Shown here piece after piece: positions 1 to 64,000 of a stretch of 64,000 bases of DNA. Every line of letters begins with the position of its first letter. Position 1 is the stretch's first letter. The stretch is taken from the NCBI RefSeq assembly GCF_000143415.4, contig NW_003314366.1, forward strand, positions 462,132-526,131, in the 5' to 3' direction. The notes beneath the pieces are model-generated. The model searched no databases. It had not been told where the DNA came from and saw only the letters and a list, made by a program, of their open reading frames with translations. The translations under genes were made by a program, and so were the position numbers. The stretch comes from Selaginella moellendorffii. Lineage: Eukaryota > Plantae > Lycopodiophyta.

Positions 1-3000
1 AATCATCCACTTTATACTCTGCAAGTGGATTATGATGGGAGTTGTATAGCCGTTGTTGTCCCACTTGTATGCAGCCTAAGTGTTCGGCAGACTCTACTCA
101 AACAAGTGGAAGAATGCTTGTCAAATATTGATCCCACGACCTAGCATTGGCAGCTTGTGGCAATCGCAAAGGTAAACCCAGCTCTGTTGGTAATATTGGA
201 TCATGACTATATAAGAGTTTATATGGTGAAGCACCAACAGAACTTTGCACCCCTATGACATATGCATACCGAGAGATGGCAAATAACTATCCCAATGCGA
301 ATGTTGAAAGTTCACATACTTTGCAATTATCCCTTTGAATGTCCGAACGAGTCGTTCCACTAGACCGTTTGATTGTGGATGATAAGCACTTGTGAAAGTG
401 TGGCATATCCCCAATCGAGATGTCAAAACATGAAATGCCTTAGCCATAAATATGGGACCATTATCCGAAAGAATCTGCTCTGGACAAGAATGTTGGAACA
501 CTACTCGATTGAGGAGGAAGTATCCAACAGCAATTACAAAGGCATTAGCAAGAGCACCAACTTCCACCAATGAGTTAAGTAGTCAGAAGCAATAATAACA
601 TACTCATTGCCAGCAGTCGACTGTGGAAAAGGTCCCATAAGATCAAACGCCACCAACTCAAAAGGATGGGAAACTGTAATTGACTCCAACAGTCCTTCCG
701 CAGCACGAGGGGGAGTATTACGAGCTTGGCACCAAACACAACTACACATATACTGGATAATATCACGTCGCATCTCCAGCAAATAGAAAGACCTACGCAG
801 TTTCTCGGTTACATGACGATGTCCCATATGCCCACTTAGAACAGGAGAATCATAGTAGGCATGGAGAAACCACGGAATAAAGACAGAAGGCATCACTAGT
901 CGTAAATGATCATCAGGATCCATCCCCACAAAATAAAGAAGGCCGTCTTAAAAGCGATATTGAGAATGTAAATGCTGGAAAGGTAAGTCATCAGCAAATG
1001 ATGTAGGATTCTCAAACCTATCTCGAAGCCTTCGAATCCACGGCTCAATTTTTTGAGCCTCGTGAACTTCATTAAGAGAAGGTAGATCTTGTTCTGTGCC
1101 TTGTGGACACTGAACATCAAGTACAATAACTGCCAAGGGCATAAAATCCTCATCTAGAAAATCCATATGGGCTTGTCAAAAACATGAGAAGAGAGTGGAA
1201 AGGAAGAGGAGCTCGAGAAAGGGCATCAGTATCAGCATCAGCTATAGAACTCCCTGGGTGATAAACAACATCAAAATCATATATCTGAAGCTTCAAAGCC
1301 CATCAAGTAGTACGATCAACCAGGTTCTTCCACTTCAATAATGAGTAACAGCAGCATGATCAAGTAACGTCCAAGAACCATGTAGATATATATGAAATTT
1401 CTCAAAACCCTAGACTACTGCTAAACACTCCTTCTTTGTCGTGGAGTAGTTCATTTCCATTGGTTGTAATATACGGCTTATATACGCAATGGGATGGCGC
1501 TGACCAAGTAGACTTGAGCTCTCTTGCATCAACACACCTCCAAGACCAATATTAGAAGCATCCATGCGCAAAATAAAAAGTCGAGTGTAATCAGGATATG
1601 CCAAAACCGGAGGAGTTGTCAATAGCCCTTTGAGATCCACAAATGCCCGCTCACAATCCGGAAACCAGATGAAAGATGATGTTGATGACTTCAGCAACAC
1701 TCGCAATGGTGTAGTGCAATCAGAAAGATGATCCACAAAACGACCGAGATACTACAACTTGTCGAGAAAGCATTGCACATCATTCACACACTTCAGATTT
1801 GGGAACTTTAGAATAGCCACAAGTTTATCAGGATCAACTTGCAAACCCTCACGAGAAATACGGTACCCAAGATAAGTTGTGTTCTTGCACTTCTATTGCT
1901 TCAGCTTTAAACCAACGTTGTGTAGCCAATCCAACACTTTACAAATATCATGAACGTGCTCCTCCCACGTCCCCTCCGAGTGGATCAAGACATCATCAAT
2001 GAAGTCAGTAGTCACCTTCAGCATATCGTAAAAAACCTTGTCCATCATCTGCTGGAAAGTTGCTGGAGCATTGTTCAAACCAAATAGCATCACCAAGAAA
2101 CTTGTAATAACACCCTTCTCCAACATCTCCTTGATGTTTGCACTTAAAATCTTGATATCCTTGGGTGATCGACAATGAGTAGGAACCTGGATTGGATGAG
2201 CATCCCCAGTTGGAATTAGATGACGTATGGCAATCTTGGCCCCGGACAATAGGTCAAATTGAAAGAGATCAGAATACTCCTTCATGAGCTGGTCAACCGC
2301 TGCAACACAAAGATTGTCAGAGGGATCGGAAAAAGGAAGAGCAAAACAAGATGGAAACATAGGAGGAAATAGTGGGGGAACAAAAGTAATGGAAGCAGAG
2401 GTAGAAGTAAAGGGACGAAGAGGTATGAAAGTGAGAGGAATGGATGAAACATAAGGAAGTATGAGATAAGGGGAGAAGCCTCAAAGTCACACTTGGCATG
2501 ATTGTGCTACAACCAATCCATACCAAGAATAAGGTCAAAAGCTTGATTGGGCACCACCCGCAATGACTGCAACTTAAGTTTGAGATTGCCCATACATACA
2601 ACTAGGTCCGCCTCATCCCGTGCACATGCATGTGTATGGCTGTTGCCATAAAGAATGAAAACTGGTTCCACCGCACGACACAAATGTAGATGGCAACGTG
2701 TGGCAACAGGTCGAGCAATAGAAGATAAACTCAAACCTGTATCAACTAATACGGAGAGAATAATAGGAGATTTCTTGTTATAAAAACAAGCTTGGAAAGT
2801 AAACATTAGATGAACTGGTGCCAAGTGAACCCCTTGATGATACTCCTGAAAGAAAGATGGAGTATCTGACTTATTCGCGTAAGGTGCCTTCGTTACTCGC
2901 ATGACTCCTCATTTCCCGGATGCATCTCGGTGTCCGAACCTTCCATTGCAGCAACACCAATGGGACATTGCTGACGCCAAAGTCTCTAGCTAGGAAATGG

Positions 3001-4209
3001 AGGTTGCCAATCTGGAAAACGCCAATAGCACCGATAAGTATGACCAACTTCATCACACGCCCAGCAGCGAACATCACAGCCACAACCACATCCTCGCCCT
3101 TATCCTTGGACTCGAGTAGTAGCAACATCAACCTCCATTGGAATAGGACCATTACCTATAGGAAGTGGAGCTAAAGGATGTGCAACGAGAAGTGGAAGAG
3201 GCGACATCTCATAACATTGTGCTAAGTGAAGAACATCGTCAAGAGTAGTGGGAGCAAGTGTATGCATAAGTTTGACAAAATCTTGATGAAGTGCTAGCCA
3301 CAACATTCCTAGCTTGATCCGCTTCGACATATTTGGCTTTGCACAAAGCAAAAGACTTCGAAATGAACGCCAAATTGCATCACTAACTCAGATGGCTGTT
3401 GGCGAAAATGATGCGATTATTGGAAAGCATCATTATAGTCGTCGGCATGTCCAAAGGCGCCTTTGAAGATGTTCGGGAGAACACTCCAATCCCCATGAGT
3501 GGCTGCGTTCAAACCATTGTACCACTGCAATGCCATCCCTTGAAGACACATGGAAAACTCACGCAAATGTCGAGCATCATCCCAAGAATAATATGTGGCA
3601 ATCACTGTGAAGTGATCGAACCAATGGTACACATCATCCCCAGGATTCCCACGAAAGAACTCTCGTTGAACGCGAGGATTGGCACCAAGAGCAAGAGGAG
3701 TTGTGCCACATGCCATGAACGCCGCTATCAACTGAGTTTGGTTGTTCAATTTCAAGCACATAGCATCAAGCAATTGTACCAACTGCTACTCTAGAGTCAA
3801 AGGAGGAGATTGCTGATCTGCCATGAAGACAAACGAAGAAAGAGCAAAAGAAGAGAAATGACAAAAAGCTAGAAAGAAATGGTAGATTTAGACAATGCAA
3901 AAAGTTAGATCTAAACCAAAATCCTGAAAGGAAAGAACAAAATAAAGGAAATGGAAAAAGCTAGATCTAAACCAAAATCCCAAATCCAAGCACTCCTCAG
4001 GGATAATCAAAGATGCCCTTCACTTTCACTAATGTGAGTGTTTGGAATATGGAAAGGGAATATAGAAAATATGCATATCAATTAGATCAAAAACCCTAGT
4101 TTATATATAGGAGCGGGTGGTCTAAATTGAAACCAATCTGACGGCTACCAAAATCCAACTACCACTAATATTAGTATACGGCATCATAGCCGTACACTTG
4201 GCCCTCACA
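1..4209 (-). mobile_element. Decayed Ty3/Gypsy LTR retrotransposon, copy A (5' LTR 4033-4209; 3' end beyond window start)
   Basis: Minus-strand ORF fragments in order gag (3417-3782, plus CWACDEVGH knuckle), protease (LVDTG, 2507-2902), RT (FGLNNAPATFQ, FIDD), RNase H (DASNIGLGGVL), integrase (GHMG..CVWCQ, SDNG, AYHPQSNGLVER). 177-bp TG..CA LTR. Many stops and frameshifts; internal RT deletion relative to copy D. Confidence 0.93.
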
Positions 4210-4854
4210 ATATATAATCATTGTATATATTTATATATTAAAATGAATGTGTTATAACAGGTTGAATAAGATCATATGCATTACATTCAATTTCCAAATC
4301 CATACAGCATTTGTGAAGAAAATGATAAAAAATAAAATGGAAAAATACTTATATTTTTCCTATTTCTATAGTTATTTTATCAAGTATTACAGCTTAATCA
4401 TACCGTATATAATTTAGTATCACAATATTTAAAATTTTAATTGCAATATGAGAAGGTTTCTATGAATATTATTAATTGATGTAAAGAAGAGTAAAAGATA
4501 CTATTTTTTAGTTATCATTAGTTATTATGTAGCTCTCTCAATATTGTTTGGTTCTACTAGGAATTAAATTATTGAATCAATAAAATCCACTATTGTCATC
4601 AATTTTAAGTGTGTAATCATAAGATATAAAAAGAATTTTATTTGTTTTAAGTTGCAAAGTTATAGTGACATTATACATCCATATATATACATGTTAAATT
4701 ATGTTATAATATATGCAAAGTATTTTTGTTCAGTATCAGGTTTCTTTAACTTATATTATAAAGTGTTTTAGATTTAAAAGAAGCTTAAAATATTTTTAAG
4801 ATTTAATTGAATTATTTTGTATTTTAGTGACAGTTATTCAGGAAAGTCATCATT

Positions 4855-4856
<2 letters not shown>

Positions 4857-4893
<37 letters not shown>
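4857..4893. repeat. (AT)n microsatellite
   Basis: About 18 AT units. Confidence 0.95.
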
Positions 4894-4895
<2 letters not shown>

Positions 4896-5068
4896 GTTTA
4901 TAAGTTGAAAAAAATTATTAATATTAATATCTAAGGAAATTTTGTATGATAAAATATTTTAGATTATCTATATATTGTGAGGTGCAAGTGTACAACCACA
5001 TTGCAATATACTATTATTACATACTAGAATTTTAGTAGTTATCAATTTGGTTTCAATCCAGATCACTC

Positions 5069-5653
5069 TGATGCCACCATTATGCAATCTTGCTTACCTT
5101 GACAGATGATGGAGACAGTAGTGGTCAAGGAGATTATGGTAACCCTAAACCCTGTACTTGTTGTGCTAAAGGGAGCTAAACATCACTTTAGGGGTAACTT
5201 GGAGTAGTTAGGATTTGAAAAAGTTTTGGGTGGTTTTAGAAGACCATGCATAAGATGATTAGGAAGGGAGGATTTTTGGATCATGTATAGGATTTATATA
5301 TTTCCTCTCCAATGCTAAATTTAGAGGAGGTTTACAGCATTTTTTTAGTCCCTATAGTAGGGTTATGACTCTTTTGAAGATGAGCTAATGCACTTATCCC
5401 ATCTGGAAGTAGGGTAGCACGCTCCAACCATGAGTTAGAGAACATTCACACCTCACTTGGATTTACATTGTCTTGGCATAGAGCACTCAATATAACAAAT
5501 GGCTTCAAGCTTTATAGTAGTCACCTAGGAGGCAAGTGGCCCAGGAGCGAGCATTTGTGCTCATAGTTTTGTTAGTTTTACCTTGTGAGAGTGTGCTCTT
5601 GATGTTGTTTAAGTCCCTATGAGACATTGGGGAATGTACATATGGTTTCATCA
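5069..5653. mobile_element. 585-bp insertion (solo-LTR-like, TGATG...CATCA) inside the 5' LTR of copy B
   Basis: Host LTR stops at 5068 and resumes at 5654; ends are 5-bp inverted repeats. Confidence 0.6.
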
Positions 5654-6405
5654 ATCTAGTCCACTCACTCTTGCATATAAACAAGGGTTCTCGGGCTAAT
5701 TGAATATGTACATTTTTGTATTCCATTTACATATTCTATTTATTCACTTTAGTGGAAGTGAGGGTAATTTTAATTGTAGTTAAGGAGTGTTTAAATTTGT
5801 GATTTTGATTTAGATCTAACGTTTGCATTATCTATATCTTTATTTTCTTATCACTTTTCAATTTCTTTAGTTTTACTTCTTCTTTTTCATCTTCATAGCA
5901 AAACAATAGCTTCCTCCTTTCCTGACTCTAGAGTAGCAATTAATGCATTTGCTCAATGCTATGTAGTTGTAGTTAAATAATCAAACTCAATTGATAGTAA
6001 CATTCACAGCATGTGGTACAATTCTTTTTGTTTTCACTGCCAATCCTTACATTTAGTTAGAGTTCTTCCATGGAATCCTTAGGATGATGCTATTCATTTC
6101 ATCACTTTATAGTGAATGCCATCTATCATTTTTAGGATGATGCTTGGCATCTACGCGAGTTTCCCATATGTTTCCAAAGGATGACATTGCAGTGGTATAA
6201 TGGTTTAAGCTCAACCACTTGTGCAGATTAGAGCATTCTCTTATATGTCTTCAAACATACATTTAGACATGCTAATGATTGTGATATTACCTTTCAACAA
6301 TTGCATTATCCTTATCAAGGATTGTTTGAGTTAGTAACCCAATTTGGTATTCACTTTTGGAGCCTCTTACTTCGTGTAGAGCCAAATATGCCAAAGCAAA
6401 TCAAG

Positions 6406-7370
6406 TGTAAGGAACCAATTCCTCGAGGTGTCGTAAGCTAAAGGATCCCCAAATGCACGACTGAAATGATAAAGAGTTCATCGGATGAGACCGAGTCTGA
6501 GATCGAGTCAAGACCGACTCTGAGACCGAGTTTGAGACAGAGTCCGAGATCAAGTCCGAAGCCGTTTGAGACCGAGTCCAAGATTGAGTTTGAGACTAAG
6601 TTCGAGACCGAGTCCGAGATCCGAGATTAGGTCCGAGACCAAGTCCGAGGTCAAGTCCAAGATCGGGTCTGAGATGGTGTCTGAGACCGAGTCCAAGGTC
6701 AGGTCTGAGATCGAGTCCGAGATTGAGTCCAAATACTAATATAAGTCGTGGGATGAAAGCCCAAAGTGTGTGTCTCCCAGGGTTTGGGGGGTTCGGGGCT
6801 GCAGAGGGTTCCAAAAGTATAGTAGGGATAGTGAGGTCTAGGAACCAGTCTCGAAGGAACTCTCCAGTGGTGCTTTTAAACTAACTTGAGGTTGAGACTG
6901 GGGTTTAAGGGTCTTGGGTGGGAGTGAGCATGGACTCGGATGGTGTCGGAGGGGCTACCCAAGGAAGTGCTCAAGAGCAGCTCCTACTCCCAAAAGGGAA
7001 ATCGATTGCAGTGCTCCCAGCTCATATGGAGTGTTGCCCCACTTGAGTACCTTGTGGTTCATTGGTCCTCACCCTTCCTAGGGGCTTGGGCCTTCCCTTC
7101 GGGATGGAAGTGGGGGAATAGAGGTACCCATACTAGGCCATTAGGCCATGGTGTTCCCCCCGGTGTCCCGAAGCAAGTGTTGCACTTAAGGCTTAGGATT
7201 TAGAGGGTCCCATGATCAAGTCTTGTTGTACCAATGGATATTAGGAACCTAAATGCTTAGAGTGCTTGGCTACTTGTGCCTGTAGGGAGTGTAACCGAAC
7301 CTTAAGTTTAGTCTAACCCAAGAAAGGGGATTATGAGAGATTTGGGGAATCCGTGGATGGATGGCTAACA
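6406..7370 (+). mobile_element. LTR remnant of a family related to element X, inserted in copy B gag
   Basis: TGTAAG start, AACA end; GAGTCC/GAGACC hexamer array and TGAAAGCCCAAAG..CCAAAAGTATAGTAGGG block shared with the X LTR; ~100 bp of host gag missing at the junction. Confidence 0.65.
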
Positions 7371-8740
7371 CTTTATTGCATATACTTCAACTCCACCTTC
7401 TAGGGGAGATGATCTTGCTCTGATGCAAGTTGACACTGTTGCAGCCCATATTTAAGGACAAGGGCAAGGATGGTTGTGATGTTCGTTGCTAGATGTGTGA
7501 TAAGGTGAACCATATATTGACGTTGTTGGTGTTTCTAGATTAGCATCCTCCATTTCCTAAGTGGAAGCCTTGATGGTAACAATGTTCTATTGGTGTTGTT
7601 GCAGTGGAAGGTCTTAACATAAATATTCTTTTAAAAAATGAAGAGTCATGTAAGTAGTGGAGGGTGTTTATATGAATAAATCAGTGACTTTCCAACCTTT
7701 TTTTTAGAGTACTATCATTCGGCACTAGTTCAAGATCAATAAAAGATATTTTATTATTCTCTTTATGTTGGTTGATACAAGCTCAAGTTTATCTTCTATT
7801 GCTTAACCTATTGCCAGATGTTGCTATCTAAAATTGTGTTTAGAGCCTGTCTTCATTCTCTATAGCAATGGCTACACATATGCATGTGAGCAGAATGAAG
7901 CAAACCTATCTATGTGTGTGGGTGATCTTAAGCTTTTTGCTTCAATTATTATAAGTGGTGGTGAGTCAAGTTCTTAACCTCATCCTTGGTGCAACACAAT
8001 TACACTAAATATAATTTTGAGGTTTCTCCCCCTTTTCTCATACTCTATTCCTTATTTAAATCCCTTAAATAGTTTTTTTTTTGCAAAGGTTGACCAAAAT
8101 TATGTTGATTTATTTGATTTTGACTTATTATTTTGGGCATAATTGCAATATGTCATCTTATTCCAAATAAGGATGTTCATTCAATCAAGGTTTTTATTAA
8201 GTATTAGTCACCAAAAGAAATCAAGATTTTACACATAAACATCAAAGAGATGTTGAAGAAAGGTATTATTCAAAAGTTTTAGAGTTCTTAGACATGTAAA
8301 TCTTATCATATAATAAAGCCTAATAGGAGTATTTAATTTTGTATTGACTATTATCCATTAAATGAAGGATATGTACCCTCTTCCTCACACTATTGATCTT
8401 TTAGATCATTTGGGAAGAAGTCGCTAGGTCACTATGTTAAATCTTACTTCTAGATATTAGCAAGTGCTAATGGTTGAAGAAAATGTTCCTAAAACTATTT
8501 TATATACACCATTTGATTTGTATAGATTCTTAATAATGCTAAACAATATTTCAAGAACTTTTCAGTGAAGTTCTTTGTAATATGCCAAAGGTGACTGCTA
8601 ACTCCATTGATGATGTCTTGATCTACTTGAAGGGAACATATGAGGAGCATATTCGTGATGTTCACAAGGTGTTGGATTGGTTATAAAGTTTATTTAAAGC
8701 TAAAGTGATTGAAGTGTGTGTTTAGATCCAAGGACACAAC

Positions 8741-10289
8741 TGTAAGACACAAATCCCTAAGTACCAAAATGGAGATAAAAGGGTGCCACATGGTAATGGC
8801 CAAAGTAGAAGCCAAACAAGTGTAACACATTTGGACTAAAAGCTATGACTTGAATAATCGAGAGTGGGAGTGAAACTCCTAACGAAATGCTTAAGGAATG
8901 AGCATGAAACAAGCAGTAAGTGAGTTTATAGAAAAGGGATACAAGAGGACAAACACATGACATATGGAAGTGTCAAGATGGTCCAAGATAGACCCAAGAA
9001 GGAGTCCAATATGAACCCAAGAAAGAGTCCGAGATGGAGTCCAAAAAGAAGTCTGAGATGGACCTAAGAAAGAGTCTGAGATAAACCAGAGAAAGAGTTT
9101 GAGATGGACCCGAGAAAGAGATCAAGATGGAGTCTAAGATGGACCTGAGATGGAGTCTGAGATGGACCCGAGATAGAGTTTGAGATAGATCTGAAATGGA
9201 GTCCGAGATGGACTTGAGATGGAGTCTGAGGTCAAAACCAAGACCAAGACCAAGACCAAGATTGAGTTTGAGACCAAGCTAAGTCCGAGTCCAAGTCCAA
9301 GGGTGAAAGCCTAAAACATTCATTTCCCAGACCCTAGGGGGTTTAGTGAGTTCCAAAAGTATAGTAAGGGGAGGACTCTAGTGGAGCCAGTTTGGCTAGG
9401 AAAGGGCAATGTAACCAAGGAAGGCTATATCCATGTGGTGGGTGATAATAAAACCACTAAGGAGTTCAAGACTAGAGTAAATATGTATAAATAAGTAGGG
9501 TAGCTTAGTGAAATGTTCAAGAGCTGGCTCTAGCTCCCTCAGGAGATTGAATAGTCAATGCTCTTAATCTAAGTATGGGTGCCACTATTTACTTGGATAT
9601 CTCACGTGGCTCATTGGAACTTCGCTCTAGCCATATGGCTAAGGCACTTAAAGGCAGAAGGTAGGGAGAATGCCTATGAGGCTTGTGTAGAGCTATGGTG
9701 TTTCAAAATGTTATCCCAAAATCCCAGATTGTGGAAAAGAAAAAGGGTAATCCTCTGGCGTAGTGACCAAGGATATAGTCATATGGTGAAGAAGTCCCAA
9801 AATATAATAGGATTTAGTGGTCAAGCCTTTGGGCCTTGACCCAGTGGCAATATGGGTGAGCACGGCCGTGGATGAAGAGGGATTTGGTGGGGACGGAAGA
9901 AAGGACATTGGGGAAGGGTGTTTTCGATATCTTCAGGCATTTTAAAGGTGCTAAGGTGTAATTAAGGGATGAACACTTATGGGCCCTAGTCTTTGAAAGA
10001 TAGAGCTATGATGCAGGTGGTCTTGGACTACTAATGTGACAAAGATGAACGAACATAGCCTTAACATAATGAGCTGATATATCAATAGTAACTTTGGGTG
10101 TCAATCATAAGATTGGACACGTGGAGCATTTGGACCAAGTGCAAAAGATAAGTGGTATAAATGCCACTTATAGGGCTAATATGTTTTAAGTTAGGAATAG
10201 GACTTATAGGGGTTGTGAGTGAGACTTTTCCAAATGGTCAAAGGTGTGGTTAAGTAACTAAAGTAGAATTGAAAATTTAGTCGCTTACA
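8741..10289 (+). mobile_element. Solo LTR of element X
   Basis: TGTAAGACAC...GCTTACA, flanked by ACAAC/ACAAT 5-bp TSD; colinear with the reverse complement of 57005-58803; host RT resumes after it. Confidence 0.9.
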
Positions 10290-12758
10290 ACAATTTATCT
10301 TGTATACCATATTTTTCATAAATGTTTGTAAATTGATTTTGATAAATTTGTGGCTGTTCTAATTTTTCTTACTCTGAAGTGTGTAAATAATATGCAATAC
10401 TACCAGAGCAAGGTGGAATATCTCCATCATTTTGTTCATCTTCTTTCTGATTGTACTATACCATTATAAACATTAATGAAGTCATCAACATTGTCTTTCA
10501 TTTGGTCTAAGGATTGTGAGTGGGCATGTGTAGATCTTAAAGAATTGTTAAGGCTCCTCTAATTTTGGTATATTTTGATTATATTCGACCTTTCATTTTT
10601 CTCATGGATGCTTTTGATATCATTCTCAAGGGTGTAATACAAAAAAGCATGAGTGCACTTGGTTAATGTTGTCCCTTTGCATATATTAGTGTATATTACA
10701 ACCAGTAAAGATAAACTACTTAATGACAAAGAATGAGTATTTAACAATAGTTTGGGGTTTTGAAAAGCTTCATATATATTTATATGGTTCTTGAACATTA
10801 CTAAAAAGTGATTATGTTCTTTTCCAAACTTTTTTCCCTTCTTCACTTACCTCTCCTATTTTAATGAGTTTGTGTAAGTTTTTGAATTTGGACTTCCTAG
10901 GAAGTTACTCAGCCTAATACTACTCAAACCCAAGAACACTTGACTCTAAGTATTATAAAACTTTTAACTAATTGAAAAAGGGGCACTTTTTTTTATGGGC
11001 CCTTTCTCTTTATATTTAAACCTTTATAGTTCATTTCTCAAATTATTCTCTTTAATTACATACAATTTACCATACTTTCCTACAAATTCATACTTTTGTA
11101 AAAAGAAGTTGAGAGCCTTACTTTCTTAACACCCTACTCCTAGGGTCGAGCCTAACTACACCAAATTGCTAATACTACTTAAACCCAAAGATGCTTATTC
11201 CAAAACCCTTAATTGATTATAAAAAGGGGTGCACTATTGTTCATGAGTCCTTTCCCTTTATATTTGAATTTTAACAAATTGTCTTTTGAATAATTCTCTT
11301 TTAATTATTACAGTTTATTGTTTCAACATCAATAGATTTTCTAGATAAGGATTCTATACCGTTAATAATTGTTATACTTAATATTTAGTATCCACAAAGT
11401 GTGGAGATAGATTTACCTTTTTTTTAATGAGGTTTATGAGGCTAAAAAATTTGAGCTATGGATTTGAAGGCTTTGTGATGGGTTTGAGAATTTTGCATCA
11501 CTTATTAATGATTTTTCATTTCAATATTTATATTCTTAATATCACTTTAAGAATGACTTTTATTTTGTAGGGATTGATCATTTATGGTTAGTGGTGCCTT
11601 CAATCTTTATTCCATGCTATATCCACACTTACCATGAATTTTTTATTTTAAGTGGTCATATAAAACATTATCGTATGATTGAAAAGCTACATAGGTCTTT
11701 TTATTGGTCAAAAATATACCGTAATATCATTTAATATGTGTATAATTGTGTTTGGCTTAGTTGGGGATACACCACACTTTTCATAAGTGCTTATTATTCA
11801 TAAATAGATAGTTTAGTAGAATGGTTTATTTGGACTTTTAAAGGGATGATTATGAAGTATATAAACTTTTAGCATTTGGATTGTGATAATTATTTACCAT
11901 CTCTTTAGTATATGTATATCACAAAGGTATAGAGTTTTACTGATGCTTCATCATATAAACTATGGTCATGATCCAATACTACCAATGGAGTTTCATGATT
12001 ATCACAAATTGAAGATGCTAGGTTTTAGGATTAGTATTTGATGAACATTCTTCTACTAGTTTGAGCAAAGTCTGTTAATACTTTGGCCATGTACAAGTGG
12101 TATGACAACGGCAATTTAACTCCCATCATTGTTTACTTACAAAATACAAAGTGGATGACTTAGTGTTAGTTTATTTTTCTAATTTTATAATATATGATTT
12201 GTTTAACAAGCTCCTTATTTAGTAAAATGTATTAAGTGTTGTGGCAAGTTGAACCATAAACTTATAAGAGTTGATTCTCCAGAAATTATGCATATGCATT
12301 GGATAAATCACTTCGTACAAAGGGATTGGGAAAAATTAGCACTACTTACAAATCCACTAGTACCTATTTTAAATTCTGGCCTATTAACCAAATAACCCTA
12401 ATTGCCTTCCAAAAGAGGGGATGATGAAGTTTAGATGTACAACTATAATACCATACACTATTATTAATGTAGTGGGATTTTGATAGTTATCAAATTAGTT
12501 TTAATTTGGACCACTCAGCTATAGTTCTATATTCCATGCACTCACATATTTTAATTTAGAGAAATTTGTGAAATAAAATATTTTATATTTAATGTATATA
12601 TTAGTTTTATGAAGTATTTTCATGAATAATGAATTCCACTTATAATATGCTTAGAATGATAAATAAATTTCATCTGAGTTAAATTTGATGAATTATTTCT
12701 AATTTATATATTTTACTTATATAGTTATAAGTCACATGTATAGATGGTTTCTAAATAA

Positions 12759-13002
12759 TTTGATGCTTAATAGTAGTATTTATTATTTATTAGTCCAATT
12801 GATCATTATGAAATTTATAATTATAAAGATGTTTTATAATTTATAAACACGAGATTAAACTTATTACATATCAACCATTAGATGGTAAACTAAAATTAGA
12901 ACATACTATTATAAATATATTAATCTAGATAACCCAAAATATTCAAGCATATTTTAGGTATATTCAGTACCACTACTTAACAAATTTTGTTAAGCAAACC
13001 AA
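12759..13002. mobile_element. Degenerate MITE-like repeat (same family as 29439-29696)
   Basis: Colinear AT-rich similarity to 29439-29696; right end TTAAGCAAACCAA. Confidence 0.5.
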
Positions 13003-13628
13003 AAATATTAAGACTGCTTAAATAGTTTATTAATAGGAAGCTTCCATTTGTTCTAGACGTCATGGAGTGTAAGTTGGCCACAACAGTACACTGGGAATAG
13101 TTTCAAATGCTCTATTACAGAGGACTTTGTGTTGTTGGTGGATGATTTTGGTGGCGGCATGGACGAGCTTGAAGGTGGAATTGTTCCACTCAATTTGACT
13201 GATTCACCCAACCTTTTAGTTGTCTCGTTCCCTGTTGGAGCTTTTCTGTGATCGATCACTCACAAGAGTGCTGCTGTCTGTTGCTGACAGCCGCCAGAAA
13301 AACACATGCGAGGCAGCTGTGGATGACGTGACGAGTACTGCAATTTGCTTCTGGAGGCAACGCGGAGAGAACAAAACCAAAGAAAAGACCAGCTTGAATC
13401 CAATAGGATGTAGGTACTAAACAATCTACGAGTCAACAACTGTATAGAAAAAAATGAGGAAGCATGCAGTTCAAGGTGGTCCCATCCCGTTAAAACTTCT
13501 CGTTATTCTCGCATGAATTCCTGACAGCGACCGGCTGCCTGGCCGTTACTCTAGCTCGTCCCTCTGATCATGTCGTAGAAACTTTGTGTGATCCGTGTAA
13601 AAGTCAAGCTACGCGAAGATCCAAGCTT

Positions 13629-16338
13629 TTACCTCCCTTGAGGATTCACCAGCTGCGAGAAGACCGCGCTGGCACTGGCATCCTCGAAATCGTCCTCGCT
13701 TCCCAACCGGCGGTGGTAGTCGGCCTGGTGATCCGCAGAAGACCGGAGTGGAACTTCCATTTGGTCTCCAGCCCGCGTGGCCGAGTGATCCAGTATCATC
13801 CCGCTGCTATCCCCGCTCGACGCCTCCTGGAGCTGGAGCGCATACTCGAGGTTCCACAAGACGTCTCCCATGGCCGGCCTGTCGATACCTTGCTCCGCCA
13901 GGCACTTCTCCGCCGTCTCCCCGAACTTCTGGAGCGATTCCTGCGAGCACTGCCCCTTGAGGTTGGCGTCCACGATCTGCTCCAGCGCTCCCATCCGCTG
14001 GTACTGCATCGCCCACTCGGCGATGTTAACTTGCTCGCGAGGGAGAGCCGGGTTGATCGCCGGCCTCGCGCACAGCACCTCAAACAGCACCACCCCGAAC
14101 GAGTACACGTCCGACTTCTCGGTTAGCTGCTGCCGCCGGAAGTACTCGGGATCCAAGTATCCAAAGCTTCCCTTGACGGCGGTGCTTACGTGAGTTCTAT
14201 CCAGCGATGGTCCCGTCTTGGACAGCCCAAAGTCCGAGACCTTGGCCACGAAGTTCTCGTCCAGGAGAATGTTGGTGGTCTTCACGTCGCGATGGATGAT
14301 GGTCCCCTGCTCCGCTCCCGTGTGGAGATAGTGGAGCCCTCGAGCAGCGCCGATGCAAATTTCCAGCCTTTGCTTCCACGAGAGCGGCGGGAGGTCCGAG
14401 CCGTAGAGGTGTGCGCGGAGAGTTCCATTGGCCATGCACTCGTAGACGAGGATCATCTCGCAGTGTTCCTCGCAGTAGCCGATGAGAGAGACAAGGTGGA
14501 GGTGCCGGAGCTTGGACAGCATCTCGATCTCGGTCTGGAACTCGGTCAGTCCCTGCTCGGACCTCGGGTTGCCGCGCTTCACCGCGACTTTGGTGCCGTC
14601 GAAGAGCTCCCCGCGGTACACCTTGCCGAATCCTCCCACGCCCAGCAGCAGCGTCTCATCGAAGTTGTTCGTCGCCTCCAAGATCTCGGCGAAGGTGAAG
14701 AAGCGACCGCCGAGGCTCGAGGTGGCGGTGGACGCGACGGTGGCGCCGCTCTTGTTGGACGCGCCGCCGGTAGAGAACTTGCTCGCGATGCTGGTGGAGT
14801 TTCCATTCCCGGCGGCGTGGAGCGGCAGCCACGACGCGCTCTTCTTCTTCTTACTCTTGCCTTTGGCCAGTCCGGGGTGGCGCCGCCGCCGGACGAAGCA
14901 CAGCCCGGCACCAAGCAGCCCGATCACCAGCAGCCCACCAGCGACGGCGCCGCCAATCCCAGCGGCGCCGATCCCAGTGGAACCCCCGGAAGAGCCATCA
15001 TCCTTGGAGAGATCCACACCCGGCGGGATCAAACTCCCGGCCAAGCTCCCGCGAGTGTTGTTCACCTTGAAGATCTCGATCCCGCTGAGGATGGAATCGT
15101 TGTGCTGCGCTCCATTCCCCGGAGAGGGGCCGAGCTCCACCACCATAGAACTTCCACCATCGTTCATGGGAACCACGAAGTCCATGAACATGGCGGTCTG
15201 TGCGCCATTAGCCTTGACCACCACGTCCAGGCCTTTGACCGCGGGCAGCCGGTTGATAAACACGTCGAAGATCCGGGCATACGGCGTACTNNNNNNNNNN
15301 NNNNNNNNNNNNNNNNNNNNNNNNNNNNNNNNNNNNNNNNNNNNNNNNNNNNNNNNNNNNNNNNNNNNNNNNNNNNNNNNNNNNNNNNNNGGTCCAGGTG
15401 AGGTTGAACTGGGTGTTGATGAGATCGCTGACGCCCATCGTTCGCGAAGTGCCATAGACCGACTTGGGCGCGATGAATCCTGGCAGGAGTGGAGGGTACG
15501 TGATGTCCTCGATCTTGGGCGCTGGGATCCCCTCGCGCGCGCCCACCAGGAAGGGATTGTCGCGGATCCAGCGCCGGGAGAGGCCCGAGTCGAGCGATGG
15601 ATCGATGCTCTCGCCGCCGACGTTGAGGCGATACATTGTCTGGAGCGCTGCTCGAGCCATCCCCAGGAAGGCCTGGGTGCCCTGCCCGACGAGCTGCCCA
15701 TCGTCCTGGATCGCGGCGTCGGGGATGGACACGATCTCGATCGCGTTGACGAAGGCCAGGGAGCCCGGCGACGGGACGAGCGAGATCGTGAGCTGTGCGG
15801 TGGTGATGTTGATCGAGTACTCCTTGAGGAGCGCCGGGGAGGAGATGGATCGCGCCTGGGCTTGGATCTCGCCCGCCACGCTCTGGCTGGAGAGGAGGAG
15901 GTACTCGTCCGCGCTGACGGAGAAGAGGGCGGCGGCGAGATCTGGCGAGAAGGGGAGGAAGTGGAGGCGAATCCAGTGGCGTCCCGGGGTGAGATCGCCG
16001 ATGGAGAAGGAGCCCTTGGGGGTAAAGACGCGGGCGGTGCTGTAGAGGCGCTGCTCGTCGGCGGAGGAGAGATTGGCGGCGCTGCTGGTGGGGATGGAGC
16101 CGGATCGAGGAGCTCCGCCCTGGGCGAAGCTGGAATCCGCCACGAATGTCCTGCCGCTCACGTTGGTGCTGCCCGCAGCGCCACACGCGAGAAGGATGTT
16201 GTCCTTGGGGACGAATTGGGCGTGGGCTGTGCTCGTCAGCCATAGCCAGAGCTCCACAAGCCCTACTGCTACCCACAATGCCCGCATTCTCGCCCTAGTG
16301 CTGCTACCACTCCTGCTACTTGCCATTTCTATCGCCAT
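13629..16338 (-). CDS. THE1-like: CrRLK1L malectin-like receptor kinase (THESEUS1/FERONIA family); spans assembly gap 15291-15390
   Basis: Signal peptide and malectin-like ectodomain ([43 protein letters not shown]), TM helix, kinase ([30 protein letters not shown]), C-terminal SQLVNPQGR. The frame shift across the N gap is a gap-size artefact. Confidence 0.95.
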
Positions 16339-17754
16339 TGCGTGTTCTTGCCGTTCCTTCTCGAGATCACGTCGCTCCCATTTGTTCTTCGATCTCCAAA
16401 GCTACGCGCTAACTACAAATGAAAGCACTGGAATCCAGCGGCGGCAACCGTGCCATGTGGGTCCCCTACATAGAGGCGGTCCGAACGATCGAGATTCTGC
16501 CATGTGGCAAAACCGGCGGAGGATTTTTTAGCGGCGCATCGTGCTGATGCTCGTGGCCTGGCTGGAAAACCGTGGGAAACGAATGAGTATGGGTGGAATT
16601 CATCAAAGTTATTTGACTGCAAACCCTTGGAACTATTTACAGGATACCAATAACATTCAACAGTCCAGTAGAAAGCCAAGATAGATAGAATTTTATGATC
16701 ACTGCTACATTATGAAAATCAGTGAGAACACCGGTATGATTTGTTAGTGTTCCTTTGCTGTTACTTGCATTGTGACCACCATGAGACACCTTGGGATCGC
16801 TGCCAAACCAATACAGGGAAGCGATCGCCTCCTTCCCAGAAGATCAGCAAACAGAACTTCTACCTCCCCATTCTTGTCCCCATATAAGGCAATGGGGAGA
16901 AAATTCAAAGTTATTTGACTGTCAATGCATCAGAACACTAGTGTTGCCAAGTCAATGCTAAATATGTGAATATAACAGTTACAAATGAATAAACCTATAA
17001 AGGATTAAGCCCAAATAGATTTATAAAATCTGCACTGTTGGGAGTTAAAGCTAATTAAACTTCCTACACAAATATATAAATTTTCTTTAACATATATAAG
17101 TACAAGTCTCTTGTTTATCGTGTTATTTTATAAGTCTGTTATTGGAAAAAATGATAAAGTGTTTAGCTATGATAAACTAAATAAATTTCATGACATGATG
17201 ATACCACATTTGTCATGCTTGTGCAATGCTTACACTAAGCACTTTAGTAAATGATTAGATAGTTTATTTCTATAACATGTTTAAAAACTGTAAAAATAAT
17301 TACTTTATGGATATTTTATATTAATAAAAAATGGTTTTGAATCAAAATAAATACTAACATACTTCAAAGTACTAATGACCACTTCAATTGTGAGTTAAAT
17401 GTGTTAAATGATAAGTTTGTTAGAGCTCATAACAAATCATTGATGTCAAATGACTAAAAACGTTATATGACTTTGTGGATAGGGACATCTAAAAAATGTA
17501 GAGAAGAGGATTGCAAAACACTACACTTTAAAAATAAAACTATGACATATACGTTTAGTTATTTATATATATATTTTATCAATATAACATTAAAATTTAA
17601 ATGTCTATTTATATTATTATTTATTACATTGAAAGCTTTTATGTTTGAAAAAATNNNNNNNNNNNNNNNNNNNNNNNNNNNNNNNNNNNNNNNNNNNNNN
17701 NNNNNNNNNNNNNNNNNNNNNNNNNNNNNNNNNNNNNNNNNNNNNNNNNNNNNN

Positions 17755-19866
17755 GAGACCGAGACAAGGACCGAGACTAAGACCGAGACCAAGATCGGGA
17801 CTGAGACCAAGACCGAGACCGAGGCTGAGACCGAGGCCGAGTCCGAGTTCGAGTCCGAGTTCGAGTTCGAGTCTGAGAGGGTGAAAGCCCAAAGCGTTCT
17901 TCTCTCAGACCCTAGGGGGTTTAGTGAGCTCCAAAAGTATAGTAAGGGGGAGGATTGTAGTGGAGCCAGTTTGGCCAAGAAAGGCCAGTTTGGCCCAGAA
18001 AGGCTGTACCCAGTGTTGGGTGATGAGTTGCCCACTGGGAAGTCCAAGACTAGAGTGAACACAAACTAACAAGTGGGGTAGCTTGGTGAAGTGTTCAAGA
18101 GCCACCTCTAGTTCCCCTAGGAGATCAACTGGCCGATGCTCCCAGTCCAAGTGTGGGTGGCACTACCTACTTAGATACCAGACGTGGCTCAATGGAACCT
18201 CACTCTAAGCCGATGGCTAGAGCACCCAAAAGTGAAATGCGGGGAGAGTACCCATGAGGCTTGTGTAAGACCACGGTGTTCCTAAATGTTGTCCCAAATG
18301 CCTAGACTGTGGAAAGGAAGAGGAATACCCCTTTGGTGTAGTGACCAAGGATACAGTCGTGTGGTGAGGAAGTCCCAGAGGACCGTGGACCGAGATGGAG
18401 TCCGAGATGGAGTCCGAGATAGACCTGAGATGGAGTCTAAGATGGACCCAAGATGGAGTCCAAGATGGACCCGAGATGGAGTCCGAGATGGAGTCCGAGA
18501 TGGAGTCTGAGATGGACCTGAGATGGAATCCGAGATGGAGTCCGAGAAGGACCCAAGATGGAGTCTGAGATGGACCCGAGATGGACTCCGAGATGGAGTC
18601 CGAGAAGGACCCAAGATGGAGTCTGAGATGGACCTGAGATGGAATCTGAGATGGAGTCCGAGAAGGACCCAAGATGGAGTTCGAGGTCGAGACTGAGACC
18701 GGACCGAGACCGAGACCGGGACCGAGACCAAGACCGAGACCGAGGCCAAGGCTGAGGCTAAGCCCAAGCCCGAGTCCGAGTTCGAGTCCGAGTCCAAGTC
18801 CGAGTCTGAGTCCGAGTCCGAGTCCGAGTCCGAGTCCGAGTTCGAGTCCGAGTCCGAGTTTGAGTCTGAGAGGGTGAAAGCCCAAAGCGTTTGTCTCCCA
18901 AACCTTGGGGGGTTTGATGAGCTCCAAAAGTATAGTAGGGGGAGGACTACAGTGGAGCCAGTTTGGCCAAGAAAGGCTAGTTTGGCCCAGGAAGGTTGTA
19001 CCTAGTGTTGGGTGATGATCTACCCACTAGGAAGTCCAAGACTAGAGTGAACACGGACTGACAAACAGGGTAGCTTGGTGAAGTGTTCAAGAGTCGGCTC
19101 TAGTTCCTTCGGGAGATCGACTGGCCGATGCTCCTAGTCCAAGTGTGGGTGGCACTACCTACTTGGATACCTGGTGTGGCTTAACAGAACCTCGCTCTAA
19201 GCCCACAGTTAGAGCACCCAAAGGCGGAAGGCAGGGAGAGTACCCACGAGGCTCGCGTAAGGCCACGGTGTTCCGAAAGGTTGCCCCAAGGTCCCAGACT
19301 GTGAAAAGGAAGAGGAGCCGTCCTATAGCATAGAGACCAAGGATACAGTCATGTGAGGAGGAAGCCCCAGAGGACCGTGGGACTTAGTGGTCGGGCCGGT
19401 GGGCCTTGATCCAGTGGCAATGTTGGTGAACACAGCCATGGGCAGAAAGAGACTTGGTGGGGACCGGAAAGGGGATATTGGGGAAGGCTATTCCCCATGT
19501 CTGTGGACATCCTAAGGATGCTAAGGAGTGGATCTGGGATGATCACTCATGGACAGATGGCCCAGTCTTTGAGAGACGGGACTGTGGTGTAGGTGGTGTC
19601 AGACCACCGGTGTGACCAAGGTGAATGGGCATGGCCTTAGTGTAATGGGCTGATGTGTCGGTGGTACTTTGGGCTGTCGGTCATGGGATCAGACATGTGA
19701 AGCACTTGGACCAAGTGCAAAGGTTGAGTGGCGGGGATGCCATTCTTAGGGCTAGCAAGCCCAAGTCCAAAATAGAACTTATAGAGGTTGTGAGTGAGAC
19801 TCTTCCAAGTGGTTGAAGGTGTGGTTAAGTGACTAAAGTAGAATGGAAAAAAATTAGTCACTTACA
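17755..19866 (+). mobile_element. Element X LTR with internal head-to-tail partial duplication; 5' end in N gap
   Basis: 17755-18388 repeats ~18750-19380; ends AGTCACTTACA at 19866, followed by Gypsy copy C gag sequence. Confidence 0.88.
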
Positions 19867-22800
19867 TTGGCATCCACTATTTCTAAGTGGAGGCTTTAGC
19901 ATCAACAATGTTTTGTTGGTGCTGCTATAGTGGAAGCTCTAGACATTAAGATTCTTTTAAGAAATGAAGAGCCACGGGAGGAAGTCAATAACCCTTTTGC
20001 TCTTCTTTCAGGAGTATCATTAAAAGGTTCACTTGGCACTAATTCATCTAGTATTTACTTTCTAAACCTATTTTTATAACAAAAGGTCTTTTATTATTCT
20101 TTTTGTATTAATTAATATAGGCTTAGATATCTTTTATTGCTTGGCCTGTTACTAAACATTGTCATCTATATTTGCATCATGTAGCAAAGCCAGTCTTTAT
20201 TCTCTATGACAATAGATGTACACATACATTTAAGTGAGATAAGGTAAACTTAGTTGTATGTATGGGCAATCTTAAGCTTGAGCTTTAATTATTGTGAATG
20301 GTGCCAAGTCAAGCTTTTGACTTCATCCCTTATATGGATTAGTTGTGGTGCAATCATGCCAAATATGACTTTGAGATTTTTCCCTTTTCTTTTATACTTC
20401 TTTATTTCCTTTCATTTTTGTTCTACTTTGTCTCTTAACTTTAACTGTAATGGTCCTCATGGAGGAGTATGCTGATCTCTTCGACTTTGACCTATTCTTT
20501 AAGGCCAAGATTGTAATATATTATCCTATTCCAACTGGGGATGCTCATCTACTCAAGGTTTTTATTTGTCATCAATCACCAAAAAAGATCAACATTTTAT
20601 GTGTAAATGTTAAAGAGATGTTGGAGAAGGGTGTTATCTAAAAATCATGGAATCTTTAGGTTTATGAACCTCATCTTGTCACAAAGCCTAATGGGAGTAT
20701 TTGTTTCTACATTGACTATTGACTATTAAATGAAGTGACTATCTTAGATATATATCTTCTTCTTTACACTATTAATCTTCTAGATCGTTTGGGGAGAAAT
20801 TGTTGATTCATCAAATTAAATCTTGTTTTTAGGTGTTGACAAGTGCCGATTGCCAAGAACAATGTTCCCAAAATTGCTTTTTGTATAGCATTTTCTTTAT
20901 ATAAGTTTTTGGTGATGCCATTTGATATAAACAATATTTCAATGACTTTCCAGTGAATGATGGACAAGGTTCTCTACAATATGTCAAATGTGACTAATAA
21001 CTTAATTGATGATGCCTTGATCCACTTTGAGGGGATGTAGAAGGAGCACATTTGTGATGTTCATAAGGTGTTGGTTCACTTGCGGAAAGTTAGTTTAAAG
21101 CTAAAGTGGTCGAAGTGCATGTTTAAGTTTTAAGACACGACTTATATTGGATACTATATTTCTTATGAAGGTTTACAAATTGATCATGATAAACTTGTAA
21201 TTGTATTTTGAAGTGTATAAATAATATACAACGCTTCTTGGGCAATGTGCAATATCTCGGTCATTTTGTTAATTATCTTTTTGATCACATTGCACTATTG
21301 TAAATGTTATTAAAGTTGTCAACATTATCTTTCATCTAGTCTAAGAACTGCAAATAGGCATTTATGGATCTTAAAGAGTTGTTAACAACTCCTTCAATTT
21401 TAGAGTATCCTGACTACATTTGACTTTTCATTTTGCATATAAATGCTTTGGATATTGATCTTAGAGTTGTTTTAATGCAAGAAAGTACTAATATGCTTGG
21501 TCAACATCATCCCATTACATATATCAACCATATATTATAACTAGCAGAGGTGAACTCCTCCACAATAGAGGAGTGTTTAGTAGTAGTTTAGGGTTTTGAG
21601 AAGCTTTATGCATATTTGCATGATTCTTAGACATTACGAAAAGGTGATCATGCTGTGGTTACTTTGTTATTGAAACAAATAAACTTAATTAACCGTACAG
21701 TTTAGTGGGTTATGAAGCTTCAAATATATGATTTTGAGATTGTTCATTACCCAAAAATTTTTATAATTGATGCTAATGCCCTTTTTGGAGCTCTTCTCCC
21801 TTCTTCACTCTTTTCTCCTATTCCTAATGAGCATATTGTTTTAGTATCAATGGATTTTCTAAACAAGGATTTCATGTCATTGACAGTTGGTATATATGAT
21901 GTTCAGTGTTCATAATGTGTAGAGCAAAATTTACCTTCTCTTGACAAAGTTCATAAACCTCAAAAAATTAAACTTTGGATCCAAAATCTTTGTAAAGGGT
22001 TTAAGAATTTTGCATCATTTGTTGATAATTTATTATTTTGGCATTTATATTCTTAATATCACTTTAAAAATGACCTTCTTTATTTGATAGGGATGGATCT
22101 TGATGATTATTTATGGTTAGTGGTGCTTTTGACCTTTATTCTATGCTTTATCTATGCTTACCATAATTCATCTATTTTAGGCAGATATATAGGATATTGT
22201 CATATGACTAAGAAGCTACATAAGTCGTTTTATTAGCTAGAGATGCAACATAATGTTATATTGTATGTGCATAGCTATGTTTGGTGCTAAGCTAGTAATA
22301 CTCCCCTTTATGCTGCGAAGGACAAGTTGAAGTTAATTGCAATTTCATATTTATTTAAATTGGTGGCATTTGATTTCATAAAGCCTTTTCCACTATTGAT
22401 TACTAGCAATGAGTATATTATTATTGTTTCTGACTATTTGACTCGTTATGTGGAAATTGGTGCTCTTACTAATGCATTTGTAACTACTATTGGATATTTT
22501 CTCCTCAATTGAGTGGTATTTTAGCATTTCTATTTGAAGTTGATTCTCTCGGATAATGATTTCATATTTATAGTTGAGGCATTTTATGTTTTAACATCTC
22601 AATTGGGGATACACCATAATTTCATAGATGAATGGTTTGGTGGAATAGCTCATTCAAACCTTCAAAGGGATGATTATGAAGTATGTAAACTTTCAACATT
22701 CAAATTAAGATGGTTATTTACCATCTCTTTGGTATGCATATGTCATAAGAGTATAGAATTCTATTAGTGCTTCATCATATAAACTTTTATATAGTCATAA

Positions 22801-23745
22801 TCTGATACTACCAATGGAGTTAAGTTTACCTTTGTGGTTACCACAAGCTATTGATGTTATGTCCTTGGATTAGTATTTAATAAACATTCTTCCACTAGTT
22901 CAAGTAGAGTTTACTAAATACTTGGGGTGTGTACAAGTGAGAAAATAATACACTACAACTCCTATCATCGTTCATCTACAAAGTACAAAGTGGATGACAT
23001 GGTGTTAATTCATTTTCCCAATCTTATGTTATGTAATTTGTTTAAAGGGCTTCTTGCTTAGTGGAAGGGACTGTATCGAGTGTTGTGGTAAGTTTGACCA
23101 CAAATTTATAAGGTTGGGCATGATGTTCAACAAGTAAATCCTTCAAAAATTGTGTATGTGCAGCAGCTAAAGTACTTCATACAAAGGGATTAATAATAAC
23201 TAACACCACCTACAAATCCACTAGTGCCTCCTTTTAATATTCCTTTAGATCCCAGCCTATCAACTAAAGAAACCTAATAACTTTCCATCCTTTTGAGAGG
23301 AGGAAATGATATAAAGTCCAAGTGTATGGTTATGATACTATATACTAATATTGATCTATATTATTTTTAGTAAACTATAAAATTTTATAAATAAATTATG
23401 ATGACTTTTAATTTATAAATTTGTCAATAAATAAAAGGAAAATGCTTATTTGTTTTCACTTTTATTATTATTAGATTAAATTGTTAGTTATAGTAAATTT
23501 TGTGATACTTAAGTTGTTATTTTGGAAAAACCACCCATCTCAATACTATTTAAACTCAAGAACATTTACTTTTATGTTATTCTGAGAGGATGGGATGATG
23601 TGAGGTCCAAGTGTATAGTTACGATATTATATATTAACATTAGTGTAGTGGGATTTTAGTAGCTGTTAGATTGGTTTCAATCTAAATCACTCACTCCTGT
23701 GTATAAGTTAGGGTTTTTGGGCTAATTAATAGGCATATACTCACA
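19867..23745 (+). mobile_element. Decayed Gypsy copy C (end of gag to 3' LTR)
   Basis: PR/RT/RH/IN remnants (e.g. EMLEKGVI, KLQIYDFEIVH, LVAFDFIKPFP); PPT plus partial LTR at ~23295-23355 and PPT plus LTR 23599-23745. Confidence 0.85.
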
Positions 23746-23776
23746 ATTTGAAATAAAGAAAATAAAAAACACATTA

Positions 23777-26700
23777 TTTGAGTGTATAGAATATAGAAAT
23801 AGAATAAAGAAATATGCATATCAATTAGCTCAAAAACACTAGTTTATATACAGGAGTGAGTGGTTTGAATTCAAACCAATCTGATAGCTATTAATCTCAT
23901 TATGCTAATGGAAAACTATCAAGGTTCTCTCGTTGATGGGCTAGGATTTGGAGGAACATCAGGAGAAGGCATCTATAGATTTGTAGGTGGTACTAGTTGT
24001 TCATGATCCCTTTATACAAAGTATTTCAAATATTGCACATGCACAATTTTTCTAGAGGATTGGTCTATTGAACATCATGTTGAACCTCATAAACTTGCAA
24101 TCCAACTTATTGCAACACTTGATACGGTCCTTTTCACTAAGCAAGGAGCTCCTTAAATAAACCACGTACTGTAAGATGGGGAAAAAAGACTAACATCAAG
24201 TCATCTATTTTGTATTCCATAGGTGGATGATAATAGGAGTTGCAGGACCATTGTTGTCCCATTTGTACGCGGCCTAGGTGTTTGGCAAATTCTTTTTCGA
24301 CAAGTGGAAGAATGCTCGTCAAATACTGATCCCACAACCTAGCATCGGTAGCTTGTGATTATCGCAAAAGTAAACCTAACTTCATTGGTAATATTGGATC
24401 ATAACTATATAAAAGTTTATATGGTGAAGCATCAATAGAACTTTACACCTCTGTGCTATATGTATACTAAAAAAATAGCAAATAACCATCCCCATCCGAA
24501 TGCTGAAAGTTCACGTACTTCACAATTATCCCTTTGAATATCTGAACGAGCAGTTCCACCAAACTGTTTGATTGTGATGATAAGCACTTGTAAAAGTGTG
24601 GTGTATTGCCAACCAAGATGTCAAAACATAAAATACCTCAGCCATAAATGTGTGACTATTATCTAAAAGAATCTACTCTGGATAAGAATGCTGGAACACT
24701 AGTCGATTGAGGAGGAAGTATCCAACAACAGTTGCAAAGGTGCTAGCAAGAGCACCAACTTCTACCTAACAAGTCAAATAGATAGAAGCAATAATAACAT
24801 ACTCTTTGCCAAGAGTCGATCGTGAAAAAAGTCTTATAAGATCAAATGCCACAAACTCAAATGAACGAGAAATTGCAATTGACTCCAGCCATCCTTCCAC
24901 AGTACGAGTGGGAGTATTACAAGCTTGGCACCATACGCAGCTACGCATATACTAGATAACATCACTTCGCATCTTTGGCCATTAAAAAGACCTACACAGC
25001 TTCACAGTCACACGACAATGTCCCATATACCCACATGAAATAGAAAAATCATGGTAGATATGAAGAAACCATGGAATGAAGATTGAAGGCACTACTAGCT
25101 ATAAATGATCATTGGGATCTGTCCCTAAAAAATAAAGAAGGTCATTTTCAAGGCAATATTGAGAATGTAAATGCCGGAATAGTAAGCCATAAGCAAGTGA
25201 TGTAGGATTCTCAAAGCCTTTGAATCCATGGCTCAATCTTTTGAGCCTCGTAAGCCCTATCAAGAGAAGGTAAATCTTGCTCTGCACCTTATAAACATTG
25301 AACGTCAATCCTTATATAGAAAATCCACAGATGCTAGAACAATAGGCTCATCAAAAACATAAGAAGAGAGCAAAGAAGAAAGAAGAGCTCGAAAAAGGGC
25401 ATTAGCATCAGTTATAGAACTCCCTGGGTGATAAACAACATCAAAATCATATATCTGAAGTTTTAAAACCTATTGACCAATACGACGAACTAAATTCTTT
25501 TGCTTCAATAATGAAGTAACAGTAGCATGATCACCTTCCAGTAACATTTGAGAACCATGTATACCAAATTGCTACTAAACACTCCTTCTCTATCTTGGAG
25601 TAGTTCACCTCTACTGGTTGTAATGTATACTATATATATATATAATGGATGGCCCTGACCAGGCATACATGGGCTCTCTTGCATCAATATACCTCTAAGA
25701 CCAATATCATAAGCATCCACATGCAAAATGAAAGGTCAAATGTAGTCAAGATATGCCAAAATTAGAGGAGTTATCAATAACTCCTTGAGATTCATGAATT
25801 TCCGCTCACAGTTTGCAAACTAAATGAAAGATGATATTAATGACTTCAACAACGCTTGCAACGGTGCAATGCAATCAGAAAGATGATCCATAAAAAAACT
25901 GAGATACTGCATCTTACCCATAAAGCACTACATATCATTCACACACTTCAGAATAGGGAATTTTAGAATAGCCATAAATTTGTTAGGATCAACTTGTAAA
26001 TTGTTATGAGAAATACAGTACCTAAGATAAGTCATATCTTTAGACCCAAACACACTTTGACCACTTTAGCTTTAAACCAACTTCCTGTAACCGATTTAAC
26101 ACTTTACGAACATTGCGGTTGTGTTCCTCCTATGTCCCCTCTAAGTGGATTAAGACATCATTGATGAAGTCAGCAGTCACCTTTGGCATATCGCAAAGAA
26201 CCTCGTCCATCATCTGCTGGAAAGTTACTAAAGTATTACTCAAACCAAACAGCATCATTAAGAACTCGTATAAACCAAACGATGTATAAAAAGTAGTCTT
26301 AGGAATCTCTTCTTCAGCCATTGGTACTTGCCAATACCTAGAAGCAAAATCTAACTTAGTGAGTTAATGACTTCTTCCCAAACGATCCAAGAGATTAACA
26401 GTGTGAGGAAAAAGGTATATATCTAGGATCGTCACTTTGTTTAATGGATGATAGTCGATGTAAAAATGAATACTCCCATTAGGCTTTGTTACAAGATGAG
26501 GTTCACATACCCAAGGACTCTGCAACTTTTGAATAACACCCTTTTCTAACATCTCCTTGACATTTGTATGTAAAATCTTGATCTCTTTAGGTGGCTAACG
26601 ACGAACAGAAACTTTAATTGGATGAGCATCCCTAGTTGAAATTGGATGAAGTGTGGCAATCTTGGCCCCAGATGATAAGTCAAATTCAAAAAGATTGGCA

Positions 26701-28559
26701 TACTCCTTTATAAGTCAATCAACTACTATAACACAAAGACAGTCAAAGGGATCAGAAAAGGGATGAGCAGAACAAAACGGAAACACAGAAGGAAGTAATG
26801 AGGAGACAAAAGTAATAGAAGTAAAGGTAAAAGGAAAAGGACGAAGAGGTATGAAAGTGAGAGGAATAGATGAAATATATGGAAGTATGAGATAAAGGGG
26901 AGAAGCCTCAAAGTCACACTTAGCATAATTGCACTGCAACTAATCTATACCAAGGATGAGGTCAAAAGCTTAACTCAGCACCACCCGCAATAACTGCAAC
27001 TCAAGCTCGAAATTGCTTACACACACAATTAGGTCTACCTCATCCCGTGCACATGCATGTATACAACTGTTGCCATAAAGAATGAAAACTAACTCTACCG
27101 CACGACACAAATGTAAATAGCAATGTGTGGCAACAAGTCAAGCAATAGAAGATAAACTCAAACCTATATCAACTAACATGAAAAGAATAATAAGAAACCT
27201 TTTGTTATAAAAATGAGCTTAGAAAATAAACACTAAATGAATTGGTGCCAAGTGAACCCCTTGATGATACTCCCAAAAAAAAAAAAAAGGGCCACTAACT
27301 TATTCGCGCAAAGTCCCTCTATTACTCACGTGACTCCTTGTTTCTTGGATGCATCTCGGTGTTAACACCTTCCATTGCAGCAGCACTAATAGAACATTGT
27401 TAATGCCAAGATCTTCATGCAAGAAATGGAGGCCACTAATCCAGAAAATACCAACAACGCTGATAAGTGTGATCAACTTCATCACATGCTTAATAGCGAA
27501 CATCATGGCCATAACCATGTCCTCGCCCCTGTTCTTGAATTCGAGTAGCAATAGCATCAACCTTCATTGGAACAAGACCATCTCCCATAAGAAGTGGAGT
27601 TGAAGGACATACAACGAGAAGTGGAAGAAGTGACATCTTATAACATTGTGCCAAATGAAGAACATTATCAAGGGTGGTTAGAGCAAGTGCATGCACAAGT
27701 TCTACAAGATTTTCGGAAACAAATGCTAAATTGCATCACCGACTCAGATGGCTATTGGAAGGCATTATCACAATTGTTGACATGTCCGAATGTGCATTTA
27801 AAGGCGTCCAGGAGAATACTCCAATCCTCACAAGTGGCTGCACACAAACAATTATACCATTGCAATGCCGTCCCTTGGAAACATGTGGGAAACTTATGCA
27901 AATGTTGAGCATCATTCTAAGGATAATATGTAGCAATCACTGTGAAGTGATCAAACTAATGGTACACATCATCCCTAGGATTCTCGCAAATGAACTCCAA
28001 CTGAATGTGAAGATTAGCACCAAGAGCAGAAGGAGCTGTACCACATGCCATGAATGCTGCCATCAATTGAGTTTGGTTGTTCAACTACAATCACATAGCA
28101 TTTAGCAATTGCACCAATTATTACTCCAGAGTCAAAGGAGGAGAAGATTGCTACTTTGCCATGAAGATGAATGAAAAGGAAAGAGCAAAAGAAATGACAT
28201 GAAAAAAAAAAACTAAAAAAAAGGGAGATCTAAACAATGTAAAAGCTAGATCTAAACTAAAATCTTGAAAGGAAAGAATAAAATAATAGAAAAAACTAGA
28301 TTTAAACGATGTAAAAGCTAGATCTAAACCAAAATCCCAAATCCAAGCACTCCTTAGGAACAATCAAATGTGCCTATCAATGCTGCCAATGTGAGTGCAT
28401 GGAATATAAAAAAGGAATACAGTGTCTATCAATTAGCCCAAAAACCCTACTTTATATACAAGAGCAAATGGTCTAGATTGAAACTAATATGATAATTACC
28501 AAAATCCCACTACGCTAATATTAGTATATAGCATTGTAGTTATACACTTGGACCTCACA
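23777..28559 (-). mobile_element. Near full-length decayed Gypsy copy D (~4.8 kb)
   Basis: 5' LTR 28390-28559 followed by TGG-starting PBS-like sequence; gag, PR, RT (SPWV..KPNGSIHFYIDY, KTTFYTSFGLYEF), RH and IN fragments; truncated 3' LTR 23777-23908. Confidence 0.9.
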
Positions 28560-29438
28560 AAATCAATTATTATATAATTAATTTTAGCATTTAAAAGTTT
28601 TTAGAAATAATAATAATAATATTTTTTCTTGTAAAATAAGCAAGAGGATGCCCATTTTGAGAACATGTGATACTTGTATAGACATCAATATCATTAAACT
28701 ATTGTGTTCTGAAACTAACTTTGCAAACTCAAGCTATAAATTAATTTATATTAATACTATATTTTTTATAATTACCTTTTACCTGAAACACCATTTAGTG
28801 AAAAACTTATATAGAAATAAGGTACTCAATCAATAGGGATTGCTATATCAATCTGCTAGAGCTAGATATTCTCTAGAGCTAGATATTTTCTGGGAAAATT
28901 GGATAGGGGTGGTGATATATTTAAGGTATATTCTTAACACCCATCAGTTTTAATGTTAATATTCTTGCTTATCACTAATATGAAGTCTCTAAATTTTGGC
29001 AGTCATCTTGGGTCAAAATGTCTTTCTTATAGCAATAATCCTAGCAAGTGAGTAACAATGACCTTTCTACTAGCTGCAAGACCTCAACCCCAAGTTGAGG
29101 GCTCCCTCCCAGCTGAAAGTTTCTATTATAGTTCATTCAATCAGAAGAAAAATATAGTTTTAATCCATTCTTGATGATGGAATAAATGTGCCTGGAGGTA
29201 AGCCCTAGCTGGCAATGACCTGACCTGACCTGACCCCAGCCAGCCACAACATCTCTCGGTACAAAATTAGCACTTGGATGTTAGGTAGAGCTACTTACAT
29301 ACTCATATTTGAATTGAAAGATTTGTGCTTTCTACAGCCAACAACCCACCAAAAATCACTTAACACTTAATACTAGCATGAAAAATTTATATAGTATATG
29401 AAAGAAAATAATTTACCATGCGTTGCATGTAACAACAC

Positions 29439-29696
29439 TTGGTTTGCTTAATAGTAATGTTATTCCTACTTACTAATTCAATTGATCAAATAAAATTTAT
29501 AATTATAAGTATGTTTTAACACAAGATTATTGCATATCAACAGTAGAATAAAAAAGAATATACTAAAAAGGGTTTAAGAAAGTTTATAAATTATAAACAC
29601 AAGATTAATCTAAATGAATAATAACCGTTAGATAGTAGAATATCCTAGAATATCTAAGCATATTTCTAGGTATATCCACTTGCTTAAGCAAACCAA
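29439..29696. mobile_element. MITE-like element with 13-bp TIR TTGGTTTGCTTAA
   Basis: TTGGTTTGCTTAA at 29439 and TTAAGCAAACCAA ending 29696; second copy near 12.8-13.0 kb; no clear TSD. Confidence 0.6.
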
Positions 29697-29779
29697 TAAT
29701 AACAAATATTATTCACAAGCTAATAAGCAATAGTTTTGCAGTTGTCAAGGTTTAGGGCAAACGGAACAAGGGAGGTAAA

Positions 29780-32700
29780 GTGTATATGCATAGCAATGGC
29801 AAAGCTTTGAAGAAATTTTTCTCATCTTGGAGCTCCACCATCTTGGCGCTCCTGGCGGTTCTCAAATCTAGCAGCAATAGCAAGAATGTAGGCCAGGGAA
29901 AGACGATCCACGCAAGAGCGATCGCTTCCGGCAGCGAATCCAACCTCTTGGTCGCCAGCAGCCTTGTTACAATGTACTCCAAGTGTGGAAGCACCGCAAA
30001 CGCGACCAGGGTCTTTGATTCCATGCCCCTCCACGACGCTGTCTCCTGGAACGCTTTGATCCTGTGCTACGTTGACAATGGCCAAGAGATCTTTGCGCTC
30101 GACACACTCTCGGAGATGCTGCTAGAAAATCAAACTCGAGCACCACCGGATGCCGTGACCTTTGCTGCAGCGATCAAAGCTTGCGCTGGCCTGGCGAGCA
30201 AAGAAAACATCCATAGTGAGCTTCTTACAAAGATCGAGGCTTTGGAGAAAACTATGAGAGTTCACTCTCGAGCTGCAAGGATGGGATTTGAGCAGGACAT
30301 GGTTGTGGCGAGCTCGCTCGTGGATGCCTACGCAAAATGTGGGAGTTTGCTGGATTCTCGCAGAGTTTTCGATAGGATGGTTCATCACGACGTCGTCGCT
30401 TGGACCTCGCTCCTTCTCGGGTATGCTGATACTAGTGCTCCCAGAGATCTTGGCCTGACTTTGGATTTGTTCTCGGCAGGCATGGAGGCTGCTGGATGCT
30501 CGCCAAACACGCGGACCTTCGTTGCAGTGATCAAGGCTTGCGCAAACTTGGCCGTGAGAGATAATGGTAAGAAGGCGGCGATGCTGCTCAAGGGGAGAGA
30601 CTTACACTTGCAAGCTGAGAAGCTCGGATTTGGAAGGGATGCTTTCGTAGCAGCCAGCCTGGTGAACTTCTACGCGAAGTGTGGAAGGATGGAGCAGGCT
30701 CGAGAAGTTTTCGACAGGATAAAGCAGCCAGATGTGGTGTCATGGAACGCTCTGATCTTGGGATATGCTGCGAATGGCCAAGGAGAGGTGGCTTACGAGC
30801 TTTTCCAGAGGTTTCTTCGACGACACAGAGATGGATATAGTTCGATCGCTCCCGACGGAGTAACGTTTGCTGCTGCTTTGAACGCTTGCGGCGGCATGGC
30901 AGCGAAAGAACAGGCCAAACTTGGGACTGGAAAGCTGCTCAAAACTCTCGACAAAGTCATGGCTCTTCACGTCCAAGCCGAGAAGAGCTTGTCGTGCGAT
31001 AAGTTTCCCAAGAGTATCGTCAACAGTCTCATGGATCTGTACGCCAGGTGTGGAAGTTTGGAGGATGCGAGGCGAGCATTCGACAGGATGTCGTGCCACT
31101 CGCATTCAAACTGGACGAGTTTGATTTCGATCTACGCCGACTACGACGAACCGGAGCTTGCTTTTGAGCTCTTCGAGCACTTGCAAGCTCATGACGAGCT
31201 TATCAATGCCCGAGCTTTCCTTGCCGGACTAAAAGCCGTCACTGCTCTTGTGGAACGAGAACAAAGTGTGAGACAGGCTGATGGAAAACACTTGAAGTTG
31301 GTTTCCTTGAAGACCGCCTTGGAGATCCACTACCGAGCCATCAGCCATGGCTGCGATTGCGATAGCTACGTCGCATGCAGCCTCGTAACTCTTTACGCAA
31401 AGTGTGGAAGTCTTGTGGAGGCTACGAAAGTTTTCGAGGAGATGGCGGAGCCGCCGGATGCTGCGTTGTGGAACGCAGTGATTTTGGGATGTGCCGAGAA
31501 CGAGCAAGGCGACTTGGCACTGGAATACTTCGCAAGGATGCAAGCTACAGCTTCCTGCAAGCCAGACGCCATTACTTTCTGTGCTGCTCTCGAGGCGTGC
31601 AGTGTTTTAGCCGGGAAAGAAGCAGGCACACAAGTTGAGGGCGATAAAGTTGCGAAGCTCGTTTCGCTGGAAAGAGGCATGGAAGTTCATTCCCGGATCG
31701 TGAAAGATGGTCGTGGAGAGCTAGAACAAGACGTGGTTCTTTCGAGTGCACTGATCAGCATGTACTCGAAGTGTGGAAGCCTGGTGGATGCTGTGCGAGT
31801 TTTCGAGAGGATTGAGCGGCACGACGTTGTTTCTTGGACGGCACTCGTGCTCGGATGTGTAGAAAACGGGGAGGCCGGACTGTCTTTGAGATACTTTTGG
31901 CCGATGCTGCTAGAACGGGACTCGTCTTCTTTCAAGCCCGACTCGAGAGCTGTCGTGGCTGCGCTCAAGGCTTGCTGCGCCCTGGCAGATGAAGAGAGAT
32001 CCTCTCTAAAACTCGACGAGACATCGTCCAAGTTGATGGTCGAGAGTTTGGAGCAAGGCATGGCGGTTCATTCCGAAGCAGCCAAGCATGGATTCGAACT
32101 CGACATGGTGGTGGCCAACACCTTGGTGGAGTTTTACTCCAAGTGTGGAAGCATGCTGGACGCTCGAGCAGCTTTCGACAAGATGCCTCAGCGAAACTCT
32201 TCGTCGTGGACTTCACTCCTGCTGGGATATGTCGAGTGTGGCCAGCCGGAGGTGGCTCTGGAACTCTTTGAGCTCGCAAGAGCAAGCAGGAGGGATCTCT
32301 TCGATGCTCCTGGCTTCGTTGCTGCTCTCAAGGCTTGCGGAGTTCTGGTTTCACTCCAGTCGGCGAAAGATATCCATGCCGAGATCTATCGACGTCCAGA
32401 CTTGCTCGAAGAGAACGAGCTCTTGGTGACGACTTTGGTGGATGTGTACGGTAAATGCGGCAGCATGGTCGATGCTGAACACATTTTTGACTATGTGGTC
32501 GCGGCGAGAGACGATCCAGTGATTTGGTCGGCACTTATCTCTGGATACAGTCGACAGGGAAACACGCAACAGGTGCTTGGAGTTTTCCGCAAGATGGAGG
32601 GCGAGTTTGTGCGAGTGAGCTCCAGCTCGTTGCTGTGCTTCCTCACGGCTTGCAGTCACGCAGGCCTTGTGGAGAAAGGAGCTCGCTGTTTCGAGAGGAT

Positions 32701-32974
32701 GGCATCCAAGTATGGGGTTTCTCCGAGCTTAGAACACTATAGCGCAATGGTCGATCTCTACGGCCGAGCCGGCAAACTCGAGGCTGCTCTGAGCTTGGTG
32801 GAAAGCGTGGCTTTGGAAGCAAATGCCGGGATCTGGAGAAGTATTCTCGGTGCCTGCTGGAAGTGGAAAAATTCCGTGGTGGCGAGAGTTGCGTACAAAC
32901 GTTTGCTGGATATGAACGAAGCTGACGCTGGGGCTCATGTCACCATGGCAAATCTTTGCTCACTGGAACACTAG
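29780..32974 (+). CDS. PLS-class PPR protein with E domain, no DYW (probable organellar RNA-editing factor); exact start uncertain
   Basis: Repeated P-L-S triplets (SLVxMYxKCGS..A..VF..M...DVVSW.ALI), C-terminal ACSHAGLV..HYSAMVDLYGRAG..WRSILGAC E domain. Confidence 0.93.
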   Translation: MYMHSNGKALKKFFSSWSSTILALLAVLKSSSNSKNVGQGKTIHARAIASGSESNLLVASSLVTMYSKCGSTANATRVFDSMPLHDAVSWNALILCYVDNGQEIFALDTLSEMLLENQTRAPPDAVTFAAAIKACAGLASKENIHSELLTKIEALEKTMRVHSRAARMGFEQDMVVASSLVDAYAKCGSLLDSRRVFDRMVHHDVVAWTSLLLGYADTSAPRDLGLTLDLFSAGMEAAGCSPNTRTFVAVIKACANLAVRDNGKKAAMLLKGRDLHLQAEKLGFGRDAFVAASLVNFYAKCGRMEQAREVFDRIKQPDVVSWNALILGYAANGQGEVAYELFQRFLRRHRDGYSSIAPDGVTFAAALNACGGMAAKEQAKLGTGKLLKTLDKVMALHVQAEKSLSCDKFPKSIVNSLMDLYARCGSLEDARRAFDRMSCHSHSNWTSLISIYADYDEPELAFELFEHLQAHDELINARAFLAGLKAVTALVEREQSVRQADGKHLKLVSLKTALEIHYRAISHGCDCDSYVACSLVTLYAKCGSLVEATKVFEEMAEPPDAALWNAVILGCAENEQGDLALEYFARMQATASCKPDAITFCAALEACSVLAGKEAGTQVEGDKVAKLVSLERGMEVHSRIVKDGRGELEQDVVLSSALISMYSKCGSLVDAVRVFERIERHDVVSWTALVLGCVENGEAGLSLRYFWPMLLERDSSSFKPDSRAVVAALKACCALADEERSSLKLDETSSKLMVESLEQGMAVHSEAAKHGFELDMVVANTLVEFYSKCGSMLDARAAFDKMPQRNSSSWTSLLLGYVECGQPEVALELFELARASRRDLFDAPGFVAALKACGVLVSLQSAKDIHAEIYRRPDLLEENELLVTTLVDVYGKCGSMVDAEHIFDYVVAARDDPVIWSALISGYSRQGNTQQVLGVFRKMEGEFVRVSSSSLLCFLTACSHAGLVEKGARCFERMASKYGVSPSLEHYSAMVDLYGRAGKLEAALSLVESVALEANAGIWRSILGACWKWKNSVVARVAYKRLLDMNEADAGAHVTMANLCSLEH

Positions 32975-33054
32975 AAGAACGGCTACTGCCATGTTTTGGA
33001 TCGAGTCACTCCCTCGTTTCGTTTGTGGATGATCTTTGTGGTGAAACTCGAAAG

Positions 33055-34899
33055 CTAGAAGACTTTGATACTGCCACCACCTTTGCCACCACTACTAAGC
33101 GAGAACAAGTTCCGGAGAAGAACGTAGCTAGCGCTCGTCGTCGTGGAAACTCTCGAGAGTACACGCTCCGCGGCATGAGCTCCGTGGTGCAGGCTATTGT
33201 GGCTCTTGCAAGCAGCCAAGAGACACGTCCACTCGAGCATGTCCGGAACAAATGGCATCGTGAGTATGAGCTCCTGCGCGTGATCCAAATGCCCAGCTCG
33301 TCCCAGGAGATCGATCATGCAGCTGAAGTGCTGCTTCGTCGGCTGGATCCAGTAGTCCATTGTCATGGACACGAACGAGCACTTCCCAGTGTAGACTTTG
33401 CCTTCGTGACTGCAAGCGATGAGGATGGACGCAAAGCACACTGCTCCAGGCGAGTGAATTGCCTTCATCGTGTCGAAGAGATCAAACGCTGCTGTGTTGT
33501 CTGTGTTTTGGGCATAACCAGCGAGCATCGTGGTCCAGGAGACAGAGCTTTGCTCGGGCATTGAGTGGAAGAGCTTCTCGGCCTGACCAAGATGCCCGTT
33601 TAGAGCAAAAGCCGAGAGCATTGCATCCCAAGACACTGAGTCCCACTCTGGCATCCGGTAGAAGATCTCCTCGGCCTCTTCGATGTACCCGTTTTGAGCG
33701 AACGAAGCCAACATCACTGTCCACGATACCATGCTTCGCTCTGGAAGAACTCTGTCAAAGATGTGTGCTGCGTGCTCCAGATGACCCTTTTGGGCATATG
33801 CAAGCATCAGTGTGTTCCAACAGACGAGATCCCATTCCGGCATCCGATCAAATACCGACTTTGCTTCGTCGATTTGCGAAGAAGCAGCGTAGAGCGAGAG
33901 CATCGTGGTCCATGAAACGAGATTCTTTTCGGGCATGTCTTGGAAGAGCTTCTCAGCGTCATACGTATGCCCGTTTTGGGCATATGCTGCAAGCATAGCT
34001 GTCCACGACACAACATTCCACTGTGGCATTTTAATAAAACAGTTCCGTGCTTGATCCACATTCCCGAACTGAGCATATAGTCCCAAGATTGCGGTCCAGG
34101 AAACCAAGTTTCTCTGTGGCATCTGATCAAACATGGTATTTGCTTGATCGATTTGACCATTCTGGGCATATAGAACGAGAATCGCAGTGCACGAAACCAA
34201 GTCGTGCTCCGGCATTCCATCAAACAACCGCATGGATTGCTCGAGGTTACCGTTTTGAGCGTATGCAGCCAGCATGGCTGTCTCGGCGATCATGTCTCGA
34301 AGTGGCATAGCATCGAAGATCTCTTTCGCAGAGAAGATATGACCCTTTTGGGCATATGCCGCGAGCATGGCAGTCCAAGAAACAAGGTTCTTTTCAGGCA
34401 TAGAATCAAAGATTTGAGTGGCTTCGAGGAGCAAGCCGTGACCGATGAAAGCAGTGAGAATCGCGTTCCAAGAAACGATGCTAACAATTGGAGTAGAATC
34501 AAAGATGATCTTTGCAGAGTCAAGATGCCCACACTGGGCATATGTCGAGAGCATGATGTTCCAGGAGACGAGCGAGCGCTGCGGCATGGAATCAAAGAGG
34601 AGCTTCGCGTTTTCTAGCTGCCCATTACGGGAATAGGCCGTGAGCATGAAATCCCAGCTGAAAGAGTCCCGCATGGCCGTGTCCAATCGATCAAACACCT
34701 CTCTCGCGAGCTGTGGACTCCCGCATTTGCCAAACATCTCGATCAGCTTGTTGAGGATGAAGATCGAGGAGGACGATTCATCGCCACCGTGCTTGATCGC
34801 GACCGCGCGCCGCACGCCATGCTCGATCGCCCGAGCTAGAGACAGCGACTTGCAAGCCTCGATCCTGCGAAGCCACTCGTCCTGGGTGTGAAGGATCAT
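33055..34899 (-). CDS. PLS-class PPR protein dominated by 31-aa SS motifs, E domain, no DYW
   Basis: Tandem 31-aa repeats (VSWTAMLAAYAQNG..A..F..MPE), ending ACSHEG..HFSCMIDLLGRAG..WTCLLAAC. Confidence 0.93.
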   Translation of the reverse strand: MILHTQDEWLRRIEACKSLSLARAIEHGVRRAVAIKHGGDESSSSIFILNKLIEMFGKCGSPQLAREVFDRLDTAMRDSFSWDFMLTAYSRNGQLENAKLLFDSMPQRSLVSWNIMLSTYAQCGHLDSAKIIFDSTPIVSIVSWNAILTAFIGHGLLLEATQIFDSMPEKNLVSWTAMLAAYAQKGHIFSAKEIFDAMPLRDMIAETAMLAAYAQNGNLEQSMRLFDGMPEHDLVSCTAILVLYAQNGQIDQANTMFDQMPQRNLVSWTAILGLYAQFGNVDQARNCFIKMPQWNVVSWTAMLAAYAQNGHTYDAEKLFQDMPEKNLVSWTTMLSLYAASSQIDEAKSVFDRMPEWDLVCWNTLMLAYAQKGHLEHAAHIFDRVLPERSMVSWTVMLASFAQNGYIEEAEEIFYRMPEWDSVSWDAMLSAFALNGHLGQAEKLFHSMPEQSSVSWTTMLAGYAQNTDNTAAFDLFDTMKAIHSPGAVCFASILIACSHEGKVYTGKCSFVSMTMDYWIQPTKQHFSCMIDLLGRAGHLDHAQELILTMPFVPDMLEWTCLLAACKSHNSLHHGAHAAERVLSRVSTTTSASYVLLRNLFSLSSGGKGGGSIKVF

Positions 34900-34937
34900 T
34901 GCTTGGGCCTTCTCGACCAGACTGGTGGATAGATTGC

Positions 34938-36642
34938 CACTTAGAGACTCATTAAACCACTTGTGGTGGTTTTTTCCCTTTGTTTGGTTTAGTTCTAGTT
35001 ATACCCATTAGAAATACTTTTTGTATCTCAATCCAACTATTTATTCTTGAGTAATTTTAGCTTCTATCAACATAACCATCACACTTTGAAACTTTTAATT
35101 TTGATTTCTCGAAGTCAATTTCTTAGGTGTCTCCGACACCTTGCATTACACATATTATGCAAACTCCACTTCTCCATCATAGGAAGTTCTTTACTTGAGG
35201 GCACCATCATCCTCTTTTTTATTTTATGCCACTCTAAACACTAAGTTTTATTTATCCATAATTCACGACCCTATCATTTGGCTAATTTGCTACTCCCTCT
35301 TTTAAAACTTTCACCTTTGCCAAATTGAAGTATTTGGGAATCCATCATTGGAAATATATTTTCTTTCCCATGATCTATTAGCATCCAACATATAAGTGTT
35401 CTTTGCCTAACTTTACCATTTAGATTTTTTCCAATGATTTCTATAGCTCTCTTGATGTTAAGTGATATCTTCTTGCTTGCCCTTTGTGAGATCTTTCATA
35501 TTTTGCCTTTATCCTTTGATCGTTTCACTAAATAATGTAGGATCACTACTTCCATCATTGAAGTATCCTTTTAGTTCCATAACTAAGGCTTTGCTTTGCT
35601 AAATCCAGAGGGTGTTTACCCCTAATAAGTCTTTTTAGCATTTTTTACTGTAAGCTTTATCCACAGCCCAACTTTATAGCCCTCCTATAAGTATTTCCTA
35701 AAAATTACTTTCTTAGACTCACTATACCATCGCATTGACACCCTTGATTTCCCTTTAAGTGTCTTTCCCACTTGGTCACTTTGACTAAGTCACACTATTA
35801 CCAACAGTTCAAATCACCACTTTCCTATTCCTTAACCAAACAAGGGATTTGTCCTTTTTTAACACCTAGTAACCTAATCTTAACAGATTTGCCAATAAGT
35901 ATTAAGCCTTTCAAACCTTTAAGTTGTTGACAATGACCTTGAGGGCATCCTTCACACTTGGTAGTATGCCCAAACTAGCCCTTCTGGCCAAGGGTCTATA
36001 GTAACTAAGATTGGGTGTCCACATCCAATTCACCACATCTTTTATGCCACTTGCACCAAAATGTTTAAGTTAGATATATTGAGCTTTCACACTAAGAAAT
36101 CTAACCATGCATCATGACTCTAAGGCATCCCCCGTTTGGCGGTATACCCAAGCCAATCTCCTTACTAAGAGTTCATGACCTCCAGAAAATGAATGTTTTC
36201 ATATTCCAAACCATCACCATGCCCTAGTGAGTTGGGACTCGAACTCAAGCACTAAAGAGTTGGGACTCAAACTCAACCTTCACATGTATCTACGAGAGGC
36301 ATCACCCAAGATACCTAGTATAACTCCCTATGTTGGTGCACCAACTTATACTTAAAGTGTGTTATTGATCACAATTTAGGAACTTAGTTCCTCTGAATTG
36401 CCAAATCCTCTCACTTGACAAGTCTGTAATCATGCATGAACTCCTCCATACTTGGCTCTATGGGCTACCCCTCTTTGAAGTCAACACCTTCCACTAGGGT
36501 TTTTGTTCTCCCGACTTGCCAATCTCACTTAGCAAGTCACCTAACTAGCTTAATATAGTTTTATGTATAAGTGTGAAAATCCTTAACTATCGACTTTCAT
36601 TCAAAGCCATCTCTTTGAACACTCAGGAACTATTTCCCCAAC
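34938..36642 (-). mobile_element. Old, eroded internal region of element X (left part)
   Basis: Colinear with 39925-41462 plus 54721-54894; includes the empty site of the DNA transposon at ~36460-36480. Confidence 0.85.
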
Positions 36643-37028
36643 TGTCAAGACCCCCAACAAGATCAAGACTAGAAAATGCTAAAGACAAAGAGAAAAGCTA
36701 GTGGAAACAAAGAAGAGGCCTTAGACTGGTGTTGATTCAGATTGTGGAGAAATGGAACAAGGCTAACCTATATATACTATAGGTTGATGAAGCTCCACCA
36801 CTCTTGGATCGAGGACGGCCTAAATATAGCTGAGGTCGAGGAGGCGCCACATCATCATCAGGAATATGGCTCGAGACTCAAGAATCGGGAAGTGTCTCGA
36901 GAGTCAGGAATAAGGAAGTGTCTCGAGAGTCAAGAATAGGGAAGTGTCTCGAGAGTCAGGAATGTGGTCTGCAGGTCAGGAATCCGGCGAGAGTCAGGAA
37001 TGTGGCATGAATTGGGGGATTCCTGACA
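36643..37028 (-). repeat. 3' LTR of chromovirus (386 bp, TGTCA...TGACA) with internal ~26-bp tandem repeats
   Basis: PPT AGGAGGGGGTGC on the minus strand at 37029-37040; GGAAGTGTCTCGAGAGTCA x3 at ~36887-36960. Confidence 0.9.
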
Positions 37029-37039
37029 GCACCCCCTCC

Positions 37040-38958
37040 TCAAGAACGAGTGGAACGAGGATGTGAACGAGAACAAAGAGGAGGATGAGATGAGCGGCGA
37101 GATGGAGAAAAAGAATGAGGACTGGGACGAGAAGGATAGCGGCGGTGGAAGTCCTGAACAAGGTCAGGAGAATGAATCAGGTTGTCCGCAGGTTCCCAAG
37201 TGCGTTCCTCAGGTCCATAACCCTTCCAGTCGACCAGATAGTAGAGTTTAGACCGTGAAATCTTGGAATCAAGGATGTCTTGAACCTCGTACTCAGACCC
37301 ATCCTCGAGCTGCACTGGTGGAGGCGGAGGAATGACCCAATTTGGAATAGGACTGGGAATATAAGGCTCAAGGAGAGAGGAGTGAAAAACGGGGTGAATT
37401 TGATATGAGGAGGGAAGTGCAAGGCGATAAGTGACGGGATTAATGATGGCAGTGATAGGAAAAGGACCGAGGCATTTGAAATCGAGTTTTGGACAGGGCC
37501 TGGTGGTGGAGATATTTCGCCTGAGGAGCCAGACTTTATCCCTGATATTGTAAGGGGGACAATCCTGACGATGGATATTGGCAAATGTTTTGTGAGATTC
37601 CTGAGCACGATGGAGGTGGAAGGAGATGGAGTTGTGGATTTCCTGAAGGTTGGAGATAAATGCCTCAGAGCGGGGATTTAAACGAGAGGATTCAGATGGA
37701 GAAGGAAGTGAGAGATTGAATCGGGGATTTCGGCCAGAGTTCGCAAAGAAGGGGGAAACTCGAAGAGAGGAGTGAACAGAGTTGTTATAGGAGAACTCAG
37801 CAAGGGGAAGGATATCGAACCAGTTATCCTGATGATAGTTGATGAAGCACCTCAGGAATTGTTCCAGCGTCTGAATCGTTCGCTCGGATTGTCCATCAGT
37901 TTGAGGATGATATGCCGAAGAGAGGTTGGCCTTCACTCCAAGCAGCTGCAAAAACCGTTGCCAGAAATGAGAGATGAACTGAGGCCCCCGATCCGAAACC
38001 ACATCTGTAGGAATCCCATGAAGTCGGAAAATTTCCCTGAATACCAGTTTTGCCATGTCCTCGCCCGAAAATTCCTTGGTACACGGCAAGAAGTGCGCCA
38101 TCTTTGTGAAGCGATCCACCATGACTAAAATACTGTTGAAGCCTCCAGAACTCGGAAGATCACTCAAGAAATCCATGGAGATGGATTCCCAAGGACCTGA
38201 AGGGACCGGGAGGGAATGAAGCAAACCTGAAGGAAGGTGGTGAGGTACCTTATTCTGAGCACAAGTGTCACAGGAGGTAACAAAAGCTTTGATGTAGTCA
38301 TCCATGTGAGGCCACCAAAAGTCCCGTCCAACTAGCTCATAGGTTTTCGCAATGCCGAAATGACCAGCAGTCGGGCTATCGTGGCACGCCATCAGGACCA
38401 ACCTTCGAGCATCACCTTCAGGAACGTAAAGCTGCTCCCCACGGTACAATAAGCCATCTAAGAACTCGAACTCGTCAAATCGCCAGTAGTCGGGAGTCAC
38501 TGGGTGTCCAGCCTGAAGATGGGTGAAAATATTGTTGGCGAGGTCATCAGATTGGAGATCGTTTCTGATTGCATCCATCAAGGAGGAGTCCTGAGGGGCC
38601 AGGGAAATTGCCATAACTTGAAGCCGATCAGGACCGAGGATAACTTGATCCTGTTGATCGAAGGCAGGATTACCAGGCCTAAGACTGAGATAGGAGCGCC
38701 TTGAAAGAGCATCAGGAAGGCCTTGAAGCTTTCCAGGTCTGTACTTGATAACAAAGTCAAACCGACTCAGGAATTGTGCCCACCTTGCTTGACGATGGCT
38801 CAAAACTCGGGAAGTGGCAAAGTACTCGAGATTTTTGTGATCCGTCCAAACTATTGTTTGATGGCCCGCCCCCTCCAAGAAACGGCACCACTCTCCAAAG
38901 GAATCCACGATGGCAAGGAGCTCCTTGTCGTGGATTTCGTAATTGATCTCCCGGGATC
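37040..38958 (-). pseudogene. Chromovirus (Ty3/Gypsy) pol 3' part: RNase H, integrase, chromodomain; 5'-truncated
   Basis: NYEIHDKELLAIV, TDHKNL, H..GHFG..CDTC, MDF/SDRG/QTDGQSER, GPF motif, EYEVQDILD..YLVDWKGY..TWEP chromodomain. Confidence 0.93.
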
Positions 38959-41893
38959 GGAGCATCGGCCAGTCGATCTCCCGGGGGAACTAGAGCCGGC
39001 TCTTGAACACTTCACCAAGCTACCCTACTTATCGGTCTGTGTTCACTCTAGTTTTGGACTTCCCAGTGGGCAGCTCATCACCCAACACTGGGTCCGGCCT
39101 TCCTGGGCCAAACTGGCCTTTCCTGGCCAAACTGGCTCCATTGCAGTCCTCCCCCTACTATACTTTTGGAGCTCACCAAACCCCCCAGGGTCTGGGAGAC
39201 AAACGCTTTGGGCTTTCACCCTCTCAGACTCGAACTCGGACTCGGCCTCGGACTCGGACTCGGACTCGGACTCGGACTCGGACTCGGCCTCGGTCTCGGT
39301 CTCGGTCCCGATCTCGGTCTCGATCTCGGTCCCGGTCTCGGTCTTGGTCCTGGTCTCGACTTCGGACTCCATCTCGGGTCCATCTCGGACTCCATCTCGG
39401 ACTCCACCTCGGACTCCATCTCGGGTCCATCTCGGACTCCATCTCGGACTCCATCTCGGGTCCATCTCGGACTCCACTTCGGACTCCACTTCGGACCCCA
39501 ACTCGGGTCCATCTCGGACACTTCCACGTGTCATGTGTTGGTCCTTTTTGGTCCCTTTTTGGAGCCTCGCTTATGGCTCGCTTCGTGCTCGTTCCTCGAG
39601 CCCTTTGTTGGGAGTTCCACTCCCGCTCTCGACCTTCCAAGTCGGGGCTTTTAGTCCAAATGTGTTACGCTCGTTTGGTTTTCGCTTTGGCCACCACCAC
39701 ATGGCACCCTTCCGGCTCCACTTTGGGGCCTAGGGATTTTGTGTCTCACAACTCCACCACCCATAGATGAAGTTTGATGTCCTCATCGAACGGTAAACCC
39801 TTTCATAAAGTAACACCCACATGTGTTACCATTTCCATCCTTGGCACCCAGCCAATATTTGTCTATGGTTTGACACCAAAGGTTCACCATGCCTTGTCCA
39901 TCCTCTAAGGAGCATAGCCTCTCCAACTTAGAGGCTCATTTGACCACTTGTGGTGGTTCTCTCCTTTTATTGGTTTAGTTCTCACTAAACCTGTTAGAGA
40001 CACCTTCTCTAACTCGATCCCACTACACGTTCTCGAGTGGTCTCACTTTCCATCGATATAACCCTTGCATTTTGGAACCTTTTAATTTTGACTTCTCAAA
40101 GTCAATTTCCTAAGTGTCTCCGACACCTCACGTTGCACATGGTGCAACTCCACTTCCTGTCCTAGGAAGTTCTTTATTTGAGGGCACCATCATCCTCTCT
40201 TTGATATCGTGCCACCCTTGGCACTAAGTTCCAGCTATCATAATTCGTGCTAGGGCGGTCTATGGCCCTATCATTTGGCTACTTTACCACTCCATCCCTT
40301 GGAGCTTCCCCCTTCACCAAATCGGAGCAATTGGGAACCTATCCTTGGAAACATATTGCTTTCCAATAATCCATTAGCATCCAACACATTAGTGTTCTTG
40401 GACTAACTTTGCCATTTGGCTTCTATCCCATGATTCCCATGGCCCTTTTCTTAGCCACTAGTCTTTTGCTCCTATCCTTGATTGTTGCACCACGCAACAC
40501 AGGATCGTCACCTCCATTTTCGAGGTATCCCTTCAATTCCATAGCAAAGACTTTGCTTTGCCAAGTCTAGAGGGTGTTCACCCCTAGTACGTCTCCTTAG
40601 CATTTTCTGCCATGGGCTCTATCATGGCCCAACTTTGAGACCCTCCGATGGATTTCTTATAGAGACTACTTTCCTCGGACTTATTATGCCATCACATTGA
40701 CATAGCTCATTTCCCTTAGGTGTTCCTCCCACTTGGTCACCTTGGCCAAGCCACACCATCATCAATAGTTCCAATCAACACTTTGAACTTGGAACTTTAT
40801 CCCTTAACCTCACAAGGACCTTGTTCTTGTTTTTGGCCATAAGATCACCTAGTGATCTAATCTTGGCACGTTAACAGGTTTGCCAATGGGTACTAGGTCT
40901 TCCAGACCTTTAAGTTATTCACCATGACCCTGGGGGCATCCCCCACACTTAGCGGTGCACCCAAGCCAACCTTTCCGGCCAAGGGTCCATGGCAACTAAG
41001 ACTGGGTGTCCCCATCTCATTCACCACGTCCTTGGTGCCACTTGCACCAAAGTGTTCAAGTTAGATATGCCGAGCTTTCACACTAAACAATCTAACCATG
41101 CATCACGACTTCGAGGCATCCCTCGCTTGGCAGTGTGCCCAAACCAGTCTCCTCACTGAGAGTCCATGACCACCGAAATATGAGTGTCCTCATATTCTAA
41201 ACCATCACCGCGCCCTAGTGAATTGGGACTCGAACCCAAGCACTAGAGGGTCAGGACTCGAACCCAACCTCCGTATATGCATCTACGAACGGCATCACAC
41301 AAGATGCCTGGCGTGACTCCCCATGCCGGTGCACCAACTTATATTTAAAACGTGCTATAGATCACAGCTTAGGAACCTAGTTCCTCCACACTGCCAAGTC
41401 CTCTCACTTGACATGTCTGTGATCATGTATGGACTCCTCTATGCTTGGCCCCATGGGCCACTAAGCTCTATTTCGTTAAAGTGGGAATTGTCATTATCCC
41501 ACTTGTAAAATAAGGTTTCCAAACCTTTATATAGTATATAAATATAACAAAATTCAACTGCATTGAGGCACATGCCATTTTATTTTAAACAAGGAAATGT
41601 CTACTCAATCACTTCTCACTGCTTCACCTCTCTCTTCTCCTTGCCATCGTCGTCCAATTTCTTTCCATCCTTTTAATATTGGCTCAGTTGCTCCGAGTCT
41701 AGGTGGAGCCCAAGTCCCCATTCAATCTTTACTTTCCCCTTATTAATAAAACAACTTCGTAGACTTCCAATAACATGCTGTAACACTTCTAGTATAATGC
41801 AAATCCTCTCAAAGAATTGTCTTTTAATATTAATACAATGGCATGGAACCCCATGCCATAATAAGTTACATTTTTAAATAAATACATGCCATC

Positions 41894-44800
41894 TCAGACT
41901 GTTATTTTTTGCCTCCAACGCCTATACAATAATCTTGGAATTTCATCACTCTCCACACTATCAGGATTTAAACCCAATAGTAATGCCATCTCTTCTCTAA
42001 TACGTCCACGCTCATGTTCAGTGGTCGAAGAACCCATCCGGTTGAGCAGATTATGGAGATGCGGATAGTGCTTGGCTAGACAATATACATGCCATAAATG
42101 ATGACTGGTGTCTGTCTGATCAAATGGCTTCTGATATACCGTTCCATCTGCCATTTGGTTGATTTCTGCAGCCACCTCCTGGACTGGCCGGTTCTCTATC
42201 ACCATCGCTTCAAGCCGTTTTGCAAGGTCCCCCAGAACATACGGTTTCTTCTCCCTAGTTTCCATACTGCAAGAGATGGGGTGCACTGCATATGTGTGCG
42301 TGTTCGCTGCAGTTTTAATCGGCGAGTCATCGATGATGAGGATTTCACTTGACCTAGCAGTCCGGTTCATCACTACAGCCTCTGCCTTGACGAAGATGGG
42401 CTTGCTACCCCTCACATGGACCATAGTCAAGCAATCCTCCTGCGTTAGGAGAAAGTCAAATGGTAATATTACTCGCGTCTGATCGTGCATCATCTGTAGC
42501 AACGTTAATGCATTGTGGCGCATCATGGATGTCCAAACTCCCAATTGCAAATTGAACCCGGCCCTCTGTTTTAAGTGTCGCATGGTCATTATTAGATCCC
42601 GCAGTTTCTCCCGTGTGATTAATGTGAATCTGTCTCTTTTGACCAACTTGCGACCGCAGGCTTTGGAGGGTGCAGTGACATTCGAGGACGAGCCACGCTC
42701 ATGGGAGAAAAGGACACCGTTCAGATAAAAAACGATACAGTACTTTCGCCGTGACTCTGAAATGAAATGCGTTAGCATAAAAAATGGTACAAGTCAATTT
42801 TACCATCTACAATATTAGCGAATGGTGCTCCCGATGGTCGTTCAGAGGGTTTTGGTCGAGGAAACGTGAAGGGCGGAAATACTCTCCTCTGCAATGTGGG
42901 GTCAATCGCATCCGATGGCGTGTGGGCACATGCCATTTCAGCTGTAGACTCTGGTACAACTGGCTCAACAGTGGCATGGGGTGGTTCCGATGGCGTGTGA
43001 TCACACGCCATTTCAGCTGGTGCCTCCGTTGGCAAAGTGGACATGACCGAACAGGCAGCAGGGGCGGTGTAGGGAGGTTCCAACGGCGCGTAGTCAGACG
43101 ATTGGGCACACGTTGGAAATGAGGATATGACCGGCTCGGCGGCTGGGGCGGCCTCATGCGGGTCCAATGGCGCCTGGTCACCGTCAGTTGGATACGTGGA
43201 CAAGATTGACTCAGTGGTATGGGCAGCATCAAGTGGAGCGTGGTCAGCTTGCTTGGCGTTGATATGGATAGTAGCCTCCACCAGCTCTGATGACTCTTGC
43301 AGGCAAGTAGAGTCCACTGGCGGATCCATATGCATGTCCAAATATCTCCCTTCGATTGAGATGGTATCCTCCCGTGCTACTAAAAACAAACTCATTAGCA
43401 CATTGAATCGACTATACTGTATTTACCATCAACTGCTATTGAGGAACTAGGACCGATATCACTTGGGCGCACTGCTGATTCTGAAGGATTGGACATACGT
43501 TTCGACCCTTGCTTGGCACTATCCTTCCTCGACACTAAAGGCTAGAGTTTGTATCTTAATTCAACTGAATAATCTCTACTTACCATTTCTTCTACGACCT
43601 ACATGGACAATGTTAGAAATGGTAAAAGGTTAGGAATGGATGTACTATTATTTACCTGATGGTTTGTCTTGTATGACCTTCCTCCGCTGCTCTTTGGCCA
43701 CCTCAGGCTGGCCATCGTCGTCATCATCGTCATCGTCGTTATTGTGATCGTCACCATTGTGAGGACCATCCAAGTCCTCTTCGTCCTCCTCTTCTTCGTC
43801 CTCCTCTTCTTCGTCCTCCTCTTCGTCCTTCTGCTCTTCCTGCTCATTATCTTTCTCTGGCTCCTCATCCCCCTCTTGCATTTCTTCCATAGGCTGCTCA
43901 GGCTGGATTGCTTGTTTTTCCAGGACCATCTTGGAAAAATCATCTGGCCGAGTCTCCATCTCAAAATACAAGACATCCATAGCCTGTTTTAGTGCGTGAC
44001 CTAGGACCGTATCCTCACTCGACTGTCTTAACATGGTTTCTGCACGTTCTTGCACCCTTCGAAGACGACGAGATGAGAAAAACGTGGCCCTGACTTGAAA
44101 AGCATCCCTCATCCATTGTACCTCTCCATTGAGATTGGGGAAGGGGAGTCCGCCATAGGAATCTGAGTCAGAAGGTGGTGACTGGCTCCTTTCACTCAGC
44201 CCTTGATCTGCAATGAATGGCATGAGCACACACGCCATAACCGCGAGGCATTACCTATCATCTTTTCGTTGCCCTTCTTCCTTTTCGAATCAAACGCCTC
44301 TGATCCCGACGACTGTCCAACGTGCTTTCGCTTTTTATGACCACTGTCAGTTTGAGCTTGGCTGGTGCTTGCCTGTTTTGCCTTTGAAGAAGTGTCTCCT
44401 GCAAGGAATGGCATGAGACCACACGCCATTGCAAATATAATTTGTACCTCCTTTTTTCCTATTGCTTGTCTGTTTGTCCTTCTTCGACGCGCCACCAGTG
44501 CGCTTTTCAGTCCTCGTGTCTGAATATTCACAACGATCTATAATCAAAATGGCGTGAGGCCTCACGTGACCTTACCTTGTGCAGGTTGTGACCTCGGCCT
44601 AACATCAGTAGCTGTTAACGCCGTTTCAGCATCTGGGGGTGGCCACGCTCCTGCATACAGAGCTTGTGAGATAACATTTAAACTTAAAGTGCGTACTCAC
44701 CAGGTTCGTAGAGAAGATACTGTTTTTCTTTGGCAACTGTAATTATATGCTCCATTGAAGTCACCTCTTCAATGGAGTTTGTCACCGCAACACACGGGAC

Positions 44801-47263
44801 ACCCTTGAGTAGTGCGGCTCGAAAGAATAGTCCGCCGCAGTTGTACTCGACAACGCATTTGCCCTTGGAGTCACCCGCTATTGCGTTGAAGACCCAGCTG
44901 AGCATTTCCCATGCTGCACCTGGAGCTTTCTTTGGATTCGAAAGCTCCATATCCGTCTTCAGTTCCTCAGGCACGGGTAAATTGACCTCCTTCAGATCAA
45001 TTCGATCGGCTTTGTTGAACGAAGCTAGGAAGTCACTCCAGTCCCACTCTGCTGCAGGACCAATAACAAGGGCGACTGTGAAGATGCGGACATTCGTCGG
45101 TATCTTCTTCTTAGCCATTATCCCATGGATCTCCCGCATGTCCTTGCCTTTCAACCGAGCCTTCACCTCGTTCAAGGCCTTCCAGAACTTGTGATAGGAT
45201 TCGGAGTCGTAGATCATATAGTGGACTGAAGATTCCACCTCCGCAAGTCCCACCATTAAGTCAATGATGGAGCTGACTTCGTCTGCATGAGTGATCTCCT
45301 CGTTTGTGAAGTCCATCACACAAAAGATGTTCTTGACCTGCTCATCTCCGCGGGAAACGATGCTCCTCCACCTTTGATCCTCATCCGAATTCACGTATAC
45401 CCGGTAAGGTTCTCGATAGGCCTCTGCTGCGGGGTCGAGCTGTTTCTGAAGCCGGCGGTCGACATCCCTCTTAATGAAATTTGGATACTGATCCAACTTC
45501 TCAGCTTTACTTTTCGTGGCATCCCGCAGCAGATCGATGAACTTGGTGGCCCCCTTCACGTACTCGTCGATGTCTTCATTTGACAAGTCCAGCTCTTCCA
45601 TCATCTCTTGCGTGGTGTCGATGCTCACCCTCGCCACGGCCACTTGCTCGAAGATCCAATCCTTCAATAGCGCACGAGCTCTCAGAGTCGTGCACAAGTC
45701 CTCGTATGTCACAATATGGCCGGGAGTCATTTTGGTCTTGTTGAAGACTACCTCACCAAGTAGAAGAGCATTAGCCACTGTCAGAAGGTCGTCGTCGTCT
45801 AGAGACCGCGAGAAACGCAAGGCGTTGAGCTTCAAATCATTGGGCTTCCGGCCGTCCTCCACACCCATTGAGTTTAGCAACTCCCCGTCATGGTACCTCC
45901 TTAGCACATCTACCCATTTGTCAAAAACAACTTTTGTCGCGAGTAGAATGTTATGGATGCTGAGTGTGTCATTGACCCCCAGTGTTTTCGAGAGAAGACT
46001 CGAGAATTCCTGCAATGGAAATGGCGTGAGGCCACATGCTATGCCACATGCAACGAGGCTTACCTGCCAGGCGCTAGTTGCTAGTGCACGTCCTTGTCCT
46101 GGTTTTTGTGGCTTCTTCAGTTGAACCCAGAGCTTCCGTGTTCGTGCCAATGTCTCGTGCAGACCCGATTTGTAGCACGTTTCTTGCTTGACATTCTGCG
46201 CGTGGGAGATGTATATGATAGATCGGAGGGGCGAGTTGCCTTTTATCAGGCGGACAACTCTTGTCTTGAAGACTTTCTTCACCTCCTCGCCCACCATAAT
46301 ATCCACAACTATCTGTTGCATCGCCAAGCTAGAATGCTGCCCGGAGACGGCATAGAACCGGATGTTCTGATCGTCCAACACCTTCCTATTGATCAAGTCT
46401 GGAAACCTCGTCTCGCCCTTCATTGTTCGGTAGTAGGGGATCACGTCTGCGATGTCGGGTGTTACTGGACTTGCCAGCATCTTCTGCTTCAGTTTCTCCA
46501 CCCACTCATCAGATACTAGCCTGTGGTTGTATTTGCTTTGGATCTCGATACGGCTCACGTCGATTGTATATACTTTGTTGGAATAGTAACAAGTACTATT
46601 ATCTGGGACGATTTTTGCTGCCTCTTCTTGCTCTTTCTGCTCTTTGCGGCTCTTCTTTTTGGTGGGTGTAGTGTTCGAACCCGAGGCAATGGCATCACCG
46701 AGTAGCTTCTTTTTTGGAGCAGCAGAGTCGGACGTCGGCTTGAGCTTGACCACCCTTTTCTGCTTCGGGGTAGTTTCCAGATCGACCCCCTTCCCCTTCG
46801 CTTCGCAAACTGGAGGCACTCTCAACGGCTCAATGTTGGAATATAGTTTTTGAACATCGCCGTAGGTGAGGTCCGTGGATTCCATGTGATCTTCATAGAC
46901 CCGCAGCGTCTTTGAAATTGTGGGCCTCCTGGACAACCTCTCCCTAGCTCCCTCTAGGAATTCCTCATAGCCGCTGCCCCCCTCCGGGAAGCCGCTAGGA
47001 TGTGCAAGGTGGATCTTGAAGGCGGACGCTGTCTCTACCACAAGTGCCAGTCCATATTCTTGCATGGAACTGCATGGAGTGTCTGTCACTTGGATGAGGA
47101 TCCCCATGCATTCTTTTCTCCCACCATCTGTGTTGTACAGCATCAAATCCTCGCCTTCCATCCCGAAAGTCCAACTGGTGAGCTCCTCCCCCTTCTCTGC
47201 ATCCACATTGACAGTGGCTGGAAGAAGAACGCAATTCCTCGCCTGTTCAAAAATGCACAACAA
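41894..47263 (-). CDS. Transposon accessory gene, ~1640 aa: ParB-like + amino-MTase-like + acidic/Pro-rich linker + FCP1/NIF HAD phosphatase-like
   Basis: Exons 47263-46064, 46009-44701, 44650-44576, 44519-44448, 44398-44255, 44207-43656, 43598-43584, 43534-43427, 43379-42804, 42756-41894 join through GT-AG introns of 47-57 nt into one open frame of 4914 nt. FCP1 motifs YLNGVL, GVWTS, QEDC, FVK, IIDDSPIK are clear. True start is uncertain. Confidence 0.78.
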
Positions 47264-47694
47264 TTAGAGCTGACAGATGAAAAGCTAGCAGCTGGAAATA
47301 ACGTGAGGCCACACGCCATTCACCACTGCATCAGATGTCTTGAGGCTGCATCCTAAGATGGCGTGAGGCTACACGCCATCTGTAACCGGACTGCACTCGA
47401 GAGCCCAATCGGTGCATGCCAATGTTGCTACTGAATGGCATGTGGCCTCATGCCATTTTCTACTTCGTCTAAAAGACTTACCATTTGAAGCCGAATGGAG
47501 GCCGTGACAATCGAGGCCGGACTCGCTGGCGAATGTGCACTGTGTGTGCAGCGGATCGTAGCAGCAAGGCTACTCTGCCACTTACAGTTGGAGAGTGGTG
47601 CTGAAATCTCCCGGGACGCCAAGTGGGCTGCGTGTGGGTGGTGGAGTGGGCGGCGGAGTTGGCGGCGAAGTTACAAACTGGGTGTGTCTTGAAG

Positions 47695-47870
47695 TGGACG
47701 CCGATGCACACGAGCGCGATGCGAGCGCGAGTGTGATGCAAGCGCGAGTGGACGCCGATGCACACGAGAAACCTGTAGAGAAGTGAGCGTGATCGCGAGT
47801 GGGAGCGCGATGCGAGCGGGAGCGCGAGTGTGATGCGAGCGCGAGCGCGAGTGTGCGAGCGCGAGTACAA
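47695..47870. repeat. CG-rich degenerate tandem repeat (GCGCGAGT/GCGAGC) at the presumed 5' leader of the accessory gene
   Basis: Directly visible. Confidence 0.75.
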
Positions 47871-49081
47871 AGCAAAATGCAAAACCTAACCTCACACGCG
47901 CGAAATGTCACAACGGTTGGTAATCCCGCCACGTCATCATTCCTCGGACTTGGGCGCCACCATTAATTTCTGGATTGCCGCGCGCATGCAAGCACGCAAA
48001 ATCCAAAAGAAATCCGCAACGTCATCATTCCTCGGACTGCATGCACGCAAAATCCAAAAGAAAGATCATGATTGGGATATCATTTAATACCCTCGCTATA
48101 TTTATACCATGCATGATTGGATATTCCAAAGCATCTTGTATTTCCAAAAATGGCAGATGTTCAGCTAAATAAAGAAATTCTATCTGTTTCTATTTTTCTC
48201 TCAAATCAATATTATAGCGTGTGGGCTCATGCAATTTTGAACCAAAGAAACCCAAAAAACGTTGGACCCAAAATATTTTGAAAAAACCCAAAAAACCCTA
48301 AACATTTTAAACCCAAAAATCCAGGCGTCCTGTGGCGTTATTCCTTCAATGGCGTGTGGGCGCATGCCATTTTCAGGGCCAAATGCTGAATGGAGAAAAA
48401 TTCCCTTTCAGTGCAAATGCTGCAAGAGGCAGATGCCGAGCACAAAGGACTGTAACTACCTCACATGACACAGATAAACTTTTCTCTATTTGGCAAAGAT
48501 AAACTTTATAGCGTGTGGGCTCATGCAATTTTGAACCCAAAAAATGCACTAAAAAATTCTCGGCGTCATCTGGCATTATCTCTTGAATGGCGTGGGGCCG
48601 CATGCCATTTTCAGGGGCACATAGGAGTATATTCCTAGGATATTCTGACACGCGCGAGATTTTTTTGAGTTTTCTGGAGATCCAACCGTTAGATCGCAAC
48701 TAGATTTTACAGAATGGTATACAATGTCTTTCTTGATGACTCTGCAAAGAAGCATCTCAATCGGACACCACATGAGACCACACGAGCCTTACAATGTTTC
48801 AGGGGCATTTGCCATAGATCCGACCGTTATTTTGCTCCAAGATTTCACAGTTTGGTGTGCATTGACCTTTCCATCGAAACTGCAAAGGGACATCACAATC
48901 AGATGCGGGATCACAAGAAACTAACTTCACTAACTCTGGTTTCACCAAGATCTACGTAAGGAGTTATGAAATGAAAGGACCCTCTCTATTGAAATGTGTT
49001 TATGGTCCTAGGGGCATTGTGACATATCAAAGGATTTTGCATCAAGTTCTGTATTTGCATGTTTATCAAGCTACTGAATTG

Positions 49082-49115
49082 CTAAACCCTAAACCCTAAA
49101 CCCTAAACCCTAAAC
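49082..49115. repeat. Interstitial plant telomeric repeat (CCCTAAA)x4-5
   Basis: CTAAACCCTAAACCCTAAACCCTAAACCCTAAAC. Confidence 0.93.
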
Positions 49116-49949
49116 ATGTGGCAAATGCTGCGTGAAGAAAGATGCCCTTTCTGGGCAAATGCTGTAAGAGGCAGATGCCGAGCAGATGTATCTCAGGCTA
49201 GCGAAGGGGACGAACGAAAGCTAGCTATAAACATGACGGGATGCAAATAGATTACTAGGCTGGTCCTACGAAAATCAAAAACCATAATTGAAAACATTGA
49301 AAATGCAAAAAGAAAGGTTTATAATATTTTTGAATTTTAGGCAACCAAAGGAATGTAAGTAGGGCATGTGTTTGTAAGTTTAAAAATGCCTCAACCACTT
49401 AAATTCCCAAGTAAATAAAGCTGTTTCTATTTTTGGTACAGGTAAACTTTATAGCGTGTGGGCTCATGCAATTTTGAACCCAAAAATGCACCAAAAAATG
49501 CTCGACTAGCATTATTCTTTGAATGGCGTGTGGCCTTATGTCAAGCATTATTCTTTGAATGGCGTGTGGCCTTATATTGCCATAAATGGACGTACACACA
49601 CAGCGTAATTATTCCTTTACACGGCGAATAATCTTGGCGCGGATCGCTGACATGGCATGGCAAAGTTCGAATCACTGACATGGCACAGCTGGATCGAGGC
49701 AAGGACATGATGTGACAAAGTTCAACCTCCGACAGCAAAGTCTAGAAGCTACTCAGTTTGAAATTTGTCAGAGGAATCATAAGATCTGGTTTGTCAGAGG
49801 ATTTGATGTGACGTTCAAGCGTGTGTTATTTTTGAATTCTCGAACTCATTCCTAGGTCTATCATTTTTGTGTGCCGTGTTCTTGGTTCCGCTGAGCGCAG
49901 TGAGCGCTGCTTGTGTAAGCGGCGTTGTGGGCTGTGGTTTATGTGTCTA

Positions 49950-50080
49950 CGAGCGGTTGCGGCATTGCGAGCGCCATTGCGAGCGGCAGTTTATGCGAGT
50001 GGCAGTTTGTGCGAGCGGCGCTACGAGCAGTTGCGGTGTTGCGAGCGGCGCTACGAGTAGTTGCGGTGTTGCGAGCGGCA
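49950..50080. repeat. 30-bp CG-rich tandem repeat (GCGAGCGGCGCTACGAGYAGTTGCGGTGTT) at the presumed 5' leader of the transposase
   Basis: Units at 50011, 50041, 50071 and degenerate units upstream. Confidence 0.8.
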
Positions 50081-50445
50081 CTGTCTTTGGTGTGGCTACC
50101 GCTTCCTCTTGATATTCGGCACTTGTGCTTCCTGGTATGTTCACCATGGAATGGCTTAGGACCACATTTAGAAATGGCATGAGGCCACATGCCATCTTGG
50201 GCCCTTGCAATTTCATGGCTAGCGTATTGTCATGTATGTTTTTACTTGCCTGCAGCTGTGTGTATATCAAGATGGCATGAGGCCTCATGCCAATTTTGTG
50301 AATGCGAAATTTCACGTGGGTGTCAATAGCATGTTTGAATAATGGCATGTGGCCTCATGCTATTGAGGTTGTTTGGTATGTTATGATTTAGGCCATTCTC
50401 CAATCATTTTTTGTATGGTCTTAACTTCTTTTCTGCACTTTCAGA

Positions 50446-53400
50446 ATGGCCTTCAGGGTTGGGGAAAAGGTTTACATTTTGAATGGTGGGAAGAGAGTTG
50501 CAAAAGGGACCCTTGTGTCTATGGATCGGAACTTTGTTATACACTCTGAAAGGCTTGGGGAAGGCAATGCTGCTGTATCAGTAGAGACTGTCTTCGATGG
50601 GAACGTGGTCGCTATTGAACGAGGAGAGATGGTCGTCGGGGTAAATGTTGTTGTTGCCTTGAAAAATCTTCAGAAGAAAGCAGATGTTGGGGACAGCGCA
50701 AGTGCGACGCATGTTCCCTCCGTGGATCTTAAGAACCGTGCTACATGGATTCAGGCAAAAGTGTTTCTAAACAACCCCGAGGGGGAGGTGGTAGCTGAGG
50801 GCTTAGCCACAGTTGTCGATCCAAGAGATGCGGTTGCTAATCAAGAATTGGGCTGGGATGATATTGGAGTTGCGATTTTAGAGGTTGTTGACACAGAAGA
50901 AAACAGTCTGACTATTGGAAGCATTGTGCGGTGGAAATTGAGGCACTTAGTGTTTGAGAATGTGAAGGATTCACAATCAAACACCACTACAACTGATGAC
51001 AGAACATCTCTTCATGGGAAAAGAAAGTACACCTTCCTAAAGCGCAGCCAAAGGGATCTGAGCAACGAACCGAAAAGGCAGAAAATGGCGATGGAGGTTC
51101 GAATGGTCTCGACAGTTGCTTGTTGCAAGAGGAGGTGCTGTCAACATGCTGATTGGGATGCTATTGAAGAGGAGAGAGCAAGATACAAGACATTGTCCTG
51201 GAAGGCAGCTCGCAATTTTGTGTATGAGGCATTACGGTCATCTGTTGATGCTTCAGAACATCAGGTGGGGGGCATGGTCTTCCAGAGGGGTTTGGTCTGC
51301 ATGAAGGCATGGAGAATCATTTATGGAGTCCCTCGAAGCACATTCTACAGAATCAAAACTGAGTTCGAGGAACAAAGGGTTCAACAGGTAGTCCATGGGA
51401 ACGACGGTACGCACAAAACCAGGGGTCATGTTGTATATGGAGAGGCAATCTTCAAGAGGTTTGTCGAGACATGTAGCGAGCAGCAACCACATAAAACCCG
51501 CCTCTTGGAAGATGGAACACGAGACACCCAACGAGTTCTCCCTTCCATGTATACCAAGGGGGCCATATTGGAAGATGTGAATCGGGAACTCCAGAGTAAT
51601 GGCTACAGGAAGCTGAGCCAATCTAGATTTAGTAGATTGTGGAGCAACAGGTTCAGGGATGTGAGTATAGGAAAGTACTCCAGCTTTTCAAAGTGTGACG
51701 AGTGCACTGCTATCAAAATGGCTTTGTCGAAGAATTCTTGCAGCGCTCAAGAGCGAGAGACGTTGGTTAGAAGGCGGCTCGACCACAACATCGAGCAGAG
51801 AAGCTGCAGGACTGCATATTATCATAACAGGATTCTCTCCATGGAGAGACCTGACTCTTACCTCTGCATCATCCACGACAAAATGGACCAGAAAAAGACG
51901 TGCTTACCTCGACTCAATCCTGCCCCCAAGGCAATCTCTTCATCCATGCAGCTGCCTGTGTCTCTGTTTGGCATAATCGCTCATGGGCATGGTGCCCAGA
52001 ACTATGGGAACTTCTTTGTACCTCTATGGGGTGGCGGGGGTGCAAACATGATGATTGCGTCCCTAGCAAAACACTTAAGGTCTCTGCAAAGTGCGCAGAC
52101 TGAGCTGAACGGCCAACCCTTGCATAAGGCCCTTGTCGATCGAACCCCATACAGGGTTCAGCTGGAGGAGGAGCAAAGGCTTGCAGTATCGCGTGGGGCC
52201 CCATGCCATCCCAGTGAATATGTTGGCCGTCAGATTGTAGGGTTATCACGTGAGGCCTCATGCCATTCCGACGAGGCTGGTCGCCCGGTGAATGCACAGC
52301 CTCATCCAAACGAAGCAGAATCTCAAGGAAGTTCTTGCGGCCGATGTGGCCTTCCACCCCATCTTCTGCTCCAAACAGACAATGCTGGCAGTGAGAACAA
52401 AAACATGTACGTCTTCGCGTACTTGGCGATGCTTGTTGCCAAAGGCATATTTGAAACGGTTACACTTGGCTTTCTCATGGTTGGGCACACTCATGAAGAC
52501 GTCGATGCCATGTTCAGTCACCTGGCAGAGTCCCTCCGGCGATCCAATGTCCTCACCCTCCCACAACTCTACGATGAATTCCAAAATTGCATCAAAGGCA
52601 CTGTTGAAGCTGCACTTCTGACAGAGGTTCCAGACTTTAAGGGGTTTGTAAGAGGCTACATCAGGGACGGATCCGAAACGCTGATTGGCCACTCCAAGCC
52701 TCTTCAGTTTCATTTCAGCATGCGTGACGGTGCTCCAGTGATGAGGTACAAGATGAGAGAATGGGACACAGTGTGGCTGCCAGTGGACGGCATTGAACTC
52801 TTCAAGAGAGATCCCATAACTGGGGAACCTATGATTTCTCAGGGTTCCCCACGGCCGATGCACCCGGATGGACTCAAAGACCAGGAAAGTATAGTGGCCG
52901 GGATTAGATAGCATATTGCCTTCTGGAAGAGGGGGTTGGTGTTTGGTGGAGAATCCTATTTTCAGAGGTGCAAGCCTTTGCTCGAATACTGGGAGAAGAT
53001 TATATCTGCTATCCAAAATGGGCCGGTTGTATATGAAGAATTGGAAGAGTCCTTTTGGCCAGAACCCAGAGCACCAGATAGTAGCGGAACAATGTCCTCT
53101 GGAAATGCAGTGACAGATAACGATGTTGAGGATCACTATTGTGGGCCGAGGAACAAGAAGCCGGATTCAGCATTCAATCCAGTACAGGTCTGCAAAGGAA
53201 TGGTCGTGCTTGTCAGACCCAGTAATAAAAAACAAATGATATGGGTGGGGCGCTGCATCACTGATGCAGAGGAGGACGCGGAAACTAACTCCTTCAATGT
53301 AACTGTGGAGTGGTTCAAGCCAAGTTCCGGATATACGAAGGATTGCCTAGAAAAGAGATGGGTGCTGAATCCAAGGGATCCCAGCATGAGCATATCGGTG

Positions 53401-53587
53401 GATAATGTTGTGCATGGTTGGATGCGGAAGCAGAGTGCCACCATCACCTTGCCAGACCATGCAAGAGATGCAGCAAGAGCATTCATAACTCGGGTTCAAG
53501 GTGAGATTCATTAATATTCCTTTACAAAGTTTCTAATGTATTTTATTTCAAGGTGAACAATCCGAATCTGAATCAGAGGAGGCTTGA
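50446..53587 (+). CDS. Sola-like DDD/E transposase with a single premature TAG at 52909-52911
   Basis: CCKRRCC and CDEC..H Cys/His clusters; HDKMDQ, QTDNAGSENKN and FLMVGHTHEDVD motifs. ORFs 50446-52911 and 52936-53514 are in the same frame. Probable last intron 53501-53552 with terminal exon GEQSESESEEA*. Confidence 0.85.
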
Positions 53588-53802
53588 TATAGTGTGTGAG
53601 GTAAAACAAAGATGATGTGACATATGCATTTACCAATCACACGTGCATAAATCTAATAATATGGCGTGTGGCCCATATTAATGGCACATAAACCCATATT
53701 GTGGGCTTACGTGCTTTATGTACCATCATTCCCTTGCAGCGTGTGTGTTGGTTTCCTTTTATAACACAACGAACTCCATATTTTAGGGTGAAGAGCGTTC
53801 TC

Positions 53803-54060
53803 ATGGCAAGCACAAAATCTGTAAGTGAGGCAGAAAAGGAGACGGAGAAGGAGATAGGTGAAGATGTAGAATATATAAGTCTTCCAAACTCCCCGTACTA
53901 TACTCCAGGTGATCATTTTTCTGAACAAACGGCAACATTAACAACTATCGAGAACGCCCCAGTAACGTCAGAGACAACAATCCAAAGCAAAACAACTGAC
54001 CCGGAGAAGGATGATAGTACCGCTGAGAGTACCAAAAAGGAGGTGTCCACTAGCGCTTAG
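53803..54060 (+). CDS. Small 85-aa Ser/Thr/Glu-rich transposon ORF of unknown function
   Basis: Homologous to 60327-60572 (SLPxSPYY, NAPxTxETTIQSK, DSxAExTxK). Confidence 0.6.
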   Translation: MASTKSVSEAEKETEKEIGEDVEYISLPNSPYYTPGDHFSEQTATLTTIENAPVTSETTIQSKTTDPEKDDSTAESTKKEVSTSA

Positions 54061-56989
54061 GCTTATAATGGCGTGTGCCCTCATGCCATTTACTTGATCA
54101 CCAAATACCTTTTTCCCTTTGCACTAGTATATCTTAATACCGGTCTAAGAAATAGAATGGCATGTGCCCTCAGGCCTTTTACTAAATCACCTTTGAAAGA
54201 AATGCAAGCCTCTATGTCGTAAAAAAAAGGTACTAGAGAAATTCCTTAATAATATGAATGTTATTTAGTTTCATGAAAATACACTAAGGGTCAAATGAGT
54301 TAAATGACTTCTCCAGACTAGCAATGCCTCTTGCTACACCTTCACAATTAGATTCGTTAGAAAAAGATAACATTGAATAATATCTAAATGTTCTCACCAT
54401 TAAGTTATATGTCTGGCTAATAGGAATGATGTTCATCTTGGAAAGCTCACCACACGCTCAATGAACAAACAAATAGTGTGTGCGCGCATGCCATCGCTCT
54501 TCTTTAGCTTCAGATTCGGCTTGTTCACCTTGACAATGAGATTTATTATACAACTAGATGGACTCAGTCTGGACATAAGGTCACCGCGCTAGTCACCATG
54601 CCCCAGATATGTCTAGCCCCTGGACAAAAAACATATAATTTCACGTCATTTTCAAATACTTGAAAATTTGTACCTAGTCCCATTTTACTAAATAAATCCC
54701 ACTTTAACGAAATAGAGCTTCACTCCTTTGAAGTTGGCTTCTTCAACTAGGGTATTCGTTCCCCCAACTTGCCAATCTCACTTAGCAAATCATCCGGCCA
54801 CCGTAACATGGTTCATGCATAAGCGTGAAAGTCCTTAACCATCGACTTTCGTTCAAAGCCCTCTCTTTGAACACTCGGGAACTACTTCCCCAACTTTGAT
54901 AGCCTCGCCTCATGGCAAGCTTCAAGACCACGCTTCTGCTGTGCCACTCTGATTTCGCGCGTTCTATGAACCATTTACACTTGGCTTTCTAGGTATCCAG
55001 CTACCTAGAATTGTCTTTGGGAACCTTTCGAAGGAACTCTGTCCTTTTAGCTTGCTAAGGCCTCTCCTTTCGCAAGCTTTCCAATTGCCATATAGTCTAA
55101 CATGGATAATTCCACATTTTAGACTTTTCATGGCATCGCGGTTGCTAGTAACAACATCCTCGAGCACCCTTTTGATTCTCCACTCTCAACTTGCATAACC
55201 ACCATTGGTTATGCCCTTTGATTTCCATAATTCAATTCCATCCCAATACTACTTGCCCTTTGGCCTTATATGTTTCCTTTGGTTATTCTCTTTCAGACTA
55301 GAAGGATAACTTTGCACATTTTACCATGCCTTAGCAAGTATTCATAGGGATGAACCTATCCAATAGCTTAGAGAGTGGTTCCTTAATTTGGGCATGCTCA
55401 CCTTATAATCCCACACACCGGGATTACCGTTGCTACTTATGGGCCTCTATATGCCCATCACTAGCCTTGCCAAAATCCCTCTTTGGCTTTGTCCAATTTG
55501 GGTAGACGGACTTCTCCCATCTCCACAACCTTGGACATTTGGATAGCACCTCCTATCCTCATTAGCTAGGGACTTTGTCCCTTGGGCATTATCCATTCCC
55601 CTCATGACACTAAACACCACCTTCTAGTGTTTTAGAGTGCTTGGGTGTCCCAATGATGGCCTCTTTGGCAATGAGCATTCCCTTTACGACATTAACTTAC
55701 TATTTTGCAGCATAAGCAATTTATCCCTCATAAGGGTATATCTAACTTTTTTATCCCAATAAAAAGTCTTAGGTAGTTGCCTTCTACCCGTTTAACGAAT
55801 TATTTTGCACCTTTTGCTTAATTGCCTCATAGTTGTCAAGTCCTACAACTCATTGCCGGTGTTTCCACACCTCCATCATTATCTGGGTCACCACACTCTA
55901 ACCGCATGCTTTCTAGCTTAAGCTTTGCCATTCCCATTTCCATTGGGATTCCTTTGGACGAAGTTCTTATGAACCCGCTAACTTGACCTCAAGGCAGCAC
56001 GCCTTGGCACCTTCAGTGTCTCCACACCATCGGCTCCACGAGCCTATCCTTATAACACTACTTATTAGTTTAGGTCTTTGCCAAGACCAATATAGTTGTT
56101 CCTCATGCTAACTTTCCACTAGCACCGCACCATAGTGTTTGCACCCAACTCTAGGCCAAAGTTGCTTTCTTCTGGGAACATCTTTCCCACGACTTTAATA
56201 TGGCACATTCTGCCATCAATGAGATACTCCAAATGCTTCAACCAATCCCTTAGGACCATTCCCTGACTCCACTTGAGTCATCCAGCATTTTAGACTTTGC
56301 TAATCCAACGACCTGCGAGGTCTTAGTCTTCGAGGTGTCAACTCGCTGGAATACAACTTTTTGTATTCAGGTCTTGCTCACAAGGACCATCTTTGCAAGT
56401 GTTACTCCGACACTTGATTTGATCTCTTGGGGCAACCTTTTGCCCCTTAGGACCACTTGTCCATGTGATGAGAATACCAACTCATCCTCTGAGTACACCC
56501 CCAACTCCTTGGGTTGTTCCAGCATTTATTAGAGGTACCCCCGGCTACCATTTCAAGGACTTGTGTCCTCTTCTGTATTTGACCTCCCATGGTCATCAAT
56601 TCTGGTCTCAAAGTTATGAGCACCAGCCTCAACTATATGAGGGTAATCTTGTGACTCCTTTATTGTTTTGGAGTCTACATCTTTCCCGTGATCCCAACTA
56701 TAGTTGTTTACCACAACTACGTTAGCCCGTTTGCTGCGTCAAACGCTCATCTACATCACATCCTCAGCTCTCTGAGGAAACCTTATACTGTTCCCAAGAT
56801 CCCAAAGTCGTTCCATTATTGGCCCTTTTCTATCCACCACTTTGTCTATAAGTTCCCACATGAACTGTACTGGAGAGCCATGTCTTCTCGACCTGCTACT
56901 CCTCAAGGATAGGCCCACTCCTCAAACCTACCGATGCCAACACTAGTGGTGATATACTTGAGCACCAATAAAAGTCGGACTAAAGAACA

Positions 56990-57001
56990 GCTCCGATACC
57001 A
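56990..57001 (-). promoter_or_regulatory. Primer-binding site for initiator tRNA-Met
   Basis: TGGTATCGGAGC, 3 nt after the LTR end; canonical plant form is TGGTATCAGAGC. Confidence 0.9.
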
Positions 57002-57004
57002 AAT

Positions 57005-58803
57005 TGTAAGCGACTAATTTTTCCATTTTACTTTAGTCACTTAACTGCACCTCCGACCACTTGGAGGAGTCTCATTCACAACCTCCATAAGTCCCAGTTA
57101 GGACTTGGGGCTTGCCAGCCCTGAGAATGGCATCCATGCCACTCAACCTTTGCACTTGGTCCAAGTGCTCCACGTGTCCAATCTCATGACCGACACCCCA
57201 AGGTACCACCGACATACCAGCCCGTTACGCTAGGCCATGCCCATTCACCTTGGTCACACCGGTGGTCTAACGCCACCTACATCATAATCCCGTCTCTCGA
57301 AGACTGGGCCATCCGTCCATGAGCAATCATCCCAGATTTACTCCTTAGCATCCTTAGGCTGCCCGCAGACATGGGGAATAGCCTTCCCCGACAACTCTTT
57401 TCCAGTCCCCACCAAGTCCCTTTTAGTCCATGGCCATGTTCGCCAACACTGCCACTGGATCAAGGCCCGCAGGCCTGACCGCTAAGTCCCACTATCCTTT
57501 GGGACTTCCTCACCATGTGACCGTATCCTTGGTCACTGCATTAGAGGCCTACTCCTCTTCCCTTTCAACGTTTGGGACTTTGGGACAACATTTCGGAACA
57601 CCGTGGCCTTACGCAAGCCTCATGGGTACTCTCCCCGCCTTTCGCCTTTAGGTGCTCTAGCCATGGGGTTAGAGCGAGGTTCCGTTGAGCCACGACAGGT
57701 ATCCAAGTAGGTAGTGCCACCCACAATTGGACTGGGAGCATCGGCCAGTCGATCTCCCGGGGGAACTAGAGCCGGCTCTTGAACACTTCACCAAGCTACC
57801 CTACTTATCGGTCCGTGTTCACTCTAGTTTTGGACTTCCCAGTGGGCAGCTCATCACCCAACACTGGGTCCGGCCTTCCTGGGCCAAACTGGCCTTTCCT
57901 GGCCAAACTGGCTCCATTGCAGTCCTCCCCCTACTATACTTTTGGAGCTCACCAAACCCCCCAGGGTCTGGGAGACGAACGCTTTGGGCTTTCACCCTCT
58001 CAGACTCGAACTTGGACTCGGCCTCGGACTCGGACTCGAACTCGGACTCGGACTCGGACTCGGCCTCGGCCTCGGTCTCGGTCTCGGTCTCGGTCCCGAT
58101 CTCAGTCTCGGTCCCAGTCTTGACTTCGGACTCCATCTCGGGTCCATCTCGGACTCCATCTCGGACTCCATCTCGGACTCCACCTTGGACTCCATCTCGG
58201 GTCCTTCTCGGACTCCATCTTGGACTCCATCTCGGGTCCATCTCGGGTCCCATCTCGGGTCCATCTCGGGTCCATCTCGGACTCCATCTCGGACTCCACC
58301 TCGGACTCCATCTCGGGTCCTTCTCGGACTCCATCTTGGACTCCATCTCGGGTCCATCTCGGGTCCCATCTCGGGTCCATCTTGGGTCCATCTTGGACTC
58401 CATCTTGGGTCCATCTCGGGTCCATCTCGAACTCCATCTCGGACTCCATCTCGGACTCCATCTCGGGTCCATCTCGGACTCCATCTCGGGTCCATCTCGG
58501 ACTCCATCTCGGGTCCATCTCGGACTCCACTTTGGACTCCACTTCGGACCCCAACTCGGGTCCATCTCGGACACTTCCACGTATCATGTGTTGGTCCTTT
58601 TGGGTCCCTTTTTGGAGCCTCGCTTATGGCTCGCTTCGTGCTCGTTCCTCGAGCCCTTTGTTGGGAGTTCCACTCCCACTCTCGACCTTTCAAGTCGGGG
58701 CTTTTAGTCCAAATGTGTTACGCTCGTTTGGTTTTCGCTTTGGCCACCACCACATGGCACCCTTCCGGCTCCACTTTGGGGCCTAGGGATTTTGTGTCTC
58801 ACA
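57005..58803 (-). repeat. 5' LTR of element X (1799 bp) with hexamer and 11/12-mer arrays
   Basis: TGT...ACA ends; (GGACTC)n/(GGTCTC)n and (TCGGACTCCATC / TCGGGTCCATC)n arrays at ~58000-58575. Confidence 0.93.
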
Positions 58804-59426
58804 TAAAGACCACTTGAAAGATGCATTTCTTTTTGCAACAATTCTCTTTCACACAACCGGTCAAGTTGCCTTCATTCTCCCGAATGACCCCCATTGGATG
58901 TTCTACCTTATGAGGTATGCAAGTCAAGTCAACTTCAAGAGGTTTTCTTCCAAATGCATCATGGATAGTGTTGGGGTCGAGACCAAAGGCGTCTTAGGCA
59001 TGCCAGAGAAGGTAAGAAATCATCTTCTATTTTGGTTGTCTCTAAAGTTTTATTATTTAGGTTATGATGTGGATCTACCATGTGTTCTACAGAAAAGAAA
59101 ATGATGGTTTTTGTGATAGCAAGTGTGTTGCAAGGGTTTTGCCAGTGTATAATGGCCTTACTGACATCATACCAAATCTCATAGACAACAACATCCGCAA
59201 CACATTGTCTGGGTATCGGTTCCAATTTCTATTGGCAATGCATGTCCTACTTGAGCTTTATTGCCCAACTAGGGGTGTTGTCATCAATTGCACAGCAAGT
59301 AGTGGTTCGATGGTCAAAGTAGCACGTGACTCTGGTAAATCGGTGTTTGCAATTGAAGAATATGAGTTCTTCAAACGCCGTCTTAGAGGTTTTCGTCCTT
59401 CTCTATCAGTTGCTTCTAGGAGGTAA
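58804..59426 (+). pseudogene. 3' half of an N4/N6 (beta-class) DNA-methyltransferase-fold gene
   Basis: DHLKDAFLFATILFHTTGQV...EK, intron 59012-59060, then VMMWIY...LLELYCPTRGVVINCTASSGSMVKVARDSGKSVFAIEE, which resembles motifs X-I-II. Confidence 0.7.
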
Positions 59427-60326
59427 TTTATGATGTTTTAAAAACTTATATATAATATATATTTAGTTTTCTAGAAGTCTTCCTAGGTATGCATGGCACA
59501 TCATATGCAATGTGTAAATTGAGGAGTGGTATGAAAAATCTATTTATTAATGATACATTAAAAGACAATTGAATGCATCCACTTGCAATGAAAAAGATGT
59601 GTCACATGTCAATGTGATAATGATTGTGACAATGACAGTGTCAGTGCAGCAAATAGTGACAGTGATAGTGTTAGTGACAGAGATAGTGTCAGTGTCAGAG
59701 ATAATAGAGTTACAGTGTTAGTCTGTCAAATTTCATAATTACTAGTATTATGAGTTTATTATCTATAGGTAATACAATTTTGTTAATAAAAAAAAGGCAA
59801 GGGGGGGGGGGGGAATGGATATTATTATAGTGTAAGAATTATTAGTAGCTAGAATTTTCAGTAGTATGGCCTAAAAGTACCATATTCAACAGTTGTGGAT
59901 GTAGAATTTACTAACGGAATATTGTTCCTCACCATGAAATGATAATGATTGTGTATTCTTAACTCTTTCTTGATTTTCTTATACATCCATTTATGCACAC
60001 CTTCCACACCAGTTCTTGGGCAGTTGTGACAGTGCTCTAGAAAAGTTTCTAGACCCATACAACCTTCCGTTTTATCTAAATAAAAGTAGCAGATGGGACA
60101 CTAGAGATAATATGTGTTCATTTTTTCAAAAGTTTCAACCATATCTAGAGCAAGATCTTGAAGAAACATTTGACATCGCTCTTGAAGCACATAAGGCAAT
60201 CTATCTTTAGTAGCAACATTTAAAACATTATCTGGAAGAGGGATCTCTTGTTCAGTCACACTTGGGGCTAAAAAAACTTACTTTTTTGTATAATATTTTA
60301 GTGGATTACAAAAGCCATTGAAAGGT

Positions 60327-60572
60327 TTATAGAGTGGATTTATTAGTGTTTTCCGCTATGCTGTCCATTTCTTCTTTTCTCTTGCTCTGGATTGTTGTTT
60401 CGAAAGTAATAGGAGCATTTTTATCAATAGTGATAGTGCTTTCCACATTCCCGGATGGGTAATAAGGACCAGACATGTAATATGGAGATTGTGGTAGTGA
60501 AAAAAAATTAACATTCTCACATTTCTGTATGTTAGAACTATTTACAGATTTTTTGTCTTCCTTGCTTCCCAT
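60327..60572 (-). CDS. Small 81-aa ORF homologous to 53803-54060
   Basis: SLPQSPYY, NAPITFETTIQSK, DSIAENTNK. Confidence 0.6.
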   Translation of the reverse strand: MGSKEDKKSVNSSNIQKCENVNFFSLPQSPYYMSGPYYPSGNVESTITIDKNAPITFETTIQSKRKEEMDSIAENTNKSTL

Positions 60573-60980
60573 CTCTGTAAACCCTAAAGAATGAATGAGT
60601 GAATCAGTGTTTCAAATTATTTGTATATTTTTGGTCAATTATTGAAATGTTAAAATGTTGAAATGTATAATAGAAATTTTAGGTTCATTCGAACTTCAAT
60701 ATTCCCATTTTATTTAGAACCAATAAAGCCCAAAAATTTCTATGGGTTTAGACGAACTTCTAATTCTAGAAATTGTATAAATTGCATTGGAAAGATTCAA
60801 AAAATAAAAATCTCTCTGAACCATTGATACTTAAATTCATAAATTTCAAGTTCACCAAAGAATAACACTTTTCTGACTTAATATTTCCTTATAAGACTTA
60901 TGGTTGACTATGTTGACTAGCATTGATTTGAGCTGAATTGAGCTCAACTCGTGAGCTTAACTCAACTTTGGACCATCCCC

Positions 60981-62345
60981 TTTATGAGTAAGACATGAAT
61001 GTAAAAAGTTGTATTTCAATGAGCTAGCACCTCAAAAGTAGTTATGAGGCTAGAGTGTTATGGGTCGTTAAATTAACAAAGTCTAAAAAGTTGGATGACT
61101 TAAGTGGAGTCAAGGAATGGTCCTAAAGAATTGATAGAAGCATTTGGACTAAGGTGTGTTGTACCCAATGAAGGATGGGGAGGATCATAAGATCCAAATA
61201 TGTGAACAATGGGTATTTCATTGACGGCAGAATGTGTCATACTAAAATCGTGGGACAGGTGTTCCTAGAAGAAAGTAACTGTGGTACAGAGTTGTGTGTG
61301 AACACCATAGTGTAGTGCTAATTGATAGTGGGCATGAGAAACAACTGCTTTGGTCTTGGCAAAGATCTAGACACAAGTGAAAAATGTTGTGAAAGTAGGC
61401 TCATAAAGCTAATGGGTTGGAGACCTAAATATCTCAAGGAATGAGGCCTTGAAGTCAAGTTGGTTGATTCATGAGAAAAAGGAATCTCAATAAAAATAAG
61501 ATTGCCATAACCTAAGCTGGAAGGCATGCAATTCAAATGTGTAGTCCCAAATAATGATGGAGGTGTGGAATCACTAGCAATGCGTTGTAAGACTTAACAA
61601 TTGTGAGATAACTAAGCAAATATATGGTATAATTAATTGGATTGGTAGAGGTTAACTTCCCAAAAAATATTATTGGGATAAGAAGGTTAGATATATCCTA
61701 TGGGGGTATAAATTGATTATGTTACAAGTCAATGTCATAAAGGGAAATGTTCATTGTCAAAGAAGGCCATCATTGGGACACCTAAACACTCTAAAACACC
61801 AAGAAGTGGTGTTTGATATCATGAGCACTAGATAAGGCTCAAAAGACTAATTCTTTAGTGAATAATGGATATAAGGTGCTATCTAATGTCCAAGGTTGCG
61901 GAGATGGGAGAAGTCCATTTATCCAAATTGGACAAAGCCAAAAGAGATGGCAAGACTAGTGACGGGAACATAAAGGCTCATAAGTAGCAATGTTAATCCT
62001 GGTATATAAGATTACAAGGTGAGCATATTTGGATTGAGGAACCACTCCCTAAGCTTTCGGGTAGGTTCATCCTTAAGAATACTTGCTAAGACATGGTAGA
62101 AAGTGCAAAACTATCCTCCTAGCTTGGAAGAGAATTACCGAAAGAAATATGTAACACCAAAAGTAAATAGTAAAAGGATATAACCAAACTATATTAATCA
62201 AAGGGCATGACCGAGAGTGGTTATGCAAGTTGGGAGTGGAGAATTAAGTGGGTGTTCAAAAGTGTTGCTATTGGCAATCGTGATGCCATAGAAACTTTAA
62301 AGTATAGAATCATCCATATTAAACCATATAGTAATTAGAAAACAT
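60981..62345 (+). mobile_element. Old element X internal region (continuation of 34938-36642, now inverted)
   Basis: Reverse-complement similarity to ~55075-56385. Confidence 0.85.
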
Positions 62346-62987
62346 GGCGAAAGGCGGGGAGAGTACCCATGAGGCTTGCGTAAGGCCATGGTGTTCCGAA
62401 ATGTTGTCCCAAAGTCCCAAACGTTGAAAGGGAAGAGGAGTAGGCGTCTAATGCAGTGACCAAGGATACAGTCACATGGTGAGGAAGTCCCAAAGGATAG
62501 TGGGACTTAGCGGTCAAGCCTGCGGGCCTTGATCCAGTGGCAGTGTTGGCAAACATGGCCATGGACTAAAAGGGACTTGGTGGGGACTGGAAAAGAGTTG
62601 TCGGGGAAGGCTATTCCCCATGTCTGCGGGCAGCCTAAGGATGCTAAGGAGTAAATCTGGGATGATTGCTCATGGACGGATGGCCCAGTCTTCGAGAGAC
62701 GGGATTATGATGTAGGTGGCGTTAGACCACCGGTGTGACCAAGGTGAATGGGCATGGCCTAGCGTAACGGGCTGGTATGTCGGTGGTACCTTGGGGTGTC
62801 GGTCATGAGATCGAACACGTGGAGCACTTGGACCAAGTGCAAAGGTTGAGTGGCATGGATGCCATTCTCAGGGCTGGCAAGCCCCAAGTCCTAACTAGGA
62901 CTTATGGAGGCTGTGAATGAGACTCCTCCAAGTGGTTGAAGGTGCAGTTAAGTGACTAAAGTAAAATGGAAAAATTAGTCACTTACA
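62346..62987 (+). repeat. Second part of the young X 3' LTR (inverted relative to the rest)
   Basis: 642 bp, near-identical to the reverse complement of 57005-57646; followed by CTTTA (TSD TAAAG on the minus strand). Confidence 0.92.
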
Positions 62988-63736
62988 CTTTAGTCAGGTT
63001 GTTCCAGCTTGGGACATCACCATTAGCATCTGGAAGACCATCTAGCATGTCAAAGAGCATGAATTTTGTGCTCTTGAGTGGTCGCCTATGGATCTTCTGA
63101 CAAAAGCGCTCCAACTTTTGCCGGATAGCCATATTCTCGTCATCCTTCTCAAAAGATGCCATTAATGAACTGTAGGAGCCAATGGAATGCCACTGGAGAA
63201 ACAAAGCGAATCTAAGGGGAGAAGACAAAGATAAGATGTGAACTTAAGAAAATTTTATATACCATCATGTGGCATGTGGTAGATGTAAGTTCCTCCAGGT
63301 CCTCTTCTTGGGCATCAAGACAAGTTGGAATGAAGTTACTCCCAACAGTTTTTTCTGCAACCATTTTGAGGAAATAAGAAAAGGAGAGAATTAAGAGAAA
63401 TATACATCGAGAAGTTCCTTGGTTATGGGGACATCTTGAACGATCATCATCACTGTTGACTAATACCTCCAGATGTGGATTTGCACGCTTTCGTCGAGGT
63501 AGAACTTCTTTGACATTCTAGTTCTCTTGCTGGACTTCGTCTCGAGGAATTTCTTGCAAGTCGTTCTCACTGCCATCTTTAGTCTCCTTGCCATTGGCAT
63601 CAACAATGTCGACATTCTCATGGCCATCATCTTCGTCATCTGGCATGTCTTCATTGTTGCCTCTTACAACCTCTCGGTGGGTTGGTGCATAATCTGGCAT
63701 CTCCAATTCCCAAGGACAAGCTCTTTATTGCTGTTG
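62988..63736 (-). pseudogene. 5' half of the MTase-fold gene (acidic exon plus exon ending FMLFDMLDGLPDANGDVPSWNNLTK)
   Basis: Spliced minus-strand fragments, one in-frame stop at 63518; joins in frame to 58804 through the TSD. Confidence 0.7.
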
Positions 63737-64000
63737 GGGGATGGTCCAAAGCTGAGTTGAGCTCAATTTAACACAAGTCAACTCAAGTCAACATAGTCAA
63801 TAAGAAGTATTACAAAGGAAATCTAAATTGAACAAATGAATGTTCTAGCAAACTTTAAAATATTAAAATACGTAAATATCTGAGTTAAAAGTTTCTATAA
63901 GATTGAAATGTTTAAAAAAAACAAAGTTCATGAGAACCTATCTTTTATAAAACTATATTATTTTATTATGACAACTATTACAGCTGTCATATTTGATTTG
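63737..64000. mobile_element. Start of another copy of the GGGGATGGTCCAAA-terminus transposon, running off the window
   Basis: Terminal match to 60880-60980; interrupts the gene fragment. Confidence 0.7.

Follow-up and report, generated by a model that had tools for sequence, protein, structure and literature searches.

Intronic and intergenic palindromes in a Sola1-like transposon of Selaginella moellendorffii: candidate sites for a ParB-like accessory protein

A 13,258-bp Sola1-like transposon of the lycophyte Selaginella moellendorffii carries 26 copies of a 22-bp palindrome, some of them in very small predicted introns. We propose, with a probability of about one half, that these palindromes are selected, element-specific sites comparable to bacterial parS, and that they are bound by a dimer of the ParB-fold accessory protein predicted to be encoded by the transposon itself. 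ParB and ParB-methylase accessory genes have already been published for brown- and red-algal transposons; what is new here is the land plant host, the placement of sites along the whole element and within introns, and the specificity of the palindromes to individual transposase clades.

The palindrome is confined to one element

The features of the element and its position in the window, i.e., the whole 64-kb stretch of DNA that was analysed, are listed in Table 1. The hallmarks of Sola1 transposons, terminal inverted repeats (TIRs) and a 4-bp target-site duplication, are both present (27-bp TIRs and CACT), and a 4-bp duplication is also given for Sola1-1_Ec32 of Ectocarpus (PMC12477816). CACT lies outside the AWWT/AWDT target preference of Sola1 (PMC3845634), although a single insertion site does not gauge the preference itself. 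Read-run contigs (X1, X20) exit the window at 41461 and continue into sequence resembling the right flank. Among 39 loci tested, no complete relative with TIRs and a 4-bp duplication could be delimited. The accessory gene and the transposase gene lie on opposite strands, head-to-head, within the one element, in which no ParA-like gene was seen. The transposase contains DUF7869, and we take transposases of this type to be Sola1; this copy of its gene is interrupted by an in-frame stop (52909-52911).

The consensus of the palindrome is ATGGCRTG-N6-CAYGCCAT. Its presence along the whole element, noted in the initial annotation, was borne out, and within the window it is restricted to the element: with up to two mismatches there are 22 sites inside 41463-54720 and none outside, and with up to three there are 25 inside and 2 outside. 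A symmetrised weight matrix, for which all but one of the 26 sites served as the training set, scores the 26 at 10.8-38.6, while the top score outside is 5.0; the remaining 50.7 kb of the window contain no copy. Third-order Markov shuffles of the element (n = 200) yielded a mean of 0.035 sites with up to two mismatches (maximum 2) against the 22 observed, and chance origin of the copies was rejected. Every copy listed in the initial annotation was found where it had been placed; a further six were located between the two divergent genes and another five close to the termini of the element.

Table 1. Features of the element and of its palindrome copies (positions in the window)
Feature	Position	Strand	Basis
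Whole element, 13,258 bp, Sola1-like cut-and-paste transposon; host site an older repeat	41463..54720	.	TIR pair and CACT duplication
Left 4-bp target-site duplication, CACT	41459..41462	+	
Right 4-bp target-site duplication, CACT	54721..54724	+	
Left TIR, 27 bp, without palindrome	41463..41489	+	96% complementary to right TIR
Right TIR, 27 bp	54694..54720	-	
Transposase gene, DUF7869	50446..53587	+	Pfam PF25273, E 1e-42; gene model; 13 homologues
Predicted transposase intron, 52 nt	53501-53552	+	Gene model
Predicted transposase leader intron, 310 nt; copies at 50174, 50272, 50342	50135..50444	+	GT-AG read from sequence
Accessory gene, predicted 11 exons, 1631 aa, stop-free	41894..47484	-	Model with 10 GT-AG introns
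Predicted ParB/sulfiredoxin-fold domain with GQHSSLA (GxxSxxA)	46064..46621	-	AlphaFold2, pLDDT 76
Conserved helical region after ParB domain; location alone makes it a candidate for DNA binding	45457..46009	-	Homologue alignment
Presumed methyltransferase-like region, by eye, EYNCGG motif	44702..45456	-	Motif shared with homologues
NIF/HAD phosphatase-like domain	42296..42739	-	Pfam PF03031, E 4.5e-4, 20.4 bits, under 21.8 cut-off
Two copies near left end (41557, 41838)	41557..41859	.	Weight matrix
Two copies in accessory coding DNA, 75 bp apart (42915, 42990)	42915..43011	.	
Accessory intron 6, 47 nt, copy at 44217	44208..44254	-	
Accessory intron 5, 49 nt, copy at 44408	44399..44447	-	
Accessory intron 4, 56 nt, copy at 44549	44520..44575	-	
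Accessory intron 2, 54 nt, in frame, stop-free, copy at 46021; position common to homologues	46010..46063	-	
Accessory intron 1, 239 nt, copies at 47298, 47358, 47435	47243..47481	-	
Four intergenic copies within local duplications (48214, 48349, 48508, 48587)	48214..48608	.	
Three intergenic copies (49451, 49523, degenerate 49559)	49451..49580	.	
Two copies in variable insert of transposase frame (52188, 52245)	52188..52266	.	
Three copies near right end (54068, 54157, 54473)	54068..54494	.	

Copies are concentrated in introns and spacers

Predicted introns contain 10 of the 26 copies, where 1.6 are expected, and coding DNA contains 4, where 15.2 are expected, in both cases with copies that are not fully independent. 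Among the 22 non-coding copies the same 10 are intronic against an expectation of 16%, and 12 copies lie outside both predicted introns and coding exons. The palindrome occurs in half of the ten accessory introns and in four of the nine small ones; intron 3 (44651-44700) and introns 7-10 have no copy. The four small introns described in the initial annotation do hold one copy each, but they are introns 2, 4, 5, and 6 and thus, contrary to that description, not consecutive. Of the two clusters that had been assigned to leader introns, the one at 50174-50363 indeed falls in the predicted leader intron of the transposase gene, whereas the one at 47298-47456 falls in what is modelled as the first accessory intron, directly after the ATG. 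The four copies reported in coding DNA are all present.

Some copies belong to local duplications (48214/48508/49451, 48349/48587, 49523/49559, 54068/54157, and 42915/42990), whereas the flanks of most are unrelated, with a mean of 9.8 matching letters of 30. The earlier suggestion that selection maintains a coat over the whole element stands in part. The retention of a protein site along the element is supported by the enrichment in non-coding DNA and introns, by the independence of the arms, by the strand-asymmetric decay of CpG, and by an intronic copy conserved between relatives. Even spacing, on the other hand, is weakly supported: the test gave P = 0.02-0.14, varying with the clustering of copies, and the widest gap between neighbours is 1846 bp.

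The accessory protein as a candidate binder

The N-terminal part of the accessory protein is predicted to adopt a ParB/sulfiredoxin fold. In a Foldseek search with the AlphaFold2 model, which was built from 12 sequences, the best nine rows were all Noc, ParB, or PadC (Noc E 2e-4), and VIA gave Z scores of 9.9 for PadC, 9.2 for KorB, and 8.4 for pNOB8 ParB, with rmsd values of 2.5-3.0 over 94-102 residues. Sulfiredoxin and SerK/SbnI score nearly as high (Z 6-8), so the fold alone is no proof of DNA binding. The ParB-fold accessory protein was not part of the initial annotation and is added here as a candidate binder. The CTP-binding signature of ParB and Noc is GxxRxxA (PMC13495010). The Selaginella protein has GQHSSLA instead, and S or T takes the place of R in 11 of 11 aligned homologues, as judged from a motif correspondence drawn by eye. 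For the helical region that follows, profile comparison of shallow alignments with six phage ParB proteins gave no match (probability <1%), a helix-turn-helix search of the accessory protein against Pfam gave no match, and a single-sequence fold of 641 residues covering this region reached a pLDDT of 33.

The next region, in which we assume a likeness to methyltransferases, has no sequence match in Pfam or PDB. The catalytic motif of N4-cytosine and N6-adenine DNA methyltransferases is (D/N/S)PP(Y/F/W), and a motif scan showed that it is absent from the 1631-aa model and six homologues. Because the methylase-like part has no DPPY-type motif, self-methylation by a canonical N4/N6 methylase is not supported and was rejected. 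A full HMMER scan produced 14 matches to the accessory protein, of which two (P0044 and P0048) were repeats and were dropped. Word-index searches with the protein and with its alignment found no homologue, nor were homologues found in viral contigs and plasmids.

Intron 2 is supported by homologous proteins, and the remaining accessory introns are predicted from sequence. Two possibly-RNA read runs gave unspliced contigs over 41300-48700, with no spliced joints at predicted introns, which speaks neither for nor against the model. Since intron 2 occupies an identical protein position in the Selaginella and liverwort homologues, it is older than the palindrome.

Related loci and the transposase as an alternative binder

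Distant relatives bear palindromes of their own, 19-22 bp long and different from this one, some of them within transposase introns. The comparison between subfamilies envisaged in the initial annotation showed that palindrome type follows the transposase tree, each clade having a different palindrome, and that one 20-bp copy is identical in two loci (L037 and L048) inside an otherwise diverged intron. Seven of the 11 transposase introns examined in relatives have no copy.

In the related loci, the only gene invariably present with a palindrome is that of the transposase. Just one of 80 such loci yielded an accessory homologue; most of the loci are short or decayed, and many are palindrome-bearing. 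In that single case (L080), a decayed accessory homologue lies head-to-head with a related transposase (E 1e-5), and the five palindromes are all downstream of the transposase, none near the accessory relic. These observations count against parS-like sites for the accessory protein, as do its GxxSxxA signature, the lack of support for a helix-turn-helix, the borderline evenness of spacing, and the absence of copies from five of the nine small introns and from most transposase introns examined in relatives.

The same observations on related loci favor the main rival reading, which we regard as possible yet on balance unlikely: that the palindrome is recognised by the transposase itself, through an N-terminal or helix-turn-helix region, and serves synapsis, looping, or self-activation, the ParB-like gene being either a passenger or directed at something else. 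In relatives, copies form arrays upstream of the transposase gene and are scattered downstream of it; transposases can be sequence-specific regulators (10.64898/2026.08.24.746577); and the N-terminus of this transposase has a weak match to PF03017 (TNP1/EN/SPM; E 0.03-0.08, under the cut-off). Against this reading, the TIRs are devoid of the motif, no more than 5 of the 26 copies come within 1 kb of either end of the element, and binding by Arabidopsis Spm TnpA is restricted to termini (10.64898/2026.08.24.746577). Nor does the joint divergence of palindrome and transposase identify the latter as the binder, because both genes are carried by one element.

Sequence variation points to a double-stranded site

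The copies themselves indicate what kind of site is involved. GGCC is frequent in the core (12 of 26 copies), as had been noted earlier, whereas the reported alternation of CG and TG/CA in the arms proved uneven: 27 of the 52 arms have CA, 22 have CG, and one has TG. After duplications were collapsed, the 20 remaining representatives gave CA 22, CG 17, and TG 1 of 40 arms. Decay of CpG is thus strand-asymmetric, C-to-T being tolerated on a single strand only. In the same 20 representatives, complementarity between the arms at the two variable positions is at the chance level (0.50 vs 0.49 and 0.35 vs 0.34). Because the arms vary independently and the decay is one-stranded, the palindrome fits a site for a protein in double-stranded DNA rather than an RNA hairpin. 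The one-sided decay, together with the intronic copy conserved between L037 and L048, points to selection on the palindrome.

It is accordingly improbable that the palindrome acts by folding, as a hairpin in RNA or a cruciform in DNA, for instance to shorten or regulate the tiny introns. Perfect copies do fold as RNA at -10 to -14 kcal/mol, and three of the four small-intron copies stop 9-11 nt short of the 3' splice site. However, the arms do not co-vary, the inner pair is a non-complementary T..T or A..A in 15 of the 26 copies (A..T or T..A in 5), and nearly half of the copies fall neither in a predicted intron nor in a coding exon. Moreover, equally small introns do without the motif (five of nine), and intronic copies lie at no fixed distance from the splice sites (5-21 nt from the donor and 9-29 from the acceptor). 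Rfam searches over 47000-48700 gave no convincing match. Selection for a hairpin was rejected, and the splicing role raised in the initial annotation found no support.

Co-option of a site for a host transcription or chromatin factor is very improbable: half of the copies (13 of 26) do fall in the promoter region between the two divergent genes or in the first intron of one of them, but each transposase clade has a different palindrome, and the other genes in the window have no copy nearby. Least probable of all is that the copies are neutral remnants, whether of a tiny mobile repeat (Introner- or MITE-like) or of a local duplication from which the introns also arose. This would suit the duplicated copies and the 90% identity over 31 letters between introns 5 and 6, but not the lack of copies elsewhere in the window, the signs of selection, the mostly unrelated flanks, or the greater age of intron 2; an Introner origin was rejected.

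A working model

Under the preferred reading, that of parS-like sites for the accessory protein, a dimer would load on the palindromes as at bacterial parS or Noc sites. Dimers of canonical ParB recognise palindromic sites, from which they spread (PMC13495010). With loading sites at most about 1.85 kb apart, the protein could cover or loop the whole element, and such coating might allow cognate copies to stay expressed or mobile despite silencing by the host, much as VANC does for VANDAL. Introns would house the sites because nowhere else within a gene can 22 bp be accommodated without altering the protein. Sliding as a CTP clamp is doubtful, since the CTP-binding arginine is replaced family-wide. 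A broader version, which we consider speculative and rather improbable, is that Sola1-like transposons of non-seed land plants captured a ParB-parS system. Its clade-specific palindromes, placed in introns and spacers with gaps of no more than about 2 kb, would be loaded by a ParB-derived dimer whether or not CpG is methylated, and the dimer would extend over the whole element as a sequence-specific anti-silencing clamp, an independent second solution beside VANC.

Comparison with known systems

In the literature covered, ParB-bearing transposons were found for brown and red algae only; the Ectocarpus paper credits green-algal cases to Iyer et al. 2011 (PMC12477816), which may bear on novelty. 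For Sola1 and land-plant elements, this literature did not mention palindromes that are dispersed or intronic, and DUF7869 gave 0 hits.

With the bacterial ParB-parS and Noc-NBS systems, the Selaginella element shares a predicted ParB/Srx fold in the N-terminal part of the protein and palindromic sites (PMC13495010), as well as family members with switched specificity (10.1101/724823). It differs in having GxxSxxA for GxxRxxA, a helix-turn-helix that is putative at most, no visible ParA-like gene, and a eukaryotic, spliced, multi-domain protein. Spm TnpA is likewise an element-encoded regulator with family-specific clustered motifs, but its binding and demethylation occur at termini only, and TnpA is transposase-derived rather than ParB-derived (10.64898/2026.08.24.746577).

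VANDAL elements of Arabidopsis also accumulate short family-specific motifs in introns, intergenic DNA, and terminal non-coding DNA; protein and motif diverge between families, and the effect in VANDAL extends over the whole element (PMC5735166). VANDAL, however, belongs to the Mutator superfamily, its 8-9-bp motifs are non-palindromic and amplified as tandem repeats, and binding and demethylation by VANC are demonstrated (PMC5735166). The Selaginella element has a 22-bp pseudo-palindrome, mostly in single copies with unrelated flanks, and a candidate binder with a predicted ParB fold; its transposase has no MULE match, and no Pfam family of the VANC type is matched by its accessory exons. Should the protein counteract silencing, VANC would be joined by a second anti-silencing system that is sequence-specific, possibly one of use as a programmable epigenome tool.

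The Plavaka PAG3 element of the red alga Bostrychia has a ParB-like accessory protein beside inverted repeats proposed as its sites, but its transposase is of the EnSpm/Plavaka type, the partner domain is a 2OG-oxygenase, and the repeats are tandem arrays adjoining the gene, neither dispersed nor intronic (10.1101/2025.02.11.637652). Sola1-1_Ec32 is likewise a large Sola1-type element with a 4-bp target duplication, and its accessory gene, head-to-head with the transposase on the opposite strand, has ParB-like and methyltransferase-like domains (PMC12477816); this layout of an opposed accessory gene with a ParB-like domain is found here and also in L080. The Ectocarpus element resides in a brown alga and has 21.5 kb, a 282-bp TIR, and a 1104-aa protein with a recognisable N4/N6 methylase, whereas the Selaginella element resides in a land plant and has a 27-bp TIR and a predicted 1631-aa protein with an extra HAD-like domain and a methylase-like part without the catalytic motif. 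For the Ectocarpus protein, binding to and modification of the element that encodes it were proposed, although the accessible part of its description names no binding site (PMC12477816), and for algal ParB accessory proteins self-binding and modification have been proposed in print without a tested site. The Selaginella element, which brings this design to land plants, has a defined 22-bp candidate site throughout its length and suggests that tiny introns can house DNA-binding sites. Because this sharp candidate site comes with 26 natural variants that mark the positions that matter, and with relatives whose differing palindromes allow specificity swaps, the binding proposal is directly testable.

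A 22-bp palindrome confined to one transposon

A 22-bp pseudo-palindrome with the consensus ATGGCRTG-N6-CAYGCCAT is limited to one element of the window, a transposon with a DUF7869 transposase and an accessory gene on the opposite strand. We term it Sola1-like because of its 4-bp duplication and other features typical of that family. A consensus scan of the window at up to 2 mismatches detected 22 sites within the element and 0 in the remaining 50.7 kb, whereas 200 Markov shuffles of the element gave a mean of 0.035. With 25 copies as the training set, a weight matrix identified 26 sites inside the element (10.8-38.6 bits) and none above 5.0 bits outside it. The initial annotation had described this palindrome, and a copy was found at every position it gave; with small corrections, shuffles and matrix scan support that observation. 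The variable arm positions 3, 6, 9, and 11 recur at nearly every third base.

Predicted introns hold 10 of the 26 copies (1.6 expected), coding DNA holds 4 (15.2 expected), and other non-coding DNA the remaining 12 (8.2 expected); introns remain over-represented when only the 22 non-coding copies are counted (P 0.001, copies taken as independent). Four of the nine small introns (2, 4, 5, and 6) carry one copy each; the initial annotation had placed them in a consecutive region, but they do not follow one another without a break. Two coding pairs are located in long intron-free stretches, so that the largest gap between copies is 1846 bp. The proposal that the whole element is coated is partly supported: a selected site in non-coding slots along the element is supported, whereas even spacing is a weak signal (P 0.02-0.14 against random placement of clusters; P 0.003-0.09 with end clusters fixed).

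Features of the element and its surroundings
Feature	Coordinates	Strand	Description
Element	41463-54720		27-bp terminal inverted repeat, CACT duplication
Accessory gene	41894-47484	-	11 predicted exons, 10 predicted GT-AG introns; one stop-free frame, 1631 aa
Predicted ParB-fold domain	46064-46621	-	structure model, pLDDT 76, built on 12 sequences
Variant codon	42727	-	Tyr in window copy; Asp, in first HAD motif, in three runs
Possible captured rRNA fragment	47549-47586		5' region of accessory gene; 38 letters
Transposase gene	50446-53587	+	DUF7869, E 1e-42 (Pfam)
In-frame stop	52909-52911	+	only one in transposase frame
Acidic open frame	53692-54060	+	122 codons, downstream of transposase
GCGA-rich short repeats	47700-47870; 49940-50090		GCGAGC, GCGAGCGG; upstream of both genes
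Rare joints in DNA run X1	44180-44246; 44500-44563		drop ~60 letters including intronic palindrome
Repeats outside element	30329-32231; 33496-34596		resemble PPR-protein and 93-bp repeat-protein genes

The element and its two genes

At the left boundary, contigs from two public runs exit the window and then resemble the right flank; an empty site in the same host repeat would look like this. Many variant letters are common to different runs, so further copies or alleles of the family exist. The transposase has 13 homologues at 29-43% identity, except one at 97%. Both the window copy, with its stop, and P0001, the database protein with 97% identity, which loses its frame earlier, probably represent non-autonomous copies. 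The acidic open frame, which had no Pfam match and no counterpart in 80 related loci, may be an alternative last exon of the transposase. The GCGA-rich repeats likely coincide with the transcription starts of both genes. The X1 joints, whose ends are not at splice sites, may be deletion variants or assembly artefacts.

The small predicted introns are 47-57 nt long. Sequence comparison independently supports predicted intron 2: once it is removed, the protein aligns collinearly with homologues that are spliced (WQ|EF in Selaginella), and several homologues predicted on genomic contigs end at the position of this intron. A full HMMER scan gave 14 matches, 12 of which were retained; named homologues occur in Selaginella moellendorffii and the liverwort Calypogeia fissa. 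Together with the short introns, these homologues point to a host that is probably a non-seed land plant, perhaps a lycophyte. The nine best Foldseek rows for the domain model were Noc, ParB, and PadC (best E 2e-4), and a wide structural search placed PadC first (Z 9.9, rmsd 3.0, 100 residues), followed by KorB (Z 9.2) and pNOB8 ParB (Z 8.4), with SerK, sulfiredoxin, and SbnI next at Z 6-8. These rankings predict a ParB/sulfiredoxin fold.

The ParB signature is GxxRxxA (PMC13495010); the accessory protein has GQHSSLA there, and the R is replaced by S or T in 11 of 11 homologues. A conserved helical region follows at the place of the ParB helix-turn-helix, with no match to six phage ParB proteins in profile comparison. 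The next region resembles an N4/N6 methylase by eye, but the DPPY-type motif is absent and there was no database match. Because signature residues are replaced, both CTP-driven sliding and self-methylation are doubtful. A NIF/HAD-like domain further on falls just below the Pfam cut-off; given the Asp in three runs, it may be intact in the family. Among the coding variants listed against other copies, 21 of 27 alter the amino acid. Four annotated S. moellendorffii genes (P0043, P0057-P0059) carry the helical region and the methylase-like one, begin downstream of the ParB domain, and may be truncated, mis-annotated, or domesticated forms. In the 5' region, X19 and X6 contigs match 38 letters and then diverge into what we take to be large-subunit rRNA, possibly marking a captured fragment; Rfam reported none there.

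Palindromes in related elements

The 80 related-transposase loci (25-40% identity, from metagenome contigs) include many that are short, decayed, or one locus from several samples. The window motif matched at most once in any of them. A de novo search detected near-palindromes in at least 5 copies at 18 loci (maximum 3 in a control of one shuffle per locus), although 5 of the 18 were telomere-like repeats, not clean palindromes. Telomere-like arrays lie inside or beside related elements at L032, L033, L039, L063, L074, and L080. Clean palindromes differ by group and follow the transposase tree (70 sequences). One large group has a common 20-bp palindrome with a GGCC core, present in 1-18 copies at 24 of 24 loci scanned (shuffle mean 0-0.2) and in none of three outgroup loci; 6 of the 24 gave seeds for its matrix, and another three closely duplicate seed loci.

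Copies fall in inferred transposase introns at 4 of 11 loci examined (L018, L021, L037, and L048) and also at L023, with four different motifs among them. By hand count, the L037 and L048 introns share 21 consecutive identical columns covering the palindrome, versus ~63 of 165 elsewhere. An accessory homologue was found at one of the 80 loci (L080); it is decayed (E 1e-5) and lies 7.6 kb upstream of the transposase, in opposite orientation, with no adjoining palindrome. A 5-kb region upstream of the large-clade palindrome array is common to L059-L061 (1-5290), L075 (200-5000), L074, and L033; its decayed minus-strand frames, possibly another accessory gene, are not matched by the accessory protein of the window.

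A candidate protein-binding site

The palindrome is under selection, confined to the element, specific to its clade, and set in non-coding stretches along the element's length. We consider it a site in double-stranded DNA that would be recognized by a dimer encoded by the element, with a probability of roughly 0.8. The accessory protein with its predicted ParB fold stands an even chance of being the binder; the transposase, the other candidate, is a possible but less probable one. A hairpin or cruciform is improbable, since it would favour matched arms, which are not needed if a dimer reads each half-site separately: with local duplications collapsed to 20 representatives, arms match at variable positions at chance level (0.50 vs 0.49 and 0.35 vs 0.34), and the commonest inner pair, T..T or A..A in 15 of 26 copies, is non-complementary. 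Most copies have unrelated flanking sequence, which means that the site formed or was duplicated repeatedly on its own and not as part of a longer carrier.

Among 52 arms, the variable dinucleotide is CA in 27, CG in 22, and TG in 1. CpG decay is therefore one-sided, in a scan able to detect TG copies; neutral deamination would strike both strands, and thus C at arm position 5 is under selection while T is accepted on the partner strand. Thymine bears a methyl group where 5-methylcytosine does, so the site may stay readable with the partner strand methylated. Bound palindromes would mark, cover, or loop cognate copies and so maintain their activity, a likely purpose given the parallel with VANC.

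Comparison with known systems

The parallel comes from VANDAL elements: VANC targets motifs specific to each family, within introns and between genes, and demethylates the elements as a whole (PMC5735166). The literature searched contained no land-plant case of a ParB-bearing transposon; palindromes placed in introns or across a whole element were likewise absent from it, as were clade-specific ones in the DUF7869 transposase family. A transposon with a ParB gene and proposed sites is a kind already known as a proposal. Sola1-1_Ec32 of Ectocarpus has a ParB and N4/N6-methylase gene on the opposite strand (PMC12477816), like the accessory gene with its predicted ParB fold here, and Plavaka elements of Bostrychia have a ParB gene beside inverted repeats proposed as ParB sites, although those repeats are tandem (10.1101/2025.02.11.637652). 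To this published hypothesis the Selaginella element adds a defined candidate site, natural variants, and specificity swaps.
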